Position numbers and translations under genes: made by a program
Part shown: positions 1 to 64,000 of the stretch, piece by piece
Layout of the letters: every line of letters begins with the position of its first letter
How positions within the stretch are numbered: the stretch's first letter is position 1
Notes under the pieces: model-generated
Databases searched by the model: none
What the model saw: only the letters and a program-made list of their open reading frames with translations
Told to the model about the DNA's origin: nothing
Assembly (NCBI GenBank): GCA_963830225.1
Contig: CAWHLO010000003.1
Coordinates: forward strand, 253,812-317,811
Reading direction: 5' to 3'
DNA length: 64,000 nt
Source of the DNA: an uncultured Acidobacteriota bacterium
Lineage (GTDB): Bacteria; Acidobacteriota; Terriglobia; Terriglobales; Acidobacteriaceae

Positions 1-1189
1 ACCAGCGATTCCAGCGCAGCAGCGGCGGAAATGCATCCTGGAGGAACCAGCGATCATGGTATTTTCGGTAGAGGCCGAGCACGGTGATTGCGCCGACTGG
101 CGGCTCCGATCGGTCGAAGCTCTTCCATCCACCGCCACGGGCGTAATTGGGCACGAAGCCTTCGGATGTCTCTTCACGGAGTGTTTCCAGGGCATTGGCA
201 TAAGCAAGATCACGGTCGCCGATGCCAGCCATGGTGGCGGCAAAAAACGTATCCCAGTCAAAGATTACGTAGCCACCCCATTTCACGCTCCACACGCGGC
301 TTACGGGAGAGATGACGCGATCATGGCTCGGCTCGTAAATTGTGTCCCAGCCCAGGGTGGTTTCAATCGCATCGACGATCGGCGCCTTCTTCCCTGTACC
401 CAGGGAACGCTCGTAGGCTTTGTGCTGTGCTTCGATTGCCGCCTGGATCTCAGTGAGAGTGCGCCGCCTGCCCGTGCTCACTCCCACGGGTCCCGTCAGA
501 TCGGCCGAGAAATACGGCCCTCCAATCGGAATATCTATCAGCTCGTTTTTCGCCGACGAACCAGAAGGCGCGCAGGTGCAGAAGACCGGAATTGTTCCCG
601 CAGAGCCGCGGGTTTCGATGAAATCGGACTGGCGCTTCGTTGTGCCTTGCCGGTTCCACAGAAAATCGACGGTGAAGACTATCGTAGGCGGAAGAGCGGA
701 TGCACTCTTGCCACGTAGAGGCGTTGCAAGAATGACCAGATCGTTTCCGTCATGCGCGCTCTGTATGCGCCAGGCATCTCCGTGCCACATGACACTCATG
801 TCCGAATAGCTACCGTTCCACGAGTGGGGTCCGGGCGTGACCTTTTCGGCGCCGGGTGTCAGCCGGCCGATCAGTGCATTCTGGAGAAATGCGTCACTTG
901 CCTCGGTGGTGTTATGTTTAAGCCCCGCGTGGATTGCAAGTCCTTCGGGCAATAGCACCTGTGTCATCACGCTATCCACATCCCAGGTGTTCCAACCCTG
1001 TGCCAGATGTTGCTGCACCTGCCGGTAGGCCGGGGACTCTGGAGGAAGTGCACTTTGTCCCGGGGCGAATCGCGAATCGAGGTGCACAGCCTGTGCGCAG
1101 GTACGCGGAAGGGCCGAAGTCCAAGTAATTGCCAGCGAGAGAAACAGAGATGCAACCGTTCTACCATGGAACGCTTCCGACACAGTCAT
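1..1189 (-). CDS. Secreted trehalase-like/GH63 (MGH1-like) glycoside hydrolase, 3'-partial (runs off window start; absent from the ORF track)
   Basis: Manual minus-strand translation is open from ATG 1189 (or GTG 1183, preceded by GAGGAG) to the edge. It reads MTVSEAFHGRTVASLFLSLAITW (signal-like) ...GWNTWDV...LGWDTIYEPSHDRVISPVSRVWSVKWGGYVIFDWDTFFAA...DRSEPPVG. The + ORFs 56..718, 752..955 and 1007..1432 are its antisense shadows. Confidence 0.8.
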   Translation of the reverse strand, partial: MTVSEAFHGRTVASLFLSLAITWTSALPRTCAQAVHLDSRFAPGQSALPPESPAYRQVQQHLAQGWNTWDVDSVMTQVLLPEGLAIHAGLKHNTTEASDAFLQNALIGRLTPGAEKVTPGPHSWNGSYSDMSVMWHGDAWRIQSAHDGNDLVILATPLRGKSASALPPTIVFTVDFLWNRQGTTKRQSDFIETRGSAGTIPVFCTCAPSGSSAKNELIDIPIGGPYFSADLTGPVGVSTGRRRTLTEIQAAIEAQHKAYERSLGTGKKAPIVDAIETTLGWDTIYEPSHDRVISPVSRVWSVKWGGYVIFDWDTFFAATMAGIGDRDLAYANALETLREETSEGFVPNYARGGGWKSFDRSEPPVGAITVLGLYRKYHDRWFLQDAFPPLLRWNRW

Positions 1190-1350
1190 CTCCTCGGTCT
1201 GTCAGGTTCGCGGACAGACTCGTTTGCAGAGCAACATTATCCACGCCAAGGTTACCACCGACTTAGCACTTGCGCCGTGCGCCGAGGTTCGATGCTAGAG
1301 CGGGCGGAAGACGGCCGCGCTCAATTTCTCAAAGATAACTGCATGGGGGA

Positions 1351-1375
1351 GGGCCGGCGGTTTGGCCGCCGGCTC
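1351..1375 (-). terminator. GC-rich hairpin between TBDR and glycosidase (no clear U-tract)
   Basis: GCCGGCGG-TTTGG-CCGCCGGC just downstream of the receptor stop. Confidence 0.4.
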
Positions 1376-1387
1376 TTCCTTGTGAGG

Positions 1388-4300
1388 TTAGAAACTAGCG
1401 CGCAGGTGCAACTGCAGACTGCGAGGAGGTAGCTGGCTTGTGGATTTCCCGAACGTGCTGTCGGTAAGACTCGAGTCGACAGATCCGAGGTTGGTGCGGT
1501 TGAAGAGGTTGAAAACTTCACCCTTGGCCTCGATCTTGATTTTCTCCGCAAAGAACCATGGAGCGTTGAAATATTTCTCAAAGGTGAAATTCATGATTTT
1601 GTATCCAGGGTTGTCGTAGGTATTGCGGCCAAGGTTCCCTGGCACTCCAAGAGACGGCGATGGGAAAGCGGAGCTCTGGAAGATTCCGTTGAGGAATTGC
1701 TTCTTCGACTGGCCGCTAAGGTGACGTCCGAAGGAAGGCTCGTTTGGTAAATCGTTGTTCAAGCCGTCGGCGTTGTAGTCGCCGCCGGCATCCCCAACGA
1801 TGGTTGTGCCCTGCGGGCATTGATCGTTTACGAGGGCCGCATTGCCGCTGCAGACCGGAACGAAGGCCGAGCTATTGTGAACGGTGAAAGGTAGACCCGT
1901 ATACCCGACCCAGACGCCGCCGAACTCCCAGCCGCCGAGGAGAGCCTTGAGCGCGCGGCTGGAATACGGACTGGGAACATCCCAGATGCCGTTGGCCGTG
2001 AACTGTTGGCGGATGTCGAAGTCGGCACGTCCCCGCTGGTATGCCAGATCGTTCGATATGTAGACATCATTCGTGTTAGAGGTAATGGAACCACTATCGA
2101 GCGATTGAGCCTGGCTCATCGTATCCAGGGTTTTGCCATAGGTGTAGATACCCCGTAAGGAAAAACCATTGGTAAACGAACGGACGACAGAGACGGAACC
2201 GTAGTTTCCAAAGGAGTTGGCGTCTGAATTACCCCACGCAGTCCCGGAGAAGTTGGGATTGAGACGCGTTAGTACGTTGTTGTTTTGGATCAGATCGCCG
2301 GCAAAGCGATTGATGTCGTTGTTGAATTCGAGTAGATGATGCGCTTCCGTGCCGGAATAGTTCAGTTGCATAATCAGGTTGTTCCGGAACTGCTGCTGCA
2401 CGCTCAACGACCAGGCCTCTACTTGTTGCATCTTGAAGTCAGGATTGTAACCACCCATGCCCGCCCGCTGTACGACACCATTAATGAGAAGAGCGCCGGT
2501 ATTCGGGTCAATCGTAGCGTTGCTGGTGTCCAAAACTGGGCAGCTCACATTCCAGGCACCATTCGGAGTGCAGATAAAAGGTGTTGGAGTGGGCTGGCCC
2601 GCGGTGACATCGTCAACCGGCGTGAAGTAGTTGGGCAGGTTACCCGCGGTTGAGTCAGTGATGTGCAGATAAGGCGGCTGGTCCTCAAACATACCAAACC
2701 CTCCGCGTAAAGCCGTCCTTCCATTGCCAAAGATGTCCCACGCGAAACCAACACGCGGTGTGAATCCACCGATGTTGTGGTCGAGGACATGGCTGGTATT
2801 GGCCAGGGCGGCCGTGCCCGACGCAACGCGCGCATCCCAGGTGGAGCCAGCACCCAGGTTGAACCTGCTAAGAATGGGTCTGTAAATGCTGAAGAAGTTG
2901 ACCATGCCGTCGTAGCGCACACCCATGTTCAACGTAAGCCGAGGCATCACCTTCCAATCGTCCTGGAAGTAATATCCCTGGATGAAGTCGCGATAGTCGC
3001 GATCATAGGGCGCCTGCTGATGGTTTTGCAGATTCACCGCCGGGCCTCTTTGATAAACCGGTTTGTCCTGGATGAAGTCAATGAGGTTGCGGAAATTGAA
3101 CGTGGGCCGCGTGAAGGCTCCTTGCTGATGGTCCACCTCGCGGGTGTTGAAGAGGTCGACTCCGAACTTAAGGGTGTGCGTCTTGATGGTCGCCGTCATC
3201 ACATCACGCCAGCTATAAGTGCTCTGCGTGAAGTTTCCTGGCGCCCAGGACCCGAACCCTGCCAGGTTGGTGACATTGATGTACGGAATCCCCTCCGTTG
3301 CCGTCTGCGTTGTGTTCGATCCATAGGGCCGGATGAGGTTCGCCCCGGTCTCGTTGATGAGGTGTGAGTTGAATGTGTGGGTCCAGTTGAAGTTGATAAA
3401 ATCCGAGCTGTTCTTGTTGCCCTGGACACTCGCCGGGCGGGTTCCACCTCCCGGGGTGTTGTAACTGGTGCGAATGACGTCTACATAGAGCCGGTCATTA
3501 TTGCCGAGATAATCGTCAATGCGGAAGCTCCACTGGTACCCGTCCTTGGGTGAACTATAGCTCACAGGGATGGTGCCGATGATATTGATGTTCTGGAGGG
3601 CTGCGCCTGCCGCGCCTGACGGCGGCGCGAAATAACCGGGCGTGCCACCCTGGCTCGAGGGCAGGATATAGGTGCTATAGGGGACCAATCCCGTCGTAGG
3701 ATAATGCTGCGGCGGCGCCATGGTCAGTTCCTGATAGGCGATGGTGTTGGGTTCGTAGGTTTTGGCCCAATTGACGAAGTCCTGCGTTTCCACGGTCGCC
3801 GTGTAGCTACTGGGATTGCTTTCGCGCAGCACATCGATGGCGCCGAACCAGAAGAGCTTGTTCTTGAAAACCGGCCCACCCATTGTGGCGCCCATCTCGT
3901 TGCGCGTAAAAGACGGAACCTTATTCTCAAAGTGGGTGAGCCCGGTCAGTGCATCATTGGTGAAGTAGTAGTCAAAGGTGCCATGGAATTGGTTGGAGCC
4001 GGACTTGGTATAGACATCGACTGTGGCGCCGGCGTTCCTTCCCTTCTGGGCATCAAAATTATTGGTGCGGACGTCAACCGATTGGACGATCTCGGGATTG
4101 GGAGAGATCGATGTGCCGCCACCACGGGAAGGCGTATTCGTATAGCCGTCGTCGATTTGAAAACCATTCTCTTCCTGGCGCAGGCCGGCAGCATTAATGT
4201 TGATGGCGTACTCGTTGGTGTAGTTATCGTTGCCACCTGTCACCACACCCCCGCCAGTCATGCCCGGTGTGAGCGACGCCAGACCGTAAATGTTCTGCCC

Positions 4301-4747
4301 AGAGAGCGGCGTGGTCTGCACCGTCTCATTGGAAATGACCGAACCCGTGGTAGGGTTCACCAGATTGACGGCGGCTGCGGTTGCGGAGACCTGAATATTG
4401 GTGGAGACCGCGCCTACCTTCAATTCTGGCGACAAAGTGCGTATCTCGCCAACCTGCAGGGTCAAGCCATTTTGCGTCCAGGTCTGGAAGCCGGCCATTT
4501 GAATCTTGACGTCGTAAGTAGACGCGGCAATGCTAAGAATTCGGAAATAGCCATCACTTCCAGACAGCACAGTCTTTGAAACACCCAGGCGGGTGTCGGT
4601 GACCGTCACTTTTGCGCCTGGAACAACGGCTCCGGTCGTGTCGTGTACGATGCCTTCAATTCCGCTTGTGAACTGAGCGAAAGCCGGTGCCCCTGCCAAG
4701 CCGAACGTAAGCAGCAGGAAGAACATGATAAATGTCCAACGTTTCAT
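1388..4747 (-). CDS. TonB-dependent receptor, Oar-like, with N-terminal carboxypeptidase-regulatory-like domain
   Basis: Signal peptide; GIVHDTTGAVVPGAKVTVT; plug motifs (NIYGLASLTPG, FDAQKGRNAGATVDVYTKSGSN); YFQDDWK; C-terminal PRSLQLHLRASF; RBS AAGGAG. Confidence 0.92.
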   Translation of the reverse strand: MKRWTFIMFFLLLTFGLAGAPAFAQFTSGIEGIVHDTTGAVVPGAKVTVTDTRLGVSKTVLSGSDGYFRILSIAASTYDVKIQMAGFQTWTQNGLTLQVGEIRTLSPELKVGAVSTNIQVSATAAAVNLVNPTTGSVISNETVQTTPLSGQNIYGLASLTPGMTGGGVVTGGNDNYTNEYAININAAGLRQEENGFQIDDGYTNTPSRGGGTSISPNPEIVQSVDVRTNNFDAQKGRNAGATVDVYTKSGSNQFHGTFDYYFTNDALTGLTHFENKVPSFTRNEMGATMGGPVFKNKLFWFGAIDVLRESNPSSYTATVETQDFVNWAKTYEPNTIAYQELTMAPPQHYPTTGLVPYSTYILPSSQGGTPGYFAPPSGAAGAALQNINIIGTIPVSYSSPKDGYQWSFRIDDYLGNNDRLYVDVIRTSYNTPGGGTRPASVQGNKNSSDFINFNWTHTFNSHLINETGANLIRPYGSNTTQTATEGIPYINVTNLAGFGSWAPGNFTQSTYSWRDVMTATIKTHTLKFGVDLFNTREVDHQQGAFTRPTFNFRNLIDFIQDKPVYQRGPAVNLQNHQQAPYDRDYRDFIQGYYFQDDWKVMPRLTLNMGVRYDGMVNFFSIYRPILSRFNLGAGSTWDARVASGTAALANTSHVLDHNIGGFTPRVGFAWDIFGNGRTALRGGFGMFEDQPPYLHITDSTAGNLPNYFTPVDDVTAGQPTPTPFICTPNGAWNVSCPVLDTSNATIDPNTGALLINGVVQRAGMGGYNPDFKMQQVEAWSLSVQQQFRNNLIMQLNYSGTEAHHLLEFNNDINRFAGDLIQNNNVLTRLNPNFSGTAWGNSDANSFGNYGSVSVVRSFTNGFSLRGIYTYGKTLDTMSQAQSLDSGSITSNTNDVYISNDLAYQRGRADFDIRQQFTANGIWDVPSPYSSRALKALLGGWEFGGVWVGYTGLPFTVHNSSAFVPVCSGNAALVNDQCPQGTTIVGDAGGDYNADGLNNDLPNEPSFGRHLSGQSKKQFLNGIFQSSAFPSPSLGVPGNLGRNTYDNPGYKIMNFTFEKYFNAPWFFAEKIKIEAKGEVFNLFNRTNLGSVDSSLTDSTFGKSTSQLPPRSLQLHLRASF

Positions 4748-4801
4748 GCTGGTCTCCTTTTTGAATCTCGCTCTGTTTCCGTGCCGGGCTGTGGGTAATC
4801 C

Positions 4802-7294
4802 TTAGCGCCCAACGACGCTTACAATGTTTGCGTCTGATCCGGTCCAGGCCTGGGGCCCTGTATGTGTCAATCGGCCGGCCGTATCGTTCCAATGCAAGTG
4901 AGTGATCTTGAAGTCACCCTTTTCGTACTCGTAGGTATGTCCGTCATCGCTGTAAAGGGCAAAGTCGCCATCCGCGCCCGGATAAACGAGCACACGAGCA
5001 ATCTTCTGCGGCTCCGCGGTGCTGAGAATTCTGCTACCCAGTGGAATGATTGATCCCGCACGGACAAACAGCGGAATCGTGTCAATCGGCGCGGCTACCT
5101 CAACTGTCTGGCCGCCCTTCAATCGCTGATCCGTCCAGTAGTTGTACCAGTCGGTTCCAGCAGGGAGATAGACCTTGCGGCTCGTGGCTCCCTGCCGGGT
5201 AACCGGGGCTACCAGAATTGCCGGACCAAACATATATTCGTCGCCTATATTCGACACATTCGGATCATTGGGAAAATCCATGAACAGCGCCCGCATATAC
5301 GGTGCGCCGGTCTGGTACGTGTGAAACGCGGCGGAGTAAATGTAAGGCAGCAGCTGATAGCGCAGGCGCAGATACTTTTCGAGTATGGGCTCGGCTTGTT
5401 TTCCATACGACCATACTTCGTTATGTTTTCTTTCTCCGTGAGCCCGCATTACCGGCTGGAAAACTCCCCATTCAAACCAGCGCACAAACAGTTCGGGATA
5501 GTCTTCGTAACCGTCGACGTTTGCCCGCGCATCTGAAGGGTCAACCAAAGGCTTATGCGCCGGGTGGTAATTGGCAGGAATTTCCGGTGAGAAGAACCCT
5601 GCAATATCCGTGTCCCAGTAGGGCATTCCGGAGGCGGTGAAATCCAATCCCGCAGAGATAGAACGCTTCAGCATGTCCCAGGTGGACATGATGTCGCTCG
5701 ACCAGAAGACAGTTCCATTTCGCTGCGCTCCAAGATAGGCCGCGCGGGCGAGGGAAAATACCCGGCGGCTGTACCCGTAATCGCGCCGGAAGCCCTCATA
5801 AACGGAAGCGGTGTGAAAAAGGGGATAAACGTTGTAATAACGACGACCTGAGCCGACGTAGAAGAAGTCGTTGGTAGGATCGGTGTCCGGTTCGGTCTCA
5901 TCAAGCCAGATGTAGTTGAAGCCGTCAGGCTTAATATAGCGATCGCGGATCGTATCCCACCACCACTTGGCAGCGGCAGGGTTTGTGGTGTCGATGTTGG
6001 GCCCAATCACGTCCTTAAAGTGACCAAAATCCGGCTTGCCGTCAGCGGTGTGAATGAGCCATCCCTTTTGTTTCAGCATGTCGTAGTAGCGTGAGCCGGG
6101 GGAGAAGTGCGGCCAAACGCTGAGCAGGGTGGTGATGCCCATCGCATGAAGCTGTTTGTTCATGGCAGCCGGATCAGGCCATCGCTTCGGGTCGAGGTCC
6201 ATATTCCCCTGTTTGGTCATGTTGAGGAAGTCCACGACGATAACATCGAGTGGTAAATCGCGGTCGCGATAGCCTTTCGCGACAGCCATAAGCTGGTCCT
6301 GAGTGGGATAGATTGCCTTGCTCTGGATGTAGCCGTATACGGCTTTCGGCAACAGGTGCGCGATGCCGGTGAGCTGGCGATAACCCTCGTAAATCTCGTC
6401 AGTGTTGTTGCCCGCGATCACAAAGAACGAAACGCGGTTTCCCACTGCCGACGACCACACATTCTGCAGGTTGAAACCCAGATCGACTGTGGTTTTGGAG
6501 GGGTTATCCCAGATCAGGCCGTAATCCCGGCTCGACACCATGAATGGAACACAGACAGTCTCTCCCCCGATGGCGTTGTACTGATGCCAGCAGTCGATAC
6601 GATGGTCGCGTAAATCAAGAAAGCCCTGCTGGTGCTGGCCCAGGCCGTAGTAGTGCTCACCGGCCGGAGAGTCAAAGGTAGCGGAAACCCTGTAACCAGG
6701 ATCCGATTTTTGGCCGTTTGCAGCACCGCCGGAGGAGGCTACCGGCCGGTTGGGAATCATGATCCAGCGGCGCATGGTTAGCAGCGGCTTGCCGGATGCC
6801 GTTGTTATCGAGATCGTGTCATTGTATGGTCCGTTTCCACGACTTCTGCCGCCGAAGTAGTGTTCTCTAAGTGACTCATTCAACGCATCGAGCGGCATAC
6901 GGTGAGGTGGCGGCAGGTTCGCCGGGGCCACGCGGACGACCATCCGGCTCGAGCGAATCACCTCGTATCCCTCGGAGCCCTGCTCGTGGGTCCAGCCGGT
7001 CATCGAAGGCGTGCCCACAAATCCGTATCCGGGAGCTGCGAGGGCCGCAGACCTGTCGGAACTCAATGTGATCCGAACGATATTGGGCGCATATGGCTCA
7101 ATCACCACGGTCCTGCCTTGGCGCGAAAGCACCACCTGCGTGTCCGCACTCCAGGCAGCCTGGCAATTCAGAGAAAAGATCCCCAGCGCGACCACGGCCG
7201 CGACCCCGAGAATGGAAGACAAAAGCGCCCGGTTCGGACCCTCTCCCGTTCGCCTGTCGAGAGCTACTGAGTGTTGCCTGACTCCCTTTTTCAT
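4802..7294 (-). CDS. Secreted glycoside hydrolase family 31 (alpha-xylosidase-like)
   Basis: YYGLGQHQ, WLDETEPD (nucleophile), WSSDI (acid/base), RWFEWGVFQPVMRAHG, EYMFGPAILVAPV. Likely start is ATG 7294 (MKKG), not 7417. Confidence 0.9.
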   Translation of the reverse strand: MKKGVRQHSVALDRRTGEGPNRALLSSILGVAAVVALGIFSLNCQAAWSADTQVVLSRQGRTVVIEPYAPNIVRITLSSDRSAALAAPGYGFVGTPSMTGWTHEQGSEGYEVIRSSRMVVRVAPANLPPPHRMPLDALNESLREHYFGGRSRGNGPYNDTISITTASGKPLLTMRRWIMIPNRPVASSGGAANGQKSDPGYRVSATFDSPAGEHYYGLGQHQQGFLDLRDHRIDCWHQYNAIGGETVCVPFMVSSRDYGLIWDNPSKTTVDLGFNLQNVWSSAVGNRVSFFVIAGNNTDEIYEGYRQLTGIAHLLPKAVYGYIQSKAIYPTQDQLMAVAKGYRDRDLPLDVIVVDFLNMTKQGNMDLDPKRWPDPAAMNKQLHAMGITTLLSVWPHFSPGSRYYDMLKQKGWLIHTADGKPDFGHFKDVIGPNIDTTNPAAAKWWWDTIRDRYIKPDGFNYIWLDETEPDTDPTNDFFYVGSGRRYYNVYPLFHTASVYEGFRRDYGYSRRVFSLARAAYLGAQRNGTVFWSSDIMSTWDMLKRSISAGLDFTASGMPYWDTDIAGFFSPEIPANYHPAHKPLVDPSDARANVDGYEDYPELFVRWFEWGVFQPVMRAHGERKHNEVWSYGKQAEPILEKYLRLRYQLLPYIYSAAFHTYQTGAPYMRALFMDFPNDPNVSNIGDEYMFGPAILVAPVTRQGATSRKVYLPAGTDWYNYWTDQRLKGGQTVEVAAPIDTIPLFVRAGSIIPLGSRILSTAEPQKIARVLVYPGADGDFALYSDDGHTYEYEKGDFKITHLHWNDTAGRLTHTGPQAWTGSDANIVSVVGR

Positions 7295-7635
7295 AGACCG
7301 ACCTTGGATGGAGGAGGCGGAACACCGCATGCGAAGGCTTTTCCCGCCTCCATCGAAAGATGGAAAACAATACCGCGAGAAAGTTTGAGTCCGTATTGGA
7401 GAACCGACAAGTAACACACGGTATATTTACTGTTTAACTAGCTGATATTCAGACATTTATTTCCAAATGGAAATTCGGCGTCCAACGCGGTTCCATATGG
7501 GTGCAGGAGCATGCGACGGGGCGCTGTGCGGCGCCGTTCAGCCGGGATGAAGCCCGTTGGGCCATCCCCGCACCCATGCACAGGTGGAAATCGACACCGC
7601 CTCCCTCCACAAATTCCACGAAAAGGAATCGAGGA

Positions 7636-7661
7636 CAGTTCCGAAAAGCAGTTCCGAAAAG
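7636..7661. repeat. Perfect 13-bp tandem direct repeat CAGTTCCGAAAAG x2
   Basis: 7636-7648 and 7649-7661 are identical; located in the divergent intergenic region. Confidence 0.9.
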
Positions 7662-7721
7662 ATGAAGAAACTTAGCTAAAGAGATCTTTGCAGTATGCTA
7701 TGACACAGACCCCAGGAGGGC

Positions 7722-7750
7722 TTGACAATAATTTCGCGTCTTGCTTTACT
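7722..7750 (+). promoter_or_regulatory. Putative sigma70 promoter for regulator/CRTAC1/TPR genes
   Basis: TTGACA-N17-TTTACT. Confidence 0.45.
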
Positions 7751-7913
7751 TATGCCGCACTCGAAATGCCCTTTCTCTGCGCTGATGAACGTAATATGTA
7801 TTTTTTGCCTGCTCCTCGCAGGAAAGCGCAGCACAATAACGGCTCATTCGCAAACGGCTTATTTGCAGCGTTGAAGCGCCGACCTCGGAAGAGTCTCGAT
7901 GGCGGGTCAGTCC

Positions 7914-9212
7914 ATGAAGTCAGTTCTCGAATTGCCGAAGAACAGCGAGTCCCCTGAATGCTCGCCGGAAAATGACCTTACTGGCCGGTCGAAAGTGCTT
8001 CAGGAGCTTGACAACATTCTGTCGAGCCGCTACTTCAAGAGCGCAGACCGCTGTAAACAATTCCTTCGTTTCGTGGTTCTGAGCACGCTCGACGGTTACC
8101 CCGAGCGGCTCAAGGAACGCACCATCGGAACTGAGGTGTTTCAGCGTCCTCCGGGATATGCCACGGGAGAGGACCCTGTGGTTCGGGTTCAGGCCGGTGA
8201 AGTCCGGCGGCGCCTCGTTCAGTACTACCAAGAGACACCGCAACCATCTCCAGTGCGCATTGAATTGCCGGTGGGCTCATATGCGCCAATTTTTCATTGG
8301 GATGCCAGCCCGGGAGTCCCAAAGGCGCCTCCGGATGCGCTTCCCGCTTCTCGGCGAATGCCTCGGCTCAAGGCGATCTCCTTCGCGACTGTCGCACTTC
8401 TTGCCGTTCTTGGAGCCGCCGCTCTCATTCATTCGTTAGTTCGCACAGCGGATTCCAAGACTGCGCTCACAGAATTCTGGGGGCCAGCCATTACAAGCCA
8501 CCAACCCATCCTCATTTGTCTCGCAAACGCCTCAGACCGTCCCACCGAGGAGAACTCCCAGCCTTCCTCCTCACAAGCTGATTCGAACACCCCCCAAACC
8601 GAGCCCAAGGCTGTCGATGCTTCGTTGAATTTTTTTCGGGACCAAGACACCGCCAACAACGAATCTTCGGTTTCGCCCGAGATCGTTCCCGCGGCCGATG
8701 CCTCTGTTGCTGTCGCCCTGTCAGCCCTCTTCGGAAAGCTCAACAAGACAACACAGTTACGCATCGGCGCAACGGCGAGGTACGAGGATCTCAGCAATTT
8801 CCCAGCGGCAGTGATTGGAGGGTTCAACAACAGGTGGACCATGCAACTGGTGTCGAACCTGCACTTTGCTTTCCTTCAGGACCACGGGCAGTACATGATC
8901 CGCGAGCGGATTCCAGGCGGAAGATCCTGGACCACTCGGCTCGGACCCCACGGCGAGACGGTGGAAGACTTCGCCATTGTGAGCCGCCTGATTGACTCCA
9001 AAACCGGTCAGTTTACAGTCACAATAGCCGGGATCGGTCCCCGGGGAACTCAAGCCGCCGGCGAGTTTGTTTCTTCCTCGCGTGCGCTTGAACACGGACT
9101 TGCCGGAGCTCCAGCCGGCTGGCAGAACCGCAACCTGGAAGTGCTGCTGCAAACCAGCGTGACAGACTCGGTGGCGGGTCCGCCCCGGGTCATCGGGATT
9201 TTTGCCTGGTGA
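7914..9212 (+). CDS. Putative membrane-anchored one-component regulator (N-terminal cytoplasmic HTH-like domain, TM helix, extracytoplasmic domain), copy 1
   Basis: N-terminal ...FLRFVV...LKERTIGTEVF..PPGYATGEDPVVRVQAGEVRRRL..YY...RIELPVGSYAP; hydrophobic ISFATVALLAVLGAAALI; C-terminal IGGFNNRWT...DFAIVSR..DSKTG...AGIGPRGTQAAGEF. DNA-binding function is inferred. Confidence 0.65.
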   Translation: MKSVLELPKNSESPECSPENDLTGRSKVLQELDNILSSRYFKSADRCKQFLRFVVLSTLDGYPERLKERTIGTEVFQRPPGYATGEDPVVRVQAGEVRRRLVQYYQETPQPSPVRIELPVGSYAPIFHWDASPGVPKAPPDALPASRRMPRLKAISFATVALLAVLGAAALIHSLVRTADSKTALTEFWGPAITSHQPILICLANASDRPTEENSQPSSSQADSNTPQTEPKAVDASLNFFRDQDTANNESSVSPEIVPAADASVAVALSALFGKLNKTTQLRIGATARYEDLSNFPAAVIGGFNNRWTMQLVSNLHFAFLQDHGQYMIRERIPGGRSWTTRLGPHGETVEDFAIVSRLIDSKTGQFTVTIAGIGPRGTQAAGEFVSSSRALEHGLAGAPAGWQNRNLEVLLQTSVTDSVAGPPRVIGIFAW

Positions 9213-9310
9213 TTTTCAGAAACACAGTCAACAATGACGGTTCTTTTCGCCGCGGTCAGGCAACTCAGGCGCAGAGGCGGACGCGGCCGGAGGGAGAAGC
9301 TGTCTTGTTC

Positions 9311-11158
9311 ATGCGTCGCGTGCTTTTGGGCGTGTTACTTTTCTCGCCAGCTGTAGCCGTATCCGGTCATGCTCGAAAGCCTGTACAGTCCAACCAGCCC
9401 ATGGCAAGCGAAACGGGAGGCATCGCCTCCGCCGGCATCTTCGCTCCTGTTTACGATGCGCAGAGACGGCCTATCACCGCCGGCGGATTTGTCGACAAAG
9501 GCACTATTGTCTTCGAAGATGACACCGAAGCCGCGGGGCTCTCAGGATGGCGCCATGTGATGGGCACACCCCAGAAAAAGTACATCCTCGAAACGGACGG
9601 CTCAGGCGTTTGCCTACTGGATTACGACAACGACGGGTGGCTGGATATATTTCTGGTAAACGGCTCGACTTATGATGCGCTGGACGGCAAAGCCATCCCG
9701 CCACACGCCGCGCTCTTCCATAACAACCATGACGGCACTTTTACCAACGTCGCTAACTTTGCGGGTGTGACCAATGACCGATGGGGCTTCGGCTGCGCGG
9801 TGGGCGACTACAACAACGACGGCTGGCCCGATATTTTTGTAGCCAATTTCGGCAAGAACCGCCTCTTCCGAAACAACCACGATGGAACATTTACAGACGT
9901 CGCAGAAAAAGCAGGTGTTGCTCTTGGCAACTGGTCGGACGGTGCAACCTGGGGCGATTATGATGGTGACGGCCGCCTCGATCTCTTCGTATCCGGTTAT
10001 ATCCACTATGACTTAAACCATCAGCCCAGCGCCGAAGACGGAAGTGCATCGACCGCACATTGCCAGATGCGCGGCGTACCGGTGATGTGCGGTCCCCGCG
10101 GACTTCCCGGTGAGCCGGACCACCTGTTTCACAACAACGGTGACGGCACGTTCACTGACGTAAGCGTGCATGCCGGGGTCTCCGACCCCAACCACTTCTA
10201 TGGATTCACCGCGATCTTCGTTGATGTGAACAACGACGGCAAAGTCGATCTGCTTGTTGCCAACGACTCGGAGCGCAATTTTCTCTACATCAACAACGGG
10301 GATGGTACTTTCGACGACGAGAGTGTACTCTCCGGCTTTGCATACAACTTCGACGGCCGCGAGATCGCCTCCATGGGTCTGGCAGTGGGCGATTATTTGA
10401 ACGACGGCCGGGTCGACGTGCTGGATACCGATTTTTCAGACGACTTCAAGGCGCTCTATCGCAACGATGGCGATGCCAGCTTTACCGACGTTAGCCGCCA
10501 GTCGGGCATCGCCCAGATTGCTATTCCCTTTGTCGGCTGGGGCGACGGCCTCTTTGACTACGATAACGACGGCTGGAAAGACATTATGATGATCAACGGC
10601 CACGTCTATCCCCAGGTGAACGAGCACAATTGGGGGACGACCTACGCCGAGCGACCGCTGTTGTTTCACAACGACCACCACGGAAAGTTCGTATACGTCC
10701 CGCCTGTGAAGGGATCGGGGCTGGCCGTGCTCACTCCCGGACGTGGCGCCGCTTTTGGCGACCTTTTCAACAATGGCAAGATCGACGCTGTTATCAATCC
10801 CGTGGACGGGCCACCGGTTCTGTTGAAGAACGTCGACCCCGATCATCACCACTGGGTAGAGCTCAAGCTCATTGGGGGGCTTAAGAGTCCGCGCGACGCT
10901 GTCGGCGCCACGGTCTATCTGAATGCGGATGGAATGCGTCAACGGGAGGACATCATGAGCGGGGGAAGTTATATTTCATCGAACGATCAACGTGCGCATT
11001 TCGGGCTGGGCAATGCAACCGACGCCGGAACCGCCGAGATTCACTGGCCATCCGGCCGTGTGGAAAAGGTCAAGATCCCTGCCGTCGATCACATTTTCGC
11101 CATCACCGAAGGGAAAGGGATAACCGGTGTGTTTTGTGCCAAACCGCCGTGCTCTTGA
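9311..11158 (+). CDS. CRTAC1-family (FG-GAP repeats + ASPIC/UnbV) exported protein
   Basis: Six DxD/NxDG.xD repeats (DYDNDGWLD, DYNNDGWPD, DYDGDGRLD, DVNNDGKVD, DYLNDGRVD, DYDNDGWKD); C-terminal GGSYISSNDQRAHFGLG; signal peptide MRRVLLGVLL at 9311. Confidence 0.9.
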   Translation: MRRVLLGVLLFSPAVAVSGHARKPVQSNQPMASETGGIASAGIFAPVYDAQRRPITAGGFVDKGTIVFEDDTEAAGLSGWRHVMGTPQKKYILETDGSGVCLLDYDNDGWLDIFLVNGSTYDALDGKAIPPHAALFHNNHDGTFTNVANFAGVTNDRWGFGCAVGDYNNDGWPDIFVANFGKNRLFRNNHDGTFTDVAEKAGVALGNWSDGATWGDYDGDGRLDLFVSGYIHYDLNHQPSAEDGSASTAHCQMRGVPVMCGPRGLPGEPDHLFHNNGDGTFTDVSVHAGVSDPNHFYGFTAIFVDVNNDGKVDLLVANDSERNFLYINNGDGTFDDESVLSGFAYNFDGREIASMGLAVGDYLNDGRVDVLDTDFSDDFKALYRNDGDASFTDVSRQSGIAQIAIPFVGWGDGLFDYDNDGWKDIMMINGHVYPQVNEHNWGTTYAERPLLFHNDHHGKFVYVPPVKGSGLAVLTPGRGAAFGDLFNNGKIDAVINPVDGPPVLLKNVDPDHHHWVELKLIGGLKSPRDAVGATVYLNADGMRQREDIMSGGSYISSNDQRAHFGLGNATDAGTAEIHWPSGRVEKVKIPAVDHIFAITEGKGITGVFCAKPPCS

Positions 11159-11307
11159 GCTTCATGAGCAAACGGCAAGACGCTGGGTTCTGGAATGAAA
11201 ATCAGGCACATCTCGCCGTTGGGAGTAGTGGAGTCATACTTATGGAACCGGAAAAGGACCTCGACGTTGATGGCGCGGGTATAAGATCACGCTGGAGCCC
11301 ATCGCAG

Positions 11308-12795
11308 ATGTTTCCACTCAAATTAATTACGGTAATAGCTTTGGCATGGACGCTCTCGGCCCATGCACAGGACATCGGGATTTCCATTTCTTCCATTGAG
11401 TCGCAAATCCGTTCGCAACAGTACGATCAAGCTGGGAGGGCGCTGAAGACTGCCCTGCGTCAAAATCCAGGCGATCACAGGCTCTGGACGCTGGAAGGTA
11501 TTTGCTTTGCATTGCAGGGAAACGACGCCGGAGCGCTCACAGCATTTAATCATGCGATTCGCATCTCGCCTGATTACGTTCCTGCTCTAAAGGGTGAAGT
11601 GCAAATCCTCTACAAGACCGGAGACGCGCGCGCGATTCCCCTATTGAAGAGAATGCTGAAATCCGATCCGGGCGACACAACCGGACACGAAATGCTCGCC
11701 GGGCTCGAAGCGCATGCCGGTGACTGTCACGCTGCGGTGACGCAATTCGATCTCAGCAAAGATGCGATCGCTAAACATCCGGCCTCGTTGGAAGCCTATG
11801 GCGATTGCCTGTTCAAACTGGGCCGGACTGCCGATGCAATTCCCGTTTTCCGCCAGCTCGTTCCGCTTCTTCCCGGCCGCACTTATCCAAGCTACGATCT
11901 GGCGGTCTTACTCGTCGCCACGCACAAAGATGCGGAGGCCATCAAGGTTCTTGAACCCTTTCTAACTCCCGATCAAACCGACGCCGATCTTCTCAGTCTG
12001 GCGTCACAAGCCTATGAGGCCACAGGCAGCACACCGAAAGCAGTAGCGCTGCAACGTCAGGCCATCGTTGCCGATCCCACGGATGCCTCAAATTACGTTT
12101 CGTTTGCCGTCCTCTGCCTGAGGCACGATTCCTTCAAGGTGGGAATTGCTATGCTCAATGCCGGGCTCAAACGCATTCCCGACAACTCTTCGCTTTATGT
12201 CTCGCGCGGAGTGCTCAACGTACAGCTGGGCGAGTTCGACAAAGCAGAAGCTGATTTCAAAATGGCGGAAAAACTTGATTCCGCACACACCATTGCTGCC
12301 TATGCCGGCGACCTCGCTACCCTTGAAAGAGACAATCCTAACCTTGCTCTCGCCCATGTCCGCGAGCAATTGAAATCTCACCCTCGCGATCCCCTCTTAC
12401 ATCTTCTGTTGGCCAAATTGATTATGACGAAAGGGCCCGATACGCAGAGCCGCGAATTCAAAGAGGCTATGCACCACACTTTGGTTGCTGTAGAGATCAA
12501 ACCGGATCTGGTCGGCGCCCACGATCAATTGGCTAGCATGTACATGAGCCTCGGTCAGTACGATCAGGCAATTAAAGAGTGTCAGACAGCTCTGAAGTAC
12601 GACCCGTCCAACGAAACGGCCTTGTATCACCTGATCATCTCTCTGCGTCACACCGGGCACAAAGATGATCTGCGGCCGATGGTTAAGCGTCTGGCTGAGT
12701 TGCACAAGGAATCCTTGCAGCGGGAAACGGACCGCAAGAAGTTCCGGCTCGTGGAGGTAGCCGCGCCAACGACACAATCCGGAGCAGCACATTGA
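11308..12795 (+). CDS. Exported tetratricopeptide-repeat protein
   Basis: Signal peptide MFPLKLITVIALAWTLSAHA (alternative start 11242); repeated TPR helices (A..AF..AI...PD). Confidence 0.85.
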   Translation: MFPLKLITVIALAWTLSAHAQDIGISISSIESQIRSQQYDQAGRALKTALRQNPGDHRLWTLEGICFALQGNDAGALTAFNHAIRISPDYVPALKGEVQILYKTGDARAIPLLKRMLKSDPGDTTGHEMLAGLEAHAGDCHAAVTQFDLSKDAIAKHPASLEAYGDCLFKLGRTADAIPVFRQLVPLLPGRTYPSYDLAVLLVATHKDAEAIKVLEPFLTPDQTDADLLSLASQAYEATGSTPKAVALQRQAIVADPTDASNYVSFAVLCLRHDSFKVGIAMLNAGLKRIPDNSSLYVSRGVLNVQLGEFDKAEADFKMAEKLDSAHTIAAYAGDLATLERDNPNLALAHVREQLKSHPRDPLLHLLLAKLIMTKGPDTQSREFKEAMHHTLVAVEIKPDLVGAHDQLASMYMSLGQYDQAIKECQTALKYDPSNETALYHLIISLRHTGHKDDLRPMVKRLAELHKESLQRETDRKKFRLVEVAAPTTQSGAAH

Positions 12796-13168
12796 TCCAG
12801 AACGCGCACCAGATTGGCTGCAACCTCCCTGCTCTGCGAGTGCGGAGTGTCTGGCGTAAACGGTATTTCACGTTCTTCGGAACCATGGCAGTGCAATCTC
12901 ACAGACCGGGCAGGATGACTGAAAGAACCTTGACACGAACATGAAATGCGGTCTAATTTGGTGGGCATCCAGAGGAGGTCCTCAAACGGCTTTATCCCCA
13001 ATAGTGGTGATCGGCACTACTCCAAGTAAACGATTCCACCGGTCACCAAATCAGTCAGTCTTTTATGAAGTAAACAGATAGCATTCAAGACTTCACTATT
13101 GATGAGCGGCGGAATTCATCCCTTACCACCTTCGTCGCAAGGTCTTTCAGCTGACGGTACAAGCGCAT

Positions 13169-14488
13169 ATGGCTTCAACCATCGGGCATCCCCAAGAGAT
13201 CGATAAAGCGGCCCAATCCGCTTCTGTTGGGCATCAGGAGGTGGCTCTTGTATTCGAGGAACTGGATCGAATTCTGGAAAGCCGGTTCTTCAAAAAAGCT
13301 GGGCGAAGCAGGCAGTTCCTGGACTATGTTGTTCGTCATAAATTGGAAGGCCACGCCGAACAGTTAAAGGAGCGGACGATAGGGACTGAGGTATTCCACA
13401 GAACTCCGGGGTATGCCACAGGCGACGATCCCGTCGTTCGAGTTCAGGCCGGAGAAGTGCGGCGACGATTGGAGCAATATTATCAGTCGCTCCCTTCCCC
13501 TCCTGCCGTTCGCATCGAACTCCAGCCCGGCTCGTACTCTCCCAATATTTGTTGGGCATCTGACGACCCTGTTTCCACACCTGGCGTGGCAGACCACCAT
13601 TCGTCACCAATTCCGTCTCGTAATTCTCCATTCCGCCTCGTTGCTGCAGTCGTGGTCGGGGCATGCGCCGCCCTGGCTTTCACATCCGCACTGAGCTACC
13701 TCCGCCATCGGACGAGTGAAAGCCAATCGACCGCGCAGGCAAAGTTTTGGGCTCCAGCATTCTCGACGTCACAGCCGGTTCTCATCTGCCTGGCCAAGGG
13801 CGTCACATACAGGCCGAGCCTGAAACTCTATCGGTTGTATGCGCGATCGCACCCTGGAGCATTTCAGACCGAGGTGGAACGTTCCAACAATCCGCTGCCG
13901 CTGAAAAGCGATCAGCCAATTGTCTGGGGCGACATGGAACTGTATGACGAATACGGAGTCGCCGTCGGTGATGTTTCCGCTGCGCTTGATATATCGGCCT
14001 TTCTGGGCCGACTCGACAAACCTCTTCAGGTAAGGATCGGGTCAGACTATTCTTTTGAGGATTTGCGAGAATCGCCAGCGGTAATGATTGGAGCATATAA
14101 CAATGCCTGGACTATGCAATTGATGTCTGGGCTTCATTTTGCGTTCGTTGACGATCCTCAACGGAATCTTTCGATTCGGGAGCAGGTTCCGGGAGGGAGA
14201 GTCTGGCGCGTAAAGACCGACAGTTCCGGTACCGTTGTGCGGGATTACGGGGTGGTTTCGCGGTTGCTTGAGCCCAGGACCGGACAGTTTACAGTGATAC
14301 TCGCCGGCCTCGGCACCAGAGGCACCGAGGCGGCCGCTGAGTTTGTCTCCAATAAGAACACACTGGATCAGGCACTCAGAAATATGCCGCGGAACTGGCA
14401 AACGAAAAACATGGAGATCGTGCTGGAAACGAATGTCATCCATTCCGTTCCATGCCCCCCGCACGTCGTCGCGGCCTACTATTGGTGA
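13169..14488 (+). CDS. Putative membrane-anchored one-component regulator, copy 2 (paralogue of 7914..9212)
   Basis: LKERTIGTEVFHRTPGYATGDDPVVRVQAGEVRRRL; TM segment LVAAVVVGACAALAF; IGAYNNAWT; AGLGTRGTEAAAEF. Confidence 0.65.
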   Translation: MASTIGHPQEIDKAAQSASVGHQEVALVFEELDRILESRFFKKAGRSRQFLDYVVRHKLEGHAEQLKERTIGTEVFHRTPGYATGDDPVVRVQAGEVRRRLEQYYQSLPSPPAVRIELQPGSYSPNICWASDDPVSTPGVADHHSSPIPSRNSPFRLVAAVVVGACAALAFTSALSYLRHRTSESQSTAQAKFWAPAFSTSQPVLICLAKGVTYRPSLKLYRLYARSHPGAFQTEVERSNNPLPLKSDQPIVWGDMELYDEYGVAVGDVSAALDISAFLGRLDKPLQVRIGSDYSFEDLRESPAVMIGAYNNAWTMQLMSGLHFAFVDDPQRNLSIREQVPGGRVWRVKTDSSGTVVRDYGVVSRLLEPRTGQFTVILAGLGTRGTEAAAEFVSNKNTLDQALRNMPRNWQTKNMEIVLETNVIHSVPCPPHVVAAYYW

Positions 14489-14859
14489 GTTGTCATCCCC
14501 TTTTGCTACTTTGCTCCGATTCCGATTGCACATATCAAAAATTTCCTGCAAAATTTCCGCTCCATCGAAATGCTCTTGGACAATTGCCCCACCTCCGATC
14601 GCCCGGCTCTACCTGGAGGCCATGCATTCACCTGCACAGTCAACTCGCCTATGTTGCAGCCGTATTGCCAATTGGCAGATCTCGTTCAGAACCCTTTACA
14701 TAGTGCGGAAGCGGCACAATAATGAATTCAAGTCAGAGAATATGCCATTATCCCTGGTCCGAATCTTTATGCAAGTCCTTGAGAGAATGAGCACGGACTA
14801 CTGCAAAGGCAGCCAGTACTTCTCTGTCGGGTCCCGTAATAAAGTAAGTGAGATTTCCG

Positions 14860-16650
14860 ATGGCTGACTCGATTGAGTGTCACGCGTTGCTCGAAGGCTT
14901 ATTTGACGCCAACCCCGATGTGGTCATCGTGACCGACTGGGAAGGCCGGATCCTCAAAGCAAATTCTCGAATTGAAAGTGTCTTCTGGTATACCGGCACC
15001 GAGTTGATCGGGCTGCCGATTGAAACTCTCATTCCAGAGCGATTTCGGTCCGCGCATCAGGGCAGCCGACAACGATATACCGCAGAACCGCACGATCGCC
15101 CAATGGGCACCCAGTTGAATCTTTGCGGGAGACGGAAAGATGGCATGGAGTTCCCCGTTGATGTGGCGTTAAGCCCGTTCGAAACGAAGGGAAGACGATA
15201 CGTTCTGTGCATGATCCGCGATATCACCGAACGAAAGAAAGCGGAAGAAGCTCAGCGGCGCGGTGAACAATTGCAGGCACTTTTCAGGCAGACATCCGAC
15301 GCTCTTCTCGTAGTCGACACGGAAGGGAAAATTCGGGAAGTAAATCCTCAACTCGAACGTTACTTCGGCTATTCGAGGGCCGAACTGATCGGGCATGCCG
15401 TAGAGATGTTGATCCCCGAAGCGCTTCGTGTGAATCACGAAGCACTCCGGAGGGATTACACAATGCGGCCGCATCCGTCTCCAATGGGATTTGGGAGGGA
15501 GATCCATGGTATCCGCAAGGACGGAAGTCTTTTCCCCGCCGATATCATGCTCACCCCGGTTGAAATTGCAGAAGGCCGGGCCGTGCTGTGCGTCGTCCGG
15601 GATATTTCAGAAAAGATCCGGCTTCAGGAGGAACTGGAACGAAACGAGCGGGAAAGACGCTATTTAGAGAAAGAATTCGACGCCGTCCCCGGCCTGGAGG
15701 GAATTATCGGGAAAAGCGAGGCGTTAAAGGAGGTCATGAGGAAAGTTGAGATCGTCGCGTCGACAGACGCGACCGTTCTCCTTCTGGGAGAAACCGGAAC
15801 CGGTAAGGACGTTATCGCCCGCGCCATTCACCAGCTGAGCCGTCGCAGCCAAAAGAGCCGGATCACTCTCAACTGCGCAGCCATTCCGGCGGGACTTTTG
15901 GAGAGCGAACTTTTCGGACACGAGAAAGGGGCATTCACAGGTGCCACCGAGCAGAAAGTAGGCCGGATCGAACTTGCTCATGGAGGAACACTGGTTCTCG
16001 ATGAAATCGGAGAACTCCCTTTGGAACTGCAGCCAAAACTTTTGCGCGTGTTGCAGGAGAAGATGTTTGAAAGAGTGGGAGGGAGACGCACGATTCCCGT
16101 CGACATCCGATTGATAGCAGCTACCAATCGGGATCTCGGGGAGATGGTCATCGATAAGGAGTTTCGGAGCGATCTCTACTACCGCCTGAACGTCTTCCCT
16201 ATCGTTCTGCCTCCTTTGCGCGAGCGCCGGGAAGATATCCCGATGCTGGTGGAGTACTTCGTCGAAAAGCATGCCAGAAATCTGGATCGGCGCATTGAAA
16301 GGATTCCAACGGAGGTGATGGAAGCACTGGCGCGCTGGGATTGGCCGGGAAATGTGCGCGAACTGGAGAACTTCATCGAGAGATCTGTCATCCTGACAAG
16401 AGGTCCGGAATTGTGGGCGCCTCTGGCGGAATTGACGCGCGCCGAACACACTGTTCCCGACGCACAGGATCCTCCCAATGGGAGTTCGACGCTTGAATCG
16501 ATGGAGCGTCAACATATTCTGTCCGTTCTGCGTGAAACCAGGGGAATCATCTCGGGGCCGCGCGGCGCCGCAGTCCGGCTGGGCATGAAGAGAACGTCAT
16601 TAAATTGGAAATTAAAGAAACTGGGAATTGAACGTAACGACTATATGTAG
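14860..16650 (+). CDS. Sigma54-interacting transcriptional activator with two PAS domains (PAS-PAS-AAA-Fis HTH)
   Basis: Two PAS repeats (LIPERFR..H; RKDG.FP.D/V.L.P); GETGTGKD; ESELFGHEKGAFTGA; LDEIGELP; WPGNVREL; HTH; no receiver domain. Confidence 0.93.
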   Translation: MADSIECHALLEGLFDANPDVVIVTDWEGRILKANSRIESVFWYTGTELIGLPIETLIPERFRSAHQGSRQRYTAEPHDRPMGTQLNLCGRRKDGMEFPVDVALSPFETKGRRYVLCMIRDITERKKAEEAQRRGEQLQALFRQTSDALLVVDTEGKIREVNPQLERYFGYSRAELIGHAVEMLIPEALRVNHEALRRDYTMRPHPSPMGFGREIHGIRKDGSLFPADIMLTPVEIAEGRAVLCVVRDISEKIRLQEELERNERERRYLEKEFDAVPGLEGIIGKSEALKEVMRKVEIVASTDATVLLLGETGTGKDVIARAIHQLSRRSQKSRITLNCAAIPAGLLESELFGHEKGAFTGATEQKVGRIELAHGGTLVLDEIGELPLELQPKLLRVLQEKMFERVGGRRTIPVDIRLIAATNRDLGEMVIDKEFRSDLYYRLNVFPIVLPPLRERREDIPMLVEYFVEKHARNLDRRIERIPTEVMEALARWDWPGNVRELENFIERSVILTRGPELWAPLAELTRAEHTVPDAQDPPNGSSTLESMERQHILSVLRETRGIISGPRGAAVRLGMKRTSLNWKLKKLGIERNDYM

Positions 16651-16875
16651 TCAGTTTTGACGGCATGCCGCCAACGCTTGCCATTACTGTTCCTGCCTGT
16701 AAGCACACTCGAAGCTCCGATCACAACGTAACTCCTATCTTCTGTACCCACCGAAATCGTCATCTCCCGTTCATGCACTTTGGTCTTCGGCATGCACTTC
16801 ATGGTTTCCACGGCTCGTCAGGGCCATGGCCTAAATGAAGCAACCGTCAGATTAGCTACAGACAGGGAGAGACTA

Positions 16876-19491
16876 ATGAAATTGAATGCCGGATTGAGCA
16901 ACAACCATGAGCAGGACGCCACCGCATCCTGCAGCATCGCTCCACCGGACTTTGCGCCCGCAGCGCACACTGCAAATGAAAAATTGAATAATTTTCTCGT
17001 GGCCACAACTTGCGGGCATCGAAGTGGCCACGCCGTTCGACTCCACATGGAGACTGGCTGGACTACGGTTTGCCTCGCTTGCTGGCGTTCCAATCGGCAC
17101 GCTTATCGTTCTCGGGAAAGCCGGCCTCGCACGTGGAAATCCGGAATCCGAAGCAGTCATCTCCCGCAACGGATGCCACAAACGGCAGAGCCATCCGCGC
17201 AGGCCAGCCCCGTAACAGATTTCAAGCGCTGCCTGGTGACAGGAGTTGCGGGATTCATTGGGTCGCATCTCGCAGAAAAGCTGTTGGCCGAAGGCCATGA
17301 AGTGATCGGCATCGACTGCCTCACCGACTATTACAGTTCCGAATTGAAGAACCAGAACCTCAGCGGATTCCTCTTTCATCCCCATTTTTGGTGGGTTCAT
17401 GAGGATCTCAATACGACCGATCTGGCGAAACTGCTGGAGGGTATCGATTGGGTGTTTCACCTTGCCGGGCAGCCAGGAGTGCGAGGGAGTTGGGGAACCG
17501 GCTTTGAACCCTACATCCGCAACAATATCGACGCCACGCAGCGGTTACTGGAAGCGGTGCGGACAAGCGATGTGAAGAAGTTCGTCTATGCGTCGTCTTC
17601 CTCCGTCTACGGACGTACTGCTCCGCCGATGTCCGAATCGAACAGAACTCAACCATATTCACCGTATGGCGTGACCAAACTAACCGCGGAAAACTTGTGC
17701 ATGCTGTATGCTCAGAACTTTGACCTGCCTATCACTGCGGTGCGCTATTTCACGGTGTTTGGACCCCGCCAGCGGCCCGACATGGCCTTTACGCGGTTCC
17801 TGCGCGACCTGCTTGAGAACCGCGAACTGCACATCTATGGCGACGGCAAGCAGACGCGCGACTTCACTTATGTAAGCGACGCCGTAGAGGGAACACTGCT
17901 TGCCGCGCGTCATGGTACTCCCGGCGAGGTGTACAACCTGGGAGGCGGATGCCCGGCAGCGTTAAGTGACGCGATCCGGGCAATGGAGTGCGCCACCGGC
18001 CATCCTGCACGCATGGTCTACACTCCCATGAAAAATGGAGACGTGGTGGACACCCTGGCCGACACTATGAAAGCCCGCGCCGACCTGGGCTACTTCCCCG
18101 CAGTGAGCCTGGAAGAAGGGATCAAGTTGCAGGCTCGCTGGGTTCGGGAGCAGATCGCCCACTCCACGATCGAGCCTCAAATCATGCTTCCAGCTCCGAG
18201 CGTTGAACGCCTCGGGATCGGAAGAGAAGAGTTAGACGATTCTCCAGACTTCCAGCCGCGCGTTCTTCTTTATTCGCATGACACCTTCGGTCTGGGCCAC
18301 CTGCGGAGAAATCTGGCGATTGCCGAGCACCTGCTTTCGCGGAATGATCCGCGTTTTTCCGTGATGCTGTTAACCGGCTCGCCGGTGGCATCATCCTGGC
18401 CGCTGCCCAAGGGACTGCAGGTGAAGGTTCTTCCGCCAGTGGTTAAGACCGGTGCGGAACAGTACGCCCCACGCGGTGGTTCGGAGACATTCGACGCAGT
18501 GAAGGCGAAGCGTGAAGAAGCAATTCTTAACGCAATTCGCGATTACCGCCCTGACATTTTCCTGGTGGACCACGCTCCGGCAGGCATGAAAGGCGAGTTG
18601 CTTCGCCCTCTGGCGTATATCCGCGAGGAAATGCCAGAGACACGCACCGTAATCGGTCTTCGGGACATTCTGGACAGTCCGCAAACTGTGCAACAGCTTT
18701 GGGAAGAACAAGGAATCTATCAGCTTCTCGATGAGTCTTACGACCAAGTGCTCGTTTACGGCAACCGCCGTCTTTTCGATCCCATCCGCGAATACAACTT
18801 CCCCAAAACGGTTGCCATGAAAACGGTGTTCTGCGGTTACATCGCTCGGCGTATCGGCGGCTTTGCAGCTTTCGGTCTCAACGATTGGCAAAAGCGACAC
18901 GACCGGTCCTTTGTTTTGGTCACGGCCGGCGGCGGTGGAGACGGATATGCGTTGATGGATGGCTATCTTCGCGCCCTGGAGAAAATCGGACCCAGCAGTG
19001 CGGAAAGCTTCCTTGTTCCCGGTCCGCTGATGGCCGCGGAGCAGAGGCAAGCCTTGGAATCCGCGGCGGCAAAACGGCCTGACGTAAGGATCATCCACAC
19101 CACGGAACTTGAATCCTTTATCTGGAGAGCGAATCTCATCGTTTCCATGAGCGGATACAACACTACGGCGGAGATTTTAGCGGCGAAGAAGCCCGCTATC
19201 CTGGTGCCGCGCGCGGCGCCGCGGGCTGAACAACGCCTGCGCGCAACGCTGCTGAGCGACTTGGGACTGGCCTCGTCCATCACGCCGGAAGAGGATATGG
19301 TTTCACGCCTGGCCGAACTCCTTCAGGCGGGACTTGCCGGTCAACTTACGCCACATTGCGATTGGAATGCAGTGGACCTGGGCGGTGTGCGTCACGTTGG
19401 AGAGGCGTTGAGTGGTCTCGTCGAAGAACGCATTCGCCGCCGGCCGTATGCCATTTCCAGATTCGAAGATGCAACTGGAGTTGTGGCATGA
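16876..19491 (+). CDS. Fusion: NAD-dependent sugar epimerase/dehydratase + GT-B glycosyltransferase (GT28-like), with Cys/His N-terminal extension
   Basis: LVTGVAGFIGSHL, YASSSSVYG, YGVTK, RYFTVFGPRQRPDMAF; then VLLYSHDTFGLGHLRRNLAIA, VLVTAGGGGDG, IVSMSGYNT, PRAEQRLRA. ATG 16876 has RBS AGGGAG; ATG 17173 is an alternative start without an RBS. Confidence 0.85.
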   Translation: MKLNAGLSNNHEQDATASCSIAPPDFAPAAHTANEKLNNFLVATTCGHRSGHAVRLHMETGWTTVCLACWRSNRHAYRSRESRPRTWKSGIRSSHLPQRMPQTAEPSAQASPVTDFKRCLVTGVAGFIGSHLAEKLLAEGHEVIGIDCLTDYYSSELKNQNLSGFLFHPHFWWVHEDLNTTDLAKLLEGIDWVFHLAGQPGVRGSWGTGFEPYIRNNIDATQRLLEAVRTSDVKKFVYASSSSVYGRTAPPMSESNRTQPYSPYGVTKLTAENLCMLYAQNFDLPITAVRYFTVFGPRQRPDMAFTRFLRDLLENRELHIYGDGKQTRDFTYVSDAVEGTLLAARHGTPGEVYNLGGGCPAALSDAIRAMECATGHPARMVYTPMKNGDVVDTLADTMKARADLGYFPAVSLEEGIKLQARWVREQIAHSTIEPQIMLPAPSVERLGIGREELDDSPDFQPRVLLYSHDTFGLGHLRRNLAIAEHLLSRNDPRFSVMLLTGSPVASSWPLPKGLQVKVLPPVVKTGAEQYAPRGGSETFDAVKAKREEAILNAIRDYRPDIFLVDHAPAGMKGELLRPLAYIREEMPETRTVIGLRDILDSPQTVQQLWEEQGIYQLLDESYDQVLVYGNRRLFDPIREYNFPKTVAMKTVFCGYIARRIGGFAAFGLNDWQKRHDRSFVLVTAGGGGDGYALMDGYLRALEKIGPSSAESFLVPGPLMAAEQRQALESAAAKRPDVRIIHTTELESFIWRANLIVSMSGYNTTAEILAAKKPAILVPRAAPRAEQRLRATLLSDLGLASSITPEEDMVSRLAELLQAGLAGQLTPHCDWNAVDLGGVRHVGEALSGLVEERIRRRPYAISRFEDATGVVA

Positions 19492-20759
19492 GAAATCAGG
19501 CACAAGGTAAGATCGCTTACGTTCTGAAGCGCTATCCGCGCCTCTCTGAGACGTTCATCCTGAACGAGGTTCGCGCTCTGGAGCGATTAGGAACAAAACT
19601 ACACATCTTCTCGCTGATGCAGGCTGAGGGATCGCTCACCCATCCAACGGTCCAGGAGGTGCATGCGCCGGTTACCTACTTTCCGGCGCAGTGGTTTGCC
19701 GCGGCTGTTGCAGTGGTCAAGGCACATGTGCAGATGGCAGCCTGGGCTCGCTCGCGCTACCTGCACGCGACCCTGCTCGCTCTTTGGTGGTCAGTGAGGT
19801 CGCGCCGGCCGCAGAGCGTGTGGAAACAATTCCTGCGTTCCGGCTACGTGGCCATGGGCTGCCGGCAGCACAGCATCCAGCACCTTCATGCCCACTTCGC
19901 CAACGCGCCGGCCACCGTCGCGCGTCTGGCGGCCGTCATATGCGACATCCCGTATAGTTTCACGACGCATGCCAAGGACCTTTACCTAACACCACAGAAG
20001 GTAATGCGGCGGCGGATTTCGTCGGCACAATTCGTCCTGACATGCACACGCTACAACCTGCAATATCTGCGCGGCTTCGCTCGTCCCGAAGACCGCGACA
20101 AGATACATCTGGTCTACCACGGCATCGACCTTACCGAGTTCGCCTTGCCCTCGGCGCGGAGCGAAGGCGCAGTGAACGACGGTGACGACGAGGACGCGCC
20201 ACTGATTCTGTCAGTCGGACGGCTCGTCGAGAAAAAAGGCATGCCCGACCTTATTTCCGCCTTTCACCTGTTGACACAGCGCGGGGTGCGATTTCGCAGC
20301 GTAATTGTTGGAGAAGGACCGCTTCGGGGACAGCTTGAAACGCAAATCGACAATCTACGCCTGGGCCATCGCGTAAAGCTGCCGGGAGCGATGGCTCATG
20401 ATCGCCTGGTTGATTTCTATGAGCAGGCCAGCATATTTGCTCTTTCTCCACGTGTCACGGAAAACGGGGATCGAGATGGAATTCCGAATGTCCTCGCCGA
20501 AGCTATGGCGTCTGGGGTTCCGGTAGTAACCACGTCTGTGTCGGGAATTCCGGAGTTGGTAGAAGACGGCAAGACAGGGTTGCTGGTTGACGCCAAGGAT
20601 CCAGAGGCGCTGGCTGCCGCCATCGAACGCCTGCTACGCGACGTGGCACTCAGGCAGAAACTGGCCGTTGCCGCCCGGCGCAAAATCGAAACCGGCTTCG
20701 AATGCTGGGAAACCGCGAAAGCATTGCGCGTTTTGCTACCGGCGGGTGTTCAGGCATGA
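19488..20759 (+). CDS. Glycosyltransferase family 4 (WcaL-like)
   Basis: YVLKRYPRLSETFILNEV, HLHAHFAN, SFTTHAKD, VGRLVEKKG, DRDGIPNVLAEAMASG; ATGA overlap with upstream gene. Confidence 0.92.
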   Translation: MRNQAQGKIAYVLKRYPRLSETFILNEVRALERLGTKLHIFSLMQAEGSLTHPTVQEVHAPVTYFPAQWFAAAVAVVKAHVQMAAWARSRYLHATLLALWWSVRSRRPQSVWKQFLRSGYVAMGCRQHSIQHLHAHFANAPATVARLAAVICDIPYSFTTHAKDLYLTPQKVMRRRISSAQFVLTCTRYNLQYLRGFARPEDRDKIHLVYHGIDLTEFALPSARSEGAVNDGDDEDAPLILSVGRLVEKKGMPDLISAFHLLTQRGVRFRSVIVGEGPLRGQLETQIDNLRLGHRVKLPGAMAHDRLVDFYEQASIFALSPRVTENGDRDGIPNVLAEAMASGVPVVTTSVSGIPELVEDGKTGLLVDAKDPEALAAAIERLLRDVALRQKLAVAARRKIETGFECWETAKALRVLLPAGVQA

Positions 20760-22003
20760 AAATCGCTTACTTATGTGCAGATCGCGGCGTGCCCGTTCTG
20801 GGCCACAAGGGCGCGTCAGTGCACGTGCGTGAATTTGTCAGCGCGCTCGCAAGACAGGGGCATGACGTCGTGCTTCTCTGCGCGAAGCTGGGCAGCGGGA
20901 ATGACTGTCCACCTGTTCGAGTGGTTGAATTGCCACCGGAGAAAAATCGTGCCACTTTGATTGCAGAGGGCGCCATGCTCGGTTTGGCGGGCGTGGAAGA
21001 GGACCCAATTCTCTTCCGCGAAGTGGAAAAGTTGGCCAACGACCGGCAGCTTTCCGCGCGTGTACTCGAGTCGCTACACCAGCTTGGCTTCAGGCCAGAT
21101 GCGATCTACGAACGTTATGCCCTTTTCCACCGCGCCGGCAATGAGATCGCAAATGCGCTGCGAATCCCTCGCATACTGGAAATGAATGCGCCCCTGGTTG
21201 AAGAACAGGAGCGTTTCAGAGGGCTGCGTTTGAAACGCATTGCCGAGGAGGTATCCCGCGAATCATTGCGCGGCGCGAGTCATATCATCGCTGTCTCAGC
21301 AGCGGTGAAAGAGGCGGCAGTGGCCAGCGGCGTGGCGGCTGGACGCATTAGCGTAATGCCGAACGGCGTGGATACCACGCGGTTCCATTCCGGAGCGGGC
21401 GAAGGATTGATTCGCGAGCGCTATGGGCTGAAGAGCAATCCAGTAATCGGCTTCATCGGCAGTCTGAAGCCTTGGCATGGCCTGGATTTTCTGCTCGATG
21501 CTTTTGAGGAGATACACTCGGCGCGTCCTGATGCTGTGCTCATGATCGTTGGCGACGGCCCGGGCATGGCCGCTTTGCAGTCGCGAGTCGCGCAAGAGAA
21601 CCTCCAGGAGCGCGTCATCCTCGCTGGGCACGTTCCGTACGCTGAAATCCCCGCTTACCTCTCGGCGATGGATCTGACGGTTGCTCCCTACGATGCACAG
21701 GACGGTTTCTATTTCTCGCCGCTGAAGGTAGTGGAGTCGCTCGCGGCGGGCTGCCCGGTAGTAGCACCTGAGCTCGGACAGATATCGGATCTCATCCAGA
21801 ACGGTTTGACTGGACTGCTGTATCCGCCCGGGGATTCAGCGGCTCTCGCCGGCCAGGTGATCGAACTACTGAACGATGCGCAACGGCGCGGAGAAATGGG
21901 CTGTGCGGCGGCGGCGGTGGCGAGGGAGAAATTTTCCTGGGATAAGAACGCACAGTATGCAGTCGAGCTGATGAGCCAACTGTCGCTGCAAGAGGTCCGC
22001 TGA
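20756..22003 (+). CDS. Glycosyltransferase family 4
   Basis: MKIAYLCAD..GASVHV, YERY, GFIGSLKPWHG, FYFSPLKVVESLAAG; ATGA overlap. Confidence 0.92.
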   Translation: MKIAYLCADRGVPVLGHKGASVHVREFVSALARQGHDVVLLCAKLGSGNDCPPVRVVELPPEKNRATLIAEGAMLGLAGVEEDPILFREVEKLANDRQLSARVLESLHQLGFRPDAIYERYALFHRAGNEIANALRIPRILEMNAPLVEEQERFRGLRLKRIAEEVSRESLRGASHIIAVSAAVKEAAVASGVAAGRISVMPNGVDTTRFHSGAGEGLIRERYGLKSNPVIGFIGSLKPWHGLDFLLDAFEEIHSARPDAVLMIVGDGPGMAALQSRVAQENLQERVILAGHVPYAEIPAYLSAMDLTVAPYDAQDGFYFSPLKVVESLAAGCPVVAPELGQISDLIQNGLTGLLYPPGDSAALAGQVIELLNDAQRRGEMGCAAAAVAREKFSWDKNAQYAVELMSQLSLQEVR

Positions 22004-23898
22004 TGGAAGCCAATCTCCACTCGAAGGATCGCGCGTTCTCCTTATGGACGCTTCGCCGATACTTGCGTCCCTACTTGCCTGAGTTGACCACTGCCGCCAG
22101 TTTGATGACGGCAAGATCGGTCTTTCTGCTTTTTGCACCCTGGCCATTGAAGCTGATCCTCGACAGCGTAATCCTTCGCAAGCCGTTGCCATGGTGGGCA
22201 GCGGGACTCTTGCCGAACCCGCTCACTCACCGCTTTGCTCTGCTGGAGTACCTGGGCACTGCCCTGCTCTTTGTGGGGATTGCCGACGCCACATTGGCCT
22301 ATCTGGGCAACCGGCTGCTGCTGCGTACCGGACAGCGCACGGTTTTCGATATTCGTCGCGATCTCTTTGCACACATACAGAGGCTTTCTCTGTCATTCCA
22401 CCGCCGACAGAGAGCCGGGGACCTTATGTCCCGGCTCGGTGGAGACATTCAGACTCTCCAGAACTTTGTTGTGGGAATTGGAACCGGCCTATTCGCGCAT
22501 GTTCTCACCATGGCAGGCATGGTCGCCATCATGTTAATGATCGACTGGCGTTATGCGCTTGTCGTGCTGGCCGCTGCGCCGGTGCTGCTTCTCCTTGTAC
22601 AGAATTATGCTACGAGGCTGACGAAGGCCTTGCGCCTGGCCCGAAGGAAAGAGGGCGAGCTTTGGGGCAAGGTTCAAGAGGTCATTTCCAACGTTCACCT
22701 GGTGCAAGCCTACGGCCGCGAGACTCACGAAGACGATCGCTTCGCCGAACAGGCCGGACTGTCGCTCGATGCGACCCTGGAGGCCAGCGAGTTGCAATCG
22801 CAATTCACTCCTCTGATAGGTTTGGTGATGGCCTTGGCCACAGGAGTTGTGGTCTGGTACGGCGCCGTTCAAGTTCTTGCCGGAAAGATTACGGCAGGAG
22901 ATCTTCTCGTCTTCCTCGCCTACCTGCGAGGCTTGGCGACTCCAGTCCGTCAGATTGCCAAAATGGCCGGCGTGATGGGGAAATCGTCTGTTGCGGCAGA
23001 ACGCATCGGGGATGTGTTCTCGGCGGAGTCGGAGATTCGTGAACCATCCAATCCTCGAGTCGCAATTTCTTGTGCAGGCAGCGTCGAATTCCGGTCTGTA
23101 GATTTTGGATACTTTCCCGGGGCACCGGTGCTGCATGACATTTCGTTCCGTGTCGAGTCCGGCCAAACCATAGCTTTAGTAGGATCGACGGGCGCGGGCA
23201 AGAGCACGCTGGTCAGTCTCATCTCCCGCTTCTATGATCCGGCATGCGGCCAAATCCTTCTGGATGGACATGACCTGCGGGAAATGCCGCTGGCATTTGT
23301 GCGTAACCAAGTGGCACTAGTCCCGCAAGAGGTTCTGGTCTTCCACGGCTCCGTCTGGGAAAACATCGCCTACGGCCGTGCCGGCGCTGGTCGCGAGGAC
23401 GCAATTACAGCGGCGCAAGCGGCGGGAATCCACGACCGCATTGCACGCTTTCCCGATGGCTATGACACCGTTGTGGGCGAGCGAGGTATGACCCTCTCTG
23501 GCGGACAGCGCCAGTGCCTTTCAATTGCGCGGGCGATGCTGCGAAATGCTCCCATCGTGATTCTGGACGAACCGACAACGGGTTTGGATGCGAAGACTGA
23601 GCGCATCGTGGCGGAGGCTTTGCGCCGTCTCACCGAGGGGCGCACGACTTTTGTGATTGCACATCGTCTCGCCACGATAACGGCGGCCGACCGCATCCTC
23701 GTGCTTGAACGCGGACGGTTAGTACAAACGGGGACGCACAAGCAGCTTTTGCAGGAGGAGGGCCGGTATCGCCACCTCTGGATATCTGCGTTTGGCGGAG
23801 CACCCCCAATCGCTTCGCAAGAGAGTTTTGACGAGTGTCTACCGTGGCCGGCAGAGGTTGACGCTCCTTTGGACAATGCAACTTTGACGCGCGCATAG
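22003..23898 (+). CDS. ABC exporter, fused permease/ATPase (MsbA-like)
   Basis: TM domain then GSTGAGKST, LSGGQRQ, IVILDEPT; TGATG coupling. Confidence 0.93.
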   Translation: MEANLHSKDRAFSLWTLRRYLRPYLPELTTAASLMTARSVFLLFAPWPLKLILDSVILRKPLPWWAAGLLPNPLTHRFALLEYLGTALLFVGIADATLAYLGNRLLLRTGQRTVFDIRRDLFAHIQRLSLSFHRRQRAGDLMSRLGGDIQTLQNFVVGIGTGLFAHVLTMAGMVAIMLMIDWRYALVVLAAAPVLLLLVQNYATRLTKALRLARRKEGELWGKVQEVISNVHLVQAYGRETHEDDRFAEQAGLSLDATLEASELQSQFTPLIGLVMALATGVVVWYGAVQVLAGKITAGDLLVFLAYLRGLATPVRQIAKMAGVMGKSSVAAERIGDVFSAESEIREPSNPRVAISCAGSVEFRSVDFGYFPGAPVLHDISFRVESGQTIALVGSTGAGKSTLVSLISRFYDPACGQILLDGHDLREMPLAFVRNQVALVPQEVLVFHGSVWENIAYGRAGAGREDAITAAQAAGIHDRIARFPDGYDTVVGERGMTLSGGQRQCLSIARAMLRNAPIVILDEPTTGLDAKTERIVAEALRRLTEGRTTFVIAHRLATITAADRILVLERGRLVQTGTHKQLLQEEGRYRHLWISAFGGAPPIASQESFDECLPWPAEVDAPLDNATLTRA

Positions 23899-24089
23899 AT
23901 AGGAGAGGGTCAGCTTCACGCGACGAACATGGAACGATGAATCTCTCGCAGCCTCACCGTTCTTTCTTCAACAGCAGAACCAATGGATATGTTGTGCTGC
24001 GGCTGTAACTGACCCACGTCCAAGTGGCTTGGCACCAGCCTCAATCACACGAAGAAACGCAGGCAGCGCAGGCTGCATAGGAGCAAGGA

Positions 24090-25394
24090 ATGAGAAAGAT
24101 AGCAGTTTTTGGAGTGGGCTACGTTGGATTGACAACCGCTGCCTGTCTTGCGGAACTAGGACATCGCGTCACAGGTTATGACGTGCAGGAGACGAAGGTC
24201 GAGGGGCTTCGCAACGGACAGATGCCGTTTGTCGAACCTGAACTTGGGCCGCTGGTCTCACGCCACGTCTCGACGGGACAGCTCACCTTTACTGCGAACA
24301 TCGGAGAGGCTCTGGAATCCGCTGAGATGGCATTCGTCTGCGTGGGTACGCCTATGGGACCAACAGGAGCTGCCGACTTATCGCAGGTGGAAGAAGCCTT
24401 GCGGCAAATTGGCCGCCAGGTAACCCGCAGCCTCGTTGTCGTATTGAAGAGCACCATCCCTCCCGGCGGAACCGCCGATCGGTTCGCAGAAATCCTCTCC
24501 GGCGAGTTGCGACCGCCGGCAACCGCTCACCTTATTGTGAATCCTGAGTTTCTGCGCGAAGGTTCGGCCGTCCATGATTTCTTTTGTCCGGATCGTGTTG
24601 TCGTGGGCGCGTGGAACCGCGTTGCCGCCGAGCAGGTTGCCGGCCTGTATGCTCCTTTGGGCTGCCCCGTTGTGTTAACTGATCCTGCCAGCGCACAGCT
24701 GACGAAATACGCAGCCAATGCGTTCCTTGCCACCAAGATCTCTTTCATCAACGATGTCGCCCGCATCGCGGAAGCGGTAGGCGCGAACGTCCAGGCGGTT
24801 GCTCAAGGAATTGGTCTGGATGCGCGCATCGGCGGGGACTTTCTTGAACCCGGTCTGGGCTACGGAGGTTCCTGCTTCCCCAAGGACGTACGCGCGCTCG
24901 CCGCTGTCGCCAGTCACAACGGCTACGATTCTCCGCTTCTGCGAGCCGTAATGGATATCAATGCAGGTCAACGCCGCCTTGCAGTTGAGAAGCTTGGCGC
25001 CGTACTTGACGGAGTGGACCGCAAGAAGGTCTGCGTGCTGGGGCTCGCCTTCAAGCCAGATACCGATGACGTGCGGGAAGCACCCGCACTGGACATCATC
25101 GCGAGACTCTGCGACCAGGGTGCGACGGTGCAGGCATACGATCCGGCAGCCAAAGCAACCGCAGAGAAAGTCCTGCCTGCGCACGAGCGCTTGCGTTACT
25201 GCAGCGACGCTTATGAAGCGGCTGAAGACAGCGACGCCATCTTTATCGCAACCAACTGGCCGGAATTTCGAGACCTTGACTGGCAACGCATCGGTTCAGC
25301 GATGACCGCCAAAACCGTCGTCGACGGCCGCGGAATGCTTTCCGCGTACCACATGAACGAAATGGGATTTAGTTACTTCGGATTTGCCGTTTGA
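24090..25394 (+). CDS. ugd: UDP-glucose 6-dehydrogenase
   Basis: GVGYVGL, FVCVGTP, VLKSTIPPG, NPEFLREG, KYAANAFLATKISFIN, YGGSCFPKD, GLAFKPDTDDVRE. Confidence 0.92.
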   Translation: MRKIAVFGVGYVGLTTAACLAELGHRVTGYDVQETKVEGLRNGQMPFVEPELGPLVSRHVSTGQLTFTANIGEALESAEMAFVCVGTPMGPTGAADLSQVEEALRQIGRQVTRSLVVVLKSTIPPGGTADRFAEILSGELRPPATAHLIVNPEFLREGSAVHDFFCPDRVVVGAWNRVAAEQVAGLYAPLGCPVVLTDPASAQLTKYAANAFLATKISFINDVARIAEAVGANVQAVAQGIGLDARIGGDFLEPGLGYGGSCFPKDVRALAAVASHNGYDSPLLRAVMDINAGQRRLAVEKLGAVLDGVDRKKVCVLGLAFKPDTDDVREAPALDIIARLCDQGATVQAYDPAAKATAEKVLPAHERLRYCSDAYEAAEDSDAIFIATNWPEFRDLDWQRIGSAMTAKTVVDGRGMLSAYHMNEMGFSYFGFAV

Positions 25395-25437
25395 TGCCGA
25401 CTTGCCTAGGTTGGCATCCACTTGGAAGCACAACGCC

Positions 25438-26301
25438 ATGAAGATGAGAGTGAGACTTTGTGTTTTGATCCTGGCCGGGTGCCTGAGCGGGCCCGCCTTG
25501 CCGCTGCGCGTGATGGCGCAGACGCTGCCCCCCGCCGGCTTAGGCAAGGTCAAGATGGAAACGCGTTTCTATCATGCCAACAGCGTATTCTCTTCCACGA
25601 ATTTTGATGTCCAGAAGCTTCCCAGCAAGAAAACCGTTACCGGGAGACTGACAAAGATCGTCGGCGAATACGGACTGAACTACAATTGGGCCCTCCTGTT
25701 CCGTGTTCGGTTTGCTTCGGTGGACAAAACAAAAAAAGCGAAAACCTCAAGCGCATTTGGTTTGCAGGATCAAACCATCGGACTGGAACGTGGATTTCGA
25801 CAGGAAGAGGCTTTCACCGAAGCCGTGGATTTCAAGGTGATCATTCCCACCGGGTCCACGACAAGTGTCCCCCAGCTCGGCACGGGCCATTGGGCCATCG
25901 AGCCAGACTATGGATTCGGTTTCGCGCATCATTTTCACCGACGGTTTGTATACGCCAATTCATGGTTCGGCACACGCATCTTCCCAGATAGCGGTGCTAC
26001 CCAATTGCGTATAACTTCGGAGACCGGGGGGCGGGCGTTTTCAAAGGTGAATGCCTTTGGCACCTTATTCCTTTCGCGAAACCTGGAAGGCGGGGATCCC
26101 ACAGCAACGGGGGGAATTCCAAATGCTACCGAAGTCTACAACTTATTACGGGTTGGCGGAGGAGTAGAGTTTGCCAAATGGAAATCGGTACGGCCAATGA
26201 TCGCGTACCAGACAGACGTTGCTGGACAAGGCATTCACGCCGGTAGCAGGATCGTGGTTGGTATGACAATGCATATTGGCCGCGTCCGCCGGCCGTACTG
26301 A
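25438..26301 (+). CDS. Exported hypothetical protein, probable outer-membrane beta-barrel (COG4313-like)
   Basis: Signal peptide; amphipathic strands; GLQDQTIG..., KVIIPTG...LGTGHW.IE pattern; family assignment is an inference. Confidence 0.5.
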   Translation: MKMRVRLCVLILAGCLSGPALPLRVMAQTLPPAGLGKVKMETRFYHANSVFSSTNFDVQKLPSKKTVTGRLTKIVGEYGLNYNWALLFRVRFASVDKTKKAKTSSAFGLQDQTIGLERGFRQEEAFTEAVDFKVIIPTGSTTSVPQLGTGHWAIEPDYGFGFAHHFHRRFVYANSWFGTRIFPDSGATQLRITSETGGRAFSKVNAFGTLFLSRNLEGGDPTATGGIPNATEVYNLLRVGGGVEFAKWKSVRPMIAYQTDVAGQGIHAGSRIVVGMTMHIGRVRRPY

Positions 26302-26309
26302 GGTTGCAG

Positions 26310-26888
26310 ATGGGATCAACGTTGTTTCTGGTGCGCCACGCAGAGACCGAGTGGAACAGGGCGGGGCGTTACCAGGGGCAAAGCGATCCTCCATTGTCCG
26401 CGTACGGTGAAATGCAAGCAAAGCACTTGGCCAGTTCCATGGCGTCCATTCACGTCTCCGCGGTGCTTACAAGTCCGCTGCAGCGCGCCAGGAAGACTGC
26501 GGTTGCTTTGGCGGAACGCACCGGCCTTGCCGCCGTGAGTGACGATCGGTTGATGGAACTCGCCTATGGCCAATGGGAGGGTCTGACTCAAGCGGAGGTC
26601 AAGAGCAGATGGCCGGAACTTTTGCGATTGTGGAAGAGAGCGCCCGATCAGATAAGATTCCCCGGCGGAGAGACCCTTCATGATCTTCGATGCCGAGTGC
26701 AATCGTTTCTCTCGGAGGTGGCACGGCAGCCCGGTCCTGTTCTCGCCGTCACGCACGAAGCCGTGATTCGGATTGCCATCCTGGAAGTACGTGGTGAGCC
26801 TCTTTCCGAGTATCGTCGTGTTCATGTCGCAAATGCTTCGGTCACGCCGATCCCTTTGCGCGCAAATCGTCTTCCTCAGTGCCATTGA
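26310..26888 (+). CDS. Histidine phosphatase family protein (PGM/CobC-like)
   Basis: LVRHAETEWN...QGQSDPPL, TSPLQRA, ELAYGQWEG, PGGET, VTHEAVIR. Confidence 0.9.
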   Translation: MGSTLFLVRHAETEWNRAGRYQGQSDPPLSAYGEMQAKHLASSMASIHVSAVLTSPLQRARKTAVALAERTGLAAVSDDRLMELAYGQWEGLTQAEVKSRWPELLRLWKRAPDQIRFPGGETLHDLRCRVQSFLSEVARQPGPVLAVTHEAVIRIAILEVRGEPLSEYRRVHVANASVTPIPLRANRLPQCH

Positions 26889-27049
26889 GTATTCCTGGCC
26901 ACTAGCAGATTCAATTCGTGCCTGTGCCTGAGCGTATCTTCGAATCGGCTGTCACAGCGTCAATCAACAGGTCGATTCGAGTTAATGACGAGAGACGGTC
27001 TGGCAACTCTGCGAGTATCCCGCGCCCAATCGGCTCGGGAACAGAAAGC

Positions 27050-27260
27050 GGTGTATGCGGAACAGATCACCGGAAAACACGCTGCCTCCTGCAGGCATTG
27101 GCTCGACCAGAATGTTCGCTGGATCATCACGCCTGTGGAAAAGCAGGCTATCCAGCGGTTCCGCAGCGATCAAGAGCACGATTTGTTCACCCGCCAATTC
27201 TGGGAGCTGTGCAACCCACCCCCGTATGCATGGCTTCCTTCCGGTTCCTCATTTAAATCC
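27050..27260 (+). pseudogene. GWxTD-domain gene remnant
   Basis: HWLDQNVRWIITPVEKQAIQRFRSDQEHDLFTRQFWELCNP matches the N-terminal half of the GWxTD domain; similarity is lost before the GWxTD motif. Confidence 0.65.
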
Positions 27261-27622
27261 ACGCCTTCTCAATGTCTACGGATGTCCAGAAATGTCTATT
27301 TCCGCAAGAGACTTGCGCTCGTTTTTGAAACTGTTCAACAGTCTCTGTTGAAGCGGAGTGGGCACTCAGTCGAGCGTACTTGTTTCAAGGTCCTACGCTC
27401 TCAGTCGAGACGATGGTTCGCCAGCCGGCAGATCCAGTTCAATCCCAAGTCCAAATGTAAATCGATGTATTGTTATACATTGTTGTGCAAATCGCAGACA
27501 TAATCCTGCCTGCCTTTTTCGCGGCGGTAGCGGCGGAGTCTTTTCCAATCGAAAGATGAGCCTGAAGGAGTCGAAGGGGAGTGGGAAGCGGGGCTCCTTT
27601 CTGAGTGGAGGATGAAGACACA

Positions 27623-28723
27623 CTAGTGTCCTGAGTCATTAATTCGCTTACAAAAGCGAGTGACGGAATCGAGAATCTGGTCTGCTGTTTTATGCCAGAT
27701 AAAGGGTTTTGGGTCGCGGTTGTGGTGTTCGATGAAGTCGTTGATGGCGGCTTTTAGTTCTTTGGTCGAGCGATGGACGCCGCGTCGAAGCCGGCGTTCT
27801 GTGAGCAGGGCGAACCAGCGTTCCACCAGGTTCAACCATGAGGCAGAGGTGGGCGTGAAGTGAACATGGAAGCGGGGCCGTTTCAGCAGCCAATTCTGAA
27901 TCAGCTTGGTTTTATGCGTTCCGTAGTTGTCCATGATGAGGTGGACGTCCAGTTCTTCGGGCACGTTCTTCTCGATGGTGTCGAGGAAGCTGCGGAACTC
28001 TTCGGAACGATGGCGTTGCTGGTTCTGGCCTATGATCTTGCCAGTTTTGGTGTCCAGCGCGGCAAACAGGCTGGTGGTGCCGTGCCGCGCATAGTCGTGG
28101 GTGCGGCGTTCGACCTGCCCAGGTCCCATGGGCAACAGCGGCGCGGTTCGATCCAGAGCTTGTATCTGCGACTTTTCATCCACGCATAAGACCAGCGCGC
28201 GCTCCGGAGGGTTCATGTAAAGCCCCACGATGTCGCGCACCTTGTCGATAAACAGCGGGTCTTTGGATAACTTGAACGTCTCGGAGCGATGCGGGGCCAG
28301 AGAAAAGGCGCGCCAGATGCGGCTGATCGCGGTCTGGTTGATGCCTGTAGCCTGTGCCATCGTACGGGTTGACCAATGGGTGGCAGCGGGCGGCTTGCTC
28401 TCCAGCGTGCGCACGATGACTTCTTCGATCTGAGCATCGCTCAGTTTGCGTGGCTGTCCGGGACGCGGCTCATCGAGCAGTCCATCCAATCCCCGCTCAT
28501 CAAACCTGCGCCACCATTTACTGACCGTTTGAATACACGCATGCGTTTCTGTAGCGATGGCCGTAGCGGTCAGTCCCTCGGAGGCGCGCAATATGATCCG
28601 TGCTCGCATCGAAAGCGCCTGCGCGGTCTTCCTCCTCCGCGTCCAACCCTGCAAGGTACTGCGCTGCTCCTCGCTCAGTTCCAACTTCGGCAAACGGCGT
28701 CCTCGTCTCATGACCTCGCTCAT
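27623..28723 (-). CDS. IS630-family transposase
   Basis: HTH region ([21 protein letters not shown]); triad [27 protein letters not shown]; frame intact. Confidence 0.95.
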
Positions 28724-28779
28724 GTCATGTTAGACGCTGCTTGTCGATAAATGTGTAATGAATTAATGACTCAGTACAC
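27626..28779 (-). mobile_element. IS630-family element
   Basis: TIRs GTGTCCTGAGTCATTAATTC / GTGTACTGAGTCATTAATTC (1 mismatch), flanked by duplicated TA within CTAG. Confidence 0.93.
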
Positions 28780-28795
28780 TAGCAGCAGTAGCCGT

Positions 28796-28844
28796 GGGGA
28801 GGGAATGTGGGAATCAGCTTTATCGATTTCCACATTTCCTCCCC
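28796..28844. repeat. 20-bp-stem imperfect palindrome in the 3' non-coding part of the outer IS
   Basis: GGGGAGGGAATGTGGGAATC-agctttatc-GATTTCCACATTTCCTCCCC. Confidence 0.85.
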
Positions 28845-28860
28845 CAGGCCGCGGCGTGTT

Positions 28861-30096
28861 TCACGCACTTCTCCGGAGCTGATCGAAGAGCTTTGTTTTG
28901 GCCTGCTGCATGCGCACGGCGGCTTCGGTGTCGCTGTGCGCCTGGGCGACCCGCAGCAGAGCATTCGGAGTTAATCCGGGGCGCAGGTACTGGGCCGGAT
29001 TGTGCAGCGCCAACAGCGTTTCCAGCGGAGTTTGATAGCGCCGATAGCGGATGCGTTTGCGGCCGTTGGGATCGATGGAGACATCGGGCTGTGCGCAAGG
29101 GCGATGGTAGTTCAGGTAAGGGTTGAGGAAGTCGTGATAGAAGCCGTTGAGCCGCTGGCCATGGCTGGCGTCGATATAGCCATAGCCGATGTGCTTGCGG
29201 ATGATGGAACCGTTCTTGGTCTCCCCCAGGCCGTTATCGTTGGAATGGCGGGGCCGGCTCTTGGTCTGCCCGATGCGCAGCTTGTCGAGCAGGCGGGCCA
29301 CGGTCTTGTTGAGGAACTCGCTTCCGTTGTCGGAGTGAAAGCCCTGGATGCGGAAGGGGAACTGGCGCAGCATAGCCTCCAGCACCGGCTCTAAAAAGGT
29401 CTCTGCGATGCGCGGCGTGGCCACCACGATCTGCCACTGGGTGACTTCGTCGACAGCGTTGATGTGGTAAACGCCCTTGGCATCGGGGCGGTCACCCTGA
29501 TGCACGGTGTCGACGCGGAGAAAGCCAGGCTGGCCGGAGGGGTCGGGCCGACGCCGCTCGCCGATGGACACAGCGGCGGGGCGAGTTCGGGTGTAGGTGC
29601 GCAGCCGTTCCCGGTAGCGGCTGCTCTTGCGCAGGTTGTAGAGATGGGCGACGGAGATCGCCGACAGGCGCTCAAAATCAGCCTTGCCGAAGACGCGATA
29701 CTCGCGTTCCAGGATGCGCCGCGTGGCCGGCCCGGCCAGGGTGCCGTGCGCCTCGTCGACTTGAGCCAGCAGCTCCGTGTCCGCGCGCGTGTAGTGCGTC
29801 GCGAACCGATGCCGCCGATACTCGGTCACGGGCACGCGCCCCGTGGTCATGTAGCGGGCGATCAGCCGCGTCACCTGGGCCCGGCTCAGGCCGGTCATCT
29901 TTTCCATGTAGCGCCGCAACAGACCCCGCGCCGCCTTGCCCTGCGTCGCGTACTGCTGCCCCACCAGGACCTGCTCCATCCAGCCATATACCTCGGCCCG
30001 ATGCCTGCCCTGGAACTGGAGACCTTCGCTGGCTGCTACGAACCGGCGGATCTCCTCCATGCTCAACTTCTCTGCCTGATACACGCGGATGTTCAA
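28861..30096 (-). CDS. Integrase-core (rve) DDE transposase
   Basis: GLSRAQVTRLI (HTH), FLRVDTVHQGD, FHSDNGSEFLN, NDNGLGETKNG, YLNYHRP. Confidence 0.9.
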   Translation of the reverse strand: MNIRVYQAEKLSMEEIRRFVAASEGLQFQGRHRAEVYGWMEQVLVGQQYATQGKAARGLLRRYMEKMTGLSRAQVTRLIARYMTTGRVPVTEYRRHRFATHYTRADTELLAQVDEAHGTLAGPATRRILEREYRVFGKADFERLSAISVAHLYNLRKSSRYRERLRTYTRTRPAAVSIGERRRPDPSGQPGFLRVDTVHQGDRPDAKGVYHINAVDEVTQWQIVVATPRIAETFLEPVLEAMLRQFPFRIQGFHSDNGSEFLNKTVARLLDKLRIGQTKSRPRHSNDNGLGETKNGSIIRKHIGYGYIDASHGQRLNGFYHDFLNPYLNYHRPCAQPDVSIDPNGRKRIRYRRYQTPLETLLALHNPAQYLRPGLTPNALLRVAQAHSDTEAAVRMQQAKTKLFDQLRRSA

Positions 30097-30150
30097 TCCC
30101 CAGCATGCCTTACCCCTTCAGGCTCATCTTGTGCTGGAAGAGACTGGCGG

Positions 30151-30178
30151 TTGCGATCGAAGAGATTTGTGTTATGAT
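30151..30178 (+). promoter_or_regulatory. Putative sigma70 promoter for upxY-like gene 1, abutting the IS target duplication
   Basis: TTGCGA-N16-TATGAT with extended -10 TG. Confidence 0.4.
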
Positions 30179-30347
30179 CGCTCTTGCCGAGGTTCTAAAC
30201 TCTGGTTTCACCAGGTCCAGAATTTACACAGACATAACATCACATACGCAAGACCCTTGTTGCATCGCTTCCCAGACACTTGTCTAACTTACGATCGTCA
30301 TCGCAAGAGGAAAGCTGTGACTAACTCCCCCGAGGGTATTCGTGAAG

Positions 30348-30896
30348 ATGCTTATCAAAGAAATGCCATGGCATGTCCTGCAGGTACGTTCGAATTACGA
30401 AAAGCGAGTTGCTAACCTTCTGACGGTACGTGAGATAGAAAGCTACGTGCCGTTTTACCGGGAGCGCACGAGGTGGACGGACCGAACGGTCATGACAGAG
30501 CGGCCGCTTTTTTCCGGATACGTCTTCGCCCAACTCCCGTCCCGCTCCAGGACTACCGCTCTCACCACCCCCGGCGTAGTGCGCTGGCTGGGTGATGGGG
30601 AGAGGAATCTGGTAAGCCACGCCGAGCTTGACGAGATCCGTAAAGGACTCGCCAGCGAGAAGATGCTACGGCCGCACCGCGGCGTGGCCAAGGGGACGTG
30701 GGTGCGGGTGCGCCGCGGCTTGTTCGAAGGATATGAGGGAATTGTCGAAGAGTTCCGCCAAAACTGCACCTTGATCCTAACCCTTGCCGCCGTACAACGA
30801 AGCATCTCGCTGCAGGTTGGATGCGAAGAAATCGAAGTCGTAGGAAATCCGCCTCGTCACGCCCAATCGCAAGCGCAAGTTTATGGAGCCGCATAA
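30348..30896 (+). CDS. NusG-paralogue transcription antiterminator (UpxY/RfaH-like), copy 1
   Basis: PWHVLQVRSNYEKRV...PLFSGYVF (NGN domain); VRVRRGLFEGYEGIV (KOW). Confidence 0.88.
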   Translation: MLIKEMPWHVLQVRSNYEKRVANLLTVREIESYVPFYRERTRWTDRTVMTERPLFSGYVFAQLPSRSRTTALTTPGVVRWLGDGERNLVSHAELDEIRKGLASEKMLRPHRGVAKGTWVRVRRGLFEGYEGIVEEFRQNCTLILTLAAVQRSISLQVGCEEIEVVGNPPRHAQSQAQVYGAA

Positions 30897-31117
30897 TGCA
30901 CGCGGCTTTGACGCGCTGAATTGGAGTGCTGGATCGGCTCAGGTTTCATACCTGTACCGATCCAGCTCCGGAGCCGGATTCGCGGATTGGCGCCCTGATT
31001 TTTTATCGGGCTGCGCCACTGAGAGAACCTCGCCAGAAGACGGTACTAGGCTCAGCCAGGCTCGGTTCGCTTACAATACTGCAGTTGGCTGACAGGTCGA
31101 TTGGCGTGGACACCGGA

Positions 31118-32383
31118 ATGAGTCACCCGGCTGTCAAGATGGGGCACTGCAAAGAGGCGGTGGTTGGGGTGTGCCTGCTCTTCCTGCTGGCCTTTGCCAC
31201 CACGACCATTTTTGTCAGGGCCGCCTGGCCTCTTCAATTTTTCCAGATAGGCATCTTCGCCCTGCTTGCCGCATATCTGCTCGCAGGGATTCGTCAGGGC
31301 AAGGAGCGCGTTGCAGATGGAGTGGCGCCGTGGCTTGTGTACCTGATCCCCGCCTGGGGAGTGATGCAGATTGTTGCGCATTCCACGACCTTGACCCTGC
31401 AAACCCGCGAGGCGGTACTGCGCTGGGGAGCTTTGGCGGCGGTGTTCTTCCTGGCCCAGATTGTGGCCCGCACGCCCAAGGCCCGCGAGATCGCGCTCCA
31501 CGCCATGCTGTTCTTTGCGACCCTGATGGCACTGCTCTGCCTCACCCAGCTTTTTACCTCGAAAGGCCGCGTGCTGTGGATCTTTCCCACGGGCTATCCG
31601 GATGTGTACGCAACCTTCCCGTCGCACAACAATTATGCGCAGCTCATTGAGATATCGCTGCCGATTGCCCTTTGGTTCTCACTTCGGGAGGGACGACGAG
31701 CCTGGGGGTATGTCCTGGTCTCCGGTTTGCTCTATGCGTCAGTGATTGGTTCCGCGTCGCGGGCCGGCGCTGCTCTCTGCACGGCCGAGTTACTTGCGAT
31801 GCTGGTGATCGGACTCCTTCTGCTCAGACGAGAAGAATTGAAACTGCGCATGCGCTCAATCACGCTGGTTCTGGCGATGGTGCCGCTTGTAGCGGCCACC
31901 TTCACCTTCGTTGTGGGCTGGCAGCGAGTCTGGCAGCGCCTTCAGCAACCTGATCCATACGGTGCCAGGCAGGAGTTCCTCATTTCCGCCATCCACATGG
32001 CCGAGCAAAGGCCCGTGCTGGGATTTGGGCTGGGAACCTTTCCCGAAGTTTATCCAAAGTACGCCATCAAGGATTTCCCCTTTTTTGTAAACCACGTGCA
32101 TAACGACTGGGTGGAATTTGCCGACGACGGCGGAATTCCCTTCCTGCTTCTGGTGCTCATCCCCTTTGCCGTGGCGGTTCCGACGGCGATCCGGCATCCG
32201 TGGGGTCTCGGGCTGGTAGCAGTGATGATCCATGCCTGCATCGACTTCCCATTTCCGCGTCCTGCGGTTTCAGGCTGGCTGTTTGCGATGCTCGGCCTCC
32301 TGTATATGGCGCGCACTGCCGACCGGCATAAGGATCGATCCATGGCTCCCTCCAATCGGGATCATCCTCCTGCAGTGCTGTAA
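31118..32383 (+). CDS. O-antigen ligase (Wzy_C) family membrane protein
   Basis: Multiple TM helices; TFPSHNNYAQ, SASRAG, GFGLGTF...Y, HVHNDWVEF. Confidence 0.85.
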   Translation: MSHPAVKMGHCKEAVVGVCLLFLLAFATTTIFVRAAWPLQFFQIGIFALLAAYLLAGIRQGKERVADGVAPWLVYLIPAWGVMQIVAHSTTLTLQTREAVLRWGALAAVFFLAQIVARTPKAREIALHAMLFFATLMALLCLTQLFTSKGRVLWIFPTGYPDVYATFPSHNNYAQLIEISLPIALWFSLREGRRAWGYVLVSGLLYASVIGSASRAGAALCTAELLAMLVIGLLLLRREELKLRMRSITLVLAMVPLVAATFTFVVGWQRVWQRLQQPDPYGARQEFLISAIHMAEQRPVLGFGLGTFPEVYPKYAIKDFPFFVNHVHNDWVEFADDGGIPFLLLVLIPFAVAVPTAIRHPWGLGLVAVMIHACIDFPFPRPAVSGWLFAMLGLLYMARTADRHKDRSMAPSNRDHPPAVL

Positions 32384-32454
32384 TTCATGCGCCGAGAAGT
32401 CAGTTTGACCGGACGGTCAGGTGCGGGCACTGTAGTTCGCGCAATCGCTCTTAC

Positions 32455-33657
32455 TCATGGGACAGCTTGAATGCGGACAGAGGATAGATCCAGCGAGCCC
32501 GAAATCAGCGTAGTGCCGAGGGACCGCTGGTATATGAGGCGGAGATGAACCACCGATACCCCCGGAGGGATGGAAAACGCGAGTTTTGCACTGGTCCGCG
32601 TGTCGCTGGAAAGATCGGAAGACTGCGCCAGCGGGGATTTCGAACCGGCAGCGATGATCTGCCAACGAAGACCCGTTCCTGGGGCAATTCCCTCAGTGCG
32701 GTAGGAATACTGCATGACGTAATTGCCGGGATTGAGCACAACGGCTTGTTCCGCGATGGTACAGTGATCCGGCTGCAACCCGGAGAACTGAGTCTCCAGG
32801 CCGAGAGGTCCCGGTACGGAGTGACAACCGGAATTCGATGGGATCTTCCAATCGAAACTGACCGGCAACGGGTCGCGCGCAAAGTCCGGGTTGTTCGGTA
32901 GAACACTGTCGGCAACTACCCAGCGCTTTTCAAGCAGGATGGTCCAAATCGTTTTTGCCTGGTCGCCGTCTCCGGCTGCAACCAGATGATCGATGGCAGA
33001 AAACATGAGCGGGACATCTTCTCTGGAATCACCGTATTGAATGAGCCGGGTTGCGATTTCAGATGCAGCAGCGGGTTGGTCCCTGGTGAGCAGGAATTTG
33101 AGATATTGCCTGAGAAGCTTTGGATTGTTATTCACAATCCTTCTCGTGATCTGGTTCGCGTCGGGTGAGACGCGCCAACACAATTCAAACAAGGACTCTG
33201 TGCTGTCTGAGGGCATCGCTGCTGCCCTTCGCGCCCAGGTCCAAAACGCCTTCATGTTGCCGCGGCGAAGATAAAAATTGGCAAGACTCCAGCGGGGCAA
33301 ATAGGTGCGATCAACCGCAAAGGCACGCAGGAGCCATTGTTCCGCTCTGACATAATCGCCTTTCGCTTCATAATCGAGCCCCAATTCGATCTCCGCTCTT
33401 GCCGCATAGGGATTGAGGCGTACCGCGGTAGTCAGCAGCTCTCGGGTGTGTGCGGGATCCAGCTCGGCAAGCCGGACATAGTAAGCCCACGCGTCAGGGA
33501 CCATGGAAATCGCCCGCCGCACCGACGCTGCAGTATGCTGCCGGAACAGGTAGTCCGCACGCGCCAAGGCCCATGAGCACAAAATCGCGACGCAACAGGC
33601 CGCTACGGCTATGAGCCGCAGCGCCGCATTGAGAAAATGCTGTAGGCGTAAGACCAT
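32455..33657 (-). CDS. Membrane-anchored hypothetical protein with TPR-like helices and a C-terminal beta-sandwich-like domain
   Basis: N-terminal TM (LIAVAACCVAILCSW); AV.LNPY..RAEIELGL.YE; C-terminal NNPDF..DP...FDWKI; start ATG 33657. Confidence 0.6.
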   Translation of the reverse strand: MVLRLQHFLNAALRLIAVAACCVAILCSWALARADYLFRQHTAASVRRAISMVPDAWAYYVRLAELDPAHTRELLTTAVRLNPYAARAEIELGLDYEAKGDYVRAEQWLLRAFAVDRTYLPRWSLANFYLRRGNMKAFWTWARRAAAMPSDSTESLFELCWRVSPDANQITRRIVNNNPKLLRQYLKFLLTRDQPAAASEIATRLIQYGDSREDVPLMFSAIDHLVAAGDGDQAKTIWTILLEKRWVVADSVLPNNPDFARDPLPVSFDWKIPSNSGCHSVPGPLGLETQFSGLQPDHCTIAEQAVVLNPGNYVMQYSYRTEGIAPGTGLRWQIIAAGSKSPLAQSSDLSSDTRTSAKLAFSIPPGVSVVHLRLIYQRSLGTTLISGSLDLSSVRIQAVP

Positions 33658-34018
33658 GAAGCTACGAGAGCGATCATATCGCAACAGAATCTTCAAGTCG
33701 GAACTGAAAGTCAGTAAAGGCAGGAAAGCGGCTGTTGGCATGGTGCAGCATGAAGATACCCGGTTCCGGCGACGAACCTCAGTCTCACCGCCAAAGGAAG
33801 TCAGACAAATGCCCACTTTCTGGTGCCGTGCTGATCACCTCATGTCATACGTTCACGAGCGATCGTAGGCTCGAGACGATTCAAAGAATCGTATGACATT
33901 TGTCTAACGCTCTCTTTGTCTCTGAAAATTTAACGTCTTTGAGTTGGAATTTTGGCAGATTCACCTATAATGGCCATGAGTGCGAAAGAAGTCCACAAAG
34001 AACATCAGGAGACTGGAA

Positions 34019-34852
34019 ATGTCCGGGAAACTGTTGGCTATCTTGGCGCTGTCTTGCATCACGAGTTATGCGGCGGCTGGAACGATCGCGCTTGGTACGG
34101 CTAGCGCGCAGGGGCACATGCGTGTGGACGGCTACACGGTGAATGGCGACGCCACTGTCTTTAACGGTTCGGTTGTACAAACCACAGATGCGAGCGCAAT
34201 TCTGCGCGTGGCGCATGGCGTCAAGATCACCATGTCCAAGAGCTCGCGCGGCGCCGTGTACGGCAACCATTTTGTTCTGCAGCGCGGTGAAACAGAAATT
34301 TCCGCGCCCGCTTCGTTTGAACTGCGAGCCAACGGCCTGCATGTGACCGCGAATAGACCGGACTCTGTGGGCATCGTCTCGCTGACGCCGACGAATGCGG
34401 TAGAGGTGGCGGCTGTGAGCGGCAGTTTTGACGTCCGGGACGACCAGGGCCTTCTACTGTCAAATATTCTTCCCGGTCGAGCTCTGTCATTTGCGATGCA
34501 GAATCAAGGAAACATCGCTGCACAATTCCTCACTGTTGCTGGTATGATCAGCCAGGAGAACGGCCATTACTACCTGACCTCTGACGATGGCGTGAAGTAT
34601 GAGCTGATAGGTAAAAGTTTCCAGAAGTATGTGGGCGATAAAGTGGTTGTCTCCGGTGACTTTAACCCTGTTGCTCTACCTGGAGGGGCAGTAGGAACAA
34701 TCACAGTAAAAACAAGTCGCCTCAACGGCCCGGGCGGCGGAATGACCAAGACAGACAAATGGATGATCACCGCAGTTACTTTGGGTGGCGCAGGCGAGGT
34801 GGGGTATGTCATTCACGATGCGCTCCAGTCCCAGCCTCCCGCCAGCCGATAG
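34019..34852 (+). CDS. Exported hypothetical protein with Gly-rich hydrophobic C-terminal tail
   Basis: Signal peptide MSGKLLAILALSCITSYA; ends GGGMTKTDKWMITAVTLGGAGEVGYVIHDALQSQPPASR. Confidence 0.7.
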   Translation: MSGKLLAILALSCITSYAAAGTIALGTASAQGHMRVDGYTVNGDATVFNGSVVQTTDASAILRVAHGVKITMSKSSRGAVYGNHFVLQRGETEISAPASFELRANGLHVTANRPDSVGIVSLTPTNAVEVAAVSGSFDVRDDQGLLLSNILPGRALSFAMQNQGNIAAQFLTVAGMISQENGHYYLTSDDGVKYELIGKSFQKYVGDKVVVSGDFNPVALPGGAVGTITVKTSRLNGPGGGMTKTDKWMITAVTLGGAGEVGYVIHDALQSQPPASR

Positions 34853-34984
34853 ATAATCGATCTTCCGTTAACGAAAGTGTGGTAAAGCAAGTTGCACCAT
34901 CCGCTCAACGCTAGACACTGCCCCCGAACGCCCCGCGGGGTAGAAGACATCACTCGATACCTATGACCGAGCCGGCTACATACA

Positions 34985-35096
34985 TTACTCAAGTAATTAT
35001 CACTTCGCCGTTAAAATGGTTGCTTTTGGCATTACACAAGAAGTGTTATTGCCTTACTTAAGTAACTTATTATAGGTTACTTAGCGTCTGTTACAG
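34985..35096. promoter_or_regulatory. Cluster of AT-rich palindromes upstream of upxY-like gene 2
   Basis: TTACTCAAGTAA (34985-96), TTACTTAAGTAA (35054-65), AAGTAAC-N9-GTTACTT (35060-82). Confidence 0.45.
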
Positions 35097-35288
35097 AAAC
35101 ATCAATCTAGCGGACTTTATTCACCTGATTTGGATGGAGATTCTGGACCATTTGCAGAATCTCGCTTTGGTTTCTTTTTGCAGCCATCCGTCGCTTAAGA
35201 CCTTGGAGTCAATAAAAATTGCCTGACTGAAGGCCGGCACTGAAAGTTCCCCCCGGTTACACCTCTCTAACCCATTTGGAGTCGGATC

Positions 35289-35834
35289 ATGAACCATTCC
35301 CCGTGGCATGTTCTGCATGTATCAGTCAATCAGGAAAGAAAGGCCGCGCAGCATTTGACTATACGCGCTGTCGAGCACTATCTACCGCTCTACACGGAAC
35401 GTTCCCGCTGGAGCGACCGCACCGTCACACTGGAGCGGCCACTCTTTGCTGGTTACGTATTTGTCCGCTTCCCGCCCGAGTCCCGGCGCTCCGTTGTTTC
35501 TACGCCCGGTGTCATTCGGATCCTGGGGAGTGGACCGGCCGATACGGTCAGCAGCGAAGAACTCGACAAAATTCGCGACGGTATCTCCAGCGGACATATG
35601 CTGAGGCCCCATCCGAATCTCGGCGTAGGAACACGGGTCCGCGTTCGCTACGGCGTTTTTGAAGGAGCTGAAGGTGTCGTCACCGAATTGCGCCAACGCT
35701 GCCGGGTAGTGATCGGACTTTCCGCCATCAGGCAATCCTTTTCCTTAGAGGTGGAGCGGGAAGACATTGAGATCCTCGCCGCGAATCGTCCCAAAACAGG
35801 GCGCATGCCGGTACAGAGGTTCGCGATCGCATAG
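35289..35834 (+). CDS. NusG-paralogue transcription antiterminator (UpxY/RfaH-like), copy 2
   Basis: PWHVLHVSVNQERK...ERPLFAGYVF; VRVRYGVFEGAEGVV. Confidence 0.88.
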   Translation: MNHSPWHVLHVSVNQERKAAQHLTIRAVEHYLPLYTERSRWSDRTVTLERPLFAGYVFVRFPPESRRSVVSTPGVIRILGSGPADTVSSEELDKIRDGISSGHMLRPHPNLGVGTRVRVRYGVFEGAEGVVTELRQRCRVVIGLSAIRQSFSLEVEREDIEILAANRPKTGRMPVQRFAIA

Positions 35835-35920
35835 TTATTCGCCCTCGGCAGTCAATACCAGGTACGGCAGTAGTCCGGCCGACCCGCCAGAGAAAGCGGG
35901 TTATCCGGCAGCATTCTGCG

Positions 35921-36463
35921 CTATTGGTTCGCGAATCCGGAGGCGGCACCCACGCTGTGAGCCGCCGTTCCGAAAGCGGGAGCCAACCACCACAACCTGG
36001 AGCCCTGCTTCTTCAACCGGTGACTGACATATGTGCCCAAGCCCGCAAAAACGGCAACGACGCTTATGCGGCCCGCAAGAGACGGCGGCATCAGCGGATT
36101 TGCTTCGCGACAATGATGCTCGGCAACGCAGCGCTGCGACAAGCTCATATCAAGGGCCGTCATCCCAATATTCAGGCCGTTGAGCAGGAAAAATCCCGCG
36201 CCGAGCCTTGGTGAATCGGTTCCCCGAATTGTGAGGTTATTCCTAAGCGGTGACGCCACCGCCGAAGAATCTGATACAGCGGTGGACGGCAGCAGTATCG
36301 AAGAGGCGGCGCTTACCTCTGCGCGTTCCACCGCCGCCGGTGGCGGTGGCGTTTCCGCGTTCCACTGCAGCTGTTTAAATGGAATCAGAGCCTGCTGAGC
36401 AAGGCAGGTCGACCCGCCTATGAGGATGGTCATTCCCAATACAAGTCCAAGCCGTTTTCTCAC
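35921..36463 (-). CDS. Hypothetical exported/membrane protein
   Basis: Signal-like VRKRLGLVLGMTILIGGSTCLA (GTG about 36463); C-x-x-x-H-H-C-REANP; hydrophobic C-terminal segments. Confidence 0.6.
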   Translation of the reverse strand: MRKRLGLVLGMTILIGGSTCLAQQALIPFKQLQWNAETPPPPAAVERAEVSAASSILLPSTAVSDSSAVASPLRNNLTIRGTDSPRLGAGFFLLNGLNIGMTALDMSLSQRCVAEHHCREANPLMPPSLAGRISVVAVFAGLGTYVSHRLKKQGSRLWWLAPAFGTAAHSVGAASGFANQ

Positions 36464-36599
36464 TTCGTCCTCCCGTCGCCGTTTGCTTGCGGTCAACGGG
36501 CCTATCGGCATGAGAACGAAGGGAATGAGAATTTTCGCTCATTCCCGGCAGCTTTTGGTCATCAAAAATCGCTCATGTTGCGCAGATCGGTGCGCAGGA

Positions 36600-37155
36600 A
36601 TTGAGCCACGCATTCCTGAACAGAAAAAATATGGCCGCTCGTGGGATCGCATTCCAGCCTGTCGCGCACCAGACCGTAAAGACCATTGAATCCTTTGCGC
36701 ATGTCGGTTGCATCGGTCCCCACAAAGATCTGCGTAATCAGCCCAAACCCGAACACCACCTAAGCCCTGTCCAATACAATCAACAGGCGTTCCGCCTTTA
36801 GCGCAATGAATCCCCTGATTCACTTCGATCCGACACCCGCTACGAACTCAACAACCAAGGCGATGTCGCAGGTCTCGCTCTTGCTACACCGTGCAGGGGA
36901 CGAGACCACTTCGACGGGTAGCAGAGCTCCGATTCCCCGCTACGGTCTGCTTTGCACCCGTCGACAATATTTTCCAATGTCCCTATGGCCAATTCCCGCT
37001 TCAGGCAAGACGCAGCACGCATCAATCCACTCGCCCCAAACTCCGCAACAAACGCCTCAGCCTCAGCCCGCCTCCGCACCACTCCCGCTTCCTTCATAAC
37101 TCCGGTTCACCACTAAGCGCAGCAACAGAACAGAATGCTCTGCCTGGACGGATAC
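36600..37155 (-). pseudogene. Truncated IS66 relic (left end, degraded tnpA, frameshifted 5' half of tnpB)
   Basis: TnpB motif TDMRKGFNGLYGLVRDRLECDPTSGHIF followed by a frameshift; TnpA-like EF.ASGL.RA..C; end sequence GTATCCGTCC at 37155 on the minus strand; no tnpC. Confidence 0.8.
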
Positions 37156-37334
37156 GCCCTTAGATAGAGGGGTGTTTCCAAAAGTCACTGTGGGTGGAGG
37201 GGGATATGTGTGTCTGCGCACTTTTTCTTAGAGAAATCCGGTCAGCAGTTGGCGGTATGACTTTCCGGTCTGTTTTTGGCCACAATTTCGAGACCGCTGG
37301 GAGCCGACTGTTCCCTCACTCTTTGGATCCTGAT

Positions 37335-38081
37335 CTACTTGACTCGAAAATCAACCAATGTGAACGTCGCCGATCCGCCAAGCATGTTTACACCGTGACC
37401 CCAGAAGTTCTCTCCGCCAAAGGTCATCCCTACCCAGGCAAGGTTCTTGAGCGTATTGGCAAATTCAGCACTGTTATGGTGGCCATAGACGCTGGTCCAT
37501 TTATCAGCGGTGAGTGGTACCTCGAATGTGATAACGGAATTGTCCTTTGAGCCCAGGACATAACCATTGCTGCATGCCCACCAGCGATAATATTCGTGTC
37601 TGAAGTCATCTCCACGCCTCTCCAGAAAGAGGTGAAATGTCGCAGGATCAACGGCGGCCGGATCGACCTCGCCGTTGTAGACTGCGCCGGAAGAGGAATT
37701 TATCTGAAAAGTGATGCTTACTTCGGTGGGCAGGGACGAGGAGAAATAGGGTGTCTGAACGTATTTTATCGAGCCCGGCGTGGCAGGAAGGGTGATGGAC
37801 CAGGCGCCTGTGCTCGATGGCAATGGATGATCTGGCATATCCTTGCCATACAGGATGTACCAGGATTGCGGATTCAGAGAAATGCTGCCAACTTGGGCCG
37901 GATCCACGTTTGGCGGTCCAGAGTATCCTCCACATGCCGTGAGAACCAGGCACGCCAATGACATTAGAACGCCAAGGCAAATAGATCTGCGACCGCTCAG
38001 CCAATGTTCTACCTTGTCGTATCTGCTACTGCTCTCGCACGACGACAGTGTCGAGTGTCGCGTGTCACTAGATTGGAACAT
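37335..38081 (-). CDS. Hypothetical lipoprotein (true start uncertain, probably at or just upstream of 37964)
   Basis: Lipobox-like LVLTAC-GG; aromatic-rich beta-type body (YRWW, WTSVYG, WVGMTFGG), C-terminal FTLVDFRVK. Confidence 0.6.
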   Translation of the reverse strand: MFQSSDTRHSTLSSCESSSRYDKVEHWLSGRRSICLGVLMSLACLVLTACGGYSGPPNVDPAQVGSISLNPQSWYILYGKDMPDHPLPSSTGAWSITLPATPGSIKYVQTPYFSSSLPTEVSITFQINSSSGAVYNGEVDPAAVDPATFHLFLERRGDDFRHEYYRWWACSNGYVLGSKDNSVITFEVPLTADKWTSVYGHHNSAEFANTLKNLAWVGMTFGGENFWGHGVNMLGGSATFTLVDFRVK

Positions 38082-38362
38082 AGAGGATATATCGGAACAA
38101 TCGACAGGAACTTCACGGCGGCGTGGGTAAGTAGCCGTGCTTGAGACTGTACGGAATAAAGGAACCGTGATCGGAAAGTTTCGAGGATCAGTCGCCGGAC
38201 TTGTTCGCTGAGAGTCTCATGCTGCAACGTGGTCCGGATGATAAAGAGTAGATTGAACAAACGTTACTCTATTTTTTTCGAAGCTGTAATCAATGTCGTG
38301 TTTGCAGATTAACTAACTATAAGTTACTTTGGTTAGCACTTCTCGGAAAATGGAGTGATTTA

Positions 38363-38636
38363 GGGCCTGTTAACACTACAGGGATGGATGGCGTTGCGAG
38401 CGAAAATGGTCTCAGCCGAGGCGGAGGACGCAGACTTTGGTGATTCCAAGGCGAGGACGAGTCGCCGCGGCGACAAGGATGAGCCGATTTTCGCCGCAAC
38501 CCGAAGGGACGGGGCCGATTTTCCCGATTTCTGCGTCGATCGTCGCTAGCAGACACCCGGTATGCGTCACTCCTCACTCCTTGAACTCGAAAAAATCGGC
38601 TCCCGTCGCCCCCATTCCAGTAGTGTTAACAGGCCC
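38363..38636. mobile_element. MITE (274 bp) with perfect 17-bp TIRs and TA duplication
   Basis: TA-GGGCCTGTTAACACTAC ... GTAGTGTTAACAGGCCC-TA; no transposase; internal hairpins. Confidence 0.85.
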
Positions 38637-39176
38637 TAGATCACCTCTTAAATATGCGACCTCATGAATACTAACATCGAGATGCCTGTGCATGGCCATG
38701 AAGCACGAGCAGATTCTGCGCCGGTCACTTGAGGAGGAGCGCTCGAACGACATGGTCGATGCATTCTCATTGCGCAGAGTAGCTATGGAAACGCAGAAAT
38801 ACCCTCTGCAGTCTGAGAAGGGTTCTCTGGATGCGCCACGACTGGAAAAGGCATAATCGACGAGGCTTTTACGGGTCTTTGAGATCGCACGATGGTAATC
38901 AAACAAATTAGGAATGGTAATAGTTACCTTTCTAATCCTACGATTACATCATGATTACTGAAGTCTCAAGAACGCATGAGGGCTTCTTGAAGATGTTGTA
39001 TTTCTTGTTCCCTGGATCTCTCCCTCCGGTCCCGCTTCTGGGGTAAGCGGTTACACCGGAATCCAGCGCTGAACAATAGTCGGCTTTCAAAGTGCTCCGT
39101 AAAGGGTTTGCGGAGCAAAGGGGATGTCTTTGTCTTATTTTTCGGCGGATGGAGCGCGGAATCCGGAGGGATTGAA

Positions 39177-40520
39177 ATGAAGAACTGGAAGGACGAAAGC
39201 GGCCAGCTGCTGGTGGTAACCTCACTCAGCCTGCTGGTGGTGCTTGGCATCATGGGGATGGGTCTCGACGCCGGCATGCTCTTCCACGCCAAGCGCACAG
39301 TACAAATCGCTGCTGATGCTGCCGCCGTAGCCGGCGCGCTGGATTACAGGTACAACAACGACAAGCAGTCGGCGATTGCGGCGGGCCAGGACGCTGCCGC
39401 GCAAAACGGTTACACCAATGGCAAGGATGGAGTTACTGTCACCATCAATATGCCACCGAAATATGGTGATCTCAAGGGTCTCAACGGGTATATCGAAGCG
39501 ATCGTCCAGGCTCCAAGTCCGACTTTCTTCCTACGGACACTTGGTTTCCATTCTGTCAACATTGCCAGCCGTGCGATCGCCGGCACCGGATCCACCTATG
39601 CCTGCATTTGGGCGCTGGACAGGTCCGGAAGCAGCGTGTCCATCAAGGGATCTGCTGAATTATATACGCCCAAGTGCGCCATTTACGATGACTCGTCATC
39701 CGCTTCTGCGCTGACGCTCACCGGAGGCGGCGCCATTACTGCGAAGTCCATCGGTATCGTCGGTGGCTATTCCTCGAGCAGCAACGGTTACCTTTCGCCG
39801 ACGCCAAGAACTGGGCTCGCTCCGGCTGCCGATCCACTTGCCGGCCTGGTTGCGCCGACGGTTTCCACGGCCACCTGTTCGAACAGCAGTTGCAATGTTT
39901 CCGTTTCCGGCGGTTCGAACATCACTCTGTATCCCGGAACATACGGATCCATCAGTAACAGCGGAAGCGGGACGATCACGTTCGAGCCCGGGAACTACAT
40001 CATAACCGGCAGCGTATCGAGCTCTTCGAACGGGGGTATTGTTTTCGGCTCCGGCAACTACACCATCGACGGAAATCTTTCCGACACTGGTGGCTCCTAT
40101 ATGACCTTCGGAACCGGACTCTATATTGTCGGGGGAACTCTCAAGCTCGCCGGGTCCGGCAGTATCACTGGCGATAGCGTGACTTTTTATACCGAAGGCA
40201 GCACAAGCATCGCGGGCGGAAGCAACCTGTTACTTAAAGCTCCAACCTCGGGCACATACAGCGGCATACTGATTTTCCAGGCAAGAAGCGACTCCCAAAC
40301 GCTGAGCGTCGCGGGCGGAAGCGGATCGACGGTTGAAGGTATTCTCTATGCGCCCACGGCAGCAGTAACTCTAAGCGGTAGCAGCACGGGAACTGCCATG
40401 TCCCTCGACATTGTTTGCGACACGCTGACGGTGACCGGCAACGGTACCTTCACAAACTCAAATTACGCAGAGGATGTAAATCACAACTCAGTGCTTTCCA
40501 AAACCATCCTCGTGGAGTAA
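39177..40520 (+). CDS. TadG-like pseudopilin/adhesin
   Basis: KDESGQLLVV prepilin motif, TM, Q.AADAAAVAGA; Gly/Ser/Thr-rich beta-helix-like C-terminus. Confidence 0.82.
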   Translation: MKNWKDESGQLLVVTSLSLLVVLGIMGMGLDAGMLFHAKRTVQIAADAAAVAGALDYRYNNDKQSAIAAGQDAAAQNGYTNGKDGVTVTINMPPKYGDLKGLNGYIEAIVQAPSPTFFLRTLGFHSVNIASRAIAGTGSTYACIWALDRSGSSVSIKGSAELYTPKCAIYDDSSSASALTLTGGGAITAKSIGIVGGYSSSSNGYLSPTPRTGLAPAADPLAGLVAPTVSTATCSNSSCNVSVSGGSNITLYPGTYGSISNSGSGTITFEPGNYIITGSVSSSSNGGIVFGSGNYTIDGNLSDTGGSYMTFGTGLYIVGGTLKLAGSGSITGDSVTFYTEGSTSIAGGSNLLLKAPTSGTYSGILIFQARSDSQTLSVAGGSGSTVEGILYAPTAAVTLSGSSTGTAMSLDIVCDTLTVTGNGTFTNSNYAEDVNHNSVLSKTILVE

Positions 40521-40522
40521 AC

Positions 40523-41014
40523 ATGAAAAACTCAGAATCTCGCCAACGCAGGAGTGCGCGCCAGGTACTGCGGGCGTGCTTGAAAAAGTTGCATTGTGAG
40601 CGGGGACAGTCCCTCATTGAACTGGCCTTCTCCGTTCCCGTTATTGCGATGCTGATTTTTGGATCAGTTGAGGTCGCAAGAGTCATCTACGCGTCCGTCG
40701 AAGTATCCGATGCAGCCATGGCCGGGGTCCAATACGGCACGCGCAACCCCATAACGGCTGCAGATACCGTCGGCATTCAGAACGCTGCCGCGGCGGATGC
40801 TTCCAACCTGTCGCTCAGTACAAACTCGTCGCTTTCCTGTATCTGCTCCGACGGCTCGGCTTCCACCTGTCAGCCAACCGACTGTGCGACTTCCAACATT
40901 GAAACCATCCTTACCGTGAAGACCCAAAGCACCGTGGATCCCCTGATCCATCTGCCGGGTCTGCCTGACACGTTCACCGTACATGGCCAAGCCATACAGA
41001 AGGTGCTCCAATGA
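40523..41014 (+). CDS. TadE-like pseudopilin
   Basis: ERGQSLIELAFSVPVIAMLIFGSVE..., AAMAGVQYG. Confidence 0.85.
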   Translation: MKNSESRQRRSARQVLRACLKKLHCERGQSLIELAFSVPVIAMLIFGSVEVARVIYASVEVSDAAMAGVQYGTRNPITAADTVGIQNAAAADASNLSLSTNSSLSCICSDGSASTCQPTDCATSNIETILTVKTQSTVDPLIHLPGLPDTFTVHGQAIQKVLQ

Positions 41015-41589
41015 ATCTGACGAATCTTTGCACCTCAGAATGCGCCCATTCTTTCATACAGCAGCGTCGGGACCGCAAGCGTTTCTTCCGTCGGCTCATA
41101 CCGCTGCGCCGGCGGTTCACGAGCGAGACCGGCAGTGCGCTAATCGAATTCGCACTCTCCGTCCCCATCCTCTTTATGCTGCTGATTGGTTTCTGTCAGG
41201 TATGCGTCGCCATCTACAGCAACTTCTGCATCACCGAAATGGCCCGCGACACTGCTCGTTGGGCGTCGGTGCGCGGCTCCAATTCCTGTGCCGACGCTCC
41301 GGGCATGGATAGTTGCGATGCAACCGCGGCCGACATTCAGGCCGAAGCCCGGAAGGTTGCCTATCCCGGAATCGATACCAGCAAGATATCCGTCTCGACT
41401 GCCTGGCTTCAGGCTGACTCCACCGACTCGGTCACCTGGTCCGCATGCACCCAAGGCTCGGCAATCTGCAATGCGCCCGGCAATGCCGTACAAGTCACGC
41501 TCAGCTATCCATTCCCAATTGACATCCCAATGGCGAGTTCAGAAAACCTCAATTTTAGCGCCACCTCGCAAATTGTGATTGTGCAGTAA
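41011..41589 (+). CDS. TadE-like pseudopilin
   Basis: ETGSALIEFALSVPILFMLLIG..., ARDTARWASVRG; ATGA overlap. Confidence 0.85.
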   Translation: MNLTNLCTSECAHSFIQQRRDRKRFFRRLIPLRRRFTSETGSALIEFALSVPILFMLLIGFCQVCVAIYSNFCITEMARDTARWASVRGSNSCADAPGMDSCDATAADIQAEARKVAYPGIDTSKISVSTAWLQADSTDSVTWSACTQGSAICNAPGNAVQVTLSYPFPIDIPMASSENLNFSATSQIVIVQ

Positions 41590-41774
41590 CGTGCTGATCT
41601 TCGTCTCGCCAAGCAGAGGCCGCTGCGCCAGCGCTTGACTGAAAGGGAACGCGCAGCGGAGAGGTTCCGATCTTTGCTATAAGCATCTTGATTCCGGAGG
41701 ACGCTGGATTTCTCTCTGTAACAACCGGAAATTGCAGCCTGAGCCCACGATGATGGCCCAACTGCTTCTGGAAC

Positions 41775-41808
41775 CATGGGATCAGCAGCAAAGCAAACTG
41801 ATCCCATG
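41775..41808. terminator. Hairpin between convergent tadE and GH78 genes
   Basis: CATGGGATCAG-N12-CTGATCCCATG perfect 11-bp stem. Confidence 0.55.
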
Positions 41809-41855
41809 TCTTTAATGAATTCCACGGCAAATCGGAAGCCCGGAATCCTGTGCGG

Positions 41856-44363
41856 TCAGTCTGCAGTCACTACATACTCCCCCGCGCCATGCAGCATTAC
41901 CACGGCACGTTTGCCTTGTTCCGTCGGAGTGCTTGCCACCGGTTTCGCGTTTACCATCACCTTGGCACCGGGCACCGGGACAGGAACGGAAACTCGTGCT
42001 TCGACTCCTGCAGGAAGGTCAATCGTGGTTGTATAGCCGTTGTTGTTACGAATCGAAACGCTAAGCAGTCCGTGTGGCGTCGGTTCGCCCCCCTTGGCCC
42101 ACTGCAGTCCCAGTAGGTCGGGCCGAATATTCACCTTCGCGAATCCTCCTGCCGTAGGCTGAATTCCAAGTACCTGTGTCATCAGCCATGGCGTCACGCC
42201 GCTCGACCAGCCATGGGCCAGGCTCACTGCGAAACCAGACATGTTATCCGCCTGCAAGGATTCGTGAAATCTGAAGCCCTTGTACCAACTTGGATCGTAG
42301 CCCTCCCAGAAGCTCGTCGCCCCTTCCTGAACCATGCCGCCCCAATACTGGCGAATCCAGTTGAGCGCCGCTCTGCGATGTCCCATCTCTGCCATTGCAG
42401 TCACCACGTAGAAGTTGTAGTACGGGGTGATGATGTAAGGGTTGTATTTAACGTGCCCCACCTCCGACAGGGAGTTATGCCAGATACTCGCGTACTGATC
42501 CTTGTTGGCTATGCCTGAAATCACGGCAAAAGCGTTCGGCTGCCAGCGCTCTCCGAAGGATCCCTTGGAGTCACGCATGTATTGTTGCGCTGCGGCTTTA
42601 AGCGCATCCGCTTTCTCTTCCATCCGTTTCGCGTTCGCTTCATCATGGAGCACGTTCAGCAGATATGCCCCATCTCTGAACGCTGCATAATACTCAAACT
42701 GAGTTGCCATACGGGTCTGTGCGTCATAGCTATTCATCTCCGGCGACCAGTCAACAAATGGCCAGGCATGAGACAAATCGGAAAAGAGATTCTGATCATT
42801 CAAATCCTTCTCCATGTATTCAAGCAACTGCACCAGACGGCTGTGCACACTTTCCAGTTGCTTCATTGAGCCGGTGTGCAGGTAATATTCCTTTTCACCC
42901 GTTACCCAAAACGCTGAATATCCCGGGATGCCGTTCACATGCCGCTTAACTGGTGCGGAGCCAATCAACCGATTCAGCGTGTCCTCCATAAGGAAGTGAT
43001 CGCCGAATACGTCATCGATGGTTCGCCCGCTCACATCGAGATCCCCCATCCAGCGATTACGATCCCGCTTCGGCGCGTCCCAAATGTCGTCCTGCATGCA
43101 CAGGTGCGCAGTGTTTGCGCCAATGGTCCACATCTTGTTCAACTCAGGATCGGAAGATTCGAACGAACCCTGATACTTTACCGGATACGCAATTCCATCC
43201 AGGCGAATGGCGCGGAACGCAGTCTCACGTCCTCCTGTGAATCGGACAATCGCATAGCGAAAAGCGCTCTTTGGCCCGTATGCCGTGCCATGCGGGGGAA
43301 GATAAACCGGATCGATTCCCAGATACGGATCTCTCATTGTTTCCGCTTCCGATTCACCATACTGCACCGTAACTTCTGCCGGCGCATTCGAATCTGACTG
43401 AAGTTCTAACCGTCCGTTTACCTCGCGTCCAAAATCCAGCAGCACCTGTGGCGCATTGTGAAAGGAGACGCGCTCTTCCGGCAGGGTTACCGTGAATTCG
43501 CCTGCGCCTGACTTGCCGGTCAGTACCTGGGCATTCTTGATCTCGCCGGCGCCACCATAGACCCTGCTGACCTTCATGGCGTTCAAGGCGTAATGCGCGA
43601 GGAAGGGCGAAATCCCGTCGTAGCCCGGCCATGCGTACATGCCCGCATCCGCATTCGCCTGGAACAGGTCGATTGAGCTCTCAATGCCACCCTCGTCAAC
43701 CACGCCTGGCCAGTTGGCGTCATTGAAGTGCAAGCTCTGCCAGTCCGCCGGTGCATCTTGCATGGATGCCTTCCACTGCGCATCGCTCATCACCAATGGC
43801 TCAGCCTCTAGCCCCCTCGCAGCCGGAACAATCATTGCGGCCAGCACGTCTCCGTGCCTCAAGTCTCGGCTTATCGGGTCCCCAGCTTCATTACCCGCGT
43901 GCGGACCGCGCTCAGCCTCGATCGCGAGCACATTCTTGCCGGCCCTGAGTGCACTCGCCACGTCACATTCGTAGACGCGAATCCCCATGGGGAAATCCAG
44001 ATTAAGCTGATAGTGCCCTGCTTCTTTTCCGTTGAGGTAAATAGTCGCTTCGCGGGGCCCGGCCACATAGAGCGTGGCATGCGCCGGAACACGATTCAGC
44101 TGAAAGGTGCGCCGGAAATAATGTGGAACAAGGCCTTTCTTAGCCGTTGGCTTTGGCGTTCCAGCTTTTGTCCATATGTATTGCTCCGGTAGCGGCTTGT
44201 GGATTCGCGATTCCAACGCTGCTGACTGCAAGTTTCGCGCAGGATCCAGTTGTGCATTCGGAATCTTCGTCGGCCCGTTTGCTGGATTCCCCATCTGTGC
44301 AACCGCCGGAACGCTCGCGGCAGCAAAGAATACCAGTGACACAATTCCCATGATGCGATGCAT
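41856..44363 (-). CDS. Secreted alpha-L-rhamnosidase (GH78)
   Basis: Signal peptide; LLDFGREVNG, FESSDPELN.MW, DAPKRDRNRWMGD, FVDW, GATSFWE, SLAHGWS. Confidence 0.88.
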   Translation of the reverse strand: MHRIMGIVSLVFFAAASVPAVAQMGNPANGPTKIPNAQLDPARNLQSAALESRIHKPLPEQYIWTKAGTPKPTAKKGLVPHYFRRTFQLNRVPAHATLYVAGPREATIYLNGKEAGHYQLNLDFPMGIRVYECDVASALRAGKNVLAIEAERGPHAGNEAGDPISRDLRHGDVLAAMIVPAARGLEAEPLVMSDAQWKASMQDAPADWQSLHFNDANWPGVVDEGGIESSIDLFQANADAGMYAWPGYDGISPFLAHYALNAMKVSRVYGGAGEIKNAQVLTGKSGAGEFTVTLPEERVSFHNAPQVLLDFGREVNGRLELQSDSNAPAEVTVQYGESEAETMRDPYLGIDPVYLPPHGTAYGPKSAFRYAIVRFTGGRETAFRAIRLDGIAYPVKYQGSFESSDPELNKMWTIGANTAHLCMQDDIWDAPKRDRNRWMGDLDVSGRTIDDVFGDHFLMEDTLNRLIGSAPVKRHVNGIPGYSAFWVTGEKEYYLHTGSMKQLESVHSRLVQLLEYMEKDLNDQNLFSDLSHAWPFVDWSPEMNSYDAQTRMATQFEYYAAFRDGAYLLNVLHDEANAKRMEEKADALKAAAQQYMRDSKGSFGERWQPNAFAVISGIANKDQYASIWHNSLSEVGHVKYNPYIITPYYNFYVVTAMAEMGHRRAALNWIRQYWGGMVQEGATSFWEGYDPSWYKGFRFHESLQADNMSGFAVSLAHGWSSGVTPWLMTQVLGIQPTAGGFAKVNIRPDLLGLQWAKGGEPTPHGLLSVSIRNNNGYTTTIDLPAGVEARVSVPVPVPGAKVMVNAKPVASTPTEQGKRAVVMLHGAGEYVVTAD

Positions 44364-44662
44364 GAATTCTCCTCACCTTCTACTTTATGAATCTATGAAC
44401 TTGAATCGGAAGCGATCGAACGTCAAAGCCTTTGACGTCTCTTTAGAAAGCCTACCTCCGGGCAGGCAACTTGCGAAAGTGCTCTTCCCGGAATCAGACT
44501 ACCGGCCTTTGGCAACAGTATTGGAGAAACGCATGAATTCCGAGATTCGGCACAGTCGTTGTCCTTAGATCAGACAATCAGCGTTAGAACGGGACAGGGT
44601 TCCGGCGATGCCCCGCGGCAGCATTGGCTCCTATTCGCTTTCGGTCGAGACGCCAATCCCGT

Positions 44663-45556
44663 TCAGCGCATGGGGATCTGTTCGAGTTCCGCCGCCAGCG
44701 ATGCAATCGCGCGCGCCTGCGGATGACGACGCAGCCAGAGCAGCCGAAAGCCTTCCGATTGGAGCCTCGCACGCGGCATCAGTTGCCGCAGCCTTCCGCG
44801 CTTCAGGTCGTCTGCTACGGAATGCCGTGGAAGTACCGCGATACCGCGTCCCTGCAGAACGCGCAGGCGCACCGCGCCTACGGTTCCCAGGTATTCCACA
44901 CGCGCAAACTTCCAATCTGTGCTGCCTCCTGCCTGATCGAGGAAGTACCGGCAGAGGGGAAGGTCATCGTCAATATCGATAAGGGTGTGCAGTCGCGCAT
45001 CCGTGGAATTGCGAAGGGGGTGCTCGCGTACAAGCTCGGCAGAGCCGACAAATACGTATTTCTCCGTGTGCAGCACGTGGAAATCGAGCGAGCCCTCGGC
45101 AATGCGCGAACTGGTCAGCGCGCAGTCGATCCGGCCCTGACGAAGCCGCGCAAGCAGATCCGCACCGTCGCCGAAGTGCAGATGCAGGGTGCGCCAGGGA
45201 GCCGAAGCCTCCAACCGGGGAAGCGCTGGAACCAGCCAGGAGAGGCCGAGCTCAAACCTGGTCCCGACCCGCAACTCGATCGGCGCCTGCTCAGATTGAC
45301 CGCGAACCACCTGCCGGCATTGGGCATTGGCCTCGAGCAGCTTTCGCGCATGAGGCAGAAGGCACTCACCTGACGGTGTGAGCTGAACAGAACGCGTACT
45401 GCGGTCCAGTAATCGCTCGCCCACCTGATCCTCGAGTTGGCGAATACGAAAGCTCACCACCGATGGTGACATCGCCAGCCGTTCCGCAGCCGCGCGAAAA
45501 CTCAGCGCGGTGGCAACCGCGTCAAAACACCGCAGGCAATCCATATCAATCAGCAT
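44663..45556 (-). CDS. LysR-family transcriptional regulator
   Basis: LRCFDAVA...SFRAAAERL.MS..VVS.RIRQLE..VG..LL.RSTRSV.LT.SG. Confidence 0.93.
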   Translation of the reverse strand: MLIDMDCLRCFDAVATALSFRAAAERLAMSPSVVSFRIRQLEDQVGERLLDRSTRSVQLTPSGECLLPHARKLLEANAQCRQVVRGQSEQAPIELRVGTRFELGLSWLVPALPRLEASAPWRTLHLHFGDGADLLARLRQGRIDCALTSSRIAEGSLDFHVLHTEKYVFVGSAELVREHPLRNSTDARLHTLIDIDDDLPLCRYFLDQAGGSTDWKFARVEYLGTVGAVRLRVLQGRGIAVLPRHSVADDLKRGRLRQLMPRARLQSEGFRLLWLRRHPQARAIASLAAELEQIPMR

Positions 45557-45569
45557 CGACCTTGCCTCA

Positions 45570-45590
45570 TTGTTCGATAATTCAAAACAA
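45570..45590. promoter_or_regulatory. Putative LysR recognition box
   Basis: TTGTT-N11-AACAA (T-N11-A dyad) between divergent lysR and tpl. Confidence 0.65.
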
Positions 45591-45708
45591 TCTTGTTCTG
45601 ATAATACCGATTCTCATTTTAATTATTTCCCAGTACTTTGTGAGTGAAGAGCCTCTTTCGTGCCAGGCAAGAGAGCGGCTGAGTCTCGATCGATTCGCGA
45701 GGAACGTC

Positions 45709-47124
45709 ATGAAACGAACCGCAAGCAAGCCCGAAATTGCCGCCCCAATCCTTACCCGCCGTTCCTGGGCCGAGCCCTGGAAGGTCAAAGTCGTCGAACC
45801 GCTCAAGATGACAAGCCTGCGCGAGCGGAAAAGAGCCATCGCGAAGGCGGGTTACAACACCTTTCTGCTCCGCTCCGAGGACGTGTATATCGACCTGCTA
45901 ACCGACAGTGGCACCAGCGCCATGTCGGATTCACAATGGGCCGGCATGATGTTGGGCGATGAAGCCTATGCGGGCAGCGCAAACTTCTACCATCTCGAAC
46001 AGGCGGTTCGACAGTTTTACGGCTATCGCTATATTGTCCCGACTCATCAGGGACGCGGCGCCGAGAATCTGATTTCGCGCATTCTCATCAAGCCTGGCGA
46101 CTTTGTCCCCGGCAACATGTATTTCACGACCACGCGCCTGCATCAGGAGTTGGCGGGCGGAACCTTTGTCGATGTCATCATTCCCGAGGCCCACAACCCC
46201 GAAAGCGAACACCCGTTCAAAGGAAATGTCGATCTGGATGCTTTCAAGGCATTAATCAGGAAAGTTGGCGCGAAGAAGATCCCGTATATCACAATCGGGG
46301 CCACCGTGAATATGGCCGGTGGGCAGCCAATCTCGATGGCCAACCTCAAAGAGGTTAGCGCTCTGGCACGGAAACATGGCATTCGTGTGATCCTCGATGC
46401 CACGCGTGCTGTCGAGAACGCGTATTTCATTCAGCAGCGTGAAAAAGGTTACAGGCAGAAATCCGTGGCCCGCATTCTCAAGGAACTCTGCTCCTTGACC
46501 GACGGCTGCACCATGTCGGGCAAGAAGGATGCACTGGTCAATATCGGCGGCTGGCTGGCCGTCAACGATTCTGACCTGTATGAAGAGGCGAGCAACCTGG
46601 TGGTGGTCTACGAGGGGCTTCATACTTACGGCGGTATGGCCGGGCGCGATATGGAAGCGATGGCGCGCGGCATCGTCGAAAGCGTGCAGGACGATCACAT
46701 CCGGGCGCGCATCGGCCAGGTAGAGTATCTTGGCCAAAAACTCATCGATTGGGGCATTCCGATCGTCAAGCCCATCGGCGGCCATGCGGTGTATCTGGAC
46801 GCCCGCGCCTTCTACCCACAACTGAACCAGGAAGAGTATCCGGCGCAAACCCTGGCTGCGGAACTCTACGAGAATTCCGGAGTGCGCGCCATGGAGCGCG
46901 GCATCGTCTCAGCCGGCCGCGATGCCAAGGGCAAAAACCGTCATCCCAGGCTGGAATTGGTTCGCTTGACCATTCCCCGCCGCGTCTACACGCAGGCGCA
47001 CATTGACGTGACTGCCGAGTCGGTCTTCGATCTGTGGCAGAAACGTAAAACGGTAAAGGGGTTCAGGATGACGTACGAACCGAAATACCTTCGTTTCTTC
47101 CGGGCGCGCTTCGAGCGGCTTTAG
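45709..47124 (+). CDS. tpl: Tyrosine phenol-lyase (beta-eliminating PLP lyase; tryptophanase family)
   Basis: GYNTFLL, IDLLTDSG, GDEAYAGS, THQGRGAE, GNMYFTTT, DGCTMSGKKD (PLP Lys), MERG (Arg as in TPL), LRFF (TPL-type, versus LRHF in TnaA). Confidence 0.8.
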   Translation: MKRTASKPEIAAPILTRRSWAEPWKVKVVEPLKMTSLRERKRAIAKAGYNTFLLRSEDVYIDLLTDSGTSAMSDSQWAGMMLGDEAYAGSANFYHLEQAVRQFYGYRYIVPTHQGRGAENLISRILIKPGDFVPGNMYFTTTRLHQELAGGTFVDVIIPEAHNPESEHPFKGNVDLDAFKALIRKVGAKKIPYITIGATVNMAGGQPISMANLKEVSALARKHGIRVILDATRAVENAYFIQQREKGYRQKSVARILKELCSLTDGCTMSGKKDALVNIGGWLAVNDSDLYEEASNLVVVYEGLHTYGGMAGRDMEAMARGIVESVQDDHIRARIGQVEYLGQKLIDWGIPIVKPIGGHAVYLDARAFYPQLNQEEYPAQTLAAELYENSGVRAMERGIVSAGRDAKGKNRHPRLELVRLTIPRRVYTQAHIDVTAESVFDLWQKRKTVKGFRMTYEPKYLRFFRARFERL

Positions 47125-47518
47125 ACCGCCTCGCAGTGTCCGATTCCCGAGTCTGGCAGTCCTTTTCAGCTTTTTCCGTGGCCTGCCGCAGCGCGCGTTT
47201 TGGGCTTGGCAGCAGGCAAGCAAAAGGGCTCGCGGCAAACCGCATGTGGGTGCAATTTTGGGTTCGATTGAGGCAGAATGTCGGGTCACATTCGCCGAGT
47301 TCATCGCTGCCTCTGCTCTGTTACCGAAATTTCTGGTAGAACCATCTCGTTTATTTTCATTGAGATAGATCCATTCAATCGCGTGACGTAGCCGCGACCT
47401 CCATTTTCGGGTCGAATTTGGGATTCGATTGGGAACTAAGGCTTCAAAACGGTGCTTCCTGGCGCTCTCCGAGCCATCACTTCTATTTAGAATCAACAAT
47501 TTACGAACTCTTCTTTAA

Positions 47519-47560
47519 CTGTCACGGCAGAGGCCGCGGGGGCGATCCCCGTCGTCCACG
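47519..47560 (+). pseudogene. Degenerate 3' half of tRNA-Asp(GUC), probable att relic
   Basis: CTGTCAC (anticodon loop) GGCAG AGGCC GCGGG ggCGATC CCCGT CGTCCAC G73; T-stem pairs, T-loop TT replaced by GG, 5' half absent. Confidence 0.7.
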
Positions 47561-48094
47561 GTATAAACCAAAAAGTCCACTTTTGGCAGTGGTTACTTCT
47601 TTCCCGTCTGGCTTAGGATGCTGAACGACCCATCTCGGAAACAGATCGGTAACTACGCCTCCCCAGGAGCCAGCTTTTCCTTCGCTCCCAGCCTGCCGAC
47701 AGATTCCATCGTCGTTTAGCAGTCGGCATACCAAAGAAGTTCCTTTGCCGTGTAAATAGTGGTCTCGCGCTTGAGAAGCATGATATCCAACACCGAAACG
47801 TCGACTTCACAAGGGATCTCAGCAACATTCAAAGGGCTCCGTCACCAGCAGGCGGCAGGTGGTGCTTCAACCTGAAGCGGGAGAATATTTTTGAGTAAAC
47901 GCTTTCTTGATCCCAATTCAAACCTTCGGTTGACTCTTGAATCAAGGGCCTCACAGGCCATCAAAACCGGCATTTCAGACAATTTTGGCACCCTTCTTTA
48001 GTAAACATATGATCCCGAATAAACCGTTTTAACGTCCAAGCGGATTCTCGCGCTGCGGGCATTGGTGAGAACCCAAGTCAGGAAAAATTTTCCC

Positions 48095-48108
48095 TTGACA
48101 AGGGTCAA
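48095..48108. promoter_or_regulatory. TTGAC-N4-GTCAA palindrome overlapping a TTGACA -35 upstream of TBDR 2
   Basis: TTGACAAGGGTCAA. Confidence 0.4.
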
Positions 48109-48461
48109 AGCAAACTAGTAAAAAGATTCGATGGTTGAGAAAGCGGTTTCCTTCTTGTTTCCGCGTGGCGGTCGCTTTATCAATCAGTGGGCTACGCAAC
48201 AAAGCAGTTCTTATGCTGTGTGTTTTGTCGTCGTTAGGGTTAGTTTGCAGTCGGACTTCTGATTTGATCGGGAAGCAATTTGACTTCCCGGCAGGCATCC
48301 TGAACATTTTTGCAGTTGAGGGTTGAGGGAGTTCATTCCATTGGGTCGAACTCCGTAGGTCAACTTCCCACACTGCATGACGTCCTTTGGCAGCGAATTT
48401 TCGCTTGCCGGAAGAAAATGTCATGCCATGTGTGGGCGAACAACTCTTTGCCAGGAGGCAA

Positions 48462-51400
48462 ATGATGCATCTTTTCACAAGATTGATTAACAGTTTCCCA
48501 ACGGGGTCTGAAAGTAAGAGATCGCCGTGGAAACGCCTAGCAATGTATGCCGCGATCATTGCGACGCTCGTGGCATTCACGCCTATCGCGAGGGGCCAGG
48601 AGAACGCGACCGTTTCCGGAACCGTGACGGACTCCACCGGCGCGGTGGTTCCCGGCGCCCAGGTTTCTCTCACCAACACGGCGACCGGCGTTACAAGAAC
48701 AGTCACCAGCAACTCCGTCGGTGCCTATCGGTTTCCGAACGTGGGCATCGGCACCTTTAACATGGTTGTCACCGCGACCGGGTTTGCCAAATTCACCAGA
48801 ACCGGCATCGTGGTAAACGTGGCGTCGTCCGTCGTGGCAGACGCCCAGCTCAATGTAGGCAGTCAGGCGCAGACGGTTACCGTCGCGGCACAGGCCTTGC
48901 AGGTACAGACTGAGACGAGCCAGTTAAGCACGCTGATCAGTGGTCAGCAGGTCCGGCAGCTTTCCACCAACGGCCGTAACATCGTCCAGCTTGCGGCTCT
49001 CGGCATGGGCGTCTCCAGCACCCTTCCCTCTTTCGGCGGAGTCGCCGCGCTGACATCGGCAAACGGCATCAGCTTCAACGGAACCAGGTCGACTCACAAC
49101 ATCTACCTGCTGGACGGCGGCGAATTGAACGACCGCGGTTGCGGTGGGTGCTATATGGTTCTGCCTTCGCAGGACGCGATTGCGGAATTCAAGACCCTCG
49201 ACAGTAACTACAGCCCCGATTACGGACTCGGTTCCGGTGGAACCATCACCATGGTGCTCAAGTCGGGCACAAGGAACTTCCACGGAGAAGTCTACGAGTT
49301 CAACCGCAACACGGCCTATAACGCCAACGACTACTTCAACAAGCGGGGTGGTAATCCGCGGCCGAAGTTCCAACTGAACGAGCCCGGCGGCAACATTGGC
49401 GGCCCGCTCTTCATTCCGGGTGTATACAACACCAACAAGACGCGCACCTTCTTCTTCGTGAACGAAGAATGGCGCCGACTGATCCAGGGCAGCAATCCTT
49501 CGGTGTCCAACACCATCATGTCGAGCAACTTCCCAACCGCGGGTCAGGATCTGCATTACACGCTACGGCCCGGGGACAATACAATTCCGATCGTTCCCGA
49601 TCTTCCCAACAACGCGACCCTAAGCGGCCAGAACGGTCTGTATGCACAAGACGGCCTGACCCCGGGGCAGGCGTTCCCGCAAGACAGCTCTGGACGATAT
49701 GTGATCCCCGCCAACCTGATCGACCAGAACATGGTGGCATTACTGAATGCCGGCACTTTCCCGAAGCCAAACCTGGGCAGCACCCAGTACATCGTGTCGA
49801 TCCCGGCGCCCACCTACGTTCGTGAGGACGTGGTACGCATCGACCACACGATCAACAGCAAGATGCAGCTCATGGGCCACTACGTTCATGATGCGGTGAA
49901 GCCCACGTTCTTCCCGCCGTTGTGGACAGGCAGCTATCCCACGGTCGGAACTCAGATGAACAATCCGTCGTATTCGGCGGTAATCAAGCTGACCCAGACC
50001 TACTCGCCAACCCTGCTGAACGAAACTACCTTCAGCTACAGCGGCAACAAGATCTTCCTGACGCCGATCCCCGCTGCCGGTTACTCCATCACGAAGCCTG
50101 AAGGCTGGAACGCAACAACTTTCTTCCCGCCAAGCCAGCAGGCGACCAATGACATGCCGGCAATCAGTCTGAACGGCGCCCCGTTTGGAGCCAACTGGAA
50201 TGAAAGCTACTACCCATGGAAGAACGGTTTCGAAGGCTTTGAATACCGCGACGATCTTTCCTGGATCAAGGGTCATCACCAGTTCAAGTTCGGCTTCGAC
50301 TACTTCCACTACTACAAAAACCAGCAGTTGCAGGCCAACACGCAGGGCAGTGCGTCCTTTAGCAACAGCAGCTTCAGCGAAAACAACTACATCAATGCTC
50401 TTCTCGGTTTTGCTGACACCTTTACCCAACTGGACTATCTGGCGGGCAAGCACTGGGTGAGCAACAACTATGGCCTCTACGTCATGGACAACTGGCATGT
50501 GACCCCGCGGCTGGTTCTGAACCTTGGAATCCGCTGGGACGGAATGCCGCACACCTTTGAACGCTACGACCAGTTCTCAAACTTTGTGGCGGGCGACTAC
50601 GACCAATCGGCAGGCAATCCGCTGAATCAATCGAACGGCGCCCTGCTCCCGTCATTCCTCACCAGCGTCAACGGTGGCCAGTTTTACCTGAACGGCATGA
50701 GGTCGGCAGGCAAGAATGGTTTCCCGCGCGGCGTTGTCAAGAACGACTACAAGACCTGGCAGCCGCGTCTCGGCTTCAACTGGGATCTCAACGGCAATGG
50801 AAAGACCGTTATGAGGGCCGGCATTGGCTTGTTCTACGAACGTATTCAGGGTAACGATGTTTACAATGCAGCCTTGAATCCGCCGTTTGCCTACCAGCCG
50901 CAAGGTACGAACGTCTCCTTCTCGAACCCAAATCAAAGCGTTCTGACCGGGGAGACGGCCAACTTGCAGATCTTCCCGTCACAGGTCACCAACATCAAAT
51001 ACCACTATCCACATCCGGGCACTGCGAACTACAGCTTCGGCATCCAGCACCAGCTTGCGCCTTCGGTGGTGATGCAGATCCAGTACGTTGGCTCCGATGG
51101 ATGGAACCAGAATGACGACCGGCAGATTAACACTCTGCCATTGAACAGCACCCACCGCGAAGCGGTTGCAAACGGCAGCACAAACTCGAACCTCTGGCGC
51201 CAGTACCTGGGATACAACAACATCCGCCAGGAGGAAAACGAGGTTAACTTCAATTACAACTCCTTCCAGGCAGGCCTCCGCATGGAGAACCGGCATGGTC
51301 TCACCACGCAGTTGGCGTATACCTGGTCGCACCTGATCGACATCGGGCAGAACGATCTGAACCAACTGTCCAATCCGTTCAACGCCAAATACGATCGCGG

Positions 51401-51971
51401 CTCGGATACAGGCTATGACAAGCGTCATATCTTCAACGCAAGCTACGTCTACAATCTCCCGTTCTACCGGACATCCCACAACTATGCGAAGCGGGCATTC
51501 CTTGGCGGATGGACGATTTCGGGAATCACACAGGCAACAAGCGGAACTCCTATTCGCGTCAACTATACCGGCACGAATACCTTGGGCCTGGGCGGCGGCA
51601 CTTCGAATCGTCCCGACCTGGTTTCCAAGGTGAGCTACCCGAAGACGGTAAACAAATGGTTCAGCACCAGTTCGTTTGCCAATCCGGTGGCGCCCTGGAA
51701 CGGTGGCACAGGCCAGGGCTTCGGCACGGCCGGAAAAGACTCGATGGTGGGTCCGGGCCTCTTCCTCTGGAACCTCTCGTTGTTCAAGACGATTCCGTTC
51801 ACAGGACGGGAAAATGGACCGGCCCTGGACCTTCGCTTTGAATCGTTCAACACCTTCAACCACCCCAGCTGGACGGGCGTGAATACCAGTTCTGCCGACG
51901 GCAACTTTGGTCAGGTAACCAGTGACTACGGACCGCGTACGCTGGAACTGGGCGGTAAGATCACGTTCTAA
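48462..51971 (+). CDS. TonB-dependent receptor, Oar-like
   Basis: RBS AGGAGG; GTVTDSTGAVVPGA; LSTNGRNIVQL; DAIAEFK...YSPDYG; KSGTRNFHG; DNWHVTPRL; GPRTLELGGKITF. Confidence 0.92.
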   Translation: MMHLFTRLINSFPTGSESKRSPWKRLAMYAAIIATLVAFTPIARGQENATVSGTVTDSTGAVVPGAQVSLTNTATGVTRTVTSNSVGAYRFPNVGIGTFNMVVTATGFAKFTRTGIVVNVASSVVADAQLNVGSQAQTVTVAAQALQVQTETSQLSTLISGQQVRQLSTNGRNIVQLAALGMGVSSTLPSFGGVAALTSANGISFNGTRSTHNIYLLDGGELNDRGCGGCYMVLPSQDAIAEFKTLDSNYSPDYGLGSGGTITMVLKSGTRNFHGEVYEFNRNTAYNANDYFNKRGGNPRPKFQLNEPGGNIGGPLFIPGVYNTNKTRTFFFVNEEWRRLIQGSNPSVSNTIMSSNFPTAGQDLHYTLRPGDNTIPIVPDLPNNATLSGQNGLYAQDGLTPGQAFPQDSSGRYVIPANLIDQNMVALLNAGTFPKPNLGSTQYIVSIPAPTYVREDVVRIDHTINSKMQLMGHYVHDAVKPTFFPPLWTGSYPTVGTQMNNPSYSAVIKLTQTYSPTLLNETTFSYSGNKIFLTPIPAAGYSITKPEGWNATTFFPPSQQATNDMPAISLNGAPFGANWNESYYPWKNGFEGFEYRDDLSWIKGHHQFKFGFDYFHYYKNQQLQANTQGSASFSNSSFSENNYINALLGFADTFTQLDYLAGKHWVSNNYGLYVMDNWHVTPRLVLNLGIRWDGMPHTFERYDQFSNFVAGDYDQSAGNPLNQSNGALLPSFLTSVNGGQFYLNGMRSAGKNGFPRGVVKNDYKTWQPRLGFNWDLNGNGKTVMRAGIGLFYERIQGNDVYNAALNPPFAYQPQGTNVSFSNPNQSVLTGETANLQIFPSQVTNIKYHYPHPGTANYSFGIQHQLAPSVVMQIQYVGSDGWNQNDDRQINTLPLNSTHREAVANGSTNSNLWRQYLGYNNIRQEENEVNFNYNSFQAGLRMENRHGLTTQLAYTWSHLIDIGQNDLNQLSNPFNAKYDRGSDTGYDKRHIFNASYVYNLPFYRTSHNYAKRAFLGGWTISGITQATSGTPIRVNYTGTNTLGLGGGTSNRPDLVSKVSYPKTVNKWFSTSSFANPVAPWNGGTGQGFGTAGKDSMVGPGLFLWNLSLFKTIPFTGRENGPALDLRFESFNTFNHPSWTGVNTSSADGNFGQVTSDYGPRTLELGGKITF

Positions 51972-51992
51972 ATCTTAGGGTTTCCCTAACGA

Positions 51993-52030
51993 GGGCGCGG
52001 CCTGCAATTTGGGCCGCGCCCCTTTTTCTT
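51993..52030 (+). terminator. Intrinsic terminator after TBDR 2
   Basis: GGGCGCGGCC-N8-GGCCGCGCCC followed by CTTTTTCTT. Confidence 0.8.
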
Positions 52031-52079
52031 TCAGGGGGACTTTTTGAATTTGCTTACCCGGCGCGATAATGGAATAGAG

Positions 52080-53285
52080 GTGCAGGTGAGACAAGTTGTG
52101 AAGATCGGGCTCGCCGCGGTTGCGGTGTTGGCAGTTTCCATCGCCATTGGCCAGGCGCAAACGGCGCCGGCGGCTGCCCGGGAACGCCAGGCAGCGCTCA
52201 CGCTGGAGCAGCGGGGTCAACTTACCCAGGCTGAAGAGGCATGGCGTTCCCTGCTCCGGGTTCATCCCAACGACGCGGAAGCCTACGCCCACCTGGGTTT
52301 GCTGGAAGCACGGCAGCAACATTTCGACGCTGCGGTACCGCTTTATCGGAAAGCCCTGGCGCTCGATCCGAGTGTTTCGGGCGTGCGTCTTGACCTTGGA
52401 CTTTCGCTCTTCAAATCGGGCCAGCTCAAGCCGGCCATCGAGACCTTTTCCCAGTTGCTGAAGAACCAGCCGGCCACGTCTCCCCAGGCAATGCGGCTGA
52501 TGACGCTGATAGGAATCTCCCACTACGGATTGGGTGAATACGCTGCCGCGGTTCCCTACCTGAAAAAGGTGACAGCCGGCGAACCGCAAAATCTTCCTTA
52601 TCGTCTTTTGCTCGCTCAAAGCTGTATGTGGTCGAAACAGTTCCAATGCGTGCTCGACACCTATCACCAGATCCTGGTGCTGAATCCGGAATCAGCCGAA
52701 GCACATATGCTTGCCGGCGAGGCATACGATGAGCTGAAGAATGAGGCCGGTGCTACGCGGGAATTTCGCGCAGCCGTACAGGCGAACCCCAAATTGCCCT
52801 ATGCGCACTTTGGGCTCGGCTATCTGCTTTGGGGCCAGAATAAGCTCCCTGAGGCCGTGGAGCAGTTCAAGGCAGAACTCCAGAATGTCCCCGATGAAGC
52901 CGACGCGATGGCTTACCTCGGTGACTGCTATATGCAGATGAACCAGCCGGCCGAGGCCCTGCCGCTTCTTGAGAAGGCTGCCCGCATCAATCCCGCGTTG
53001 CCTCGCCCGCACGTGGATCTTGGCATCCTGTATTCCCAGGCCGGAGAGAAGGAAAAAGCGCTGCAGCAGTTGAAAGTGGCTGCCAAATTAGCGCCCAACG
53101 ACGTGAACGTGCACTGGCGCCTGGGCAAGCTTTACATGGTGCTGGGAAAGCGGGATCTGGCAAAAGCGGAATTTGCGAAGACGAAGAGCTTGAATAAAGC
53201 CCACCAGAACACCATCTTCACTGAGCTTCATGCCGCGCAAGCCAGGGGTAAGCCGAAGAACGGTCCGGAACCGCTGGCTAAGTAG
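52080..53285 (+). CDS. Exported tetratricopeptide-repeat protein
   Basis: Signal-like VKIGLAAVAVLAVSIAIGQA; tandem TPRs (AYAHLGLL, AHFGLGYLL, PHVDLGILY); start approximate. Confidence 0.87.
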   Translation: MQVRQVVKIGLAAVAVLAVSIAIGQAQTAPAAARERQAALTLEQRGQLTQAEEAWRSLLRVHPNDAEAYAHLGLLEARQQHFDAAVPLYRKALALDPSVSGVRLDLGLSLFKSGQLKPAIETFSQLLKNQPATSPQAMRLMTLIGISHYGLGEYAAAVPYLKKVTAGEPQNLPYRLLLAQSCMWSKQFQCVLDTYHQILVLNPESAEAHMLAGEAYDELKNEAGATREFRAAVQANPKLPYAHFGLGYLLWGQNKLPEAVEQFKAELQNVPDEADAMAYLGDCYMQMNQPAEALPLLEKAARINPALPRPHVDLGILYSQAGEKEKALQQLKVAAKLAPNDVNVHWRLGKLYMVLGKRDLAKAEFAKTKSLNKAHQNTIFTELHAAQARGKPKNGPEPLAK

Positions 53286-53391
53286 ATAATGCGGTTTTGC
53301 GGAGCCCGGATAAGTGCTACGGCAGCGCCGGCGAGCTTCCAACACTCCCGATAAAATTGGCGATAAAACGTTTTTCCAGAAGAGAAAACCA

Positions 53392-53420
53392 TTGACAGGC
53401 AGAGCCGCGCCCGATAGAGT
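53392..53420 (+). promoter_or_regulatory. Putative sigma70 promoter for GH3
   Basis: TTGACA-N17-TAGAGT. Confidence 0.55.
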
Positions 53421-53492
53421 GAGGCCCGGGTAACCATTGCATTTCTTAGTGTGCATTTTAGCGCGGAGCATAGTGGCCGCCAGGGGGAGAGT

Positions 53493-56153
53493 ATGAAAAC
53501 TTCAATGTTGCGGATTTTTGCAACCGCACTGTTGGGCTGTGGACTGGTGTATCTAGCGGGCGCACAGCAGAAGCAGAAGCCTGCCTATCTGAACACAAAC
53601 CTAACGCCCGAGCAGCGTGCTGCCGATCTTGTTAGCCGGATGACTCTTCAGGAAAAGGCCTCGCAGTTGGTCAACGACGCCCGCGCTATTCCGCGGCTGG
53701 GCGTGCCGGCCTACAACTGGTGGAGCGAGGCGCTTCACGGAGTGATCGACACCGGCGTAACAGAGTTCCCTGAGCCGATTGGCCTCGGCGCTACCTTTGA
53801 CGTCCCGGGAATTCATGCCATGGCCACCGATATCGGCATTGAGGGACGCATTAAGCATGTGCAGGATGTGCGCGCCGGACATGTCGGCATCATGGGCGGG
53901 CTCGATTTCTGGGCCCCGAATCTCAATATCTTCCGCGACCCGCGCTGGGGCCGTGGCCAGGAAACCTATGGAGAAGACCCCTTCCTGACGGGCCGCATGG
54001 GCGTGGCCTTTGTTACCGGTATGCAGGGCAACAACCCGAAATACTACCGCGTAATCGCAACACCCAAGCACTTCGACGTGCATAGCGGACCGGAGCCTAC
54101 GCGGCATTTCGCTGACATTGACGTCAGCAAGCACGACGAACTCGATACCTATGAGCCGGCGTTCCGCGCGGCCATCGTGCAAGGCAAAGCCGGATCCATC
54201 ATGTGCGCTTACAACGGGATTAACGGAGAGCCGGCCTGTGCGAACCAGTATCTGCTTCAGGACCAGCTTCGCGGGAAGTGGGGCTTCCAGGGATATGTGG
54301 TTTCCGACTGCGATGCGGTCCGGGACATTTACAGAGGCCACCATTACCGGCCGACTCAGGCCCAGGCCTCGGCAATTTCGGTGGAACGCGGGATGGACAA
54401 CGAATGTTATGGCGGTGGCCCCGGCGTCAAGGACGATTCCGATTACAAGCCCTTCATTGAAGCCGTTCAACAGGGCTATCTTTCTGAGACTGCAATGGAC
54501 ACCGCGCTCATCCGCCTGTTTACAGCACGGATGAAGCTAGGCATGTTTGACCCGCCTGACATGGTTCCCTACACGAAGATCCCCGAGAGCGAGCTGAGCA
54601 GCCCCGCGCACCGCGCGCTGGCGCGCAAGCTTGCGAATGAATCGATGGTGCTGCTGAAAAATGACGGCACGCTGCCCCTCAAACCGGATGTCAAGAGCAT
54701 CGCTGTGGTCGGTCCGCTGGCTGATCAGACACAGGTTCTGCTCGGGAACTACGCGGGAAGACCCACGCACACCGTTTCCATGCTCGAAGGCCTCAAAGCA
54801 GCGTTCCCAAAGGCGAAGATCACCTTCGTGCCGGGAACTCAGTTTTTACGCAACGACGGACATCCAGTGCCGGATAACCTGCTGACAACGCCGGATGGAA
54901 AACCGGGGCTGAAGACGGAGTACAGAAAGATCCAGGGTATGCGGTTCGGCCGCGGTCCCATGCCGAAGCCGGTCGTCAGCCGCGTTGAGCCGAATGTAAA
55001 CCTCAGCAAGAGCAGTCTCCCATCGCAGCTTGCCGGAGAAAAGTCCATTGGCGTGCAGTGGACAGGCTTCCTTACGCCCCAGGAATCCGGCGACTACTAC
55101 ATCGGCGTCAAGGCCGATGGCTTTGCCATGCTGAGTGTAAACGGCAAACAAGTGGCGCGGGAGTTCAGGACCCATGGCGTTCAAGGAAAGGTTGGGCGCG
55201 TGCACCTGGACAAAGGCGACAGAGTCGCCCTGAGCATTAACTACGGCAACACTGATGGAAACCCTCACGTGCAGCTCATCTGGGCGCCCGTGAACAATGC
55301 TCCTTCTCCTGAAGCCATTGCTGCAGCGAAGAACGCTGACGTAGTTATCGCAGTCGTCGGTATCACCAGCCAGCTTGAGGGCGAAGAAATGCCCGTAAGC
55401 GAGCCCGGATTCCTCGGAGGAGACCGCACCAGCATTAATTTGCCCGAACCGGAAGAGAATCTCGTCCAGGGAGTAGCGGCAACAGGCAAGCCTCTGGTTG
55501 TGGTGCTCATGAACGGCAGCGCACTGGCTGTGAATTGGATTAACCAGCACGCCAATGCGGTCCTCGAAGCCTGGTACTCCGGCGAAGAAGGCGGTAATGC
55601 AATCGCCGACACGCTGAGCGGCAAAAATGACCCCGCTGGCCGGCTGCCGGTCACGTTCTATAAGGACATCAGCCAGTTGCCGCATTTCGAGGACTACTCG
55701 ATGGCAGACCGCACCTACCGCTACTTCAAAGGGAAGCCGCTCTATCCCTTCGGTTATGGCCTGAGCTACACAACCTTCAGCTACAGCGGTCTCACTCTGC
55801 CAAAGGAAACAGTGAATGCAGGCGCTCCAGTCGACGCCGATGTCACCGTGACCAACACAGGGAAGGTCGCAGGCGACGAGGTTGTAGAGCTTTATCTGAA
55901 GTTTCCGCCGGTGGCGGGCGCGCCAGACATCGCTCTCCGTGGCTTCCAGCGCATTCATCTCGCTCCGGGGGCAAGCCAGAAGGTTCATTTCGAGCTGAAG
56001 AACCGGGACTTGGGCATGGTGACCGCGGATGGCCACCCCATCATCGCCGGCGGTAATTACACGATCAGCATTGGGGGCGGTCAACCCGATACGGGAGCAC
56101 CGGTAGTCACTGGGCACTTCCACATCGACGGCCGGCTCGCCTTGCCGGAATAA
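53493..56153 (+). CDS. Secreted GH3 beta-glucosidase/beta-xylosidase with PA14-like insert and Fn3-like C-terminus
   Basis: FWAPNLNIFRDPRWGRGQETYGEDP, ATPKHF, VVSDC, SMVLLKND, EGEEM, PAGRLPVTFY, PFGYGLSY. Confidence 0.93.
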   Translation: MKTSMLRIFATALLGCGLVYLAGAQQKQKPAYLNTNLTPEQRAADLVSRMTLQEKASQLVNDARAIPRLGVPAYNWWSEALHGVIDTGVTEFPEPIGLGATFDVPGIHAMATDIGIEGRIKHVQDVRAGHVGIMGGLDFWAPNLNIFRDPRWGRGQETYGEDPFLTGRMGVAFVTGMQGNNPKYYRVIATPKHFDVHSGPEPTRHFADIDVSKHDELDTYEPAFRAAIVQGKAGSIMCAYNGINGEPACANQYLLQDQLRGKWGFQGYVVSDCDAVRDIYRGHHYRPTQAQASAISVERGMDNECYGGGPGVKDDSDYKPFIEAVQQGYLSETAMDTALIRLFTARMKLGMFDPPDMVPYTKIPESELSSPAHRALARKLANESMVLLKNDGTLPLKPDVKSIAVVGPLADQTQVLLGNYAGRPTHTVSMLEGLKAAFPKAKITFVPGTQFLRNDGHPVPDNLLTTPDGKPGLKTEYRKIQGMRFGRGPMPKPVVSRVEPNVNLSKSSLPSQLAGEKSIGVQWTGFLTPQESGDYYIGVKADGFAMLSVNGKQVAREFRTHGVQGKVGRVHLDKGDRVALSINYGNTDGNPHVQLIWAPVNNAPSPEAIAAAKNADVVIAVVGITSQLEGEEMPVSEPGFLGGDRTSINLPEPEENLVQGVAATGKPLVVVLMNGSALAVNWINQHANAVLEAWYSGEEGGNAIADTLSGKNDPAGRLPVTFYKDISQLPHFEDYSMADRTYRYFKGKPLYPFGYGLSYTTFSYSGLTLPKETVNAGAPVDADVTVTNTGKVAGDEVVELYLKFPPVAGAPDIALRGFQRIHLAPGASQKVHFELKNRDLGMVTADGHPIIAGGNYTISIGGGQPDTGAPVVTGHFHIDGRLALPE

Positions 56154-56281
56154 ATAGGAAACAGATCTTTTCCAATTGCGCTGGGCGGTGCATAACATCT
56201 TCCATTTTCGACAGAAGATGCTATGCACCGCCCAGCATTACAATCTGGATCCCCACATCCCTCCAAATCCGTAGATACAGC

Positions 56282-58726
56282 TCACTGATTCCCTACGAAG
56301 CGATTCGAGTTCACATAGAGTTTTTCTCCCAGTGAGGCAGCCATGGTCAACCAGCGCTGCGCCTCCTCGTCCCCTGCTTCGGCGCGGATTTTACAGTCTG
56401 GAGCGTAGGCCTGCATCACTTCAAAGTAGATATTCTGCGCTCGCCACAGGTTCACGTCGAAGGGGAGCAGGGCGGAAATACTTGCGGCCTGCTCGAATGA
56501 CTGGAGCCGGGCAATGTCGTCAGGGTGCTGCTGCAGCGCGTGGGCGGCACGCTCCACTGTCCGCCGGAAGGTGAATTCCAGTGAGACGCGGTGGAGCGGG
56601 ATGCCGGCACGTTCGATCTGCGCGAGGATTTCGGCGATCCTGTCCGGCTCGGCGTGATCCTTGGAAAGTGCGGTGTACAGCTCTTCGTGGAGGGAAAAAT
56701 CGACAGCCATCTGAAACTGCGGCGACAGCGGAACACCCATCTCCGCCACGAATCGAATGAGAGACCCATATTGCGCGTAGAAGCCACGGTAGAGACCGGA
56801 GGCTTCAGCAGTGGCGTTGTCGAGAATGAGGTTGACGATTTTGCGCTGCTCGTCGCGGAAGAGGTAGCGCAGAGAAAACGTGCCGGTGGCGAAATTGCGG
56901 TCCACAGCGCGGATCAACTCTGGAAGATCGCCGCGGCGAAAAACTTCAGCGGTTTCGCCGGCCATGGCCTGATAGGCTTCATCGCCGCCGAAGGGACGCA
57001 CGCCGCCATAAACGTTCTGATCGCCCAGATGCAGCACACCGAAGCTGATGACGTTCGACTCACGCGTGATGTCGGAAGTAATAGTCACTTTTCCCAGCGC
57101 GAGGCGCGCCTTGCCTTCCTGAAGCAGGCGAAAATCATTTCGTTTTACTGAGTAGCAGTAGATCTGCGACTTGTCACCGTACTCATCGAAGAGCGAACTG
57201 ATGGCATAGTGCGCTCCAACCTTCTGCAGATCGACGACCGAAGGGCGAACAAATTTCTCAAAGATTTTGCGTCCATTGCCGTACTCGGGAATGTTGCTCT
57301 TGGCGCTCTCGAGCCTCTCCAGAAATCCTTCTTCAAGGCTATCGCCGGTCAGCTCTTCGGCCAGTTGCAGAGCGCGTGCGGCGTACTGAATCACCTGTAC
57401 CGTCTCGATGCCGGAGATTTCATCAAAGAACCAACCGCAACTTGTGTACATGAGCATGGCATGGCGCTGAATCTCCAGCAGCTTGAGCGCCACGGCCTGG
57501 TCTTTGCTTGAAAGCGGGGCGCGCGCGTGGCGGCTGAAGAAGCGCTTCACGCTTGAGCGCGCGCGGTCAAGAACTACGTCAATATATTCGTCGCGGGCAT
57601 GCCATGGATCCGCAAAGAATGCCGCAGCGCGCGTCTCGAACTCCTCCGCAAGCTTGTCGCGAAGCCAGTCGAGCGCTTCGCGCAGCGGGGCGCGCCACTC
57701 CTGGTTCCAGCCGGGATGGCCGCCGGAGTTGCAGCCGCAGTTCCCGCGCCAGCGCTCAACGCCGTGGAAGCAGCTCCACGAGCTGTTCTCGACAATCTGC
57801 ACCTCATGGGCCGGTGGATGCCTGTCGAGGAACTCGGCGTAATTGGTCAATTGTGCGATCTGATCGGACTCGATGTAGTGCAGCGCGTAGGCAAGCGCCA
57901 TGTCACCATAGCGACGGTGGTGTCCGTAGGTTTCGCCATCGGTCGCCATGTGGACAAGTTGCGGCCATTCGCGCCTGTCAGAGAATGCCCCGGCGAGACG
58001 ATGCGCCAGATTTTCGCCGCGGTCGAGAAGGTTCTCAAAGGCCACCGCCTTCGATATGGGACCGTCGTAGAAAAACAGGTTGATGCTCTGCCCCGATGGA
58101 AGACGATGCAGATAGACCGTCGAGGGATCGATGCGTCCGCCTTTGACATCGCGCCATGCGCGCGCGCCGCGAGAACGGGCACGGCCGGCTTGAAAGGGGC
58201 TGAGAACTGTGAAGCGAATGCCGGCAGCGGCCAGGATCTCCAGAGTCTCAATATCTACGGCGGTTTCAGGCAGCCACATGCCCTCAGGCATTCTGCCAAA
58301 GCGCGACTTGAAATCGCGAATGCCCCAAAGTACCTGCGTACGCTTATCGCGGCTGTTAGCCAGCGGCAGAATCATGTGGTTGTATGCCTGCGCCATGGCG
58401 GAACCATGCCCTGAAAATTGGCGCCGGCTCTGGCGGTCAGCGTCGAGCACCGACCGGTAAACCTGCGGCGCGTTATCTTTCATCCAGGCAAGCAGAGTGG
58501 GACCGAAGTTGTAGCTGATATGTGCGTAGTTGTTGACGATGCGCTCGATACGGCCGTCGGCGTTGAGGATTCGGGCGGCGCTGTTGGGCGCGTAGCACTC
58601 GGCCGTAATCCGCTCATTCCAATCGTGATAGGGATAGGCAGAATCCTGAAGCTCGATTGCCTCCAGCCATGGATTCTCCCGGGGCGGTTGATAGAAGTGG
58701 CCATGAATGCAGATGTAACGTGCCAA
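56282..58726 (-). CDS. GH57-family alpha-glucan-active protein with DUF3536
   Basis: ICIHGHFYQPPRENPW, GMWLPETAVD, ATDGETYGHH, MYTSCGWFFD; TTG start with RBS GGAGG. Confidence 0.88.
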   Translation of the reverse strand: MARYICIHGHFYQPPRENPWLEAIELQDSAYPYHDWNERITAECYAPNSAARILNADGRIERIVNNYAHISYNFGPTLLAWMKDNAPQVYRSVLDADRQSRRQFSGHGSAMAQAYNHMILPLANSRDKRTQVLWGIRDFKSRFGRMPEGMWLPETAVDIETLEILAAAGIRFTVLSPFQAGRARSRGARAWRDVKGGRIDPSTVYLHRLPSGQSINLFFYDGPISKAVAFENLLDRGENLAHRLAGAFSDRREWPQLVHMATDGETYGHHRRYGDMALAYALHYIESDQIAQLTNYAEFLDRHPPAHEVQIVENSSWSCFHGVERWRGNCGCNSGGHPGWNQEWRAPLREALDWLRDKLAEEFETRAAAFFADPWHARDEYIDVVLDRARSSVKRFFSRHARAPLSSKDQAVALKLLEIQRHAMLMYTSCGWFFDEISGIETVQVIQYAARALQLAEELTGDSLEEGFLERLESAKSNIPEYGNGRKIFEKFVRPSVVDLQKVGAHYAISSLFDEYGDKSQIYCYSVKRNDFRLLQEGKARLALGKVTITSDITRESNVISFGVLHLGDQNVYGGVRPFGGDEAYQAMAGETAEVFRRGDLPELIRAVDRNFATGTFSLRYLFRDEQRKIVNLILDNATAEASGLYRGFYAQYGSLIRFVAEMGVPLSPQFQMAVDFSLHEELYTALSKDHAEPDRIAEILAQIERAGIPLHRVSLEFTFRRTVERAAHALQQHPDDIARLQSFEQAASISALLPFDVNLWRAQNIYFEVMQAYAPDCKIRAEAGDEEAQRWLTMAASLGEKLYVNSNRFVGNQ

Positions 58727-58837
58727 TGCGGAACCTCCGATTCCTCTCCGTAAACTAACACCTGACAGCGGAGGAGTTGAAGCGGCTGCGCGCGTAGAGA
58801 ATTTTCGGACTACGGTACGCGGGGTTGCAGAATGGGC

Positions 58838-59650
58838 TCAATCAGAGATCTGCCAGCTTCTGAGCATGCCGCGGCGCAGGAACTCGCGCTTGGCGCGGGC
58901 GGTTACGTCGCTCTGCATGCGCGGCAGCAGCCGGTGGTCGTAAACATAAGCCTTGATGTGAAGCCGCAGGTATGGCCGGCGCTCGAACTGGTCTTCGACG
59001 AGAACAACCACCGGCTTGGCGGAATAGAGATAAGGACAGGTGTAAGCGGCTTCGGAACCGATACGAATGGCCTCATCCGGGTCGGCATCTGGAGGCAGGT
59101 AGAGAAGCGTCTCTACCTGGCAGTGCGGCACACCCGAATTCGAATCAAAGATCTGGCTGCTGAGGATGTCGGCGTTGGGAATGGTAACGCGCGTGTCGCC
59201 GAAGGTGGTGAGTTTGGTGCTCCGCAGGCCAATATGATCGATTTCGCCAAAGGCGCCGCCAATCTGAACCAGATCGCCCAATTGGTAAGGACGGTCGCCT
59301 ACAACGACGAGACCGCCAATAAGATTCTTGACCAGATCCTGCGCGCCCAGGCCGACAGCGAGGGCCACCGAACCAACCACGGCCAGAAATGTTTGCCGCG
59401 TGGGCGCCAGCAAATGAAAGGCGATAAGCATGGCGCCAAACCACAGAATGATGCGCAGGATCGGGTCCGCTGCTTTTGCCAGAAAGCGGATGCGCGGCCC
59501 GCGCCGGCTGAGCACATCGAGCAATCGTGAGGCATAACGGATGAACACCCAGGTAACGGCGAGAATGACGAAGACGGAAAAAATCCGCCCGAAGGTGAAG
59601 TACTGGAAGATGTCGCGTGTTGCAGCCGATTCGCCAAATTGCATGTTCAC
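58838..59650 (-). CDS. Small-conductance mechanosensitive channel (MscS family), short form
   Basis: About three TM segments; ALAVGLGAQDLVKNLIGG, YQLGDLVQIG, G.I..IGLRST, VTIPN. Confidence 0.9.
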   Translation of the reverse strand: MNMQFGESAATRDIFQYFTFGRIFSVFVILAVTWVFIRYASRLLDVLSRRGPRIRFLAKAADPILRIILWFGAMLIAFHLLAPTRQTFLAVVGSVALAVGLGAQDLVKNLIGGLVVVGDRPYQLGDLVQIGGAFGEIDHIGLRSTKLTTFGDTRVTIPNADILSSQIFDSNSGVPHCQVETLLYLPPDADPDEAIRIGSEAAYTCPYLYSAKPVVVLVEDQFERRPYLRLHIKAYVYDHRLLPRMQSDVTARAKREFLRRGMLRSWQISD

Positions 59651-59656
59651 ACCTCC

Positions 59657-62443
59657 CTAGAGAAGATTCTGCCGTTCGAGGGCATCGCGGACAAAGCGTC
59701 CCGCCTGAGGACGAACACGTAGCCCGGGAAACGCCGGTTCCGGCTCCACGATCTCCAGCGCCTCGAGCCGTTCGAGCCGATGGCGCGCATCGTCAAGGCC
59801 GATCGTAAACACTTCAGCCAGTTCCTCAGGCGTAAGGCTGGAATGCTGAAAGATTCCCTGCAGGGTAAACAGATCTTCTCGTGCCAGCTCAGCTTCAAGA
59901 CGCTTGTAGTTGGGATCGAGCGGCTGCAGCATGCGCACCATCGCTCCCTCAATGCGATCTATGCTGCCAAGCCAGAGTTCGAAGGCCGAACGGAAGAGGC
60001 CCTCCGACTGGCGATAGAGCGCGTTGAAAAAAAGATCCTGGGGAGTCTGCTCGAGGCCAACAAATTGCCTCACTTTGTTGAGGCGAGGATCGCCCGGAGC
60101 GACGGGAGCAAAGTGCAGGCGCAGGCCCGAGAGCGTGTGCCGCTGTATGACGGCATCCGTCATGTGCTCCGGGGTTACTGACATAGCGTTGATGTGATGC
60201 GAGAAGTTCCGGCCAAGCCCGACAACTGCGTCAAGATAGCGGAATGAAACGCGATTCATGCTGAGGATCCACAGGATAGAGCCGGATGTGGCGGACATCA
60301 GCCGCAGGAATCCGCGCAACGCCTCGAATCCGTTCATGCAGCGCAGAAAAGTACGTTCAAACTCTTCAAGGATCACCACCTGGCGCTGCCCATCAAGCGC
60401 CCTTGCCAGATCGGCTCCTGCCGGAAGCCGAAACAGATCCCTGAAAAACTCATCCATCTGCTGCGGGCTGCGGATTCGCTCAGAAAACTGCGCGCGCACC
60501 ACGGGAACGCCGGGAAACGCAACAACGGAAGCACAATTCAGAAGACTGGTCTTTCCACTGCCGCGAGCGCCCGCTAAAAGCACCGAGGCACGCTGCCCCG
60601 ATTGCCAGAGCGAGAACGCGCGGCTGAGGCCGGTCATCTCCACTTCCCTGCCCACGAGGAAGCGCTGATCTTCAACCGGCGCCAGGCTGAAAAGGCGCTC
60701 GTAGAGGGCAGGCAGGTTACGCGGCTTGAGCTGGGCTTCAAGAACGACGCTCAGGGGTGTCCGCTCCACAAGTGCTTCAACGTGCTCCTCGACGGGCCGC
60801 TCCCAGCCGAGTTTCCAGGCAATCCAATGAAATGCTTTCCCGGCCAGGCTGTTGAGAGCGCGAGAGGCGGCGCGCAAGGAATCGAGGCCGGCCTGCCACA
60901 GGTTGCGGGCTGCACGCGGGGCGCTCTGCCGCGTGACCAGCGCGAACAAGCCTAGTTGCCCGAATTCAAGGGCCGTATGCGTCTCGAGCAGAGCCAGAGC
61001 CTGAGCGCGGCAGAGTCCTGCTTCCGCGGCGGGTTGCGGATTGCCCTGGATCTCGCGGCGATGCTCGAGGAGCGCCAGGGCATTGGCAGCAGCTTCACGC
61101 GGAATCGCTTCCACCTCGGCGCCGTCCGACCGCGCGACTTCAAGCGCAAAGGCAACCACCTGACGCGCCTGCTCAATGTCGCGAATCACGCCAGTGTGCT
61201 CGGTTTCCACTTCGCGAAAACCCTCACGAGCAGCTTCAAGACCGCTGTGTTTGAACGCGTGGAGCACGACAGCCCGTGGACCCAGTTGCCGCCAGCGGCT
61301 TCTCCAGCGGTCCAATGCGCGAGAGACCCTGACCGCTTCGACATCCACAGGTACTTCCTGCTGCACACGGAAGGAAACCCTCTCGGCCCAGTCTCGGGCA
61401 CGCTGCCCAGCGGGGAGCAGCCTGGCTTTTGGAGGTGGAAATTTCTCTTCGCTACGCTGCCCCGGTCCCGCCTGGAGCCAGGCGATCGCCCAATCCATCT
61501 CCTCCGCGACGTCGTCGTGCTCGGCGCGCACAGATTCCAGCGAATGCCGGGTCGCCTGGATGGTCTCGCGCGCCACAGCGATAAGCTTTCGTTCCAGATC
61601 GACGGTGGCGCGCACAGCGCGGTACTGGCGGTGCCATTCACTGAAATCGCGATCCCATTGCCGTACGATCCTGCCCTGGCGTTTCTCTGAGATCTCCGGC
61701 ACGCGGCGCATGACCGATTGGCCGAGCAAGGCAGGGTAGTTTTCAGCCCAATGGCGATAGGAGTGAATCAGGCGCCCGGCACGAGCAGCAAGCCTGGCTG
61801 CATTTCGCAGCCACCATTTCCGCTCCTCGGCGAGCGCCGCTGCATCACGGCCACCGCTGGTCTCCGCCGCCAGTTGATGGCGGCGGTAGAGTTGCCACGC
61901 AGCCACCAGATGAAGTCCCGCTCGCACCAGCAGGCGCTCGAATGCCTCGTCGATTGGCGCGCGACGCTCGATCTGGGCCCACATATTGGCAAGGATGATC
62001 CTACGCAATCGCAGCGGCTGGGCCGATTTACGGCGCTTCATCCACGCCTTTCGCAACCGGTCACGCGCGTCAGAACCGAGGATCGCGACCAGTTCTGCGC
62101 CGGAAATTGCCGTCATGCGCGGCAACGTGCGTGCCAGGTCGTTCATTTCCAGCCGGTGTTTTTCAATGGCCAGAAGGGTTCGGCCGATCGGCCTGAATTT
62201 CTCAAAGGCGCCAAGCGGATCGCCGAACAGTTGATCCGATGCTTCGCCAAAAAGCCAGTCAAAGAAAGCAACGGCGCCGGGCTCGGCTTCGCCCTGCGTA
62301 ATGGAATCGAGACGGTTGCGCAGTTGCTCGATCAGACTGCGGACGTCTTCCCAGGCCCCGGCCATTTCGCCGGCGAGACGCTCATTGGCGAGTTGAAAGT
62401 TGGCACGGAATTCTTTCCATGCCTCGGCTGGAAGCTCGCGCAT
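59657..62443 (-). CDS. Large hypothetical P-loop ATPase (helical N-terminus, AAA-like domain, C-terminal winged helix)
   Basis: FLVGRE.E; Walker A GARGSGKT; Walker B-like VVILEE; C-terminal LTPEELAEVF...ARHRLERLEALEIVE. Confidence 0.7.
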   Translation of the reverse strand: MRELPAEAWKEFRANFQLANERLAGEMAGAWEDVRSLIEQLRNRLDSITQGEAEPGAVAFFDWLFGEASDQLFGDPLGAFEKFRPIGRTLLAIEKHRLEMNDLARTLPRMTAISGAELVAILGSDARDRLRKAWMKRRKSAQPLRLRRIILANMWAQIERRAPIDEAFERLLVRAGLHLVAAWQLYRRHQLAAETSGGRDAAALAEERKWWLRNAARLAARAGRLIHSYRHWAENYPALLGQSVMRRVPEISEKRQGRIVRQWDRDFSEWHRQYRAVRATVDLERKLIAVARETIQATRHSLESVRAEHDDVAEEMDWAIAWLQAGPGQRSEEKFPPPKARLLPAGQRARDWAERVSFRVQQEVPVDVEAVRVSRALDRWRSRWRQLGPRAVVLHAFKHSGLEAAREGFREVETEHTGVIRDIEQARQVVAFALEVARSDGAEVEAIPREAAANALALLEHRREIQGNPQPAAEAGLCRAQALALLETHTALEFGQLGLFALVTRQSAPRAARNLWQAGLDSLRAASRALNSLAGKAFHWIAWKLGWERPVEEHVEALVERTPLSVVLEAQLKPRNLPALYERLFSLAPVEDQRFLVGREVEMTGLSRAFSLWQSGQRASVLLAGARGSGKTSLLNCASVVAFPGVPVVRAQFSERIRSPQQMDEFFRDLFRLPAGADLARALDGQRQVVILEEFERTFLRCMNGFEALRGFLRLMSATSGSILWILSMNRVSFRYLDAVVGLGRNFSHHINAMSVTPEHMTDAVIQRHTLSGLRLHFAPVAPGDPRLNKVRQFVGLEQTPQDLFFNALYRQSEGLFRSAFELWLGSIDRIEGAMVRMLQPLDPNYKRLEAELAREDLFTLQGIFQHSSLTPEELAEVFTIGLDDARHRLERLEALEIVEPEPAFPGLRVRPQAGRFVRDALERQNLL

Positions 62444-62616
62444 GATTTCCCCTCCGACTCGCCCTAGTATGCGGCCATCGATACATTGTAGTTTCCCATT
62501 TCAGGGAAAATACAAGTTCGTAAAAGCTTGTGCCGGCATGAGCCATGGCAGCAGGCACCAGCTAACGGCAAATCCTGCGATTTCCTTCGCCGCGGCCACC
62601 TGGCTCAAAACGGAAT

Positions 62617-64000
62617 CTAGCTGTCATCCTCCATGCCAGATTCCTGCAAGGACGGCGACTTCTTCAACGGCTTCCGGGCAAAGTAATACAACGAGAACGC
62701 CAGCGCGGCGAAGGCTGCCACCGCAACTCCCTGGTTATCCAGAAACGTATGCGGGAAGCGAAGTATGTTTCCTTTCTCGAAGGTGGTTTCATAGAGCTTC
62801 AACGCGACGCCCAGCAGGCCAATGATGCCGCCGGCCGCGATCAGTCCGCTGGCGTAAAGACTGCCGGGAGAAATTTCGCTTTCCCCGGTGTCGCCGGCTT
62901 TTTCCGCGGCCCTGTCAATAAACCAGCGCACCATGCCCCCAACAAAAATTGCCAGCGTGGTACCTAAAGGCAAATACGCTCCCACGGCGAAGGCCAGCGA
63001 CCGGATGCCAAGCAGCTCAACCGCTATAACAAGGAAGACACCCAGCATCACCAGTCCCCAGGGAAGATTACGCCCGAGGATGCCGCTGATGACTGTCGCC
63101 ATTAGGCGCGCCTGCGGGGCCGGCGCGCTCGCGCTGCCGATACCGGGAATCCAATGTACTTCAATGCGGTGTGTGGCCGGCGAGTAGAGATACTTGCCAT
63201 TGGCCAGCACCGGCGATCCGATGGCGTTAAGGACGATGTACTCCGACTTATGGTGAACTGTCGTTGTATGGTCCGGCCCTTCCACCGTGAACTGCTCAGG
63301 CAGCCCCTGAACGTTGCGCTGAATATTCACGCCGGGATGGGGAGCGTTGATATTCCAGGCCATCGGCGCGGCCTGGAAGGCTGCCAGACCGCTATTCATA
63401 AGATTCAGCGTGAAACCGATGGCGACGGTGGAGACTATGACCCCCACAAAGAGAGCAAGCTGCTGCAGTCGCGGTGTAGATCCAACCAGGAAGCCGGTCT
63501 TCAGATCCTGTGACGTGTCACCCGCGTTTGCGGCGGCAATGCAGACCACACCGCCGATGGTGATGGCGAGCGCCCCATAGGCGGGAGCTGTCCAGCCGCG
63601 CACAAGGAAAATGGCTGCGGTAGCCATCAGCGTAGCGATCGTCATGCCGGAAATAGGGTTGGCCGAACTGCCTATGAGGCCGACGATACGCGAGCTGACT
63701 GTAACGAAGAGAAACCCAAAGACGACGATCAGAAGAGCGGCAGCAAGATTCGCGCCCCAGCCGACGAAGGTTCCAGGAACCGGCTTGAACTGGAGAAAGA
63801 AGAATATGCAAAAGATGAGCAGCACGGATCCACCCACAACTGTCGCCATGGATAAGTCGTTCTCCGTGCGGCGCGGTGTGGAGCGTTTCACCGAGCCGGG
63901 GCGCAGATTCTTAAAGCCCGCGCCCAGCGCGTTGAAGATCGTAGGGAGCGTTTTGATCAGAGTGATAAGTCCCGCGGCGGCCACGGCGCCGGCCCCCAAA
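62617..64000 (-). CDS. OPT-family oligopeptide transporter, 5'-partial
   Basis: IGSSANPISGMTIATL, AANAGDTSQDLKTG, APAPQARLM, YLPL, ASGLIAAGG. Confidence 0.92.
   Translation of the reverse strand, partial: LGAGAVAAAGLITLIKTLPTIFNALGAGFKNLRPGSVKRSTPRRTENDLSMATVVGGSVLLIFCIFFFLQFKPVPGTFVGWGANLAAALLIVVFGFLFVTVSSRIVGLIGSSANPISGMTIATLMATAAIFLVRGWTAPAYGALAITIGGVVCIAAANAGDTSQDLKTGFLVGSTPRLQQLALFVGVIVSTVAIGFTLNLMNSGLAAFQAAPMAWNINAPHPGVNIQRNVQGLPEQFTVEGPDHTTTVHHKSEYIVLNAIGSPVLANGKYLYSPATHRIEVHWIPGIGSASAPAPQARLMATVISGILGRNLPWGLVMLGVFLVIAVELLGIRSLAFAVGAYLPLGTTLAIFVGGMVRWFIDRAAEKAGDTGESEISPGSLYASGLIAAGGIIGLLGVALKLYETTFEKGNILRFPHTFLDNQGVAVAAFAALAFSLYYFARKPLKKSPSLQESGMEDDS

Follow-up and report, generated by a model that had tools for sequence, protein, structure and literature searches.

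Putative membrane-anchored regulators encoded beside SusD-less glycan-uptake operons of Acidobacteriota

Known glycan-uptake loci and the locus studied here

Few groups of soil bacteria are as abundant as the Acidobacteriota, which are major decomposers of plant polysaccharides, and we found no characterised regulator of their TonB-dependent glycan-uptake systems in the literature that we searched. In the Sus-like PULs of Bacteroidota, a TonB-dependent receptor (TBDR) is clustered with glycoside hydrolases (GHs) and with a dedicated sensor-regulator that spans the envelope; CRTAC1-like genes (FG-GAP/ASPIC-UnbV) are also found beside SusC/D pairs. The CUT loci of Proteobacteria (e.g. Xanthomonas) combine a TBDR without SusD with CAZymes for plant glycans and a locally encoded regulator, which is a cytoplasmic protein of the LacI, GntR or AraC type. 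In the FecR/FecI/FecA system, a single-pass inner-membrane protein is encoded beside the TBDR gene. Finally, ToxR, TcpP, CadC and VtrA are bitopic regulators with a cytoplasmic N-terminal output domain, one transmembrane (TM) helix and a periplasmic sensor. ToxR-like receptors often have a co-transcribed periplasmic partner (ToxS, TcpH or VtrC; PMC9214523).

We analyzed a 64,000-nt stretch of DNA from an uncultured member of the Acidobacteriota (the window). A sequence-only reading had described two paralogous membrane regulators that bracket a CRTAC1-like gene and a TPR gene and are divergent from a GH31-TBDR-GH63-like operon. BLASTP, Pfam, and the open reading frames bear out this arrangement. 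The reading had also noted that SusD, SusR and HTCS were not recognisable, and we agree: the operon leaves no room for a SusD-like gene, with its TBDR flanked directly by the GH31 and the GH63-like gene, and Pfam scans of the cluster found no SusD family. Neither SusR, HTCS nor an ECF sigma factor adjoins a gene of the regulator family. The locus thus resembles the Sus-like PULs in its clustering of a TBDR, glycosidases and a dedicated candidate sensor, but differs from them in these absences and in its type of TBDR. It shares with the CUT loci a SusD-less TBDR-glycosidase cluster, but its candidate regulator is a membrane-anchored protein of an undescribed family.

The operon is on the minus strand, and its genes are separated by 54 and 198 nt. 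The first gene encodes a GH31 glycosidase (4802-7330) with Pfam GH31 domains. The second encodes a TBDR of the CarboxypepD_reg + OMP_b-brl_4 type (1388-4747; PF25183, E = 1e-124, and PF13620), in which Pfam found no STN signalling domain. The third (2-1189, from a six-frame reading) encodes an exported MGH1-like/GH63-like glycosidase that is cut by the start of the window, leaving 396 aa. Its match to PF22422 is weak (E = 1.7e-5) and, owing to the truncation, falls just short of the cut-off (25 versus 27 bits). A single metatranscriptome contig extends across the junction between the GH31 and TBDR genes (4521-5034). The genes are transcribed in a salt-marsh metatranscriptome, the only one with related contigs, which shows transcription rather than start sites. 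The GH31 gene was listed as 4802-7417, but the GTG at 7417 lies inside the cis element that we describe below, so the true start is probably at 7330 (MRCS...) or 7294 (MKKG...). Judging by sequence, the closest solved or characterised relatives of this GH31 are alpha-xylosidases, not alpha-glucosidases: it matches the PDB entries 7kmp (E = 1.9e-127), BoGH31A (5jou, 1.1e-114), CjXyl31A (2xvg, 2.5e-114) and MeXyl31 (6e-105), while entries named alpha-glucosidase or glucosyltransferase match at 1e-60 or weaker.

Between the two paralogues and on the plus strand, as they are, are genes for two exported proteins. The CRTAC1-like protein (ORF 9209-11158, probable start 9311) has the signal peptide MRRVLLGVLLFSPAVAVSGHA, and the 9311-11158 product contains both FG-GAP beta-propeller repeats (PF13517, 2.3e-46, in 5 stretches) and a C-terminal ASPIC/UnbV domain (PF07593, 1.5e-17); it also matches the structure of human CRTAC1 (9etn, E = 2.3e-12). 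The gap between ParA, the upstream paralogue, and this gene is about 100 nt, and the two are probably co-transcribed. The TPR protein (ORF 11134-12795, probable start 11308) matches many TPR families in Pfam and has, from its translation, the signal peptide MFPLKLITVIALAWTLSAHA.

ParA, ParB and their shared N-terminal domain

The paralogues are ParA (7899-9212, plus strand, 437 aa) and ParB (13169-14488, plus strand, 439 aa). The start that was originally proposed for ParA, at 7914, is an internal ATG of its open reading frame. The two proteins are 45% identical over 414 aa (BLASTP, E = 6e-117) and share the block LKERTIGTEVFxRxPGYATGxDPVVRVQAGEVRRRL. Each has a single hydrophobic segment (aa ~157-181 in ParA and aa ~155-178 in ParB) and no signal peptide, and the translations and the AF2 model place one TM helix between a cytoplasmic N-domain and a periplasmic C-domain. 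In the model of ParB (pLDDT of 76 overall and >90 in the N-domain), the N-domain (aa ~21-130) is followed by a disordered linker (132-153), the TM helix (155-182), and a periplasmic alpha/beta domain (189-439). This layout is maintained among family members down to 26% full-length identity. It is also the layout of ToxR, TcpP, CadC and VtrA, but the periplasmic domain has no relation to its counterparts in ToxR and CadC, and the likely targets are glycan-uptake operons.

The periplasmic domains of ParA and ParB (~250 aa) are related to each other. In the family, this domain has many invariant aromatic and polar residues, and Foldseek matched it best to the periplasmic part of BcsB, which binds glucan (E = 1.2e-3, probability 1.0; this whole-protein search was dominated by the C-domain and its TM scores were low). 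ParB is a canonical member of the family. In ParA, a conserved segment of ~60 aa has been replaced by a low-complexity S/P/Q/T-rich stretch (aa ~207-265), and none of the 15 marker residues are retained, either here or in its orthologues in L002, L004, and L034.

The family might not be regulatory at all: these could be periplasmic glycan-binding or glycan-handling proteins that are anchored in the inner membrane (for example, between the TBDR and an inner-membrane transporter or enzyme), with an N-domain for assembly or localisation. The resemblance to BcsB and the invariant aromatic and polar residues would fit this role, as would the tight linkage to uptake and hydrolysis genes that we report below. 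However, the N-domain, which would be in the cytoplasm, is the most conserved part of the protein (~40 of 114 positions are invariant), and ParA has kept it while its periplasmic domain decays. The family gene is divergent from the operon and has its own promoter instead of lying inside the operon. The N-domain also precedes quite different periplasmic parts, as expected of an output module: in the rhizobial "adenylate cyclase" WP_261331436 (P0164), two copies of it are followed by a TM helix, a FlgO/TolB_N-like domain and TPRs. A protein from locus L014 has the same layout as P0164, with a bona fide Trans_reg_C domain where P0164 has the N-domain; the C-terminal sensor parts of both differ from those of ParA and ParB. 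Overall, we consider a glycan-handling role to be quite unlikely.

The AF2 model of the N-domain (~110 aa, pLDDT 88.6) has three helices (alpha1, 25-39; alpha2, 48-56; and the long alpha3, 69-87) and a beta-hairpin (94-98/105-109), which terminates with the invariant motif G-S-Y-x-P. With 16 K+R versus 17 D+E, the domain is not basic. In the model, it has an extra N-terminal helix where OmpR-type domains have a four-stranded sheet. Searches of Pfam (E ≤ 10), NCBIfam (E ≤ 1), and the PDB (by phmmer and with the profiles A1 and A2) returned nothing meaningful for ParA or ParB, and no DNA-binding domain was recognised in the family by Pfam, NCBIfam, or PDB sequence searches. In particular, PF00486 (Trans_reg_C) was not matched in Pfam at E ≤ 10 by either the whole proteins or their N-domains in isolation, nor at E ≤ 0.1 by distant members. 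With Foldseek, the model of the N-domain alone had no significant matches; the top one was the DNA-binding domain of an OmpR-family protein (3q9v, E = 2.2, TM 0.35-0.42). When compared to the PF00486 profile with hhalign, the N-domain was collinear with it over alpha1, alpha3, and the wing (P = 0.02, probability 2.4%, with a low-diversity PF00486 alignment, Neff 2.4), and 1 of 60 column shuffles reached this score. We also sought a transitive link, but the HMM of the N-domain misses the one true Trans_reg_C protein of the loci; the Trans_reg_C profile recovered just one protein in 1.69 Mb of loci. A winged-helix identity for the N-domain is at most suggested by these comparisons. As for the "ToxR/CadC-like" label that the sequence-only reading had given to these proteins, it is apt for the topology, but not as a statement of homology: the searches do not place ParA and ParB in the ToxR/CadC family.

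The family is very large. The N-domain alone matched 15,320 clusters, and the close family contains at least 1,628 clusters (both at 50% identity), with no Pfam, NCBIfam, or PDB sequence match for the family. We found no paper on this family or on the 28-nt element that we describe next. At least one carrier, Telmatobacter bradus DSM 23630, has been cultured.

Linkage to glycan-uptake genes and a conserved 28-nt element

Across 80 related genome loci, a GH31 gene was present in 68, a TBDR gene in 50, and either of them in 72. Among distant members of the family (26-29% identity), P0245 is divergent from TBDR and GH31 genes, P0256 from a TBDR gene and P0270 from a GH92 gene. Of the six distant members that were informative, two lack a neighbouring TBDR or GH. 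The neighbourhoods bear out the proposed link to non-Sus TBDRs and glycosidases, which is strong and specific. CRTAC1/TPR genes are less tightly linked to the family: 37 of the 80 loci have them, and they directly follow just 13 of 88 family copies. We also considered whether the module could be part of the sigma54/EPS cluster that lies downstream, and rejected this, as none of those genes were syntenic in the 80 loci.

Upstream of the operon is a tripartite cis element, AAACAGTAAATATACCGTGTGTTACTTG (7408-7435, minus strand), which we consider a candidate operator of ParA/ParB. It is 77 nt upstream of the start of the 842-aa GH31 and has three cores of the ACnGT type (ACAGT, ACCGT and ACTTG) with spacings of 11 and 10 bp. 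This is the sole match within the window (0 expected, from 100 shuffles). Among the related loci, there are 65 instances in 57 of 81 sequences, and a strict pattern matches at 49 of 88 loci. All 65 instances point towards a gene 2-476 nt downstream, which encodes a TBDR (30), a GH31 (21) or another protein (14); the others that we sampled were GH116, GH63-like, GH127 and a LuxR-type response regulator. Pairs of ACnGT are most often spaced by 10 bp (75) or 11 bp (41), where the background is ~10-20, and the intergenic region of a distant member (L085) has an exact ACCGT-N5-ACAGT-N5-ACGGT. The sequence-only reading did not see this element. We rejected two other repeats as operators, an exact tandem 13-mer (7636-7661) and a tandem 15-mer (7838-7867), as they are not conserved elsewhere.

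In a reverse search of metagenomes with the DNA pattern alone, a divergent family gene was present at 45 of 57 matches with a complete A box, or at 37 of 41 of those with at least 1.5 kb of room, versus 2 of 30 matches without the A box. OmpR-type domains recognise direct repeats that are in helical phase at their target promoters; the three cores of the present element are 10-11 bp apart. Because a conserved and helically phased repeat is found at the target promoters, the view that the family consists of DNA-binding regulators gains independent support.

The family could instead transduce a signal without binding DNA itself, as a FecR-like anti-sigma factor or as a tether that sequesters or activates a soluble factor, which would recognise the phased element. 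FecR-type proteins likewise join a short cytoplasmic domain to a periplasmic one through a single TM helix and are also encoded beside a TBDR gene; furthermore, searches recognised no DNA-binding domain in the family, and the element precedes a gene for a LuxR-type response regulator in one subgroup. However, an ORF for an ECF-type sigma factor was found in just 3 of 89 sequences and was never adjacent to the family gene (in a search with seed sequences), the TBDRs lack the STN domain, the family lacks the FecR domain (no match to PF04773), and the neighbourhoods contain no other conserved regulator gene. We rejected the FecR-like version because no adjacent ECF sigma factor was found in these 89 sequences, and we consider signal transduction without DNA binding in general to be unlikely.

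The sampled loci are all from one class, the Terriglobia, so the instances of the element and of the family are not independent. The linkage between the element and the family gene could come from the inheritance of whole modules instead of a binding relation. In the extreme, the TBDR/GH module would be mobile and the element just its promoter, or the operator of a regulator encoded elsewhere; the family gene would be carried along by shared descent, functionally unconnected to it. The intergenic regions are also enriched in LacI/PurR-like palindromes, and a second enriched motif, AAACGnTTT, suggests that another regulator also acts here. Against mere co-inheritance, the pairing of element and family gene outlasts rearrangements (TBDR first, GH31 first, or convergent), spans TBDR families that are only 23-29% identical as well as differing GH families, and keeps its phased cores in a member with 29% identity. 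Second copies each have their own element (L017, L021, L026), and the window's other TBDR-GH3 cluster lacks the element. We consider this the least probable of the alternatives, and very unlikely.

The regulator genes also have promoter-like sites on the plus strand. For ParA, this site (7722-7752) comprises TTGACA (7722-7727), a 19-nt spacer and TACTTA (7747-7752), with a -10 region similar to boxes B and C of the element. For ParB (12930-12959), TTGACA (12930-12935), an 18-nt spacer and TAATTT (12954-12959) lie within GGTCTAATTTGG. Most loci have a conserved TTGACA-N18-20-(C)GTGTCTACTT(T)G, 55-360 nt upstream of the family genes. GTGTn1-3TACTT is near family genes in 40 of 50 occurrences and 5 of the 10 others are the tripartite element, so we rejected the explanation that GTGTnTACTT is a general -10 motif of these bacteria. 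The half-copy of the element in the regulators' own -10 regions suggests autoregulation.

A proposed switch for the uptake of plant sugars

The family is encoded back-to-back with operons for transport and sugar cleavage that carry the 28-nt element, and therefore it is most likely a new membrane-anchored switch for the uptake of plant sugars. The proposal that these proteins are transmembrane one-component sugar sensors is favored by the linkage to TBDRs and GHs, the topology, and the phased element, although the part of it that relied on homology to ToxR/CadC is not established. More specifically, we think it somewhat probable that ParA and ParB are transmembrane one-component regulators which act like ToxR on non-Sus glycan-uptake operons, probably those for xyloglucan oligosaccharides.

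We propose that the cytoplasmic N-domain is tethered at the inner membrane by its one TM helix, and that the periplasmic alpha/beta domain is the sensor of a product of glycan breakdown, taken up via the neighbouring TBDR. As the GH31 is closest to alpha-xylosidases, this ligand is probably a xyloglucan-type oligosaccharide. Ligand-dependent oligomerisation would seat the N-domains on the three ACnGT-type cores of 7408-7435, which are one helical turn apart, and their occupancy of this site would activate or de-repress the divergent GH31-TBDR-GH63-like operon. The CRTAC1-like and TPR proteins, whose genes come after ParA and would be co-transcribed with it (compare ToxS, TcpH, and VtrC), may serve as periplasmic partners. 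The sensor domain of ParA lacks a conserved segment, and ParA might rely on these proteins or on ParB.

A broader version of this proposal seems doubtful to us, if still worth stating: the N-domain would be an unrecognised DNA-binding module (a very divergent or independent winged-helix lineage), and the family would be the main dedicated class of regulators for the TBDR-centred glycan operons of Acidobacteriota. Paralogues would differ in the periplasmic glycan that they sense, and each would recognise a phased ACnGT operator; in some systems, sensing would go through co-transcribed CRTAC1-like/TPR partners. The module would extend to Proteobacteria in misannotated "adenylate cyclases." If CRTAC1-like and TPR proteins are sensing partners, then this would be the first function for bacterial homologues of CRTAC1.

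Transmembrane transcription regulators have been surveyed in a census based on Pfam (PMC10269533). Because this family has no annotation, it is invisible to such a census. If confirmed, it would bring a new pairing of sensor and output domains to the one-component membrane regulators, of which there are few, and it would provide a parts list for glycan biosensors. With an operator-like element that is specific to the family, regulons, and hence substrates, can be predicted from genomes and metagenomes.

Two paralogous membrane proteins beside glycan-uptake genes

ParA (7899-9212, + strand; 437 amino acids) and ParB (13169-14488, + strand; 439 amino acids) are 45% identical across 414 residues (E = 6e-117). 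They share the block LKERTIGTEVFxRxPGYATGxDPVVRVQAGEVRRRL, and each has one hydrophobic helix followed by a related domain of about 250 amino acids, so the sequence-only reading was right to call them paralogues. It also placed a pair of exported proteins between them; these are an FG-GAP/ASPIC-UnbV (CRTAC1-like) protein and a TPR protein, as identified by Pfam-type domains, and both have Sec-type signal peptides. The minus-strand operon that diverges from ParA was located correctly as well: it contains GH31, a CarboxypepD_reg/OMP_b-brl_4 TonB-dependent receptor (TBDR), and an ORF, interrupted by the start of the window, whose match to MGH1-like/GH63-like glycosidases is weak. Contigs from a salt-marsh metatranscriptome are 90-99% identical to TBDR, GH31, ParA, and ParB, which shows that the uptake genes are transcribed; one contig bridges the TBDR/GH31 junction, which fits an operon.

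Neither ParA nor ParB has a match in Pfam (even at E ≤ 10), in NCBIfam, or among PDB sequences. ParB matches at least 1,628 clusters at 90% identity, from Terracidiphilus and other Acidobacteriaceae, all of which are unnamed or "hypothetical" and lack a precomputed Pfam domain. The family is very large: an exhaustive search with the N-terminal domain alone (the N-domain, ParB amino acids 21-134) gave 15,320 clusters at 50% identity (E ≤ 1e-3). Most of the full-length matches listed are 385-500 amino acids long and can be aligned to ParB along almost all of their own length, at identities down to 26%.

In an AlphaFold2 model of ParB (35-sequence alignment), the N-domain has pLDDT above 90 and consists of helices 22-36, 45-60, 68-76, and 88-107, closed by a beta-hairpin (114-118/125-129). 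A disordered linker (132-153), a TM helix (155-182), and an alpha/beta domain (189-439) follow. With a single TM helix and no signal peptide, the protein must have its N-domain in the cytoplasm and its C-terminal domain in the periplasm. The best structural match to the whole model is the periplasmic part of the cellulose synthase subunit BcsB (E = 1.2e-3, probability 1.0, query TM only 0.25), with weaker matches to accessory domains of GH115 and GH67. The periplasmic domain has many invariant aromatic and polar residues, which fit a sugar-binding sensor without proving one. These could instead be periplasmic proteins that handle glycans and have no regulatory role. We doubt this, as conservation is highest in the cytoplasmic N-domain, which also recurs with unrelated periplasmic parts.

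ParA is a degenerate copy. The segment equivalent to ParB amino acids 207-268 is kept in nearly all family members, and ParA has a low-complexity S/P/Q/T-rich stretch in its place. ParA-type orthologues in three related loci (L002, L004, and L034) have the same type of replacement and the same bracketing gene order. In L003, a ParA-type remnant lies between GH31 and CRTAC1 (2942-3499), while L006, L015, and L045 retain CRTAC1-TPR-ParB without ParA. Some lineages can therefore do without the upstream paralogue.

We queried 80 genome loci with 10-kb flanks, all from Terriglobia, with the window's proteins. The suggestion that the family co-occurs with TBDR and glycosidase genes held up: GH31 or TBDR is present in 72 of the 80 loci (GH31 in 68, TBDR in 50), and in 38 of the 80 one of them is divergent and ends within 1.5 kb of the family gene. 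The linkage persists despite rearrangement (TBDR first, GH31 first, or convergent layouts) and with TBDRs that share as little as 23-29% identity. In eight loci the family gene is present twice. Among more distant members (26-30% identity), whose neighbors we read from precomputed Pfam annotation, the divergent partner is TBDR+GH31 for P0245, a TBDR and then hydrolase-like genes for P0256, GH92 for P0270, and a truncated gene of at least 1,004 amino acids for P0263; the neighbors of P0219 and P0231 include no TBDR or GH. CRTAC1-like and TPR genes are each found in 37/80 loci. CRTAC1 lies directly 3' of the family gene in 13 of 88 copies, with gaps of 39-316 nt, which fits co-transcription with the regulator and not with the uptake operon.

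The family could also be a FecR-like transducer that does not bind DNA, which seems unlikely, if slightly less so than a glycan-handling role. ECF sigma genes occur in just 3 of 89 sequences, where none adjoins a family gene, and the STN and FecR domains are missing.

Downstream of ParB is a cluster of exopolysaccharide or O-antigen type (14848-26301 and 30926-32383), with a PAS/sigma54 activator, an epimerase-GT28 fusion, two GT4 genes, an ABC exporter, a UDP-glucose dehydrogenase, and a Wzy-like protein. It is broken by IS elements (27623-30096) with two transposase/integrase genes (DDE_3, rve). Neither the sigma54 activator nor the exopolysaccharide genes are in any of the 80 loci, so this cluster has no synteny with the family.

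A tripartite element upstream of the uptake genes

K-mer enrichment in the divergent intergenic regions, followed by inspection, identified an element of 27-28 nt with the consensus TTACnGTAA-N3/4-(C/A)ACnGTGT-N-TTACTTG. The starts of its three cores (ACnGT, ACnGT, and ACTTG) are spaced by exactly 10 bp (11 bp in some copies), which is one helical turn. By a defined rule there are 65 instances in 57 of 81 sequences, all oriented toward a gene that lies 2-476 nt downstream. That gene encodes a TBDR in 30 cases, GH31 in 21, and another protein in 14; those sampled are GH116, MGH1-like/GH63, GH127, a Mal s 1-like propeller, and LuxR-type response regulators. Where L017, L021, and L026 have a second family copy, the GH31 divergent from that copy carries its own element. 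Across 1.69 Mb, spacings between ACnGT pairs peak at 10 bp (75) and 11 bp (41), versus about 10-20 elsewhere. For the distant member P0256, the intergenic region contains ACCGT-N5-ACAGT-N5-ACGGT.

The window has one match to the element, AAACAGTAAATATACCGTGTGTTACTTG (7408-7435, minus strand), and 100 shuffles had none. The mechanically listed GTG start of GH31 (7417) falls within it, so the actual start is likely lower, at 7330 (MRCS...) or 7294 (MKKG...); a signal-peptide-like hydrophobic stretch follows these candidates. Another TBDR (48387-51968) with GH3 (53451-56150) and GH57/DUF3536 (56282-58723) is found at 48387-58723. Both the element and a family gene are absent from that TBDR-GH3 cluster (48387-56150), so not every TBDR-GH cluster of this organism uses the system. 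There is also a rhamnosidase-like gene at 41856-44360.

As these loci were chosen by protein, we also searched a metagenome collection by DNA alone, using the pattern GTAAN{2,4}CACNGTGTNTTACTTG, in which the first core is not specified. We scored a family gene if it was divergent and within 2.5 kb of the match. Among the 87 stretches returned, 57 had a complete first core (the unspecified "ACn" was present too), and 45 of these had a family gene, or 37 of the 41 with at least 1.5 kb of upstream sequence. Just 2 of the 30 stretches without the first core had one; many of these 30 are repeated sequences. GH31 or TBDR genes come after the complete matches. Thus, independent data show the family gene tightly coupled to the complete element as a cis-trans pair.

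For most family genes, 55-360 nt before the start codon, TTGACA is followed after an 18-20-nt spacer by (C)GTGTCTACTT(T)G; the window has such promoter-like sites for ParA (7722-7752) and ParB (12930-12959). Their second part is similar to the element's B and C boxes, and GTGTn1-3TACTT occurs almost exclusively at family genes and their targets. This pattern suggests that family genes are autoregulated and have long 5' leaders.

AAACGnTTT-type palindromes (such as GCAAACGTTTTC and GTGAAACGTTTCAC) lie within 700 nt upstream of family genes in 19/80 loci, and in the window at 7838-7867 and about 12985. They are about 9-fold enriched there (20 of 65 occurrences in 3.5% of the DNA). They look like operators of the LacI/PurR family and may mark a second regulator that acts on these loci. 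The element could instead be the operator of another regulator, with the family gene merely co-inherited; this second motif and the phylogenetic non-independence of the loci would favor that. We consider it the least probable of the alternatives, because the pairing survives rearrangement and holds for different GH and TBDR families.

The GH31-ParA intergenic region also has an exact tandem 13-mer (CAGTTCCGAAAAG twice, 7636-7661), for which we found no conservation in other loci, and a tandem 15-mer (AACGGCTCATTCGCA / AACGGCTTATTTGCA, 7838-7867) with a loose likeness to the AACGnTTT motif.

The N-terminal domain as a possible winged helix

The sequence-only reading called these proteins "ToxR/CadC-like" and asked if the N-terminus has an HTH fold. 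The N-domain has three helices, the third of them long, and then a hairpin that ends in an invariant G-S-Y-x-P. OmpR/PhoB-type domains terminate in RG-x-GY-x-F, and the predicted order of elements is suggestively parallel. Modeled by itself (pLDDT 88.6), the N-domain has as its best Foldseek match in the PDB the C-terminal DNA-binding domain of DrRRA, an OmpR-family regulator (3q9v), which is below significance (E = 2.2, TM 0.35-0.42). With hhalign, we compared an N-domain profile (154 sequences) to a PF00486 (Trans_reg_C) profile built from 120 proteins that were gathered with the sole true Trans_reg_C domain in the related loci. The score was 17.8 (P = 0.02, probability 2.4%); column-shuffled controls averaged 12.5 ± 2.2, and 1 of 60 reached the real score. 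At low stringency the alignment is collinear, pairing alpha1 (FL.YVV / AF.vL.YLV), alpha3 (VVRV.AgeVRrRL / VLKshIldiR.aL), and the wing (vrIeLp.GSY / FIETlprRGY).

P0164 from Rhizobium leguminosarum (WP_261331436) shows that the N-domain extends to Proteobacteria. It has two tandem N-domain copies, a TM helix, a FlgO/TolB_N-like domain, and TPRs. Its annotation as "adenylate cyclase" is probably wrong, as Pfam finds no cyclase domain. A protein from L014 shares this layout except that it begins with a genuine Trans_reg_C domain, and by analogy this architecture points toward a winged-helix N-domain. Together, the evidence for a winged helix is suggestive but not sufficient. The family fails the Trans_reg_C sequence test. 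We conclude that the family probably acts like a ToxR-type regulator, but we do not count it among the ToxR family.

A proposed regulator of glycan uptake

We propose, with somewhat more confidence than doubt, that proteins of this family are bitopic one-component regulators. The periplasmic domain would detect a glycan product, the cytoplasmic N-domains would next occupy the three phased cores, and this occupancy would control both the divergent TBDR-glycosidase operon and the regulator's own promoter. The nearest solved relatives of GH31 are alpha-xylosidases of xyloglucan systems (7kmp at 1.9e-127, BoGH31A, and CjXyl31A), and alpha-glucosidases rank far behind. Therefore, our best guess is that xyloglucan-type oligosaccharides might be the inducer. 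In seven loci of one Terriglobia subgroup (L049, L050, L064, L067, L069, L073, and L076; about 12050-12120, minus strand), the element precedes a LuxR-type response-regulator gene that is convergent to the family gene, which hints at a regulatory cascade.

In this proposal the family works like ToxR, CadC, and VtrA, transmembrane regulators of transcription that often have a periplasmic partner co-transcribed with them (PMC9214523). In the polysaccharide utilization loci of Bacteroidota, the role that we assign to this family is filled by SusR, HTCS, or ECF/anti-sigma pairs; SusD is missing here, as the sequence-only reading noted, and so are the hallmarks of FecIRA. A published census of transmembrane regulators was built on Pfam models of DNA-binding domains (PMC10269533), so this family could not have been counted. 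Our literature search turned up no paper that deals with the family or with the element. The cis element, found upstream of TBDR and GH genes, is a new observation.

A cultured type strain, Telmatobacter bradus DSM 23630 (NZ_CP184532.1; L022), has a family gene 54% identical to ParB and the element TTACCGTAAGAAACTGTGTTTTACTTA upstream of a divergent TBDR of 1,240 amino acids, which makes it a usable experimental organism for this family.

Follow-up and report, generated by a model that had tools for sequence, protein, structure and literature searches.

A multi-phylum operon of glycosyltransferases, ABC exporter, predicted outer-membrane barrel and phosphatase that may make and export a small GalA-containing glycan

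The window analyzed here, a 64,000-nucleotide stretch of DNA, comes from an uncultured Acidobacteriota bacterium, an organism placed by DNA sequencing runs in soil, salt-marsh and mangrove metagenomes. Seven co-directional genes lie on its plus strand at positions 16876-26888 and, like their surroundings, were characterized by Pfam and NCBIfam profile searches:

14848..16650, plus strand: PAS-PAS sigma-54 enhancer-binding protein (PF00158 and two PAS domains), directly upstream of the operon
16876..19491, plus strand: gene A, 871 aa, triple fusion (PF01370 Epimerase, 5.5e-59; PF04101 Glyco_tran_28_C, 3.6e-07)
17011..17097, plus strand: core of the Cys/His mini-domain of gene A, C-G-H-x-[ST]-x-H-x-[VM]-R-x7-W-x3-C-x2-C-[WY]-R-x2-R
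19488-19491, plus strand: ATGA in which the stop codon of gene A overlaps the start codon of GT4a, read directly in the DNA
19488..20759, plus strand: GT4a, retaining GT-B glycosyltransferase (PF00534/PF13692; WcaL/EpsE-like N-terminus YPRLSETF)
20756-20759, plus strand: ATGA overlap of GT4a and GT4b, likewise read directly
20756..22003, plus strand: GT4b, second retaining GT-B glycosyltransferase (PF13692/PF00534/PF13439)
22001-22005, plus strand: TGATG overlap of GT4b and ABC, likewise read directly
22003..23898, plus strand: ABC, fused TMD-NBD half-transporter of type IV (ABCB/MsbA/Sav1866-like; PF00664 and PF00005)
24090..25394, plus strand: Ugd, UDP-glucose 6-dehydrogenase (all three UDPG_MGDP_dh Pfam domains)
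25438..26301, plus strand: predicted outer-membrane beta-barrel of about 12 strands, secreted, with N-terminal signal peptide and possible lipobox LAGC
26304..26888, plus strand: cytoplasmic branch-1 histidine phosphatase (PF00300, 1.2e-57)
27532-30146: two transposase genes, between the operon and the next two genes
30342-30896: NusG paralog, downstream and outside the operon
30926-32383: Wzy_C-family gene behind the NusG paralog, outside the operon

The coordinates and couplings claimed in an earlier note on this DNA were recovered, and genes 1-4 (gene A, GT4a, GT4b and ABC) are translationally coupled. The remaining intergenic gaps measure 191 nt (ABC-Ugd), 43 nt (Ugd-barrel) and, depending on the start chosen, 2-8 nt (barrel-phosphatase); for the phosphatase, the ATG at 26310 is a more likely start than 26304, being the start given to it in L084, a relative with 97.5% identity. 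Substitutions relative to L084 are dominated by third codon positions in every operon gene, and all of these genes are therefore under purifying selection. At the level of sequence, the tightly packed seven-gene operon is confirmed as real.

The upstream PAS-PAS sigma-54 activator is a possible regulator of the operon, although the link is weak: sigma-54 activators also neighbour the cluster in L002, L004, L005, L013, L043, L082 and L087, but no -24/-12 promoter with at most two mismatches was found upstream of gene A in 16651-16875, and promoter-like matches over the whole window are about as frequent as expected by chance. Scans for sigma-70 promoters and terminators gave counts at or below shuffle expectation and were hence uninformative, and no riboswitch or sRNA matched Rfam at E<=0.1 in 12000-31000. 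A larger EPS island around the operon was considered and rejected, the neighbours being GH31, TonB-type barrel, FG-GAP/ASPIC, TPR, rhamnosidase and Tad-like proteins.

Gene A consists of an N-terminal Cys/His mini-domain, a UDP-glucuronate 4-epimerase (SDR) and a C-terminal GT28/MurG-like GT-B glycosyltransferase that carries the SHDTFGLGHLRR motif. The 99 residues ahead of the epimerase domain are coding and contain the conserved mini-domain, for which no Pfam family was found and which, judged from its ligand pattern alone, looks like a zinc-ribbon. It is 42-47% identical to stand-alone proteins of 59-112 aa, encoded by a first gene that overlaps the epimerase-GT28 gene downstream by 4 nt in L092-L095 and lies upstream of GT28 instead, likewise with a 4-nt overlap, in the Acidithiobacillus loci L006 and L090; its core differs from that of L084 at three positions, all synonymous. 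A start at 17173, with a non-coding 99-aa extension, was first considered because other epimerase-GT28 fusions begin at the epimerase, and was rejected since the Acidithiobacillus small ORF and the stand-alone homologues match the extension, so that the start at 16876 proposed earlier stands. Further epimerase-GT28 fusions occur in P0040, P0061 and P0078, and such fusions recur independently. The closest solved relative of the epimerase domain is B. cereus UGAepi (6ZL6, E 8.8e-84), with MoeE5 next, and the alignment keeps GVAGFIGSH, S(126), Y149, K153 and GPRQRPDMAF with R185 (BcUGAepi numbering), the carboxylate-binding residue of UGAepi (PMC12338863). By these residues the domain can be assigned to the UGAepi enzymes, as an extended SDR with GxxGxxG, the S/T-Y-K triad and Arg185. 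The nearest relatives of the GT28 domain, MurG, MGT and MGD1, act on lipid or lipophilic acceptors; the domain belongs to a large family (>5,000 proteins at E<=1e-10 among the 8,000 candidates scored).

GT4a has EpsE as its top NCBIfam match (205 bits, under the cutoff of 400), resembles WcaL, TuaC, PglJ and PglH, and follows the GT28-like gene in 57 of 57 loci with enough flank (tblastn). The solved structures nearest to GT4b are HepE (Alr3699), the best, PimB' and GlgM, and the GT4s also match SPS (6KIH), MshA (3C48) and BshA; no membrane anchor is evident on the glycosyltransferases. The ABC protein, whose solved relatives are Sav1866, TmrAB, TM287/288 and MsbA, scores 459 bits against MsbA_rel (cutoff 780), 439 against the MsbA equivalog TIGR02203 (cutoff 602), 376 as HepA-family-like, 357 against the glucan exporter PRK13657 and 156 against PglK; by homology it would be MsbA-like as a type IV exporter, yet not MsbA, and it sits in an accessory glycosyltransferase operon. 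Ugd, which contains the GGSCFPKD catalytic Cys motif, reaches 474 bits against TIGR03026 (cutoff 190), as expected of a UDP-glucose 6-dehydrogenase, and 460 bits against TuaD; because the TuaD equivalog cutoff of 700 is not reached, its UDP-Glc specificity is presumed. The earlier claim that Ugd and an epimerase would yield UDP-uronic acids agrees with the match to B. cereus UGAepi (E 9e-84 when rounded) and with the retention of S/T126, Y149, K153 and R185.

For the protein encoded at 25438..26301, no Pfam or NCBIfam family was found, nor any Pfam match even at E<=10. A first AF2 model from 12 sequences was discarded (pLDDT 50), and the model from a 41-sequence alignment is all-beta with pLDDT 83.2 and pTM 0.78. 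Foldseek ranks 4RL8, a channel of COG4313, first (TM 0.61-0.65); the authors of that structure proposed hydrophobic molecules as its cargo (PMC4493636). FapF and KdgM/NanC-type porins follow, and the solved structures have 8-16% sequence identity to the barrel. PF13557 is matched weakly by two members of the barrel family (1/12 homologues at 4.6e-07) and not by the window protein. The predicted lumen is basic, with 19 R/K against 8 D/E facing inward (by strand parity, not model coordinates), and K39, R43, R91, R180, R191, R238, R252 and R271 are its conserved basic residues. The barrel gene is absent from 7/7 monoderm loci and present in 16/20 close diderm loci, and every family member looked up lies inside this cluster; in L087 and L088 it overlaps the ABC gene by 4 nt, and barrel and phosphatase genes overlap by 4 nt or abut. 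The fold model and the confinement of the family to the cluster thus favour the earlier proposal of an outer-membrane barrel acting as a dedicated channel.

The histidine phosphatase, a His_Phos_1 superfamily member, has as nearest solved relatives the metal-independent phosphoserine phosphatase 4IJ5, PhoE and the glucosyl-3-phosphoglycerate phosphatase GpgP (4PZ9, E 5e-18). It scores under the equivalog cutoffs of CobC (155 bits vs 163) and PspA (150 vs 350), and it does not lie in a cobalamin or serine biosynthesis context. It is syntenic in 16/20 close loci and in 21/30 Desulfobacterota loci, and kinases occupy its place in some cluster variants.

Synteny was counted by tblastn in the 20 nearest loci whose downstream sequence spans at least 7 kb, because greedy ORF clustering of 90 loci was noisy in high-GC genomes. 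Downstream of the GT28-like gene, these loci contain GT4a (20/20), GT4b (19/20), ABC (20/20, and 7/7 monoderm loci), barrel (16/20), phosphatase (16/20) and Ugd (11/20), so that barrel and phosphatase are each missing from about one fifth of them. Among 80 related loci, synteny in the order GT28-GT4-GT4-ABC-barrel-phosphatase(-Ugd) extends over Acidobacteriota and many Proteobacteria, including Acidithiobacillus, Acidiphilium, Acidocella and Sulfuriferula, and one Acidithiobacillus locus has a gene order identical to that of the window. Conserved order and coupling extend over Acidobacteriota, Beta-, Gamma- and Alphaproteobacteria, Actinomycetes, Chloroflexi and Desulfobacterota, the gene order recurring in bacteria of at least six phyla; the Actinomycetes and Chloroflexi loci are without the barrel gene, and the Desulfobacterota loci keep a GT28-GT4-(GT4)-phosphatase core. 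Enterotoxigenic E. coli plasmids carry a kinase/AlgE-like variant, in which an AlgE-like 'alginate export' porin, of a channel class for polyuronates, stands in the barrel's stead, and rhizobia have a separate distant variant, redA-redB-GT28' (33% identity), away from the msbA2 region. The operon may best be explained as a horizontally mobile multi-phylum module. Related loci verify what the earlier note stated, namely that in other phyla glycosyltransferases of the SHDxxGLGH type occur alongside GT4, ABC and phosphatase genes. Of that note's description of the operon as self-contained, the functional unit is upheld by this conservation; self-sufficiency calls for reservation, as no acceptor-forming or initiating enzyme was identified and a Wzy_C gene lies nearby.

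No curated NCBIfam equivalog or published paper assigning a product to this cluster was found, and the earlier view of a product without a known pathway holds for NCBIfam, Pfam and the literature. As had been claimed, Pfam and NCBIfam searches found no Wzx, Wzy, Wzz or Wza domain inside 16876-26888, and Wzx, Wzy, PCP (Wzz/Wzc) and OPX (Wza) occur in none of the seven products, which sets the operon apart from Wzx/Wzy-dependent pathways. The exporter is a fused type IV protein, not KpsM plus KpsT (type V) as in KpsMT-KpsED capsule systems (group 2/3), and the same searches found no KpsE, KpsD, KpsS or KpsC-like domain in the operon. Synthase-dependent EPS systems (alginate, cellulose, PNAG, Pel) differ in that the operon has no GT2 domain, PelF scores only 45 bits, and the barrel is 12-stranded, not AlgE-, BcsC- or PgaA-like. 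Scores for XrtA/PEP-CTERM families stay below their cutoffs, namely stp3 (TIGR04063; 162 bits vs 442), stp2 (TIGR03088; 127 vs 409), the upstream activator as PrsR (350 vs 503) and the TPR protein as PrsT (134 vs 312).

Several characterized systems resemble parts of the module. In the S. meliloti msbA2 operon (SMb21188-21191), an MsbA-like ABC protein exports an unidentified glycan (PMC3687685), and glycosyltransferases likewise accompany the exporter; it was nevertheless rejected as a counterpart, since tblastn finds the ABC alone, at 29% identity, and no homologue of the GT28-like enzyme, GT4a, the phosphatase or the barrel occurs in that region. PglK/Wzk and NdvA/ChvA export share soluble GT-B enzymes, a single TMD-NBD ABCB-type exporter and the lack of Wzx/Wzy, whereas the module scores under the family cutoffs, lacks a GT2/GH94 glucan synthase and an initiating phosphoglycosyl transferase, and adds two parts missing from those systems, a histidine phosphatase and a dedicated 12-stranded barrel of the outer membrane. 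The Bacillus tua operon and cyanobacterial HepA/HepE offer a TuaD-like Ugd, GT4s (TuaC 108 bits; HepE) and a HepA-like ABC (376 bits), yet the module scores far under the equivalog cutoffs, neither system has a GT28-like enzyme, phosphatase or barrel, and tua also has a TagO-type initiator and the Wzx-type TuaB. In SPS/SPP, GpgS/GpgP and MshA/MshA2, GT4-type enzymes adjoin a dedicated small-molecule phosphatase, and the phosphatase of the module is homologous to GpgP and PspA; those pathways, however, use one glycosyltransferase and make cytoplasmic solutes or cofactors, in contrast to the three glycosyltransferases, UDP-uronate supply, exporter and outer-membrane channel found here. The COG4313/PF13557 (Pput2725), FapF and KdgM/NanC channels are similar to the barrel in predicted fold and size, and its basic lumen recalls acidic-sugar porins, but its genomic context is one of export rather than uptake, which is new for this fold class.

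It is tentatively proposed, at somewhat less than an even chance, that the operon makes and exports a small or short anionic GalA-containing glycan. By strong homology, Ugd would oxidize UDP-Glc to UDP-GlcA, and the epimerase domain of gene A would convert UDP-GlcA to UDP-GalA. The GT28/MurG-like domain would use the UDP-GalA made by the adjoining fused epimerase, and the two retaining GT4 enzymes may add two more sugars, with at least the first transfer going to a phosphorylated non-polyprenol acceptor whose phosphate would then be removed by the soluble histidine phosphatase, in the same way as in the synthesis of sucrose-6-P, glucosyl-3-phosphoglycerate and GlcNAc-inositol-P. The homodimeric type IV ABC exporter could carry the product over the inner membrane, the 12-stranded barrel with its arginine-lined lumen could pass the anionic product through the outer membrane, and the Cys/His mini-domain may be an accessory subunit. 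This reading is favoured by the lack of phosphoglycosyl transferase, Wzx, Wzy, PCP and OPX domains (Pfam, NCBIfam) in the operon, by the small-molecule phosphomonoesterases, GpgP included, that are the phosphatase's nearest solved relatives, and by the AlgE-like polyuronate porin of the E. coli variant, the absence of the barrel from monoderms and the basic lumen. Against it count the proposed hydrophobic cargo of the barrel's best structural match, the action of MurG-, PimB'- and MsbA-like relatives on lipids, the replacement of the phosphatase by kinases in some variants and the close loci in which phosphatase or barrel is missing.

Those lipid-active relatives would fit a glycolipid, in which the three glycosyltransferases put a GalA/GlcA-containing trisaccharide on a membrane lipid (diacylglycerol, phosphatidylinositol-like or other), the MsbA-like exporter acts as its flippase and the COG4313-like barrel receives it or inserts it in the outer membrane. 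In Agrobacterium and plants, GlcA-diacylglycerol is a product of GT4 enzymes, the GT4s of the operon match PimB', the GT28 domain is nearest to users of lipid or lipophilic acceptors, MsbA_rel and MsbA are the top NCBIfam matches of the ABC protein, and the barrel's top structural match is the channel proposed for hydrophobic substrates (PMC4493636). This product nevertheless seems rather unlikely, as it is not obvious what a soluble histidine phosphatase would do with a diacylglycerol acceptor, the lumen is predicted to be strongly basic and polar, the E. coli variant has an AlgE-like porin, no periplasmic lipid carrier is encoded and the glycosyltransferases lack an evident membrane anchor.

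Type IV ABC half-transporters such as PglK and Wzk flip lipid-linked oligosaccharides, and the operon might accordingly build an undecaprenyl-diphosphate-linked oligo- or polysaccharide, with WecA/WbaP-type initiation encoded elsewhere, elongation by the three glycosyltransferases, flipping as by PglK/Wzk, and ligation to lipid A-core or protein by the nearby Wzy_C protein. The score of the ABC protein against PglK (156 bits) and the likeness of GT4a to WcaL, TuaC, PglJ and PglH point this way, as do the Wzy_C gene and NusG-family antiterminator about 0.85 kb downstream of the cluster in the IS-free L084. That pair, however, adjoins the cluster solely in the window and the near-identical L084, being absent from the gene lists of the other contigs examined; no initiating transferase was found in any of the loci, and the conserved phosphatase and dedicated barrel are left unexplained, so that this route is judged unlikely. 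Finally, phosphatase, Ugd and barrel could be housekeeping genes lying by chance beside a GT/ABC operon, as the phosphatase's close scores with the models of CobC and PspA (155 bits vs cutoff 163), the shifting position of Ugd between loci and the 191-nt gap ahead of it might suggest. Such an accident is highly improbable and largely refuted by cross-phylum synteny at 30-70% protein identity, by a barrel family found, among members looked up, inside this cluster only, and by the 4-nt overlaps or abutment of ABC-barrel and barrel-phosphatase genes in L087 and L088.

The proposed export of an anionic GalA-containing glycan may extend to a previously unrecognised route, a bolder claim that must be considered doubtful. 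In it, a phospho-metabolite, or conceivably the small Cys/His protein as acceptor or partner, would prime a small GalA glycoconjugate, which would leave through a type IV ABC half-transporter and a private 12-stranded, arginine-lined barrel, needing neither a polyprenol carrier nor OPX/PCP, the genes having spread by HGT among acidophiles, soil Acidobacteriota, sulfate reducers and enterotoxigenic E. coli plasmids; if this is true, the product could be, for example, a metal-binding or envelope-conditioning uronate compound. The GT28-like family travels with the same partners in the loci examined, none of them with a curated name or product, and once the product is identified, homologues in soil, acid-mine-drainage, marine-sediment and enteric-plasmid genomes could be annotated, the orphan histidine phosphatase would gain a defined substrate, and a new family of 12-stranded outer-membrane channels would have a function. 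For laboratory work, the variant on E. coli plasmids provides a tractable model. Product identity could possibly also explain the uronic-acid-dependent surface chemistry of acidophiles; glucuronate-Fe(III) complexes are known in Acidithiobacillus EPS, and a connection of these complexes with the cluster is a matter of speculation.

The operon, at 16876-26888, consists of seven co-directional genes, as the earlier note had claimed and as the ORF listing and translation bear out:

16876-19491, + strand, gene A, an epimerase fused to a GT28-like (MurG-like GT-B) domain
19488-20759, + strand, GT4a, a GT4 glycosyltransferase
20756-22003, + strand, GT4b, a second GT4 glycosyltransferase
22003-23898, + strand, ABC exporter
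24090-25394, + strand, Ugd
25438-26301, + strand, signal-peptide protein, here called the barrel
26304 or 26310 to 26888, + strand, histidine phosphatase

The overlaps ATGA, ATGA and TGATG reported before are the same in the junctions read from the sequence, the domain calls agree with Pfam and NCBIfam scans, and these scans of the operon products found no Wzx, Wzy, Wzz or Wza, an absence also reported earlier. When the operon is compared with that of L084, a relative with 97.5% DNA identity, substitutions fall mostly at third codon positions in all seven genes, indicating that all of them are kept by selection. The sole sizeable gap within the operon is the 191-nt spacer between the ABC and Ugd genes (23899-24089), which differs from L084 at 11 of 191 positions (about 5.8%, versus about 2.5% overall), changing faster than the coding parts; it fits a non-coding segment, possibly with an internal promoter. 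Elsewhere, the Ugd gene is found behind the phosphatase gene or overlapping the ABC gene.

The 99 residues that precede the epimerase in gene A might be taken for junk, as other epimerase-GT28 fusions begin at the Rossmann fold, but homologues reject this reading. In Acidithiobacillus, the gene just ahead of GT28 is a 112-aa ORF that this stretch matches at E about 1e-12 to 1e-15, which makes gene A a triple fusion and confirms the start codon at 16876 proposed previously. The conserved core reads C-G-H-x-[ST]-x-H-x-[VM]-R-x7-W-x3-C-x2-C-[WY]-R-x2-R, and its occurrences include:

16876-17172 (core 17011-17097), + strand, Cys/His mini-domain of gene A, conserved pattern, no Pfam family
L090:9663-9998, L092:8001-8255 and L094:2719-2964, the mini-domain in three related loci

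Only nine clusters turned up when 1.84 billion representatives were searched exhaustively, eight of stand-alone proteins of 59-112 aa and one 845-aa fusion. In three independent contexts the gene cluster opens with the stand-alone gene, which runs 4 nt into the epimerase-GT28 gene. An HMM detects the mini-domain in only a few of roughly 95 loci; judged by this distribution, it is an accessory part.

Among solved structures, the epimerase domain is closest to the UDP-glucuronic acid 4-epimerase of B. cereus (6ZL6, E 8.8e-84), with MoeE5 next. Its Ser/Thr-Tyr-Lys triad is intact in the alignment, as is the GPRQRPDMAF segment with Arg185, a residue that in BcUGAepi contacts the UDP-GalA carboxylate (PMC12338863), and the domain is predicted to be a UDP-glucuronate 4-epimerase, not a generic epimerase. 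Ugd scores above the NCBIfam cutoff for NDP-sugar dehydrogenases. Taken together, these matches imply that the operon supplies UDP-GlcA and UDP-GalA, so the uronate supply first proposed is upheld by homology. The C-terminal half of gene A is a GT-B enzyme, matching only the C-terminal GT28 domain and distantly akin to MurG, MGT and MJ1255, for which neither a close solved structure nor an NCBIfam equivalog was found. GT4a and GT4b are ordinary retaining GT4 enzymes scoring under every equivalog cutoff, and the exporter is a fused type IV ABCB half-transporter. The phosphatase belongs to the cytoplasmic branch-1 histidine phosphatases, has intact RH...H motifs, and is nearest to the small-molecule phosphomonoesterases PspA, PhoE, GpgP and CobC.

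The barrel has no Pfam match, even up to E 10, and no NCBIfam match, and a search of 5.8 billion proteins yielded no more than 41 homologues. From their alignment, AlphaFold2 predicts an all-beta barrel of 12-13 strands (pLDDT 83, pTM 0.78), for which the top Foldseek match is the COG4313 channel Pput2725 (TM 0.61-0.65), followed by FapF and then by the 12-stranded acidic-sugar porins VhGalP and NanC. Estimated from strand parity rather than from model coordinates, the polar face would carry 19 Arg/Lys against 8 Asp/Glu, with K39, R43, R91, R180, R191, R238, R252 and R271 conserved. All family members with a contig looked up fall within the gene cluster, in some loci sharing 4 nt with the ABC gene, and none occurs in the seven monoderm loci (Actinomycetes, Chloroflexi). 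This distribution argues for a dedicated outer-membrane component, and the predicted model likewise favours the outer-membrane channel guessed at from the sequence.

GT28-like homologues number more than 5,000. A one-genome-per-species scan confirmed 576 relatives of this domain, and 80 of these loci were retained; synteny was counted by tblastn with the window proteins in loci having at least 7 kb downstream.

Loci containing a homologue of each window protein, by group of related loci
GT28 at least 49% identical (n = 20): GT4a 20, GT4b 19, ABC 20, barrel 16, phosphatase 16, Ugd 11
Actinomycetes, Chloroflexi (n = 7): GT4a 7, GT4b 6, ABC 7, barrel 0, phosphatase 2, Ugd 5
Desulfobacterota (n = 30): GT4a 30, GT4b 8, ABC 5, barrel 0, phosphatase 21, Ugd 0

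The first group comprises Acidobacteria gp2, Sulfuriferula, Burkholderiales, Acidiphilium, Acidocella, Rhizomicrobium and Nevskiaceae. These counts support both the functional unit and the co-occurrence across phyla put forward in the earlier note. An Acidithiobacillus locus has the same gene order as the window, proteobacterial and acidobacterial proteins are 60-70% identical, and the rare mini-domain is common to the window and Acidithiobacillus; this identity and the shared mini-domain point to a probable horizontal transfer of the whole module.

The cluster also has variants. In Desulfobacterota the cluster gains another GT28-like gene along with a DUF2334 protein and a MacB-type ABC protein. 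In Manganitrophus, Blastocatellia, Ignavibacteria and E. coli plasmids, the phosphatase is replaced or accompanied by APH-family kinases and a heparinase-like protein. The E. coli cluster L086 (NZ_CP012501.1, 159889-170067) has GT28-GT4-GT4-ABC, two APH-family kinases, a nucleotide-sugar dehydrogenase and, as its outer-membrane gene, an 'alginate export family' porin; it adjoins an IS630 transposase. Plasmids of 18 out of 5,426 complete E. coli genomes carry such a cluster, always with generic annotation, and the plasmid of strain 08-00022 has the sta1 heat-stable enterotoxin gene about 3 kb away from it. A distant redA-redB-GT28' version is present on Rhizobium and Sinorhizobium megaplasmids (L081, R. 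etli CIAT 652 pA; L085, S. meliloti pSymB, about 806 kb), where redA, annotated 'membrane-anchored protein', is GT28-like and redB is a GT4; next come another GT28-like gene and one for a large ABC protein, and the version is flanked by genes for an adenylate cyclase and a regulator of the Crp family. The L089 cluster has the order YdjC-GT28-GT28'-GT4-ABC-phosphatase-epimerase-barrel, and its 377-aa histidine phosphatase (L089:7506-8639) is extended at the C-terminus by about 160 aa that match nothing in Pfam. Several proteobacterial loci encode, directly upstream of GT28, a conserved secreted protein, about 160 aa long, that belongs to no Pfam family and lacks a counterpart in the window (L002:9157-9648, L004:4778-5260, L005:4649-5158, L087:2604-3071), preceded in L087 by a BBP2-like putative porin (365 aa).

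A PAS-PAS sigma-54 activator gene lies directly upstream of the operon, and similar activators occur near the cluster in several loci; no convincing -24/-12 element was found upstream, and Rfam gave no match in the searched region. Upstream regulators vary by locus, including two-component systems, GGDEF/EAL proteins and Crp-like proteins. Further upstream of the activator, two paralogous proteins of about 438 aa (7899-9212 and 13169-14488), with no Pfam family, flank FG-GAP/ASPIC and TPR genes. Downstream, between the phosphatase gene and a NusG-like gene, lies an insertion of 2,615 bp (27532-30146) that L084 lacks; it contains:

27623-28723, - strand, IS630-like DDE_3 transposase
28861-30096, - strand, rve-family transposase

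A NusG-family paralog (PF02357) and then a Wzy_C/O-antigen-ligase-family membrane protein follow at 30342-32383; in the IS-free L084 no more than about 0.85 kb separates the end of the operon from this pair, and another NusG paralog follows after about 5 kb. The window flanks, as far as their predicted genes indicate, are not a wider polysaccharide island.

The system is one of ABC-exported glycoconjugate synthesis, and no evidence for a known pathway was found: no operon product reaches an NCBIfam equivalog cutoff, only the generic NDP-sugar dehydrogenase subfamily model being passed (by Ugd), the public annotations seen for cluster genes are all generic, and a full-text literature search on the cluster found nothing relevant. 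The S. meliloti msbA2 operon (PMC3687685) was rejected as a counterpart, sharing only a 29%-identical ABC protein. What is unusual about it is a set of fixed parts: a histidine phosphatase, a GT28-like enzyme that some lineages carry fused to the epimerase, a private basic barrel of 12 strands and, occasionally, a Cys/His mini-protein.

As for what is made, homology shows the expected chemistry to be UDP-Glc to UDP-GlcA to UDP-GalA, by Ugd and then the epimerase, and the GT28-like domain probably uses the epimerase product, as their fusion in several lineages suggests. Neither an initiating phosphoglycosyl transferase nor any gene of the polyprenol pathway is encoded in the operon, and a soluble phosphomonoesterase, whose relatives (GpgP) finish 'glycosyl-phosphate' intermediates, is kept across phyla; this combination favours a phosphorylated small-molecule acceptor. 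On this acceptor a soluble, GalA-containing glycan would be built, the phosphatase would remove the acceptor phosphate, the ABC dimer would export the glycan, and the arginine-lined barrel would pass it across the outer membrane; the AlgE-like porin of the E. coli variant suggests an anionic, water-soluble cargo. We tentatively prefer this scheme, at somewhat less than an even chance.

A glycolipid product is a less likely competitor, supported by the MurG, PimB' and MsbA relatives, which act on lipids, and by the match of the barrel to COG4313 (PMC4493636). It is unlikely, though possible in this genome, that an Und-PP-linked glycan is flipped PglK/Wzk-style and ligated by the nearby Wzy_C protein, as this would leave the conserved phosphatase and barrel unexplained, and the Wzy_C neighbour was not seen beside the cluster in the other loci looked up. 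Adjacency by chance is, on the synteny, essentially excluded. The earlier interpretation is supported in part: its functional unit, the supply of uronates, the dedicated barrel and the co-occurrence across phyla stand, and its small uronic-acid glycolipid or oligosaccharide is a candidate product. Widely distributed and as yet uncharacterised, the module lends itself to experiment.

Follow-up and report, generated by a model that had tools for sequence, protein, structure and literature searches.

An AAA+ ATPase gene next to the gene of a distinct MscS-family channel in Acidobacteriota: a candidate ATP-controlled release valve

MscS is the textbook case of 'force-from-lipid' gating, which works without any other protein. 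In reconstituted systems tension alone gates MscS channels and no accessory protein is needed, according to the available part of a 2026 MscS review (PMC13591265); therefore an ATPase is not required for basic channel function. Why, then, does the window (the whole stretch of 64,000 nucleotides that was analysed) carry a gene for a large soluble ATPase immediately before that of an MscS-family channel, and what might the two proteins do together? The original prediction knew of no description of this pair, and we found none in the literature searched or in the available part of the same review.

Gene layout and the channel

Both open reading frames lie where they had been predicted, between genes for an OPT transporter and a GH57 protein, neighbours that annotation confirmed.

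59657..62443, minus strand, stop codon included: gene of the large AAA+ partner (928 aa, soluble; ORF listing)
58838..59644, minus strand, stop codon included: gene of the MscS-family channel (268 aa; ORF listing and Pfam)
59652..59656, minus strand: Shine-Dalgarno-like GGAGG between both genes (read from the sequence)
62617..63999, minus strand: neighbouring OPT transporter gene
56282..58726, minus strand: neighbouring GH57+DUF3536 gene

The GGAGG begins directly after the TAG stop of the ATPase gene (59657-59659) and ends 7 nt before an ATG at 59644. Because this spacing fits that ATG, and because the closest homologues start with MQF or MQL, ATG 59644 rather than GTG 59650 is most likely the channel start. 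The channel, put at 270 aa after a 6-nt gap in the original prediction, is accordingly corrected to 268 aa, starting 12 nt beyond the ATPase stop.

The Pfam domain MS_channel_2nd (PF00924) was found at residues 105-167 of the channel (E 3.6e-18; 65.9 bits against a cut-off of 20.2), and NCBIfam MscS models match residues 53-166, far under their equivalog cut-offs. MS_channel_2nd is the only Pfam domain of the channel, and Pfam placed no cNMP domain in either protein. A profile of the channel family (30 members) matched solved MscS, MscK, MscM, and YnaI chains at E 1e-21 to 1e-12. The channel had been called a 'minimal' MscS, a description that does not fit: it has three hydrophobic, predicted transmembrane (TM) segments, as is usual for MscS, and its family profile aligns to residues 29-266 of the 286 of E. 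coli MscS (E about 4e-17), so that it lacks no more than the extreme C-terminus. With the five other MscS genes of the genome it shares just 24-31% identity. A signature in the TM1-TM2 loop and the cytoplasmic domain is common to the partnered channels and absent from these five stand-alone paralogs, and the partnered channels stop before a C-terminal segment that the paralogs carry. Judged by sequence comparison, the channel is a distinct MscS clade.

The partner ATPase

The ATPase, single-copy in its own genome, belongs to a family whose annotation goes no further than 'hypothetical' or 'AAA family ATPase'. We retrieved 332 homologues of the full-length type at E<=1e-3 and 1122 representatives at E<=1e-30, the family size of about 1100 representatives being counted at 50% identity. 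The following parts were assigned to the protein.

60929..62443, minus strand: N-terminal region, residues 1-505, modelled as two elongated helical bundles (AF2 model)
60767..60928, minus strand: low-confidence linker, residues 506-559 (AF2 pLDDT)
59660..60766, minus strand: ORC/Cdc6-like AAA+ core, lid, and C-terminal winged helix, residues 560-928 (AF2, Foldseek, and VIA)
60548..60571, minus strand: Walker A motif GARGSGKT, residues 625-632 (motif and conservation)
60362..60379, minus strand: Walker B variant VVILEE, residues 689-694 (model and conservation)

In the full-length AF2 model (pLDDT 82.7) residues 1-505 are helical, and when modelled alone this region reached a pLDDT of 90.0 and a pTM of 0.85, with bundles at about residues 1-247 and 274-500. 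Foldseek with the model of this region gave no match at E<=0.001. The best VIA match was NasR (4akk_B; Z 11.5, 215 residues aligned), followed by chemoreceptor, TorS, talin, and dynamin-stalk bundles at Z 8-9, all of them under the noise limit of about Z 13 quoted for helical models in VIA. The modelled fold thus appears to be without a convincing known relative. In 47 of 68 homologues this region has a basic pI (>8); its length and confident fold are maintained across the family, and it is a putative sensor or scaffold. Behind it the chain is predicted to be disordered at residues 507-559 (pLDDT <50 at 507-536 and 546-559 of the full model). A hydropathy scan of the whole ATPase revealed no hydrophobic 19-residue window above 1.4.

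The AAA+ core, lid, and winged helix span about residues 565 to 928 of the AF2 model. The best Foldseek matches were ORC2 of A. pernix (1w5t_A, E 2e-7), ORC4, Cdc6, RuvB, and RFC, and VIA aligned 2qby_A (Z 14.2) and 1w5s_A (Z 13.8) over residues 577-928, a stretch that takes in the core, the lid, and the winged helix, the last of which is confirmed by ORC/Cdc6 matches extending to residue 928. The assignment to the ORC/Cdc6 clade is approximate, since many AAA+ clades score about equally well, at Z 12-15, over residues 575-928 (ORC/Cdc6, TnsC, MuB, PAB2304, SSO1545, BrxC, and AVAST5). Pfam AAA_16 (PF13191) reached 28.6 bits in the ATPase, under the gathering cut-off of 32.6, and PF13191 is precomputed for most of its homologues, among the matches listed.

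STAND NTPases (NB-ARC/NACHT) consist of an NTPase, a helical domain, and a winged helix, followed by sensor repeats (TPR/WD40/LRR) and usually preceded by an N-terminal effector. The original prediction had left open whether the ATPase is STAND- or Cdc6-like; the ORC/Cdc6 matches speak for the latter, and we classify it as ORC/Cdc6-like rather than canonical STAND because it ends at the winged helix, with no sensor repeats behind it. Pfam gave no repeat family, and NLR and AVAST structures score on a par with other AAA+ proteins (Z about 12).

The predicted motifs, namely Walker A, an atypical Walker B, and a wHTH-like C-terminus in a protein of 928 aa, agree with the AF2 and Foldseek results. 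G625, K631, and T632 are found in 68/68 homologues, and the alignment columns G625, R627, G628, S629, G630, K631, T632, and S633 are invariant, A626 nearly so. Walker B lies on a modelled strand (688-693) and has EE in place of the usual DE/DD (E693 68/68, E694 67/68, with E696 and R697 also 68/68), with D at the Walker B position of distant homologues. N730, a candidate sensor-1 residue, follows the modelled strand 723-729 and is conserved in 68/68. R697, R768, and H769 (68/68 each) are invariant and R735 is conserved in only 49/68, the arginines among them being candidates for the finger and sensor-2 roles. On this pattern of conservation the hydrolysis motifs appear intact. N926 and L927 (each 67/68) belong to a conserved N-L-hydrophobic tail with which the homologues end, and distant homologues terminate in ...NLLPD. 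The winged-helix region is acidic in 61/68 homologues (median pI 5.4), which counts against a DNA-binding role.

Linkage, distribution, and genomic setting

The original prediction treated the two genes as one unit, and their linkage across genomes bears this out. A cognate MscS gene lies directly downstream of the ATPase gene, on the same strand, in 76 of the 77 related loci that have room downstream, and this adjacency is far beyond chance. The first in-frame channel start falls -7 to +17 nt from the ATPase stop in 59 of the 76. Across 79 loci plus the window only the ATPase and MscS genes are conserved, and the flanks differ. Seven of 401 genomes of the phylum gave a strong match to the ATPase profile, and exactly those seven carry a channel of the type at 58838..59644 (called P0002 and defined by E<=1e-85 and 52-100% identity, the next-best channel matches lying at E 1e-38). 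Two genomes with unlinked genes (G016 and G401, the latter being locus L061) still have both, on different contigs. Pairwise identities of ATPase and channel co-vary (r = 0.84; 58 loci, 1653 pairs).

The association extends further. Second-tier channels (31-36% identity) have a distant ATPase homologue directly upstream in four of the five loci fetched. These distant homologues (574 to 1464 aa, 24-29% identity) cover residues ~577-928 and have unrelated N-termini; hhalign of two of them (756 and 1464 aa) gave a probability of 98.8%, with E-values of 1e-16 and 5e-17.

The pair is sporadic, being present in 8 of 401 genomes of the phylum, in none of 36 of the same family, and in none of four of the same genus, a distribution that also fits an accessory or mobile function. 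With few exceptions, which look mis-binned, the members of the ATPase family belong to one phylum. A related pair is present in cultured Tunturiibacter strains (L038, L040). No match to the pair was found in 72,556 plasmids or in viral contigs.

Among 117 immediate neighbours of the pair we found 12 MscS paralogs, one MscS TM-helix domain, two Na+/H+ exchangers, two aquaporins, and one ion channel. Related genomes account for part of this enrichment, and it is not a statistic on independent samples. In 16 of 76 loci, one or two further MscS genes occur within 6 kb. The neighbours also include housekeeping genes, and a Mutator-family transposase adjoins one locus (L017). PADLOC (PADLOC-DB v2) recognised no bona fide defence gene among the 117 neighbours: 107 were without any match, and the other ten gave cross-hits to generic domains (a kinase, GlgB, ThiF, an MFS transporter, a UbiE methyltransferase, and five related OmpA-domain proteins). 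For the pair itself, the channel had no PADLOC match at E<=0.1 and the ATPase only a marginal one to mad8 (E 0.0074, 13.8 bits). The BREX genes PglX, PglZ, and BrxA/B were found neither among the neighbours of the pair nor in the context of the window.

Proposed function and known systems

We put it at about an even chance that the pair is an ATP-controlled two-component valve for the release of solutes or ions, serving turgor and ion homeostasis. The specialised MscS-family channel would be the pore and the dedicated cytoplasmic AAA+ protein its partner. The AAA+/lid/winged-helix module, which is conserved throughout the superfamily and closes with the invariant N-L-hydrophobic tail, would contact the cytoplasmic side of the channel, and the ATP state of the partner would set channel activity by opening or locking the channel or by acting on its assembly. 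The N-terminal region, which varies and in this protein is modelled as two long helical bundles, would receive the input or act as the sensor. That the two proteins bind each other, which way control runs, and what is sensed are inferences on our part. As to the setting, the original prediction had offered an osmotic or solute-export role and a STAND-like sensor with a membrane-pore effector, which we read as a defence role; we favour the former because the neighbours are often MscS paralogs, Na+/H+ exchangers, aquaporins, or an ion channel, whereas the latter gained no support from PADLOC, plasmids, or viral contigs. The setting would thus be turgor and ion homeostasis, not immunity. The pair suggests a dedicated nucleotide-driven partner for an MscS channel, and no such partner is known.

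A more specific version, which we advance tentatively and think doubtful in this form, takes its lead from other AAA+ machines: an AAA+ oligomer would dock on the heptameric channel cage through its C-terminal N-L-hydrophobic tails, and ATP binding or hydrolysis, set by a signal that the N-terminal bundles read, would open or lock the pore.

The C-terminal winged helix and the weak AAA_16 match would also suit a signal-sensing transcription regulator of the MalT type (an AAA_16-type NTPase plus HTH), with the channel as its target gene and not its binding partner. Structurally, the N-terminal bundles come closest to the sensor domain of NasR, and co-occurrence despite unlinking fits a regulator-target pair equally well. 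However, that match falls under the noise limit for helical models, an acidic winged helix is unusual for a DNA-binding domain, and an invariant extreme C-terminal tail is not expected of HTH regulators. Moreover, the ATPase gene lies ~12 nt upstream of what would be its sole target in nearly all loci, and this arrangement, in which both would be co-transcribed, suggests matched stoichiometry rather than regulation, so that we regard a regulator as unlikely. Loading or assembling other complexes is what AAA+ proteins of the ORC/Cdc6, clamp-loader, TnsC, and MuB type do, and since these are the structural matches of the ATPase, it might be a factor for assembly, insertion, or quality control that puts the heptameric channel together or takes it apart, acting in biogenesis or turnover only and having no part in gating; the apparent operon, which implies tight co-expression, would suit this as well. 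Yet ordinary MscS channels, the five paralogs of this genome among them, do without such a factor, and a conserved bundle region of 500 residues exceeds any obvious need of a chaperone, which makes this quite unlikely in our judgement.

An abortive-infection system, in which a STAND-like NTPase senses a phage and opens or deregulates an MscS-type pore to depolarise the cell, would account for a two-gene cassette with variable flanks and sporadic distribution. In fold the ATPase matches BrxC (Z 12.4), AVAST5 (Z 12.5), and NLRs (Z ~12) about equally well, BrxC_BrxD (E 0.0027) and mad8 match it weakly, PF20703 (nSTAND1) is precomputed in 6 of 120 listed homologues, and one locus has the transposase beside it. 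Against this stand the lack of a significant PADLOC match for either protein, with nothing beyond generic cross-hits among the neighbours, the absence of the pair from the plasmids and viral contigs searched, the ion/water transporters and housekeeping genes around it, the near restriction of the ATPase family to one phylum, and a would-be sensor that is constant in length and confidently folded across the family. We find this distinctly improbable; it and the transcription factor are less likely than the release valve.

If the release valve is real, some bacteria couple turgor release to ATP and a cytoplasmic signal, which would open a new chapter in the regulation of mechanosensitive channels and assign a role to an ATPase family of about 1100 representatives. 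Should docking also hold, a tension-gated safety valve would have become a ligand- and energy-controlled solute release channel, the first nucleotide-driven channel of the mechanosensitive family, belonging to a broad and undescribed superfamily of MscS channels with AAA+ partners.

Among known systems, the ATPase shares its core/lid/winged-helix fold with Orc1/Cdc6, RuvB, RFC, TnsC, MuB, and the archaeal PAB2304 and SSO1545 (Foldseek E 2e-7 to 1e-5), but Orc1/Cdc6-type loaders are only 13-19% identical, act on DNA, and have neither a 500-residue helical N-terminus nor a channel partner. BREX BrxC/PglY and AVAST/STAND NTPases are likewise related in fold (BrxC Z 12.2-12.4); identity with BrxC/PglY was rejected, as Pfam BrxC_BrxD scored 17.1 bits against a cut-off of 22.2 and no BREX or defence gene is nearby. 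Proteasomal AAA+ ATPases (PAN/Rpt) dock on the 7-fold gate of the 20S particle through their C-terminal tails. By analogy, the present pair would likewise combine an AAA+ protein that has a strictly conserved extreme C-terminal tail with a gated heptameric assembly, every solved MscS-family entry matched having seven chains; the tail motif differs, however, the kinship is limited to the AAA+ class, and docking is something that we purely infer. With E. coli MscS (YggB), the MscS of T. tengcongensis and H. pylori, and YnaI the channel shares family and size class, but those homologues are described in the available part of the review as stand-alone, tension-gated, and without a partner protein (PMC13591265), whereas the channel here forms a separate clade found only with the AAA+ gene. 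According to the same part of the review, no MscS-like group other than bCNG has been described as linked to a nucleotide ligand (PMC13591265). Identity with bCNG was rejected, since Pfam finds no fused C-terminal cNMP-binding domain on the MscS body. The shared idea is a cytoplasmic module that binds a nucleotide and is joined to an MscS body; in bCNG it is a small cNMP-binding domain fused in cis, whereas here it would be a separate AAA+ protein of 928 aa with apparently intact hydrolysis motifs.

Organization and linkage of the ATPase and channel genes

The gene for the large AAA+ ATPase is followed by the gene for an MscS-family channel on the same strand, and the features around this pair are:
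upstream of the pair: OPT transporter gene, 3' part
62443 to 59657, minus strand: ATPase ORF, 928 codons
59659-59657, minus strand: ATPase stop codon, TAG
58838, minus strand: 3' end of the channel ORF
56282-58726, minus strand: GH57+DUF3536 gene, downstream of the pair

In the sequence, the TAG is directly followed by GGAGGT and then by GTG (59650), AAC, and ATG (59644). The GGAGG box lies right against the GTG, whereas its distance from the ATG is favourable, and the closest channel homologues begin with MQF or MQL. Because of this spacing and these homologue starts, we place the channel start at ATG 59644, giving a protein of 268 aa and a gap of 12 nt after the ATPase stop. The original prediction was right about the 928-aa ATPase ORF, while its channel of 270 aa, starting 6 nt after the ATPase, has to be shortened for the same reasons.

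A scan for relatives (one genome per species, 178 relatives) left 79 loci, 77 of which had room downstream of the ATPase gene. The cognate MscS gene, encoding a protein 43-82% identical to the window channel, was the next gene on the same strand in 76 of these 77 loci, by which chance adjacency was rejected. In 59 of the 76, the distance between the ATPase stop and the first channel start was between -7 and +17 nt. No third gene was conserved across the loci; the ATPase and channel genes are the only recurring ones. In a phylum sample of 401 genomes, of which 400 have a completeness of 90% or more, the profile of the ATPase matched eight genomes, seven strongly, and a channel of the cognate type (E ≤ 1e-85) was found in exactly those seven. 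The two genes also occur together when they are not linked, as in the two exceptions to adjacency, both of which retain both genes. The ATPase gene adjoins nadA in genome G016 (loci L103 and L104), and the channel gene, located on a different contig, has a Na+/H+ exchanger gene as its neighbour; in genome G401 (L061 and L110), the cognate channel (64% identical) is on a separate contig from the ATPase, with no ATPase upstream. The two proteins have diverged together, their pairwise identities being correlated across 58 loci (r = 0.84). The linkage and co-occurrence of the two families, by which the original prediction was to be checked, were thereby borne out.

The wider context of the pair is ordinary chromosome (genes for a GH3 xylosidase, a TPR protein, a large outer-membrane barrel, LysR, LpxK, Kdo transferase, and a SpoIIM-like protein), in which no mobile-element or defence genes were seen. 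A promoter/terminator scan of 58500-62800 gave no promoter-like site and three terminator-like sites, compared with 4.0 expected from shuffles. When synteny was compared in search of an insertion scar, the GH57 neighbour was only 48-50% identical in same-genus genomes. G+C content is 0.61-0.64 over most of the ATPase gene (window 60000-62000) versus 0.55-0.59 in the flanking 10 kb, which could reflect either an Arg/Ala-rich composition or foreign origin. Genes of glucan metabolism repeatedly adjoin the pair: the window has GH57+DUF3536, L012 and L061 have alpha-amylase-family genes, and L037 has a GH15/trehalase-like gene. This recurrence may be fortuitous, or it may point to a connection with the turnover of compatible solutes or glycogen.

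Architecture of the two proteins

Sequence families say little about the ATPase: Pfam AAA_16 scored 28.6 bits (cut-off 32.6), BrxC_BrxD was sub-threshold (E 0.0027), no NCBIfam family was found, PADLOC returned only mad8 (E 0.0074), and a PDB sequence-profile search gave P-loop-level matches only (ORC4, E 0.0012). In the AF2 model (68 homologues as input, pLDDT 82.7), very long helices extend over residues 1-505, a disordered stretch spans 507-559, and residues ~565 to 928 make up an AAA+ core, a lid, and a winged helix. The best Foldseek matches were archaeal ORC2/Cdc6, ORC4, RuvB, and RFC (E 2e-7 to 1e-5), and VIA-align placed residues 575-928 at Z 12-15 with ORC/Cdc6, NSF-D2, TnsC, MuB, PAB2304, SSO1545, BrxC, AVAST5, and NLRs. 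Of the two folds that the original prediction asked about, Cdc6-like leads the Foldseek list, and STAND-type NLRs and AVAST5 are among the VIA-align matches. The class of the ATPase is clear, and its clade assignment is only approximate. Searches of the ESM Atlas with residues 560-928 gave unnamed AAA_22/AAA_16-type clusters from several phyla, which we regard as leads only. The ATPase motifs are intact: G625, K631, T632, E693, N730, R768, and H769 are invariant in all 68 homologues, and E694 is kept in 67 of them. In 61 of the 68, the region of the winged helix is acidic (median pI 5.4), and the protein ends in an almost invariant tail, N-L-hydrophobic, in which N926 and L927 are each present in 67 of 68. 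Since the ATPase has no hydrophobic segment, it is predicted to be cytoplasmic; membrane anchoring was rejected on the same ground.

Folded alone, the N-terminal 505 residues gave two elongated bundles (pLDDT 90, pTM 0.85) with no Foldseek match at E ≤ 0.001 and no usable match in the ESM Atlas. VIA matched them to NasR (Z 11.5) and to chemoreceptor ligand-binding, TorS, talin, and dynamin-stalk bundles (Z 8-9), as well as to designed bundles; none of these reaches the noise limit that applies to helical models, and we name no fold family for this region.

The channel is an MscS-family protein (Pfam MS_channel_2nd, 65.9 bits, cut-off 20.2), and a profile built from 30 family members has matches among solved structures in the MscK, MscM, MscS, and YnaI chains (E 1e-21 to 1e-12). 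Because this profile aligns with E. coli MscS (a chain of 286 residues) from residue 29 to residue 266 and the channel has three hydrophobic segments, the channel is of normal size, not a "minimal" MscS as first described.

Seven further genomes encode channels 31-36% identical to that of the window, and five of these loci were fetched. In four of the five, the C-terminal ~340 residues of the protein directly upstream are homologous to ATPase residues 577-928 (27-34% identity, tblastn E 0.08 to 5e-17; for two of them, hhalign probability 98.8%, E 1e-16 and 5e-17). The N-termini of these four proteins are unrelated, and their lengths are 574 aa (truncated where the contig ends), 756 aa, 907 aa, and 1464 aa. 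What is conserved is therefore the MscS gene together with the AAA+/lid/winged-helix module, and the N-terminus is variable. At the fifth locus, in genome G316, the upstream 565-aa ORF matched the ATPase profile with only 25% probability.

Distribution and gene neighbourhood

The pair is sporadic, being found in 8/401 genomes of the phylum, 0/36 of the same family, and 0/4 of the same genus. The ATPase tree has two deep clades, of ~830-aa and ~928-aa forms, each mixing Acidobacteriaceae and Bryobacterales. The ATPase family comprises ~1100 representatives, and cultured Tunturiibacter strains (L038 and L040) are among the carriers. In one Bryobacteraceae genome, the complete pair is present twice in divergent form (L041 and L068; contigs CAWJQP010000005 and CAWJQP010000073), one copy from each clade. 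Records L001, L004, L010, and L064 are labelled Patescibacteria, Actinomycetota, Acetobacteraceae, or Acidimicrobiia; L001, L010, and L064 fall among Acidobacteriota in the tree, and the L004 protein is 56% identical to the window ATPase. Mis-binning of MAG contigs is suggested for L004 and L010 because these contigs are short, an argument inapplicable to L001 (44 kb) and L064 (102 kb). No relative was found on plasmids or viral contigs. As a weak side note, nine public DNA runs contain half or more of the words sampled from 58700-62600 as near-identical DNA (one soil, one rhizosphere, and seven salt-marsh metagenomes, whose study codes may denote one campaign); no RNA run among those searched holds this region.

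Of 140 immediate neighbours, the 117 with a length of up to 700 aa were scanned with Pfam. They included 12 additional MscS paralogs and one MscS TM-helix protein, together with two Na+/H+ exchangers, two aquaporins, and a single ion channel; the sole mobile-element gene, which immediately follows the pair in a Bryobacterales locus (L017:9941-11209), encodes a Mutator-family transposase (Pfam E 2e-144). In a dedicated search, 16/76 loci had one or two additional MscS genes no more than 6 kb away, on the upstream or the downstream side depending on the lineage, a share inflated by kinship among loci; by our estimate (six MscS genes per 5.1 Mb), a chance MscS neighbour within 12 kb is expected in ~1-2% of loci. 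A paralog of ~305 aa lies directly upstream in L021, L023-L027, and L073 and directly downstream in L001, L007, L013, and L029, and canonical MscS with all three Pfam domains are encoded near the ATPase in L004, L006, L025, L026, L029, L035, and L054. Some loci, including L025, L026, and L029, have three MscS-family genes around the ATPase, which might serve more than one channel.

Possible function and comparison with known channels

We give an even chance to a partnership in which the AAA+ module would touch the cytoplasmic side of the channel and set its activity according to ATP state, the N-terminal helical bundles presumably supplying the input and the C-terminal tail perhaps having a role. 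Turgor and ion homeostasis would be the physiological setting, in keeping with the osmotic or solute-export branch of the original prediction, which the MscS, Na+/H+ exchanger, and aquaporin neighbours favour. The ATPase could instead be a transcription regulator, which is unlikely given its acidic winged helix and the operon form of the pair; that it is an assembly factor for the channel seems still less probable. Least probable in our judgment is abortive-infection defence, with the channel as a pore effector. Sporadic occurrence and the mixing of Acidobacteriaceae and Bryobacterales in both deep clades would suit it, but neither the ATPase nor the channel has a significant PADLOC match, the 117 neighbours gave only generic-domain cross-hits to PADLOC and include ion- and water-transport genes instead, and plasmids and viral contigs are without relatives. 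This second predicted branch accordingly lost ground.

We rate the pair, with its apparently dedicated AAA+ partner for an MscS-family channel, as undescribed in the literature searched. In a full-text search of limited coverage, no publication describing an ATPase as a partner of MscS turned up, in agreement with the original prediction, and the words "ATPase," "ATP," "partner," and "operon" do not occur in a review from September 2026 on the gating of MscS-like channels (PMC13591265). According to that review, MscL and MscS need no accessory proteins, and the special case among MscS-like channels is bCNG, with its cyclic-nucleotide domain (PMC13591265). The genome of the window encodes five other MscS-family proteins, all only 24-31% identical to the channel. 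In alignments, a short, conserved TM1-TM2 loop and a shared run of cytoplasmic-domain motifs are present in the partnered channels and absent from these paralogs, and the partnered channels end ahead of a C-terminal segment that the paralogs have.
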